Shown in pieces: positions 1-33,313 of a stretch of DNA of 33,313 bases. Location: contig NW_019091356.1 of assembly GCF_001949145.1 (NCBI RefSeq), forward strand, positions 2,081,746 to 2,115,058, given 5' to 3'. The stretch comes from Acanthaster planci. Lineage: Eukaryota. The translations under genes and the position numbers were made by a program. A model generated the notes under the pieces. It saw only the letters and a program-made list of their open reading frames with translations. It had not been told where the DNA came from and did not search any database. Numbering within the stretch: the first letter of the stretch is position 1; each line of letters begins with the position of its first letter.

Positions 1-638
1 CACCTTGTGGGAAGCACAGTGAAAAGATCCCCATTTATTGGACCAAGATTCGGCCCAGCTTACCCACTGAGAAACAACATTGACAGGTGGGGAGGAAGGA
101 GGCATGTTCCAACAAGATTTGTCCAGGATTGTAGTATGGTTATCTGATGAAGGCATTCTGAAAAATTCCAATTTTTACACTTGCTGTAACAACTGAACTA
201 TTATAACTCATCTCAAATAATCCTATTGTTATCCCTAAATCAGTGTTTTAGTCTGAAAACTCATGATATTGTTATTTTGTAACATTTGGAAATACATGTA
301 CACAGCTATAGAGAGGTTGAAGGTAGGAATCACTGTGATCCGACCAGGCCACAGGCAAATAGGCTAGATTTCTCACCATGGGGAATCCCCGTAGCACGCA
401 ATGCACTGATCTAAAAACAGCACACACACCATGGCTGTGTTATAAGAAAACTGAACCATGGGCACGAGACAGTCCTTGGTTCATTGTGTCAATGTGTATT
501 TATTTATGCACAGATCCAAAGCATTTTGGGTATATACATGTATGTATTAAGGGTATGAATCATCAACTTATGTCCTGTCATTGAGTCACGACTTGGAGCA
601 GAATTTGTTCTTCCCAAGTGGGTGTGTTTGTTTTCAAG

Positions 639-1100
639 GTCCCAAAATTAAGCCCTAATAACAAAAATATTAACTGGGAAACTGTATTGATGGAGATTTT
701 CAAACAAGAGGATAATTACGGCTGGAGGACAGCATTAAAACACATTGTTAGCAACCAGCACATATCTGACACTCATCACCAATACCTTGAGCTTCACAAC
801 TGTGAAGACGTCGAATATGTTGAATATCAACTACTGCAAGCCTGGGAAAACTCAACTTGGATTCTCTATCATCACTGGCGGGACGGTGCGAAGGACAGGT
901 TGACCAGGATACTCCAAAATAACGGCAAAACAAACTTGGTGGAACTGGTGCAGGGTATATCAGATGACAACAGGCAGGGATACGCTTGGTTGAAACTTGT
1001 GCTAAAAGCACTACGCATCGAAAACAGGGTGGAGTGGTCAGGACAGCGCATTATTGCAGATTATCATGCCGCACGAAAGCTAAAGCAGAGTTACCTATAA
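639..1100 (+). CDS. AID/APOBEC-like deaminase paralog 1, terminal coding exon (C-terminal Trp-rich region only; no deaminase core visible in the window)
   Basis: Aligns by eye to the C-terminal halves of the 6572-7333 and 14683-15648 proteins: NWETVLMEIFKQEDNYGWRTALKHI, YQLLQAWENSTWILYHHWRD, NRQGYAWLKLVLKAL, RIIADY. A splice acceptor gtttgttttcaag ends at 638 in phase 0, so the track's GTG start at 618 is probably intronic. Confidence 0.7.
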   Translation, partial: VPKLSPNNKNINWETVLMEIFKQEDNYGWRTALKHIVSNQHISDTHHQYLELHNCEDVEYVEYQLLQAWENSTWILYHHWRDGAKDRLTRILQNNGKTNLVELVQGISDDNRQGYAWLKLVLKALRIENRVEWSGQRIIADYHAARKLKQSYL

Positions 1101-1384
1101 AGAGTTACAACTGGTATCCATATGCTGTAGCATTCTATTGCACATGCAGCGTACAAGGATGACCTCTTATACCAGTTTTGTAGTTGAAATAACACTTTTC
1201 ATTAAATAATGGTCTGAAAGACCATGCACACCATGTTAGCCCTGGACCCCCCATACATTCATATGCAACATTTGAAAAATTCCATTTTCTTAACTTTGTG
1301 TAAAGGCCAAGCACTTGGTCAAGTTGTACCTTTCTCTGACAGATAATCTAATACCTACATGTAACTGTCTGATATTCAAATGAT

Positions 1385-1685
1385 GCAGCGGGTACCGCGA
1401 ACTATTTTCAAGATGTATTTTTGCGTTGGGGAGATGGGTACCCGCTGCTTCATTTGACTCGGACCGGCCAGCCGACCCCGGCAAGCTCGGTGCTTGAGAG
1501 GTTAAGACGTCTGCACTAGTAAGCAGGAAGTCGTGGGTTCAAGTCCCACCCGAGTAAGCTTGTGAATTTTTTCGCAAGCTCTCGGACAAGCACTGAGCAT
1601 ACAGTGTTTATTAATACATACGTTGGGCGAGGGCAAAACCCGGTATAAATTAACATCTCCCCATCACAAAAATACATCTTGAAAA
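1385..1685 (+). mobile_element. tRNA-Thr(AGT)-derived repeat, copy 1, with inverted 5' segment
   Basis: tRNA-like core at 1485-1555: GCTCGG/CCGAGT acceptor stem, CTAGTAA anticodon-type loop, GGTTCAAGTCC B-box. Segment 1385-1436 is the reverse complement of the element's own end/start junction. Related copies at 3655-3922 and 28731-28957. Confidence 0.7.
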
Positions 1686-2818
1686 ATTCTACACACTCAT
1701 ATAGAACTCGGTAATAAAGCGCCAAACAAGACTCTTGGCACTGTGAAAACTTAAAACAAATAAAGCTTGAAATGAAAATATCCTATTTGCTTTTCAGTAT
1801 CTATCCTTCCAGTGCACTTTAGAAATGCTGGAACTTTTGATCCATTTTACTTTAAAAACAAATATGAGAGTGGTGTATGGAACAGAGTGATATCTCACTG
1901 ATCTGTGAAATTGCTGGTCATGCATGGTCGCCTGTTAACTGGCTAAACATTACTGTGCACATACTGAAGCTGGAAAGTACCTCGGTGAGAAATGTCATTC
2001 ACTGGATTCTAATGTGCGAAACAATCTTTCAAGCCCCGCCCAATAATGATGACATCAGTTTAAATAGCTCACTAACTGCACATGCAAAATTATGGCCTAC
2101 TTGTCAAAATTTGTCAAATTTGGACACCAATTACGTAGACGTTTCTGTACATGGGGCTTCCCCCTCCCCCAAAGTATAAGTTTTGCAAGACTGACTGTCC
2201 CTGCAATTTTACCCATGAAACCCCTACTGTCTTTCACATTCCAACTTCTTATCATGCTTCTGCTCATAAATCATCTTCATTAGCATTTTCCAACAAACGT
2301 GTGAAGCTGTGATTAGCGGCAACTTCAGTAGTAAGGTAAGGTTTCTATTGATACGTGATAACAAATTTATCTTCAAGCAAACTTGACAGTAAAGAAAGTA
2401 AAGGGAACTGTGCACGCTTTCCATAAAAAACAAACAGTAACACCAATGTACCACAATTCTGCTATTTTATCTAGGGTGCATGGGAATTATTCGTGTTTTA
2501 ACTGATTTTAATAGCAACAATAACAACAGGGCTTACACTAAGAAAGGAAATTGTTCAGATTGTAAGTGCGTTTAAACACGTGATGATCAACATGGGCAAA
2601 CACACCACTTTTGAATCACGCAGATGTGTATTTGCTTTTAGCGTAAAAATTGCACAAAACATTCAGTTAGAACAATGCATAACACAGGGTTTGATATGAA
2701 CTGTGCAAAATGGTTACATCACACTGCTTGTTGCTATGGATCGACCAATCAGAATTGAGAATTTAAGTCTGCCTGAAGTGTAATATTTTGAACCGTTCAT
2801 AAAACGCCTTGAAAAGCT
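1438..2818. repeat. Segmental duplication, copy A
   Basis: Near-identical to 3676-5519 except that about 485 bp (4587-5071) is absent here. Ends at a single N (2819). Confidence 0.9.
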
Positions 2819-3654
2819 NATTGTACTGCACCTTGATGACAAGAACAGGAACCTATATCGATCATTCTAGTGTCGACCAGTTTATGGGTGGAATACTGTG
2901 AAAACCTTAAACAACTCTACACAATACCGTGTGGTATGCACCCATGGTCAAAAGCCCAGAGACTGTACCCCTTGGACAGTGTTAGCCTATTGGAGTAGGC
3001 CTATATTGACATACACAGCATGGGTAAGAGGGTTACATTACAAGCAAGACTAGGAAAACGAAAACAAAAATCAGCAGCGATTTTACTGTACCCAACATCT
3101 TAAAGCTAGAGAACACCGTAAATTTGGGATCATCCTACTGAACAGGACTGGACATGTCCAGTTGTTTGCTGTCCGTTTATGAATCAGTGCAGTGACACCA
3201 TGGAGAGTCCACCCATTTAAAGCTATAAATGTACATGAGCAAGACAAAATCACAAAACGCTCCCTACACCAATGGAATATTCCCGTTACTCATTTTATGC
3301 TAATGAGCGGCATGTAGGGCTAAATCCGGCCTTGTGATTGGTCGAGAGGCTGCGAAAACTTGGCAGAATATTCTGGCCAGACCTTGGGCACTACTAATGT
3401 GTCCCTAACTCATTTTCATAACTAGAAATCACTTTAGTGTGATCATACTGTTGATACTCAAAAACGATATCAAAGCCACTCCCAGTCATAACTGTAATTA
3501 TTACACACACACACACATGTAAAGGCCAATGTGTACATAAGGCAAGCTGCTTACAGTGCAGTGCGGCATAAGAGAGGGAAATACAGTTCCTTGGTGCAGT
3601 CTGGCCTGTGCCTACTGGATCAGTCTATTGAAAGACTAAATTCTATACAAAAAG

Positions 3655-3922
3655 TACATCTTGAAATAGTTCGCAGTACTCGCTGCTACACCTGACTCGG
3701 ACCGGCCAGCCGACCATGGCAAGCTTGGTGCTCGAGTGGGTAAGACGTCTGCACTAATAAGCAGGAGGTTGTGGGTTCGAGTCCCACCCAACTAAGCTTG
3801 TGAATTTTTTTGCAAGCTCTCGGACAAGCACTGAGCATAAAGTGTTTATTAATACATACGTTGAGTAAGGGCAAAACCTGTTATAAATTAACATCTCCCC
3901 ATTGCAAAATACATCTTGAAAA
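3655..3922 (+). mobile_element. tRNA-Thr-derived repeat, copy 2
   Basis: Same core as copy 1 with B-box GGTTCGAGTCC. Bounded by the direct repeat tacatcttgaaa at 3655 and 3910. Confidence 0.7.
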
Positions 3923-5519
3923 ATTCTACACACTCACGTAGAACTCGGTAATAAGGCACAACACAAGACTCTTGGCACTGTGAAAACTTAAAACAAATAA
4001 AGCTTGAAATGAAAATATCCTATTTGCTTTTCAGTGTCTATCCTTCCAGTGCAGTTTAGAAATGCTGGAACTTTTGATCCATTTCACTTTAAAAACAAAT
4101 ATGAGAGTGGTGTATGGGACAGAGTGATATCTCACTGCTCTGTGAAAGTGCTGGTCATGCATGGCAGCCTGTTAACTGGCTAAACATTGCTGTGCACATA
4201 CTGAAACTGGAAAGTACCTCGGTGAGAAATGCCATTCACTGGATTCTAATGTGTGAAACAATCCTTCAAGCCCCGCCCAATAATGACATCAGTTGAAAGA
4301 GCTCACTAACTGCATATGCAAAATTATGGCCTACTTGTCAAAATTTGTCAAATTTGGACACCAATTATGTAGATGTTTCTGTACATGGGGCTTCCCCCTC
4401 CCCCAAAGTATAAGTTTTGCAATACTGACTGTCCCTGCAATTTTACCCATGAAACCCCTACTGTGTTCCACTTTATAACTTCTTATCATGCTTCTGCTCA
4501 TAAATCATGTCCATTAGCATTTTCCAACAAACTTGAGAAGCTGTGATTAGAGCAACTTCAGTAGCAAGGCAAGGTTTCTATTGATAGTTTTACTCGATCA
4601 TTCTGGAGAAAGAGTAAAATTTCCTTTAGGACTAGGCAACTGTAAACTAACAAAAACTCTTCCAATACAGGAACATTTGCAATGCAATTATAGCTATTAC
4701 ACCAGATTCACTTTAAAAAAGATGGAACCCTTCCAAAAGCACATAAAAGGTAATTTTTACTAAAAATACACATTTTGTCTTCCTGGTGTTTTGGGGGGAG
4801 GGTAATAAATTGCCTTTTCAGTGTGGACAATTTTTCATTCAAATTAATGAAGTATTTTGATAATTCTCTCAAACTAAAACATTTTAATCCCATTGAAGTT
4901 GACGAACTAGTCCCCTCGGGAACTAATATCAACAATTCAACCACAAACTGTATATTAGTTATCACACGAGCGTGAGTTGAACACGAAATAATGTTGTGCA
5001 TGTGTCCGGTATGCCAAATACCGAGTGGTATACAGGACACAGATGCACTACATTATTCTTTGGTCAGTGAGCGTGATAACAAATTTATCTTCTATTTTAT
5101 CTATAAGGGAACTATACACGCTTTCCATAAAAAAGAAACAGTAACACCAATGTACCACAATTCTGCTATTTTATATAGGGTGTATGGGAATTATTTGTGT
5201 TTTAACTGATTTTAATAGGAACAATAACAGGGCTTACACTAACAAAGGAAATTGTTCAAATTGTAAGTGCGTTTAAACACGTGATCATCAACATGGGCAA
5301 ACACACCACTTTTGAATCACGCAGATGTGTATTTGCTTTTAGCGTAGAAATTGCACAAAACATTCAGTTAGAACAATGCATAACACAGGGTTTGATATGA
5401 ACTGTGCGATATGGTTATATCACACTGCTTGTTGCTATGGATCGACCAATCAGAATTGAGAATTTAAGTTTGCCTGAAGTGTAATATTTTGAACCGTTCA
5501 TAAAACGCCTTGAAAAGTT
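3676..5519. repeat. Segmental duplication, copy B
   Basis: Near-identical to 1438-2818 and ends at a single N (5520) at the equivalent position. Confidence 0.9.
4958..5080. mobile_element. Fold-back (palindromic) MITE-like element
   Basis: Termini gttatcac...gtgataac. Internal arm aataatgttgtgcatgtgtccggtatgcca is close to the reverse complement of tggtatacaggacacagatgcactacattatt. Confidence 0.55.
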
Positions 5520-5685
5520 NGTAATTGGTAGTTGACCCTTCACTCACACTGACAGTGAGGGAACCCTCCCAGGAGATGCTGACATCTAATTTAAAATTTG
5601 TGTTGCCATTAAAACCTTTCATTTTCCTCCCCAGCGACACAACTGTCATACTCCACATAACTGGTTTTTTTTGCTTCTATTTCAG

Positions 5686-5774
5686 AAGATTTTCTGCCGG
5701 GATTTCGTTCACCTCTGCTAAGGATTCGGAGGTTTCTGTCCTGATTTTTCTGGAGTACTCCTTTCTCTGAAAAG
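5686..5774 (+). other. Candidate upstream (probably 5'UTR) exon of deaminase paralog 2
   Basis: Strong acceptor tttttttgcttctatttcag before 5686 and donor aag|gtaagg after 5774, about 260 bp upstream of the gap that holds the paralog-2 N-terminus. Confidence 0.4.
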
Positions 5775-6571
5775 GTAAGGCATCTATGCTTTTTTTTGTT
5801 TCTTTTTTTTATATTTATAAGTACATTTTATTTGAGAGGGGTGTAATTTCTCTAAACTTTCAAGAACACATCTCTTTTAAGAAAATCTAACACCATTTAT
5901 CTGGAAATGCAACACTTTATTTTACAGGATATTTCATCGAGACTTTCTTTATTGATGTTCTGTTTCATTCCACAGTTATACTTTGCAATGTGGATAAAAC
6001 AGCTGAATATTAGAAAATTGGAAAAATTTCACAATTNNNNNNNNNNNNNNNNNNNNNNNNNNNNNNNNNNNNNNNNNNNNNNNNNNNNNNNNNNNNNNNN
6101 NNNNNNNNNNNNNNNNNNNNNNNNNNNNNNNNNNNNNNNNNNNNNNNNNNNNNNNNNNNNNNNNNNNNNNNNNNNNNNNNNNNNNNNNNNNNNNNNNNNN
6201 NNNNNNNNNNNNNNNNNNNNNNNNNNNNNNNNNNNNNNNNNNNNNNNNNNNNNNNNNNNNNNNNNNNNNNNNNNNNNNNNNNNNNNNNNNNNNNNNNNNN
6301 NNNNNNNNNNNNNNNNNNNNNNNNNNNNNNNNNNNNNNNNNNNNNNNNNNNNNNNNNNNNNNNNNNNNNNNNNNNNNNNNNNNNNNNNNNNNNNNNNNNN
6401 NNNNNNNNNNNNNNNNNNNNNNNNNNNNNNNNNNNNNNNNNNNNNNNNNNNNNNNNNNNNNNNNNNNNNNNNNNNNNNNNNNNNNNNNNNNNNNNNNNNN
6501 NNNNNNNNNNNNNNNNNNNNNNNNNNNNNNNNNNNNNNNNNNNNNNNNNNNNNNNNNNNNNNNNNNNNNNN

Positions 6572-7333
6572 TCACCCTGTTCTGAGTGTGCTGGAGAAAT
6601 ACTGCAATATGCACAAACCTATTCTGACATTCAATTCACCTTTAAATTTGCCTTCCTCTATCACCCAAACCAATGGGCCCACCACAAAGGGTCAGTGAAA
6701 CTAATGAATGCGCCAAACATCACTCTGGAAGCAATGCAAGGGAAGGACTGGAAAGTAGTTATACAGAAGATTCTTGAATATCACGGGAGGAGATACTGGA
6801 GGACAGTCTTGGACCAAATTCGACAGGTGCCTGGACGGGAAGTCTTGGCGCAAGAGATTCTCAGATGTCACGGGGGAGATGAATGGGACATTGTCTTGAG
6901 GCAGATTCTGAAGTATGAAAGTCGACAAGGCTGGAGAATGGCATGTTCACAAATTCTAAGACACAGTGCTGAAAGGGAGGCTGAATTGGAAGTGTTTCTC
7001 CAGGGTCTCAGAGATCCCCTTATCTACAGCACAACGGCCAAAATGGTCCACACGTATCAGCTACATGTTTGGGAGCAATCAAGTAGAATTCTCTATTATC
7101 ACTCTAGGGATCGCATGTACAATAAATTGACTCAGAGTCTCTGGAACTGGGGGATAGAAAATCTTAGCGCTTTGGCTTCCATGATGCCCCATCATCACAG
7201 AAAGAGTTACACTTGGTTAAAGCTGGTGTTAAGTGCATTAGGGATTGAAAAGAGATACATCTGGCCAGGGCGGAGAATGATTGCAGATTATGTCACATTA
7301 TGCACAAAGGAGAAAATGCAACATATGCGTTGA
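6572..7333 (+). CDS. AID/APOBEC-like cytidine deaminase paralog 2 (5'-partial; N-terminus in the gap 6037-6571)
   Basis: The frame of ORF 6695-7333 stays open back to the gap edge and reads SPCSECAGEILQYAQTYSDIQFTFKFAFLYHPNQWAHHKGSVKLMNAPNITLEAMQGKDW. This is the SPCxxC zinc motif plus downstream core elements, colinear with paralog 3, followed by W-x15-W repeats and RMIADY. Confidence 0.85.
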   Translation, partial: SPCSECAGEILQYAQTYSDIQFTFKFAFLYHPNQWAHHKGSVKLMNAPNITLEAMQGKDWKVVIQKILEYHGRRYWRTVLDQIRQVPGREVLAQEILRCHGGDEWDIVLRQILKYESRQGWRMACSQILRHSAEREAELEVFLQGLRDPLIYSTTAKMVHTYQLHVWEQSSRILYYHSRDRMYNKLTQSLWNWGIENLSALASMMPHHHRKSYTWLKLVLSALGIEKRYIWPGRRMIADYVTLCTKEKMQHMR

Positions 7334-7756
7334 AACTAGATCAACAGCCATTATTTTCTTTCATGCCCGCATGTGCATTTGTGCACAAAGTTTGTAACCA
7401 CGCAGGTTTCCATGTACATGCACCATATTATAAGAATACATGTTCATGTATATACATACTGGTAACATAGTTGTGGGAGCCTGCGTGTTTCACATAGATC
7501 TGGATCTCAATCAGTGGTCCCAATGCTGGTTCCCACCATCCATTTGGTGGATTCTGGTGTCAGTGAACCAACTGATTACTGATCTACAGAAGATCCATGT
7601 GAAACAAACACGCAACCAGTCACAACTCGATATCCCCACGACTCGCTACCCAATTTCCAGGGTGTACATTGTGTCTCTGCCCCATAATTTTGAAAGACCT
7701 TTAGCCTGTTCAGTGGAATTACCCACAAAGATTTTGTTCTGGTTGACAGTTGTAAA

Positions 7757-8660
7757 GAAGTGATACCCTCTAATTTTAGAGCTGCATATTAAAAATAGTT
7801 AATGGTTTATGTTCACCGTCACCTTCAGTAGAAACTTGCTAAACAGTAGAAAAACTAGAAATTCAGTCATTTTCAAAATATAAGGTTATGTGACGACTTT
7901 GAATGATTTTCTTTTACAACAAACTTTAGTTCACAGTTCATAACATTCATTATGATGTACGGTTTATTAGTCCAGTGAGCCTTTTCTGCTTTGCCTCTTC
8001 TAAAGAACTCCTGCAAGTTGAAATATCAAACATTAATACACTACTTACTATTGACATTTTCTGCTGCCAAACAGGTTTAACAGCAATCCAAAATGCACCC
8101 AAAATTCTGGAGACAATTATTCATCTTTGCNGTTTTTATACATTTTTTCTGTGTTTTCCAATGGTATAACCAAACTCTTCTCAGAAGGTCGGCAAGTGGG
8201 AGGGGGGGGAGTTCCCACAGGGGTCAATTGCCCTAAACCCCTCCCCGGACTTCTGAGTTTGTATTGTGGACAGCTTTTTCAAGAACGTTGTAGACGAGGT
8301 CAATGTCTGCACTGAAGTAACTGGTTATCAACACACTAAAAATGGTATGGTGACAGTTCCCTCCCCCATTAAAAATTTTCAGTAATTTTCAGTTTTTCAG
8401 AGAGGGTGCAGGGGAAGAAGCACCACAGGGAGGGACAGTTCCCCCAACACACGCACACAGCTACGCCACTGCCATGTTTATAAGATCTGTAGGAGAATGT
8501 ATTCAAATTCTTATGTACAATTATGTGTGTTTTTAAATATTCACTCTTATTAATATCCCTATGAGAATTTAAATATGGTTGAGGAATAATAACTGGGTCT
8601 TTCAAGTGTAGTAATATATTCCTGAATAAAAACTACTTGAAAAGTATACTTTTTTGTCTT
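7757..8660. repeat. Older degenerate local duplication, copy 1 (copy 2 about 9609-10520)
   Basis: Shared blocks aagaagtgataccctct...gttcaccgtcacctt...gaaacttgc (about 7757 and 9609) and cctatgagaattt...atggttgaggaataat...caagtgtag (about 8558 and 10399), with an offset of about 1.85 kb. Confidence 0.75.
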
Positions 8661-11600
8661 TTCTCAACTCAACTTAGCTTTGGAAAATGAAGTCAATTTT
8701 AACGATGACCCAAAACATCAAATAAATCAACAAGTGGTCTGTGTATTGCTCATTTCCTCATGAGCCATAACCTTTACCAGAACTGCTGGAATGCCATGAA
8801 ACCCCAATCACATGACTGCTTCTTTGTCCCCTTGTTTACAGTAGGCCATTCCAGGTGCAAAGTTGTGCACGCATGAACCCATCTAACAAAGAACTGATAT
8901 GGTGAATAGGTTGATGCTGCAGTGGAAAGTTCATCTGCATGTATGAAGTTGACTATAAAACGGCAAATCTCATCAAAACATTCGAGTTGCATAACAGCAT
9001 TTTTGCAAGTCCCTCATGCTGAAAACTGGGATGCTGAAAACTGCTCCAATCAGAAACCAGCAATCCTGGAAGTCCCTCCCATTAAGACATCACTAGAAAG
9101 AACTGCCCAATTACAGCAGGGATGCTGGAAAATGCTCCAACACATCGCTATTACTTTCAGGGACGTGGCCACTCTTGATTGGCCACCTCAAACTGTGGGT
9201 AAGGAATAAATACCATTGCCGCTGTCTACTTCCCAGCAGTTTCAATCAGAAATCCAAGGCACATCAAACCAACACGTATGTGACACAGCGATACTTTACC
9301 ACTATAAGAGCCCCTAAAAAGACTACCTTCTCATCTGTTTTGGACGTGTTGCTTGTTCCTGGAGAGAAAGGTAAGCATCCCTCATTCTTTGAAATATCAC
9401 TCCTGTAGAAAGGTGATAATTTTTGCCACGTAGGGCACTGTAAATAGCCAAGGGGGGAAATCTCACCAAACCCAGCTTGGGTGGAGCAAAATGAGAAAAA
9501 CAAGATTATATTCACATATGTACCAATAAACAAGCTGAATTTAAGATTCTCATCATTTTCCAGCCAAAAAAGGATAGTGCTTTGCTCACTTATCTGACAG
9601 AGTGCTGAAAGAAGTGATACCCTCTCAGTTTAGAGCTGTACATTACAAAGAGTTAATGATTTAAAGTTCACCGTCACCTTAAGTGGAAACTTGCCAGATA
9701 GCAGAAAGCCCCTGCCCCATTGCTAAAACAGGAATAGTCGTTTTCAACATTTTGCATGATTTTCTTCTACCATGCACTTACGTTGATGGCTCGCGGCATT
9801 CGTTATAGTTTATGTTTCATTAGTCCAGAGTGAACTAATGTACTCTACCTCTCCTAAAGAACAGCTCCATACTTATACACAATGTATTACTAACGTCATG
9901 CTGCTGTAGAACAGGATGAAACAGTGTAGTGTTCGTTGTGTAGATTGACAGACAAGCACGCAGATCTGGGTTCACAGTGATTGTAATATCTCAACTCACA
10001 GAGAGGTCAAGCTGTGACCTATGGTGTCATAATACATAATGAGTACATGTATGGAGTGCCTGAGAGACAATACCACAAACAGCGATTCATAAATACCTCA
10101 GACATTCTCGCAAGCCGAAGTGCAACTTGACCATGTATTGATAATGCCCACAGAGAAGTGATAATGCCTGCTGCGTAATTTACACACTGGCAGCTGGATA
10201 CAAGACAGATTACTTGATTCTGATTGGTCAAGAGTGTGTATGGACAATTTGCACAAGAAATATTCCATAAAATGGATGGGCTCTTAGGAAAGGAAGAAAT
10301 TCATCTGATGTTGACTTCTTTTGACTCTGGCTAAAAATGTATGCACATGTATATGGGAATAAATGTGCGCTTGTTGGTCGGTGCCCGGTCTTAATTGTCC
10401 TATGAGAATTTTAAGGGTTTTTCTCAATGAATGGTTGAGGAATAATTATTGAGTTTTTCCAAGTGTAGCAATATTATTCATTAATAAAAAACTATGTTTT
10501 GTCTTTTCTCAATTCAAACTTTTGTCCTTGTAAAAAAGCACTAGTACTGTCATCATAACCTAAAAAAGAAACCTGACACCTAACAAGGAAATGATACGAC
10601 AAATGGGTTGATGTTGCAATAGAAGGAACAGCTTTGAAATTGGCTGCACAATGACATGTCTTGAAAACTACCCATGCAGCAAATCACGCCCACTATGATA
10701 TCACTGGAAAGCATGGACCAATCACATCGGCGACAGTGGTAACATAGCACTGTTAGCATTTTAAGTTGCAGAGTGTGAGAATCCCCTTTTGGTACAGGGA
10801 ACTCAAAATTGGAAGTGTCGTCAAAGTGCACAAAAAGTTTTGGGTCTCCGGCTGTTCTTCACCTTTCAGAGCTTACTGGCATTTCCGAATTTGCTGGCCT
10901 TTTAGTGCATTTCTTACACTACTACTGAACAATTTCATCATCACTACAATTGTGAACACATATTTAAACGTGACATAATGGAGTCTCTTGAACTGTCTGT
11001 TGGGTTTCACGTTACAAATGCATGCATGAACAAAAAGCTCATTTACATGCATTTAAGACGGGTCAATTTTGTGTGCTACAGGGAGGACAGTGACAGGATC
11101 TGTCTTCTGAACGCTTGAGGAAAATTAAGAAATTAAGATAAACTGATGAACCTGTGTACAAAGAATTAAATGAGGAATGTCTCATTGCAGAGTTTTGCAG
11201 AGTTCATTTTATTCGCTCTTTGGGTTTCGATCTATAGTAACATTACCTTGGTTCAAGACAGACGCTCAGTGCTTATTTCTCTCCTTTCAATGCGTGTTTG
11301 GCCTTATGCATGATCCATCTAAGTGTAGGACACATGGGCGTCAAATACTTTTCAAAATCACGAGAGCATAACATTGATTAGAAGTACTGGTAACATGAAC
11401 ACCAAGCCATTACATCCAGGGGGCCAGGGCTCACTTTAGGGCCTGGAAAATTTTTCATTCTATGTTTTGACATGCAATCTAGGGCAATTAGATCACTTTA
11501 ACTTCTTTTTCTTAGCAAATGGTTTGGCAAAAAAATTTTTATTTCTCACATAATTTTTATCTGAATTATGGATCAAATGCAGGCCTACTCCCACTACTTT

Positions 11601-12291
11601 TATTTATTTTGGGTACGGAAGAAAAGTGAAGTATGGTAAGATATGCCCCCATCCCACTTTAGAAAGTACCCCACACACACACACCCAAGTGTGTAAAGGC
11701 CTCCAATCGTGGACTCCCTATTGTTCCACTTTTGTTCATACTTAAACATTTTCGGAAGACCTCCCATAAGTTTTGTACACATTTTTCAACCGTGGACTCT
11801 TCGGCNNNNNNNNNNNNNNNNNNNNNNNNNNNNNNNNNNNNNNNNNNNNNNNNNNNNNNNNNNNNNNNNNNNNNNNNNNNNNNNNNNNNNNNNNNNNNNN
11901 NNNNNNNNNNNNNNNNNNNNNNNNNNNNNNNNNNNNNNNNNNNNNNNNNNNNNNNNNNNNNNNNNNNNNNNNNNNNNNNNNNNNNNNNNNNNNNNNNNNN
12001 NNNNNNNNNNNNNNNNNNNNNNNNNNNNNNNNNNNNNNNNNNNNNNNNNNNNNNNNNNNNNNNNNNNNNNNNNNNNNNNNNNNNNNNNNNNNNNNNNNNN
12101 NNNNNNNNNNNNNNNNNNNNNNNNNNNNNNNNNNNNNNNAGACTTCTTTTGTGCAGAGGTCCACACTATGTATGTCATGCCTGCACACACTGACTGAGGC
12201 CCACAGGTAGGATAGACCTACCACACACACACAGTGGCAACACTACGTCAGATGTAAAGTGGGAATCTGATTTTCCTTTTTGTTCTTGCAG

Positions 12292-12331
12292 CCCTGAACA
12301 GACAACTTGTTGCTCACTCCTGGAGAGAAAG
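12292..12331 (+). other. Candidate 5'UTR mini-exon of deaminase paralog 3
   Basis: Acceptor ttttcctttttgttcttgcag| and donor aaag|gtaagc. Its 3' end and the start of the downstream intron are paralogous to 9357-9500. Confidence 0.5.
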
Positions 12332-12349
12332 GTAAGCACTCTGACCTCT

Positions 12350-12568
12350 TCAACACTTCATCGAGCCAATCCCTACATCTGGATCCTTCTCTACACTATA
12401 TGAGCTCCACTCCCAGTCAGAATCCTGCAGTCTCCTGAAGACGGACAGAGTACACTGTTTGAAACGTCTATATTCCCCACACATACTCAAGAAAGAGACT
12501 GATACCTGGTGTCACCGCAATCGTTTTACTCATCTAGTTTCATTCACCATGAAAACCTTCAAGTCTTA
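12350..12568 (+). mobile_element. Penelope-like element (pLTR) fragment with 12-bp target-site duplication
   Basis: Flanked by an exact actctgacctct at 12338-12349 and 12569-12580. Contains a hammerhead core and ends in catgaaaaccttcaagtctta, which resembles PLE 3' termini (recalled, not searched). Confidence 0.65.
12428..12474 (+). ncRNA. Minimal type I hammerhead ribozyme motif (possibly degenerate)
   Basis: CTGAAGA (12435-12441), C, stem II GGACAG/CTGTTT around loop AGTACA, then GAAACGTC (12461-12468) with palindromic ACGT and a GUC cleavage triplet. Stem I is only partly paired. Confidence 0.55.
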
Positions 12569-13886
12569 ACTCTGACCTCTATTACTTAAAATTACACTCT
12601 TTTGACAAGGCAAATCAATTCAAAGCTATGTACCATGCTTACAGAAAATCTGGGGGGGGGGAAGCAATTCCCAACAAATGCAGCTTGGGCACTTGAGGCA
12701 AAATGAGGAAGAACATTTGATTCTCAATTGAATTTGATGATTCTCAATTTTCCCTGTCAATATAGATATTGCCTCGGAAGGGAATCAAACTTGTTTGGAG
12801 TCAAAACATTTTTGGCTTCATTCGCAAGACAGAACACACAGGAAAAAAAAAACTGCACGCTGTGAGCTACATGCTGAGCAAACTGCCATGAGAGACTTTT
12901 TGCTCATGGATACTGCTCCTGTGTGGAATCACTTCAAAAGTGTTTCTGATCGAGAAAAACCAATTTAATAATTTGTTTCTCTGCCACGGCATAAAACTTT
13001 TTAACAGGCACAAAATTCCGGTCAAACTTGTGAAACAGCATCATTAAAGTCTTACTGGTTAGCAATGGACCTCAAATCAGTACAATTACTTGTATCTGGA
13101 TTCTGCATGGACACTTTTAAGGACATATCCGTTTTCCTAATTCAAAACTACTTTCATACAATAATAGCACTTCAAACGCTTTTCCATTAACTTTGCAATC
13201 CTCTTCAAAGTTTATCTTGACCCAGTTTTGCCACATGAAAATACATGTACTCAAAATCACCCCTTCCTTTTTATGCATACAAAACAAAGAAAGGAGTTCC
13301 TTGTATATTTAACTCTGAAACATCCAAATTTAAAGTCATTTGTATCACATTATATCACTTATTATGATATATGTGACCTGGTACATCGTAATCAGGAATA
13401 AGTCACTGAGACCATTTTACGTAATGGTCGAGTAAAGGGGGTTATGTTGAAAAAAAATCGATGAGGCAGTTTCTGTATATTTTGGAAGTGTATGTATGAA
13501 AGGTCACCATCAACACACTTGCACTGTGTACCATTTGAAAGCTTGTGAAATGCTCTTTCAGACCCTGTACATATCTCAAAAAGTCAATTTGCAACTTATT
13601 CCTGTTTTCGATGTACCATGTCACATATTTTGGGGTGGGGGTGGCAAACCCCAATTGTAAAGCATCAGTCTTATCTCCAAATACCAAATCAACTTCTTTT
13701 ATTCTTAAAGAAATTTTGTTCTGATGGTGGACCAACAGCTTGCTTTCAACAGCTTTCTTTTTACTTTTGCCAAACATCCACTATTTCGCAGTTAAAGAAA
13801 TTGACAAGTGAACGGAATTAAGAATTTTTTTTGTTGCAGTCACTAACTCATCATTATGTATTGTTTCTACCATTGAAATCTGACAG

Positions 13887-13939
13887 AACGTGAGTTATAT
13901 CCTGGGAAAGTCTCCAGAGTCAAACCAGCAGTCGTAACA
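13887..13939 (+). other. Candidate 5'UTR exon of deaminase paralog 3
   Basis: Acceptor tctgacag| and donor aca|gtgagt, upstream of the acceptor (cttttcacag| at 14654) that opens the coding exon. Confidence 0.35.
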
Positions 13940-14109
13940 GTGAGTTGAATGTTTTCATTTATTTTGAATCAATGTAAATGTCTCTTAAATTGTGATTCTA
14001 ATGCATTCATTTTACATGTCATTTAACTCAACACCTCAGTTATTTCTTATTTCAATTGAACTGTATGCATTTTAAATGGCAAAAACGCTATCCGTGAGCC
14101 CCTTGATAA

Positions 14110-14410
14110 TAATTTATTCATATTTATAAAGTGCAAATCTCACAAAGATATGTTCCAATGCACTGAAAAATAGAGACAAACTGTAGTTGAGCTGATCTGG
14201 CAGCCGCCAAACGACCCATATCCACTCACATTTGTGGAGAGGAGACATTACGAAAAATTTAGTTTTAAAGGTGGGAGGAAAACCCCACAGAAGAAATTTC
14301 TGGGTAACATCCACAGAACTGAAAACCCAATCCACGCGTGAACCAAGCTGGGAATCAAACCCGGGCCGCAGAAGTGGAAGGTGAGGAAAGACTTACCTTG
14401 CTAACCTGAC
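14110..14410 (-). mobile_element. Degenerate tRNA-derived SINE-like element (boundaries approximate)
   Basis: Minus strand has a B-box-like ccgggtttgattccc (about 14350-14364) and an AT-rich tail near 14110-14130. Confidence 0.35.
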
Positions 14411-14682
14411 GGCCCTTCTGTGCCTAGAAAGGTGTGTACATGTATGTGTCACACACTAAGGATGGGCAGGAATTTTGTTCAAATAATGGCTTGCTTTAGA
14501 ATAAGATTAATCATGCTGACTTGCTTCCATTATTGAAGACCTGATTTCAATCCAAACTCACCACTCTGCCTACAAAAATTAGTCTTGATGAAAATACCAT
14601 TTCCTCTGTACTCTTCTTAGAGCATTTAATCATGCAATTTGATGCTTTTCACAGACCTTACTAAAGCTACATAGCAAGCAGG

Positions 14683-15648
14683 ATGGACGAGCAGATTAAG
14701 AACCATGAAGGGGACATTACGGTCTTTATTGATTCATGCCCTTTGGGCTGTACTTGGCCAAGTGAAGTTATTTTGCTAGGCAGGGATCACATTTATCGCA
14801 ATAAGCCTCAGGAGGTACATGCTGAGAAAAAGTTTTTGGATGCGCTTGAACAAGACGTAAACGATGAGGAGGAGCAGGAATTCATCATATTCCTGAATTT
14901 TTCTCCATGCAATGAATGTGCCACAAAAATATGCAGATTTTTGACTGATCACAGTGAAGTGACATTTGAGATTGCATTTGCCCACGTTTATACGGGCTAT
15001 AGACATGCAAACAGGGAGGGGCTGAAAAAGTTACATGACCATAAGCGCATTACACTGAGAGCACTGAGGGGTGAAGACTGGAAGAAAATAATAAGACTTA
15101 TCCTAGAGGCACACGGATGGGACGGATGGGATGATGCATGGCAACAGATTCAGCCAAATCTAGAAGACTGGGAGAAGATAAAGAGAGAGATAGAGGAAAG
15201 CATTGGGGGACAGCAGGGTGATGACTGGAAGGAAGAATTTCGCAAAAAAATCCAACACAAGCCTTGGCCAAGTCATTGGTTACAGGACCTAGAGGAGATA
15301 ATAACAAGATATGACCACAATGAGTGGGCTTATGAAGTTGGGGAGTTGGTATCGGGAAGTGAGGACGTGTGGTACCAGGCAAAGCAGAATGAAGTAATGC
15401 AGTATGTGTATAATTATGGTCGAGACAGTGTTTCAACCATACTGAATCATTTAGAAGGCCCAGATAATGAAGAAAATAGAACGGGTTATGCTTTTCTGCT
15501 ACATGTGCTTGAAATCTTGGGGAAAAATCGGCCGATTAACAAACTGCGGAAGCGCATTGTTGCAGACTATGTGGCACGAAAGGAACTTGAATACATACTG
15601 CAAAAACAAGCACAAGCACAGGCTGGAGCTGCAGCCCAAGCCCTCTAA
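14683..15648 (+). CDS. AID/APOBEC-like zinc-dependent cytidine deaminase paralog 3, complete single coding exon, 321 aa
   Basis: YRN (N40), HAE (H46/E48), FLNFSPCNEC (C76/C79), FEIAFAHVY, NREGLKKL and ITLRALRGEDW form the canonical APOBEC-fold motif series. An in-frame TAA just upstream within the same predicted exon supports this ATG as the start. Confidence 0.93.
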   Translation: MDEQIKNHEGDITVFIDSCPLGCTWPSEVILLGRDHIYRNKPQEVHAEKKFLDALEQDVNDEEEQEFIIFLNFSPCNECATKICRFLTDHSEVTFEIAFAHVYTGYRHANREGLKKLHDHKRITLRALRGEDWKKIIRLILEAHGWDGWDDAWQQIQPNLEDWEKIKREIEESIGGQQGDDWKEEFRKKIQHKPWPSHWLQDLEEIITRYDHNEWAYEVGELVSGSEDVWYQAKQNEVMQYVYNYGRDSVSTILNHLEGPDNEENRTGYAFLLHVLEILGKNRPINKLRKRIVADYVARKELEYILQKQAQAQAGAAAQAL

Positions 15649-15730
15649 TCACACACTGTATGAGCCCCAGCCACAGCCAACCAATCAAACACTGAATGAG
15701 CCACAGCCAACTAATCATACACCTGAATGA
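15634..15730 (+). repeat. Degenerate 27-33 bp tandem repeat spanning the stop codon of paralog 3
   Basis: About three units of cagcc...aatca(c/a/t)acac(c)tg(t/a)atga. Confidence 0.6.
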
Positions 15731-16089
15731 AGATGTCTCTTACTGGGAACATTGCTACACAGCATGCAAAGTTTCACTTTAATAGAACAAGCAACAGATA
15801 GGAGCCTCAGAGAATTTGTGGCCGGGCGGATAATTACTTTCTTCACACTTTTCTGCAATCACACCCATCTCAAGGCCAATATACGATAATCTTGTCCAAT
15901 TTCAAAGAAAAAGTAAGATGTACATACAGCTCAATTTAAAGAAAAGGGAAGTTTGCACACAATTGTCATCCACTTACAAATGCAGCAATAAGTGTAGTAA
16001 ACACAGCATCTTTAATAACAATCTGGAAACAAAACAAAATTTGGTCCTTCTAACCTCTTTTGTTCATTTATACTACTAGCTTTTACAGA

Positions 16090-18250
16090 GGACATGTAAC
16101 TGGTCAAGTTTAAAAATTACTAAATGCCATTTCCACACACAAGGTCGCCTAATGTAGTTCAGTGACAAGGAGAAAAAACTTGTTATCTGAGACTCATGTT
16201 GTCTGAATTATAATGTATGTTAAAATTTCATGATGGTTTTAGAATGGAGTGAAATGGCTTACCTTTTAATACTGGAAAGACATTTTAGTCTTGAAGCAGT
16301 TAGCTAAGATTGTAAAGATTCCTATATCAGCACGTATGCAATGCTTTCCTTTTAGATTAATATGTAAAAATACTTTTCAAACTTTGCACGTTATATCAAA
16401 AAAGTGCGTAAAACTTGACAATTACTAATAAAAAAGCTGAACTTAGTAATACAATTAGAACATTGAGACAAAGATCAGAAGCAAGAAATTTTACAATATG
16501 TTTGATTAGTCTGATTATATTTACATATGCTTAACAGTAGTATCAGTGCCATTACTCAAGCAGTACAGTAAACTCCGACTATTAGTCAACATCGCGTAAC
16601 CTGCCATATTGTCCAAGTTGGCCGTTTGACCAAAGTCCCAATCGTCTGTAATGCATTTCCAATCAAGATTTCATTCTAAGTCGGCTTTTATACGACATCA
16701 TTTCGTATAATATGTCGGCATGTTTTTCTCGGTCCCTTTTCCACAAAACCACAAAAATTCCTTTATGTCAGTCAGTATTAAAAAAAATCACGCTTCGGTA
16801 TCAGTTTCCTTCGCCACGGTTGCCAAGAAGTGTCAAGTGACAAGTTCCACGCGCGTGCGGCCAGCACGAGTTCATCAATACCAGTAACCCCTCTTGTGCT
16901 ACACGCATGCGCTCTGTCCATTTTGGGGGTCGCCTTATTAATAATAATTGAGAACGAATTTGCTGGGATCAACCAGAGGTTAAAATAAACCAGGGTAAAT
17001 CAAAGCCATTGAATTTGTGTAAGGAATCATAATGTACATAGGCAATACATGTGCAAGTTGCCAAAAAGATGACTTGTAATACAAGCCGGCATTCGTGTAA
17101 GTCGTCATAATTTCTTGAGTCCCAAGAGTGTCATCTTAGCCAGAGTTTACTGTAGTTGGTAGTTGTATGTTTACATAGACAATAAGACACATAACTGGCA
17201 AAGTTTCTAATCGCTTTGTGCTTGTTTTCCACAAGAAAGACTTAAAGAGAGTAATTCGGTGATTTGGGGGGGGGGGAAATTTGTTTGTTTAGACTTAACA
17301 GCTTGAATTTTAAGGTATATTCAAAGTGTCACGTATTAATTAAGCTGTAGTTGGTAGTTGAACCTTGTGCTTCTCTATCAATAAAGTAATCAGAGTTATC
17401 AGTAATTGATTACAACTATTATACATTTTAGGATAAAAGCAAGGCGTTGCAATCATTTGTGCCTAAAAGTCAACTTTGAAGCCACTTTAACACATTGTTA
17501 TTTCTGTCAAATGATACTTTAAAATCTTGAGTTAAAGACGTTACAACTTCTTTCAAAGGATGCAAAGTTCCCAGGTTTAGAGTATTTTGAATGGCAAGAC
17601 ATGTACACTTCAGTACCCACATAGCGGTGCATGTATATTGAGAATTACTACTGAAAATCCCTAACTAATTAAATCAATGAGAAAATTTAGTCAAAGATCA
17701 AAGGCGAGAAATTATGCAAACTATTTGATTAGTCTAGTTATATGTATAAGCTAAACAGTTGTATCAGAGATATCATTTATTGGTAGTCATATATAATAGT
17801 GCATAAAATATAAGGCATGTAACTGGCAAAGTTTAGAATTACTCAGTACCTTTTTGTCAAGCAAAGGTGATGTAGTGTAGTTCACTGATTACTGGAAAAA
17901 AATTGTAAGCTCAAATTGTTGCGTAATTGATGAAGCTATACTCCCTAGTTATACTTTGTGCTTCTATATCAATGCATTAAGAGTTATTGGTAACTGATTT
18001 AAACCTGTTACGCATTTTAGGATACAATACGATGTCAATCTTAGATAATGGATCTGGATATTTTGAGAGATAAAGCAAAGATGCTACAATCATACTATGC
18101 TTGAAAGCCAACTCCTAAGTCACTTTAGTACATTGTGATTTCTATCAAAAGATTTTTAAAATCTTGAGTTAAAGTGTCCCTGGGCTTTGCTCACTTTGAA
18201 GGGTAAAGATGATGTACATTTCAGCACTTATGGATTAGAACTGTGAGCAT
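16090..18250. repeat. Degenerate tandem array of about 630-bp units, interrupted by a MITE
   Basis: Recurring blocks taactgg(tc/ca)aagttt (about 16097, 17192, 17820), caaagatca...tttgattagtct (about 16469, 17692) and ttgtgcttct...aaaatcttgagttaaag (about 17365-17538 and 17957-18174). Confidence 0.6.
16566..17152. mobile_element. Tc1/mariner/pogo-type MITE
   Basis: TIRs cagtaaactccgacta and tagccagagtttactg (14 of 16 match), with TA on both sides. Confidence 0.75.
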
Positions 18251-21080
18251 GCATGTGTAATAATTAAGCACCCTCAGTTGGCAGTAAGTTTTGTGTTCAA
18301 TTTTCCTCACAAGCTTTTCAGTTAAAATCGATGTTTTTGACTGCATGAATGCGTGAGCTAACTGATTCATAATCATGATGTAAATGAACTTGATTTAAAT
18401 GAGTTGAACTTGAACAAGGTTTATGGTACAACTTAAGTAACAATTCCAAGCAATGTCCAAAATGACAAGAATTATTCTGCTTATATTAGATGTACTAAAT
18501 ATGGTCATATCGTGAGTAATAAAGTATAGCTTAACTGAAATTGCAGTGTCACTGTTTGAATATTTTATGCATGAATCATGTCCTAAACATTGCCACTGTT
18601 TGAATATTTTATGCATGAATTATGTCATAAACCTTGCCATCTGGGCCTTAATCATGTAAATAAGAAAGCCCTGAAAGAAACGATNNNNNNNNNNNNNNNN
18701 NNNNNNNNNNNNNNNNNNNNNNNNNNNNNNNNNNNNNNNNNNNNNNNNNNNNNNNNNNNNNNNNNNNNNNNNNNNNNNNNNNNNNNNNNNNNNNNNNNNN
18801 NNNNNNNNNNNNNNNNNNNNNNNNNNNNNNNNNNNNNNNNNNNNNNNNNNNNNNNNNNNNNNNNNNNNNNNNNNNNNNNNNNNNNNNNNNNNNNNNNNNN
18901 NNNNNNNNNNNNNNNNNNNNNNNNNNNNNNNNNNNNNNNNNNNNNNNNNNNNNNNNNNNNNNNNNNNNNNNNNNNNNNNNNNNNNNNNNNNNNNNNNNNN
19001 NNNNNNNNNNNNNNNNNNNNNNNNNNNNNNNNNNNNNNNNNNNNNNNNNNNNNNNNNNNNNNNNNNNNNNNNNNNNNNNNNNNNNNNNNNNNNNNNNNNN
19101 NNNNNNNNNNNNNNNNNNNNNNNNNNNNNNNNNNNNNNNNNNNNNNNNNNNNNNNNNNNNNNNNNNNNNNNNNNNNNNNNNNNNNNNNNNNNNNNNNNNN
19201 NNNNNNNNNNNNNNNNNNNNNNNNNNNNNNNNNNNNNNNNNNNNNNNNNNNNNNNNNNNNNNNNNNNNNNNNNNNNNNNNNNNNNNNNNNNNNNNNNNNN
19301 NNNNNNNNNNNNNNNNNNNNNNNNNNNNNNNNNNNNNNNNNNNNNNNNNNNNNNNNNNNNNNNNNNNNNNNNNNNNNNNNNNNNNNNNNNNNNNNNNNNN
19401 NNNNNNNNNNNNNNNNNNNNNNNNNNNNNNNNNNNNNNNNNNNNNNNNNNNNNNNNNNNNNNNNNNNNNAATTTGCATTTCATGATCCTGTTTTCGTACA
19501 AGTGGACGCTAAATTTCTGGCTGGCTGTCAGTTCAAAATCAAAAGAAATACAAAAGATCCAACTGTCTCAAAAATCCTAGACAGTTATCAAAACACCAGG
19601 CAATAATGCACATACTAAATACTAAATAAAAATGAAACCACCTTTAGAATTAATGGGACAAATGTACATTTTGAACAAATTTGAGGTAACATCAAAAACC
19701 AAGCAAAGGGTGATTTTTCTGCAAAGTGTACCTGCTCAAAAAAAATTACAGGCAAAATGAGTGGTCAACTCGTAACCAGCAGTGCCACCATACTCCAGGT
19801 CCTAGTTCTGAATAGTCTACTAAATGGTCCAAACCATCCTTCAAGCCGTGCATAAAGTTCAGTTCACTCTACATACTGATGTACATGTAGATTCAGATAA
19901 ATTTGAAAAAAAAATCACACCAGACTCATCTAAAACTAAACAAACACATACCTTGTCTCAGCAGCAGCCCCAGTAAGCAAAATCCAAAGCCACTGAAGAA
20001 ACCAGTCTAAGGCTCAGCATTACTTGGGNNNNNNNNNNNNNNNNNNNNNNNNNNNNNNNNNNNNNNNNNNNNNNNNNNNNNNNNNNNNNNNNNNNNNNNN
20101 NNNNNNNNNNNNNNNNNNNNNNNNNNNNNNNNNNNNNNNNNNNNNNNNNNNNNNNNNNNNNNNNNNNNNNNNNNNNNNNNNNNNNNNNNNNNNNNNNNNN
20201 NNNNNNNNNNNNNNNNNNNNNNNNNNNNNNNNNNNNNNNNNNNNNNNNNNNNNNNNNNNNNNNNNNNNNNNNNNNNNNNNNNNNNNNNNNNNNNNNNNNN
20301 NNNNNNNNNNNNNNNNNNNNNNNNNNNNNNNNNNNNNNNNNNNNNNNNNNNNNNNNNNNNNNNNNNNNNNNNNNNNNNNNNNNNNNNNNNNNNNNNNNNN
20401 NNNNNNNNNNNNNNNNNNNNNNNNNNNNNNNNNNNNNNNNNNNNNNNNNNNNNNNNNNNNNNNNNNNNNNNNNNNNNNNNNNNNNNNNNNNNNNNNNNNN
20501 NNNNNNNNNNNNNNNNNNNNNNNNNNNNNNNNNNNNNNNNNNNNNNNNNNNNNNNNNNNNNNNNNNNNNNNNNNNNNNNNNNNGGACTCAACTCACTGCC
20601 AACAAAATGACTGGAACAACAGAAAGAAAAAATTAAGCGTAAATTAAGCCATGTTTAAAATATCAAAAAAGAAGTCTAAGGAGAACTTGACAAGTTAAAA
20701 CATTACCGATGCACAACTTACGTGACATGAATCTGCGATCCCTCTGTTCCAAGTGGCAGCAACCTTTGTGATGTGCATCATTTCTTTATCAGTAAAGAGA
20801 AATACCCAGTAAGCAACAATATGTACACCTGCCTAAGACACATTCCAAAATTCCTTTTTCATCACTGAATAATCCAAAGGTTTTAGCCTCTTCATATTCC
20901 AACAACTTCTGACTGCCGTGATGTGGGTTACCAAACTTTGAAACTCCAAGCAACGCATTGTGCCCCAGAAAAAGCTGAGGGTGTCATTTGAGTTTAAAAC
21001 ATACCCTATGTCACAGCAGTCAAAATTGTTTGTCATATTTTCCCTTTTTACTTCATTTTTGTTCTTCTGAGGTACGTTAA

Positions 21081-21191
21081 AGAGCACCTCTAAAAAAGGA
21101 AAACATGTTTCTCTAATTTTATCTGTTAAAATAAATATTCAGGCCAGGATGCGAATTCTCAATGTAAAACATGTTTACTTAAAGGTGCTCT
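21081..21191. mobile_element. Short TIR element with TTAA flanks (Kolobok-like MITE)
   Basis: ttaa|agagcacct ... aggtgctct|ttaa, with an internal aaacatgttt palindrome near both ends. Confidence 0.45.
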
Positions 21192-22126
21192 TTAAGGGCA
21201 CCAGAGAAATCTTTGAACATTAGCAGCTTCACAGTCTCTGAGCACTGTGGGGGTGCACGTGCATGATATCACAGAAGACAGGCCAATGTAACGTCCAACA
21301 ATTAGTGTGATATGCAGTTATGTCGCCCTGTCACAAGCTCATTTGGGGCCAATGAAAAAAGAGTATTCAAAACTGAGGTATGACACATTCAAATTTTAAC
21401 CAGTCAAAATAACATCGCACCCACATTACAGGTTAATTAAGAGCAGACTTGAAATGAGTTGATCGTCCTTTGGTGAGATGTGATCTTTGACCCACAATTT
21501 GTATTTGCAAAAATGTTTCATTCAGAAAACATTCAGACAAGCAAAGATGATTTTAGTCAACAAAACTAGCACAATCACTTACCTAATGCTCCGTACTTTG
21601 TATGAAAAACAGCCTAATCAAACTGGACAAAACATTGAATCTTGGGGCAATGAAAAGAGTTCTTCATGCTTCAAAATGAACAAGACAGCAAGGGTGGTTC
21701 CAAAATTCCATCTGTGAAATTACACCATCAATGCAAAAACAACAAAACCAATGGCCGAACGTTTCCTGTCTTTTAGGGCTGAGTATATATTTTAACACTT
21801 GCACAACACGAACTGAAATTTCAGATGTATTCTATACCAGTTTAACAAAAGGCAATAAAATAAAGTACTTCATGTACATGTAGATACCACCATAATTCTA
21901 ACAAAAATACAAACCAGACAAATGTCAAGGTTTTTGATCTCTAATCTTACAACTCTGATTTCATTTTAAACTGAGCTTCTTCAACTGTCAGTCACTGATA
22001 CTTAACTAATTGCTCATTCAGATATTTATGCCTCATGATAACGTACCGTACAACACAGATAATTAATTCAAAACATTAGACTGATGTGAGCATGACACAT
22101 GGAGAATTACTTGATTTCAAAGCCAG

Positions 22127-22367
22127 AGGCCAATTTCATGGAGCTGCTTACGTACAAAATTTGCTTAAGCGTGAAATAACCTTGCTTGACAAATCAGGTT
22201 ACCAGCCAAATCTCCACCTGATGTATATTGGTTTGGAATGGTATTCACCTGTCTTTTGGTGAGCATGACAACCGCATAGAATTTGAGCTGGTAACCTTTT
22301 GTTTTTTAAGCAAGGTTTTTTGTGCTTAAGCTAATTTTGCGCTTAAGCAGCTCTATGAAATTGGCCC
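22127..22367. mobile_element. PIF/Harbinger-type MITE
   Basis: TIRs aggccaatttcatggagctgctta and taagcagctctatgaaattggccc, with a CAG duplication on both sides. Confidence 0.75.
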
Positions 22368-22679
22368 CAGATCACATACTTTAGAAGTACACCTGGGAAA
22401 TGTCCAGGTCCAAACTATTTTTGTGCAAACCCTGCAAGTTCTGTCTCCAACATCAAACAAGTGTGAAGCATTCTGAAACCAATGAAAACAATGCACAAAT
22501 TCCTGTTTGCTAACACCACAAAAACCTGACATATTAAACACCAACAGACTGCTGGATATCCATCCCTTTCATCAGAGAAGCAACTATTTCAAAGGAATTT
22601 GAACAGTAAAGCAATTAAGGTGAAACCTCCCGAGAAGTGAATACAAAAACAGTGACTCCTGAACTCCGCTTTTGGAATG

Positions 22680-22806
22680 AATAGAGGGTTTGCATGGCTG
22701 CCATCTTGCAGGCCAGTGCTTTTGTTTCACTCACATGTGCAAAGATGGTTTCCCAGTGGAACAAAAGAAATGCCCTGCAAGATGGCCTCTGTGCAAAGCC
22801 TCTATT
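22680..22806. mobile_element. Small fold-back MITE
   Basis: aatagagggtttgca...gccatcttgcagg is inverted relative to cctgcaagatggc...tgcaaagcctctatt. Confidence 0.6.
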
Positions 22807-23559
22807 GTCTCTTAATCTACATAAACAGTAACATATTCGTATTTAACATCGCTGATTTCCACTTGTGAAATACAAACTAAAAAGACTGATCAGTTTGACT
22901 GAACAGGAAAACTGTCTTGCTGGCAACATGCACTTATCTTGGAATGAAAATAGATGTCCTCTGGATAGACTTTTGACTCACCGCATTTCATGCAACAATT
23001 AAAAAAAAAATTTGTCTGGTCGGAGTTGCCATCTCCATAACATGAAAACACTGATAATAAACTTGTCTAAGTTACTTCTACTGCAGGCAAGGATAAATCC
23101 AGACAATATTTCAAATTTACTAAGATTTCAGTATTAAAATGCATGTGTTTCAATCCTTTCATCGTCTGGGATAACGAGTTTTCTTTCCACAGGCAAGTGT
23201 AAATCGTAAGTTTGCTCCAATCTGACAGCTTGCCATTTGAAAAATTGTAGCCAGATTCAGGACGGTACAGCCCAGTCCCTGTCACTTTGCAGCCCTCAAC
23301 TTTTGAAAAAAAAAAATCCCAAAAGATGAAATGCATTCCACTGAGAGTAATTCACAGGATTGTGACAGAAAGAAGTGTCAAAAAGGTCACACTCACATTT
23401 CCCATCTGCAACAATCAAGAACATGCCCTTAAGAGGGCAAGCACAGGCTATGTGTGTACCTAAAATGTGCACAAGGCTTGGGTATGCATATAAGCCAATG
23501 CATTTTATTTCACTAGAACAAAATCTGCTGGTCAGCTTAGCTTCTTGGCCTTTTTTTTA

Positions 23560-23835
23560 CACTGTTACGTGACTACCATTTATTTAGAACAAAACAATAT
23601 AATGCTTACATTGATACGCAATTATAATTTAAAAGATTAATTACTCAATTCATTACAAATACCTCCAACTACATGTGCATGTAGCCACACCTACAACCAT
23701 ACTTAAATACAAGGCTGAGACATGTACATGCCATGATAACAGTCTGTAATCTGACTCTCCTGCGCGCTAGTATTTGTCGATCATCTTGCATTGTTACAAC
23801 GACCCTGCTTCATGGGATAAGATGACTACCGTCAG
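23560..23835 (-). other. ATIC: Candidate terminal 3'UTR exon of ATIC with polyA signal
   Basis: Minus-strand acceptor ttctttctttgtcctccag at 23836, donor gtaagt at 24338, and AATAAA on the minus strand at 23579-23584. Confidence 0.45.
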
Positions 23836-24360
23836 CTGGAGGACAAAGAAAGAACACACCAGAAAAAAATGGTTTCACGACCTCTGACTCAAATCTGCAG
23901 TTTGGGTGTTAGCACAGGAATAGGATGGCGAAAGTTGAAAAAGCTGGCCAATATTTGGTTGAGGAATCTAAGGATTTTACTTTCTAAACTCCAAATCTAT
24001 TTTGACAGGCAGGTGGAAAGGCACTGCTATACAAGTACCCATAAAAAAGGAAAAAAAATGCTGTCTTCATCCTTCACGGGAATTAAGTAATCTGTCAAGA
24101 TGCAAAAAGAAACATGCAGTGGAAGGCCCAAGATTTCATGTAACTGTCACATCATGGAGGCAATATCTTTAATGTTTTTTGTCTGCTCTTGAAAACAAGA
24201 ACACCTGAAAAAGTTGACTAAAAATTCGCCAGACCGTGGTATTACGGCCACGTTCTTTCTGTTGACGAGGTGTCTCAGGACAGATCATTTCTTCCCCTCA
24301 TTTTGATTAACAAGGCTACAGAGAAGGGCTCTACTTACCCCACGGTGCCATCCGTTTCTT

Positions 24361-24480
24361 CTAGTGGTGGAACAGGCGGACATTGGTGTGAGCCAGAGCT
24401 ATGCCGTGCTCATCGCAAGCCTGTATGATGGCCTGGTCTTGCACAGCTCCGGCCGGACTGGCGATAAACTCTACCCCACT
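24361..24480 (-). CDS. ATIC: ATIC/PurH (AICAR transformylase/IMP cyclohydrolase), last coding exon
   Basis: [39 protein letters not shown], the canonical RLFHH C-terminus. AG acceptor; 120 bp. Confidence 0.97.
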
Positions 24481-25184
24481 CTGGTCCAAAAGAACAAAAG
24501 CCATCAATAAGTTGGGTACTGGGTTACTCCACGCCAAATCGGTCCCTAAACTTCAGAACAAATTGTTGAATGACTGACTTAGATATTTTAAAACTTTCAG
24601 CATACATATACTCCACAAAGACATTTTCAGTTCCCGACTGTTATTCAAACATGCCTTGGTTTTTCAATCTTCTAAAAAGCTACGGTACGTGGACTTGTTT
24701 TCTGAGACAAAAATGCCAAAAGATCAGTGCCAAGACATTTCAAAAATTTCAACCAACATGAAACTTTGCACAAATCTCAAACAACCCCTTACAAATTGTA
24801 CATTTCACAGTTCATCTATTGACCAGAGTCATTCTGTTTGAGATAATTCAAGGTCCTCAGCTAAAACCTCTGAGAAAGATACAATTGATAACAGACTTCC
24901 TGATAATCCAAGTATCCTGAACTCGTTTAATCAAAAGAGCGACTGAATTTAATAGCGATGTTGCTACCAAGTCCCTTGTACATCATTTTGAATTGACAAA
25001 TTGAAACCCCGAAAAGTTCCATGGTGACGAGTCAGCTTTGAATCCACTCACGCCACTACTCGAAAGTCTGACAATGAGAACAGCCTCGAGCAACTTCAAT
25101 CAAGGACTACAGTTAACAACAGTTCCACTAACTCTGACCAAATGCACGCTTGTCAACGATGGATGCACTAGTCTCCGGCCTCAC

Positions 25185-25280
25185 CTGATGAGCACGATCG
25201 ATGTTGTCACGGAAGGGGAAGAAGGCATCCGAGCTGAGGGCCACTCCCTTCAGTTTGGCCAGCCAGTCCTTGCGCTCCGC
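25185..25280 (-). CDS. ATIC: ATIC exon
   Basis: [32 protein letters not shown] with the SDAFFPF motif. AG/GT boundaries; 96 bp. Confidence 0.96.
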
Positions 25281-26004
25281 CTTCACAGATGGAAAATGCA
25301 CAACACTCATTACAATATCATTTCCCCCAATCCGTAACAGTCCAAAATCCTCAACTTCCAATATGATTTTACGTACACCGTCAGGGTTAGGGTTAAAACA
25401 GATAAAACGTCAGCAGATTCAGTTTCACAAGTTAAATATCGCTAGGCTTATGAAAACTATTTATAAACTGAGAGTATGACCAACTAAAAGACAGACGAGC
25501 ACGCTTGTTAAGTCCCAAAAAGCCAATTCTTTTTTACCTTTTTCCAACCGAACAGTCAAACATTTTCAAAATCCAACCAAATGCAGAGCTCCAAGCAAAT
25601 TTACATATGCAGGTCTGCACAATATTTGAATTTCAAAATCAGCGAACAAATTCACCGAACTGAGAAAATTGTGGCATATCTGACGAACCGGCGAATACGA
25701 AATATCAATGTTTTCAAGAAAAACACGTTTTCAGTTGAGCAGTTATTGCATACTCATTTTTGACATTCGACCCTCTTTTGATCTGTGTCTAAAACATACA
25801 AAATTGGTCTTTGAAGTGATTTCCTAATCAGTATTTCTGGCTCTATGAGCAATACATTGAATACCGTTGCCAAACCCATTCGTCAGTTAGTGAGATAAAA
25901 TCTGGAAATCACCAGAAAGGTCAAACAGACGCCAGTTTGTCGGATATGCAATGCACTGTTCTCAGTCAACAACACTGCAAGCAAAGAAAAGAGTCGTCCA
26001 CATC

Positions 26005-26244
26005 AATAGACTGATCCATTAAGCCCCGCCCCATTGTGTTCTGACCAATCACAGATTGACGTCCGACACACCTGCACAAATGTCCAACATACTTGCACAC
26101 ACATCTGATGGCCGTGGGTGGAACAAGCAGTATGGCACTGGAGAAGAACACTCACTGAGTGCCCACGTTCACAGGGGGCTGCCCGCGTGCACAGGGGGCT
26201 GCCCGCGTGCACAGGGGGGCTGGGACTTACTGGATCTGTCTATT
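26005..26244. mobile_element. MITE with internal 20-bp tandem repeat
   Basis: TIRs aatagactgatcca and tggatctgtctatt; three copies of gcccgcgtgcacagggggct at 26161-26221. A related terminus tggatcagtctatt lies at about 3616-3629. Confidence 0.6.
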
Positions 26245-26280
26245 CGCTTCATGACCAAATAGCAAATACATGTATCTTAC

Positions 26281-26340
26281 TTCAGTCAGCTGTTCAGGGA
26301 CGGTCTGCAGAGAGCCTTCCCATGTGTCTTTATCCATGTC
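26281..26340 (-). CDS. ATIC: ATIC exon
   Basis: DMDKDTWEGSLQTVPEQLTE; AG/GTAAG boundaries; 60 bp, in phase with neighbours. Confidence 0.9.
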
Positions 26341-26721
26341 CTGAGAGAAACCGACACAAATCATTGTCAGTGATTCAAGCGAGCAGGCAAGTGAACAAGA
26401 AAGATTTCACACTTGCTGTGTGGGTTAGTTCACTCCACGGCTACTTTCAATGATATGCCCACCGTCGCTGATGAAGTTATGCCCATTCCAACTGCCACAA
26501 TACTGAACATGCCTCTAAGTTTCACAATGAGAACGATTACTTCAGAATTGTTTTCAAATGCCTTTTTCGTTACAAATCAGAATCTGTTGCAGGTTGATAT
26601 TGTTTTTTTATTGTCGTATCATGGACTGCTACCCGCAACGATAAGACGACACCTCATAAATTACACAGTACTGTTCAGAATACAACATTGGAGTTGATTT
26701 CCTGATTGTGTGTGGTCCTAC

Positions 26722-26830
26722 CTGACTAACTGTCCCGTTGACGTAGACATCGATGATGTTGGACCTCTCGGCTCTCTTGACGCCTTCCTTGAAGGAAAGA
26801 CCCAGAACTTTGGGATGCTGACGTAGCCAC
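26722..26830 (-). CDS. ATIC: ATIC exon
   Basis: (W)[36 protein letters not shown]; 109 bp, phase consistent. Confidence 0.95.
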
Positions 26831-27895
26831 CTGAGAAGCAGAGAGAGAATGAGGAGGAACCAGCACCAAAGGAAACCACTCCACTTGGTAGTTTTCCTCT
26901 GGGTCTATAGTTAATACAAGTTAGTAGACACAACTTCACGTTACAGCCCATCCAGCTCCGAGGAATATATTCTGAAGTGCTCTGTCACCGTGGAGAGGAC
27001 GGAATTTAGAAAATGGTCCTGGCACATAAAGTCAGTTAAATTCTCAGTTCCGAGGCTTGAAATCCTTCGCAACTTGAGAGATTTTCTCACTGAGCCAACT
27101 AATGGCTCTAAAGTGTTTATGTAATTCCTAGCCATTATTTCAGAAGAAAAACTGAGATCAAGTGTCCCTAGAAAATTCAGAACATCCAAGCATGCATGTG
27201 TAAACACTTGACCGCGGATGACGCGTAGATGCATAATTTTCCTTATGTGTTCGATCGTTCAAGAATTCTTTTTTTTTCATTTTCGAGGTTAACGTATTCA
27301 TGTGCCGTGCCTGGCTGAGTCAAAGTGCAATCGCAAGGTTGAAGAATTTGCAGGTAAAAACAACCACACCCCAGCGGGTAAGAAAATCTGACATTAACCC
27401 TAACCTTCCCCAACCACACAGAATTAAACAGTAGTAAAGTGTTTAATTCTGTGGGGATAGGTCCGGTAGGGCCCAGACAGCTGGCTTTTGCATTGGGTTC
27501 GTCATACCTCAGAAAAACAAAGTCCAACAGCCTCTGTGCACAAAGTCCCACATGGGTGTTTAACTTTGTGTGAATGGGGAAGGTTAGGTCCAGCAACCCT
27601 TGGGCAGTTACGGTTAACTGATAAATGCACAAGTTCAAATCCCAGGTATCATTGCAGTTGTGATAATTTCAATAAAAGGAAGAATAATCATCGCTGGTGC
27701 AACAAAACCAAACACAGGAAAAAAATGTTCTCTTTATGACTGCTTTAAATCTGCAGATAGCATGCCTTGCCGTTGTTGAATTGCACTGAATTCAGAAATG
27801 TGCCAAGAGAACGAGTCGGACAACACTGTATGGCCAAATTCATCATCATCGGGTTTTGATTATTATGGTGTGGAACATTACGCACACAAACTCAC

Positions 27896-28062
27896 CAGTT
27901 GTTGGCCTTATCGCCGGCCAGTCGGGTGCAGTGGATGCGCGATTGCTGGCCCGCCCCGCTCCCGATCACTTGACCGTCCAGAGCGTAGCACACCGAGTTG
28001 GACTGGGTGTACTTGACAGCAATGGTGGCCACAATCAGATCACGCAAGCCCCCTTCAGGCAA
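27896..28062 (-). CDS. ATIC: ATIC exon
   Basis: [55 protein letters not shown] with KYTQSNSV and GAGQQSR motifs; 167 bp. Confidence 0.97.
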
Positions 28063-28547
28063 CTGCTCCCCCCACCCCCCAAAAAAAACCCAAAACAGGT
28101 AATTTCAGATGACAAAGCTAAGAGACTCTGATTTCAACTTTGGAGTCACTGGGTTCAAGGCTACTAGCCGACACCCTTTCAGTCTCATTTCTACGTAACA
28201 TCTTCCCAATAGTGCCCCAAGGCCTTTACTCAGTGACTGTATTTGCGCATTGATTTGATATGGGCAGTGCACGATATTTTGCTTACAGGTTTTAGCTATT
28301 TCAACAATCACTGTAGAGTTGTTTACCTGTAATCTCACACGGCTTTCTAAGGATTATCAGATGACTTATCGTACCAGTGCCTGCTTAGTCACTTTGCAAC
28401 GATGCTGGACAGCGATTCACTTTGATAAACACACTGCATTGTTGAATGTTCATTTTTACACACTTTTGCACTGTCAATCAGCCCCTTTGGGCAAAGGAAT
28501 TAGTCTCCAAAATTCACAGCTTAGAATTTCTGAATGGCCATTCCTAC

Positions 28548-28676
28548 CTCCCGTCGCTTGGTCACCACGTTTTCAAAAAGTTTCTTGGTGACGACGGCAT
28601 TATTGCGCAGCTGCTGTAGCTGTAGGCCAAAGAGGGTACGCGTCTCCATGTCATCTGGCTCGTAATTGGGATCCAT
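28548..28676 (-). CDS. ATIC: ATIC exon
   Basis: [43 protein letters not shown]; 129 bp; AG/GT boundaries. Confidence 0.95.
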
Positions 28677-28730
28677 CTATACATGGTTCAAAGGAAATAC
28701 AAGTGACTTTCAATTACGCGGGTCAAAGAA

Positions 28731-28957
28731 CTGTATACTCAGTGTATGCCCCAAAGGCTTGTGAAAAAACCACAAGCGTACTCAGGTGGGACTCGAACCC
28801 AAGACCATCTGCTTACTAGTGCAGACATCTTAACCACTCGACCACCCGAGCTTGCCGGTGTCAGCTGGCTAGTTCGGATCAGATGTAGCAGCGGGTACTG
28901 CGAACAACTATTTGGTAAAATCAACACTCCATCACAAATCCATCTTTGAAAATAGTT
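28731..28957 (-). mobile_element. tRNA-Thr-derived repeat, copy 3 (in an ATIC intron), with inverted 5' segment
   Basis: Reverse complement reads ggcaagctcgggtggtcgagtggttaagatgtctgcactagtaagcagatggtcttgggttcgagtcccacctgagt. Segment 28928-28957 is in the opposite orientation. Confidence 0.7.
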
Positions 28958-30238
28958 TTAGATTAATCAAACAAAAATATGTAATTGAGTAACTGATACA
29001 TCAATTGATCAATCAAGACATCAAAAAACAGTTGAGGGCCTATTCACAAAGGTTCCCAGCAAAAATACTGTCAGGAACTTGGGATGAAATAATGCGGTTC
29101 GATACTTCAAAGGAGGAAGTATATGTATTTTGACATCAAATGTTACCATGGCAATGTAAATACATATGGAAGCACACCCGGTCCTGTAGGCTCAGTGACA
29201 CAAATATGGCCAATTGTGAGACTTTGGGAAATTTTGAAATTGGCATTTCAACAGTTTCAGTAAATATCATATGTTTGGCTGTGAAAATGTCCCCTAAACT
29301 GCAAGCTTAANNNNNNNNNNNNNNNNNNNNNNNNNNNNNNNNNNNNNNNNNNNNNNNNNNNNNNNNNNNNNNNNNNNNNNNNNNNNNNNNNNNNNNNNNN
29401 NNNNNNNNNNNNNNNNNNNNNNNNNNNNNNNNNNNNNNNNNNNNNNNNNNNNNNNNNNNNNNNNNNNNNNNNNNNNNNNNNNNNNNNNNNNNNNNNNNNN
29501 NNNNNNNNNNNNNNNNNNNNNNNNNNNNNNNNNNNNNNNNNNNNNNNNNNNNNNNNNNNNNNNNNNNNNNNNNNNNNNNNNNNNNNNNNNNNNNNNNNNN
29601 NNNNNNNNNNNNNNNNNNNNNNNNNNNNGCCACTTCACGTGAGTTTCTTTGAATGCACGTATCTAGATAAAAAAGAACGGGGAAATGTTCTGGCAGGCAG
29701 CTTGACAACTTCAGCTGTGCAAAATTACTTTTTACATGTAGTTACAACCCAATTTCAAGGGAGAATTATCCCCTTCACACTGGTAATTCCTTTGACTGTG
29801 ACTGCTGGGCTGTGGTATGCCCTGAATAGAGGGCTTTGTCCATCAGCAGGCCCCATTGAACCAGCAGCTGCATGGTGAATAGACTGTGTGTGTGGTATGC
29901 ACTAATCCTCACACAAAGCCGCAGCTCTTGCCGTCTCCCAAAGAAAGGGGTTAAGGGCAGGTGTCATTCCAGATTTCAAGATGTCTACAAGATAGCAAAT
30001 GCTACAACTCTTTTCAAATACTGATTTTTAAAATTTTTTTAGCAAGTTGCACTCTCTATATATTTTATACCTTGAAATGTTTGCATGTTTCAACTTTAAG
30101 CTTGTCGGAAAGCATAACAAATTTCTGTTAGTGAAATCCCATGGACACACGTGGTTCACCTTAATCACCTACACAGAACTTTTTTCAGTTTTAAAAACCT
30201 ATCAATTTCACGGAAGATGCTTTGAATTTCAAACCTCA

Positions 30239-30400
<162 letters not shown>

Positions 30401-30635
30401 TTAGTCATTGATTTAATTTTTTTTAGGGGGGGGTGCATTTTGCATTATATGTGTCATTCTTAGTTTGACTAGGTCTGCATTTTGAAGAACACTGACCACA
30501 CTGTGCCGTTTCTTACTTCGATGCTAATCTTTTTTCGACCGTATGAAAGATTACTAAGGAAATTTGACCTGTGGTCACCGAACGGTCCTTACTCGGACTT
30601 TCCCCCTAGATGTGAGGGTGTTTTAATAAACTCAC

Positions 30636-30740
30636 CCCTGGCCCTAGCATAGGCTGTTGCCAACGGTGTCAGGGGCATCAGATCATCCACCATGCAGAGC
30701 TTGGCCTGCTCGGGACTCAACTCCACGCCGACGGCAGCAC
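30636..30740 (-). CDS. ATIC: ATIC exon
   Basis: (G)[34 protein letters not shown](G); 105 bp. Confidence 0.95.
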
Positions 30741-31336
30741 CTGGGCAAAGCAAAGGGAGAGAGGCCGCCGTCATTTCACGCAAAGGCCGGTGTCTTCATT
30801 GTCTTTCAGTAAAATGAAAATGCCATTGATTTTTCATCTTGATGGATTACAAAAGGTTAAGGTAATTACAAGAGGGAAGTATCAGAAGTAAGGCTTAGCA
30901 ATGTGGACGGCTGATTATCGGGATTTTTTTTTATCACCGAAGCCATTGTGTGACCAAATGTCCGAGTGTGATATGTATGAATGGTCCATAAGATCTAATC
31001 TGTCAAATTTCATTCTCAAAAGGTACAAATCATGGCACTGGGCAATATGCCTCCACCATGGCGTAGCTGTCGTGCTTTTCTACTATTCAAAGCAATGTTA
31101 CCAAACAGATTATTTTTTCCAAATAGGAAAAATATTCTGTTCCCTTTTATAAATATGCAAAGATGTATCACTACTGCCAACGGGTCTACAGGGAACAAGA
31201 CAAGCATGGCAGTATTACGATAACAGTCTATAGCATATGCTGTTGCCCATGTGTACATCATACAAGGTATGGTGTATCAATCTATTTCACGGCCGTTTTA
31301 CAACCGTCCCACTTTTGTCAACATACGTCCGCCTAC

Positions 31337-31622
31337 CTGCCGGGCTGACGTGCTTGAAGGAGGTGGCCGCCGGTATCCCGAGGGCGGTCCGCAACTCCTT
31401 GACCAGCTGCCAGGCGTTGAGGGCGTCGCAGAGGTTGATGAACCCCGGCGACCCGTTCAGCACCTTCAGGGGCAGCTCGGTGCGGGTGGTGAACAGCTGG
31501 GCGGGCTTCTGGTGGGGGTTGGTGCCATAGCGGAGCCCCAGCTGCGCCGCGCCGCCGCCGCAGTACTGCTGGCGGAAGAAATCCGAGATGGCCGCGTCGT
31601 ACAAGGCAGTGTGAGTAAATGC
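31337..31622 (-). CDS. ATIC: ATIC exon
   Basis: [20 protein letters not shown]...LRYGTNPHQ...[22 protein letters not shown]...SFKHVSPA; 286 bp. Confidence 0.98.
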
Positions 31623-32196
31623 CTGTAGGAAAAGACGATAATAACACAACTCCATCAAAACGAAGCCAATCAGAGGAAATTTAAGAAATTTTTTACAAAA
31701 CCTGGCAAGTGGTTTGGCAATCATAAGCAAGAATTGGTTAAGTTGCCTCACTCTTGTCAACTCGTTTTGGGTACCGAGTGCTATATCATCACACGTAACT
31801 TTTGCCCAATCAGGAAGCAGGGCAGCTCGAATTTCCTCGCCAACCTCTTCTTTTTAAAATATAAAATTTTAAAATGTAAAACAAATACATTTTAATTTGA
31901 CCTCAATGTTTACTCAAAATCAAGATAGTTCCATCCAAAACACTCCGAGTTGAGAACCTGAACTATGTATTGTCTAACTAATTCAATCTACTTCACATGA
32001 CTGTGCCGACACAAAAAATGAAGAGACGACAGGGATGACATGAAAGGTTGCAGAAGTTCCACACGGGCAAAAAAAACCCTGCATCTCTGTAAAGGCTACA
32101 GCACAGGCTGGTCAAAAAACACAAGCATGGGGGATGGCTTCAACAGGCCCATGTGCCGTGCCTAGCTATAGCCATGTCATTGCGATGCGGCTGTAC

Positions 32197-32269
32197 CTTG
32201 ACGGCTAGCTTCTGCCTGGTTTCCAGCTTGGTGTCCTTGTCCACGCTGGCTTCAATCTCAGCCAGAACG
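32197..32269 (-). CDS. ATIC: ATIC exon
   Basis: (S)VLAEIEASVDKDTKLETRQKLAVK; 73 bp, in phase. Confidence 0.92.
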
Positions 32270-33096
32270 CTGCCACGGACAAAAGCAAAACATGACTTGG
32301 GCACTCGGCATGTTGATGCCCCTAATTTTGCTGGAGAAACTGAAATTCTGAGGGGGGGGATGTCGATTAGGGAGCGAAATGACGTGAAAACGGCACCGTC
32401 AATTAGACAAAGAGGGGCAAGTGAATTAGAGATTTGTCGAAGGGGCCCAAGAGACTGGATCCCCAGCCAGCAGCATCAGGATGAAAGCAAATCCATACTA
32501 TGCACATTTGACTGCTTCTTTCTACCCACAAGGGTGTGAAATTATGGTCCGACACTAGACATTAATGACCATTTGTACTACTTGGCTGACCAACAGCAGA
32601 CATGGTGTCAAAATGTCGGAGGGGGTTGGAATTTCACAATTAAACTTCAAAGAGCAAATCCTGATAGTAGTGGGTGTTTTTACGCAAACTTTTAATGACA
32701 TTGGGACTGTGAGTCTTCTCATGTGACCTTCATGTACGTGTGACCAAAAGCGGATAATTGTATTTAACCCTAACCCTCCTCAATCCTTCACCTGTTGGAG
32801 GACTGAGGAGTGTTAGGGTTAAAAAACAAGATTGATCATGCTGAAGAAATTTTGTCTGACCACTTTTTAAACCTAATTTTGCACTCTGACCCATCAACCC
32901 AAACGTCAGGAAAATCCAAATCCACGACCGATCTAAAGTAATCCAAATTAATTTGATGCTAAGGACAGCATACCCCTGCCAACATGGCCTTTTAATATAT
33001 ACGTCTTGATGTCTCGGGGGCAAAGTAAGAGAGATGAGATTTGGAGGGGGCGACCGGGATGCTTCCTGGCAGTACCGTGAGGAGAGGAGACGGTTA

Positions 33097-33264
<168 letters not shown>

Positions 33265-33313
33265 CTAAGGTCATCAAGCCTCTCCCATTAACTTTTAACC
33301 CTACCCCCTTAGG

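Follow-up and report, generated by a model that had tools for sequence, protein, structure and literature searches.

Tandem AID/APOBEC-like deaminase genes of Acanthaster planci and a helical insert predicted within the deaminase fold, between helices 5 and 6

Multi-copy AID/APOBEC-like deaminases are known from several invertebrates. In the accessible parts of Krishnan et al. (2018; PMC5889660), 12 Patiria miniata paralogues are placed in the Lop-Ech-Cni clade, and tandem arrays are described from sea urchins, Lingula, and Nematostella. The Patiria and Henricia rows printed there stop around residues 145-171, just past helix 5, and have gaps in the helix-6 columns. According to the accessible parts of Liu et al. 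(2018; PMC5956068), relatives from sea urchins and a brachiopod cause cytosine mutation in E. coli, with activity in only some of the sea-urchin paralogues, and bacteria induce one relative. These SpAIDL1-9 and LaAIDL1-2 genes resemble the starfish genes analysed here in being multi-copy and polymorphic, and their expression varies between animals. SpAIDL1 and 4a are single domains of 193-194 aa, LaAIDL1 has two deaminase domains, and no helical insert is described for SpAIDL or LaAIDL proteins in those parts of the paper.

The window, the whole stretch of A. planci DNA analysed here, is 33,313 nucleotides long. Three AID/APOBEC-like paralogues were found on its + strand at 672-1100 (copy 1), 6572-7333 (copy 2), and 14683-15648 (copy 3), and the visible reading frame of each is open up to its stop codon. 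The original prediction of a tandem array of deaminase-like genes in an invertebrate, here an echinoderm, was thus borne out. Its three co-oriented segments are homologous, since shuffle-tested BLOSUM local scores exceed chance for all three pairs: 217 for copies 1 and 2 (z 28.6), 216 for copies 2 and 3 (z 32.4), and 82 for copies 1 and 3 (z 6.8), with 0/1000 shuffles as high in each case. The paralogues are 26-31% identical (tblastn). RNA supports copies 2 and 3; its level is low in run X23, and run X22 has nearly none. The features are as follows.

672..1100, + strand: 3′ coding part of copy 1, equal to residues 240-381 of P0128 (A. planci LOC110975550)
5686..5774, + strand: upstream exon of copy 2, lacking an ATG; start inferred from the AG at 5684-5685; GT donor
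6037..6571, no strand: assembly gap of 535 N, expected from the copy-3 layout to contain the copy-2 start codon and HxE motif
6572..7333, + strand: visible coding sequence of copy 2 (253 aa), running from SPCSEC to the stop and carrying 16-residue helical repeats
7334..8587, + strand: 3′ untranslated region of copy 2, with an approximate end (X23 read depth; X16 contig 7253-8587)
9326..9370, + strand: copy 3 non-coding exon 1 (5 X23 junction reads, X16 contig; GT donor); the start is a minimum from junction reads
12292..12331, + strand: copy 3 non-coding exon 2 (10 X23 junction reads to the next exon)
13887..13939, + strand: copy 3 non-coding exon 3 (8 X23 junction reads to 14655, GT..AG)
14683..15648, + strand: whole coding sequence of copy 3 (321 aa) in one exon, which starts at 14655
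14818..14919, + strand: copy 3 zinc site, HAE at 14818-14826 and SPCNEC at 14902-14919, aligned to APOBEC3G
15112..15531, + strand: copy 3 predicted all-helical insert between helix 5 and helix 6, residues ~144-283 (model, structural alignment, alignment occupancy)
15532..15615, + strand: copy 3 residues 284-311, a terminal helix with R-I-x-A-D-Y that is predicted to be helix 6

Are these AID/APOBEC-like or housekeeping deaminases? The former had been proposed, and profiles and structures agree. Copy 3 scores 76.6 bits with Pfam APOBEC_N versus 20 bits with dCMP_cyt_deam_1 (PF00383; cut-off 25 each), although three relatives do exceed the PF00383 cut-off with 29-32 bits. Copy 2 reaches 43 bits with APOBEC_N (cut-off 25). 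The AlphaFold model of copy 3 (pLDDT 95.2, pTM 0.92) was matched by VIA-align to AID at Z 16.7 (160 residues aligned at rmsd 2.6, model residues 5..307 against 1007..1181 of AID) and to APOBEC3H at Z 16.7 (166/186 aligned), whereas the top non-APOBEC row has Z 8.8, dCMP deaminase 8.3, and TadA/ADAT 6.8. The top Pfam scores of copy 3, SNAD4 with 83.5 bits and NAD1 with 82.3 bits, reflect the shared core only.

The classical zinc motifs HxE and PCx2-4C are complete in copies 1 and 3. The complete zinc site already noticed in copy 3 lies in its 321-aa ORF as H46-A-E48 and S74-P-C-N-E-C79. That of copy 1, HAE/SPCHNC, is seen only in P0128, a RefSeq protein. Copy 2 opens with SPCSEC at the edge of the gap, as had been noticed, and this is the only visible part of its zinc motif, since HxE would fall within the gap. 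The likeness to the Lop-Ech-Cni clade (PMC5889660) lies in N-Y/F-S-P-C-x2-C and, for copy 3, in WP. The NYS before CxnC is NYS in copy 1 and, conservatively, NFS in copy 3, and is hidden by the gap in copy 2; the WP before strand 1 occurs in copy 3, copy 1 and the Patiria orthologue of copy 1 have RP instead, and in copy 2 this site is not visible. The marks of the Lop-Ech-Zn2 clade, GLH in loop 1 and SC with two C/H in a long loop 7, are absent from copies 1-3. The three copies belong to the Lop-Ech-Cni clade.

Is the array specific to one lineage, as originally predicted? Copies 1-3 and P0004 form one branch against the Asterias-type rows (support 100/99), and the asteroid branch received 85 SH-aLRT in a 125-row quick tree. 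It was found that two sub-lineages each have both Acanthaster and Patiria members; an Acanthaster-only clade was rejected, and the prediction is not supported in its narrow sense. Copy 1 has a clear Patiria orthologue, P0006 (100/100 support, 60% identity). Judging from these trees, the duplications are older than the Acanthaster-Patiria split. P0004 is the AKZP01080573.1 row in SI Fig. S9 of PMC5889660, letter for letter over the printed stretch (by eye). The catalytic family is already published, and the array is neither species-specific nor the first tandem invertebrate one. Of the claim of an undescribed subfamily, only the insert is left: catalytic domains of Patiria relatives are in SI Fig. 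S9, while a description of the helical insert was not found in the accessible parts of that paper. Its Table S1, as far as accessible, lists no insert for the Lop-Ech-Cni clade, and "Acanthaster" has 0 occurrences in the accessible supplement.

The mammalian APOBEC3 locus compares with the starfish array in how it works: tandem divergent paralogues, the same fold (Z 15-17), and a likely defence role. The starfish host is not eligible for membership under the definition of APOBEC3 in PMC5889660, and APOBEC3 derived from AID in eutherians (PMC5889660), so the starfish array would be convergent. Identity in structural alignments is 14-21%. In the 125-row tree, the starfish rows stand apart from a 59-row branch with two-domain matches, whose rows are unlabelled. 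APOBEC3 proteins were enlarged by doubling of the deaminase domain; in contrast, the starfish proteins would be enlarged by an insert within one domain.

In the models of copies 1 and 3, 156-166 residues align with AID/APOBEC3 at rmsd 2.1-3.3, and the five-strand, six-helix APOBEC fold is present. The terminal helix lies on the AID/APOBEC3 helix-6 position in both; the copy 1 model (pLDDT 74.8; 77 insert residues below pLDDT 50) is aligned out to residue 380-381 in 50/50 APOBEC/AID rows among the matches listed. Both models were built on MAFFT alignments that already set the last helix of short homologues on the terminal helix, and they are therefore not independent of them. Because the terminal helix takes the helix-6 position, the extra 140-215 residues would be an insert between helices 5 and 6 and not a tail. 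A large helical insert at this site is thus predicted for the starfish proteins. It is rather unlikely that the region is an appended C-terminal domain, in which the first repeat past helix 5 acts as helix 6 and the rest folds apart, as in APOBEC1/NAD1 tails. SI Fig. S1 of PMC5889660, in its accessible part, sets the Patiria segment right past helix 5 on the last helix of AID, and HMM envelopes extend to residues 166-182 in some members. The sequence-only tests for helix 6 gave weak signals: a profile from 46 short relatives matched the terminal helix in 2/9 proteins with non-significant scores, and a PSSM put it first in 2 to 3 of 9, its window being unfit for four proteins with the helix at the C-terminus. 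Against this, both models superpose the terminal helix on the helix 6 of solved structures, and its R..D motif (R365, D369) is nearly invariant across a family whose middle region varies from 139 to 217 residues. Moreover, in short relatives of the Asterias type, little separates the GY helix from a terminal helix, and both are retained. In the MAFFT alignment of 65 rows, ~50 occupy residues 291-310 and 7-25 occupy residues 151-290.

The predicted insert is all-alpha and tryptophan-rich. It matched no Pfam family and gave no usable feature match in the ESM Atlas (TM <=0.44); in the whole-model search it matched only small helical bundles (Z up to 6.5), and a BFVD search gave 0 matches at E 0.001. 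The accessible parts of PMC5889660 offer a precedent in SNAD3, which has a folded insert near helix 5. However, that insert lies between strand 5 and helix 5, is rich in cysteine, has an alpha+beta fold, and is specific to fish, whereas the starfish insert is all-alpha and follows helix 5. SNAD1-4 are secreted, while copy 3 has no signal peptide by inspection; its polar N-terminus is modelled as helix 1, and an in-frame stop lies upstream in the same exon. A printed description of a large helical insert in starfish deaminases was not found in the accessible literature, and the architecture is apparently undescribed. For the published starfish expansion this would correct the domain boundary, and constructs cut around residue 150-170, where the printed alignments end, would miss the predicted helix 6. 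These proteins would also be a natural example of a deaminase whose loop 10 tolerates 140-215 residues; loop 10 is of interest as a place to inlay domains in base editors.

In several paralogues, repeats of 16 residues that resemble helix 5 make up the insert. Among 35 lags, lag 16 ranks first in 6/9 proteins (z 3.2-7.9; 4.7 in copy 2), and additional helix-5-like units exceed the 99% shuffle level in 6/9; copy 3, P0002, and P0003 have another top period. Repeated tandem duplication of a helix-5-like unit of 16 residues may explain how the insert grew. A search of the copy 2 DNA for a 48-base repeat found none (best 28/45 at lag 87; 23/45 at lag 48).

What might these proteins do? I somewhat favour the reading that the copies are Lop-Ech-Cni paralogues acting as intracellular cytosine deaminases whose targets are viral or mobile-element nucleic acids in single-stranded form, with the insert as a variable binding surface. 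The deamination would be zinc-dependent, with H46, C76, and C79 binding zinc and E48 shuttling a proton. Cytosine-selecting features are a loop-3 Asn or small residue and a loop-7 aromatic residue (PMC5889660); copy 3 has N40 and Y103 (the latter from the APOBEC3G alignment), and the aromatic is F in copy 1 and Y in copy 2. N40 and Y103 may limit the pocket to cytosine. In the accessible part of PMC6073885, the helix 5/loop 10/helix 6 surface serves accessory nucleic-acid binding or oligomerisation in A3F, AID, and APOBEC1. The starfish insert might bind partners or antagonists. It is net acidic in 8/8 proteins measured (-3 to -49; copy 2 left out), which tentatively favours binding of protein over direct binding of nucleic acid, at somewhat less than even chances. 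Cytosine deamination and an immune role are likely for these genes, and an antiviral function is suggested by analogy. For nucleic-acid immunity they supply defined candidates, both in a reef pest and among sea stars at large.

I consider it unlikely that these are conserved proteins that edit RNA or DNA of the host animal itself, or that bind without catalysis, in the way of APOBEC2/APOBEC4, with the insert as a built-in targeting cofactor and not a defence device. At least one member is stably kept, since copy 1 has a Patiria orthologue, and A. planci P0003 lacks HxE and PCxxC while its insert is still present. However, the low identity among paralogues, the high copy number (12 in Patiria), and the protein-changing nature of 10/13 listed copy 2 variants speak for conflict; PMC5889660, in its accessible parts, takes such patterns as conflict-driven. 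Also doubtful is a further reading, in which starfish have made loop 10 into a module of repeats derived from helix 5 that can expand and evolve as a targeting or decoy domain, and that is also made without the catalytic core. This would give an editor-and-decoy pair, unlike the domain doubling of APOBEC3, and the decoy forms would be a copy-2 splice form that joins 5774 to 6690 and skips the zinc site, and a paralogue whose active site is dead.

The window part of copy 1 encodes the end of the insert and helix 6; the catalytic core lies upstream of the window, and a Pfam search of this part found no deaminase sequence (0 families). It is 100% identical to P0128 over 142 aa. A terminal exon from 639 had been proposed, but the part of P0128 encoded in the window starts at 672 and does not use the AG before 639; position 672 itself lacks an AG. 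Is the array partly decaying, with copies 1 and 2 broken or dispensable in some haplotypes and copy 3 the sole stable gene? This seems highly unlikely. The junction of copy 1 without a canonical acceptor would fit it, but P0128 is a full 381-aa RefSeq model, and all three visible frames are open. One X16 contig of copy 2 has a one-base loss at 7016, which is absent from X23 reads (depth 15). The replacement-to-silent ratio of 10:3 in copy 2 is close to the neutral expectation, yet copy 2 is the better expressed in X23, with a depth of ~11. Only run X16 has a contig joining 5774 to the copy-2 coding region, and a search with copy 2 matched 0/116 candidates and thus yielded no full-length copy-2 protein.

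Two further candidates were rejected. An SPCGKH look-alike at window positions 1-20 had no tblastn support from P0005 or P0006 and was judged a chance match. A possible fourth copy at 12741-12968 (LHAEQ frame) had 0 Pfam families and no tblastn match to the family, and it lies inside intron 2 of copy 3. The copy 3 gene extends back to ~9330-9370, with three non-coding exons ahead of the coding exon, and an in-frame stop at 14662-14664 fixes its start codon. The 3′ ends of its exons 1 and 2 are alike.

As listed below, three homologous coding segments are found in the window.

585-1100, plus strand: open frame of copy 1, a homologous coding segment
6572-7333, plus strand: coding segment of copy 2, beginning where a 535-N gap ends
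14683-15648, plus strand: coding sequence of copy 3, 321 aa

The original prediction of three homologous, co-oriented segments was borne out: all are on the plus strand, and the local pairwise scores of copies 1, 2, and 3 were matched by 0 of 1000 shuffles for each of the three pairs. An AID/APOBEC-like identity of the 321-aa protein is supported: copy 3 exceeded the Pfam cut-offs of nine AID/APOBEC families. Copy 2 exceeded five, and the in-window portion of copy 1 matched no family in the Pfam search. Of 284 candidates searched for longer proteins related to copy 1, two were returned: P0128 (A. planci LOC110975550, XP_022083818.1, 381 aa), which is 100% identical to copy 1 over 142 residues, and P0006 of Patiria miniata. 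P0128 has the zinc motifs HAE and SPCHNC. Thus, copy 1 is a full deaminase. Residues 1-239 of P0128 are encoded nowhere in the window; its gene model enters the window at 672 with no AG acceptor before this position, and no family homology was found within bases 1-671. A non-canonical, perhaps AT-AC, intron could explain the junction at 672, as could an insertion or a fault in the assembly. The sequence at this junction (640-675) ends in AC at 673-674.

Four of the 24 listed sequencing runs were aligned to 5521-16500. In RNA run X23, 5, 10, and 8 junction reads join the copy 3 exons (9370, 12292-12331, 13887-13939, and 14655), with GT..AG junctions throughout. The upstream exons lack any ATG, and the start codon of copy 3 is set at 14683 by a stop in the same frame at 14662. 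X23 covered the copy 2 coding region to a summed depth of about 11 and copy 3 to 3-6; the corresponding values in X22 were less than 2 and 0, with about 18% of each run sampled. In X16, a set of contigs from a run tentatively taken as RNA, 5774 is joined to 6572 and, with GT..AG boundaries, to 6690, the intervening letters being undefined; neither joint was present in the raw reads of X22 and X23. The latter joint, seen in a single contig (depth 15.5), would leave copy 2 without its zinc site, with its start at the in-frame Met at 6704, directly upstream of strand 5. The starts of Patiria P0031 and of the fragment P0016 lie almost at this position. At 7016, within a run of C in copy 2, a single X16 contig is one base short, which would be a frameshift inside the insert described below; this loss was absent from X23 and X1. 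Among the 40 variants listed out of 134, 13 lie in the copy 2 coding region, and 10 of these change the protein (8 at codons 131-199). This ratio is near the neutral expectation and could also arise from another paralogue, and thus gives no sign of selection.

Is the array specific to Acanthaster? With HMMER, 125 hits at E 0.001 were obtained among 1.84 billion representatives. Among the 19 hits with a checked source, plus P0128, the full-length matches were P0002 and P0003 of A. planci, P0004, P0006, and P0031 of P. miniata, and P0005. The main tree was a careful one of 14 rows, from which P0016 was excluded as a 64-aa fragment; a quick tree had 125 rows, with P0016 and P0031 dropped. The 14-row tree splits into two sub-lineages, both of which contain Acanthaster and Patiria members. 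One unites copy 3, P0002, P0003, and P0031 (support 100/98); the other holds copies 1 and 2 alongside P0004, P0005, and P0006 (92/94), copy 1 being paired with P0006 (100/100). An Acanthaster-only clade, a grouping chosen after the tree was seen in order to check the predicted lineage-specific array, was rejected (p-AU 3e-67), and that part of the prediction is not supported in the narrow sense. The Lop-Ech-Cni clade was defined with 12 P. miniata paralogues (PMC5889660); by eye, P0004 is its row AKZP01080573.1 across the printed stretch, and further rows there closely resemble copy 3. Tandem clusters are described there in sea urchins, Lingula, and Nematostella. The tandem array and the enzyme family are of already known kinds.

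The unusual feature is an all-helical insert predicted between helix 5 and helix 6 (residues ~144-283 of copy 3). The predicted copy 3 model (65-row alignment) has a pLDDT of 95.2 and a pTM of 0.92. VIA-align placed residues 5-307 on AID 1007-1181 (160 aligned, rmsd 2.6) and residues 8-311 on APOBEC3H 5-186 (166 aligned). Since the core including helix 5 stops at residue 143, these counts and end points put the terminal helix in the helix-6 position; the model thus implies that the terminal helix is helix 6, as deduced from printed ranges rather than residue pairs. In each of the 50 listed rows, the alignment of the copy 1 model (15-row alignment; pLDDT 74.8, 77 residues below 50) extended as far as residue 380-381. 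Weighing against this placement, both input alignments already had the last helix of short relatives on the terminal helix, and in two sequence-only tests the terminal helix was hit in 2 of 9 proteins at non-significant scores by a profile and ranked first in 2 to 3 of 9 by a PSSM whose span did not fit four of them. Less probably, the first repeat, not the terminal helix, may be the last helix of the fold, with the rest as a tail: the first repeat is aligned with the last helix of AID in Fig. S1 of PMC5889660. The insert is 139-217 residues in length and net acidic in all eight proteins measured. A 16-residue period is its top lag in six of nine proteins but not in copy 3, and extra copies of the helix-5 unit exceed the 99% shuffle level in 6/9. 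The literature searches, which reached few subscription journals, listed no paper dealing with APOBEC genes of Acanthaster or with such an insert, and the insert is undescribed in the examined portions of PMC5889660, whose linked raw sequence files could contain it. As far as these searches reach, an insert inside the fold is new.

Copy 3 has the zinc ligands, the catalytic glutamate, and the loop-3 asparagine and loop-7 tyrosine linked to cytosine selection (PMC5889660). Since these residues are kept, copy 3 likely deaminates C to U on single-stranded nucleic acid, judging from its sequence. Certain paralogues among sea-urchin and brachiopod relatives mutate cytosine in E. coli (PMC5956068). 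The vertebrate helix 5/loop 10/helix 6 face serves accessory nucleic-acid binding or oligomerisation (PMC6073885). Most plausibly, the acidic, length-variable insert of the models would be a putative protein binder, the candidate partners being cofactors, other copies, or viral antagonists. P0003 (XP_022111674), a full-length paralogue elsewhere in A. planci, has neither HxE nor PCxxC and no Pfam match, and retains the insert and the terminal helix; this loss of the active site would fit an insert role separate from catalysis. Loop 1 of copy 3 has two cysteines, C19 and C23 (14737-14751), also present in P0002; a disulfide between them or a second site for metal binding is possible.

A multi-exon ATIC/PurH gene (AICAR transformylase/IMP cyclohydrolase; PF01808 at 70.5 and 55.4 bits) lies at about 24360-31853 on the minus strand, convergent with the cluster, its final exon ending in RLFHH-stop; it can be a synteny marker when looking for the array in other species of starfish. 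Between copies 1 and 2, 1438-2816 and 3676-5517 form a local tandem duplication (89-96% identity) with a tRNA-like element at each head. Weak Rfam tRNA matches (31.8-39.7 bits) at 1484-1557, 3722-3794, and 28779-28851 lie within a ~170-base dispersed repeat, probably a SINE of tRNA origin. The first two non-coding exons of copy 3 are nearly identical at their 3′ ends and donor sites (9337-9379 and 12305-12339), the copy 2 exon that ends at 5774 resembles them weakly, and 7754-7852 matches 9608-9707, pointing to older flank duplications. Around exon 2 of copy 3, 12109-12840 has a very high X1 DNA depth and many loose ends, marking a high-copy repeat.
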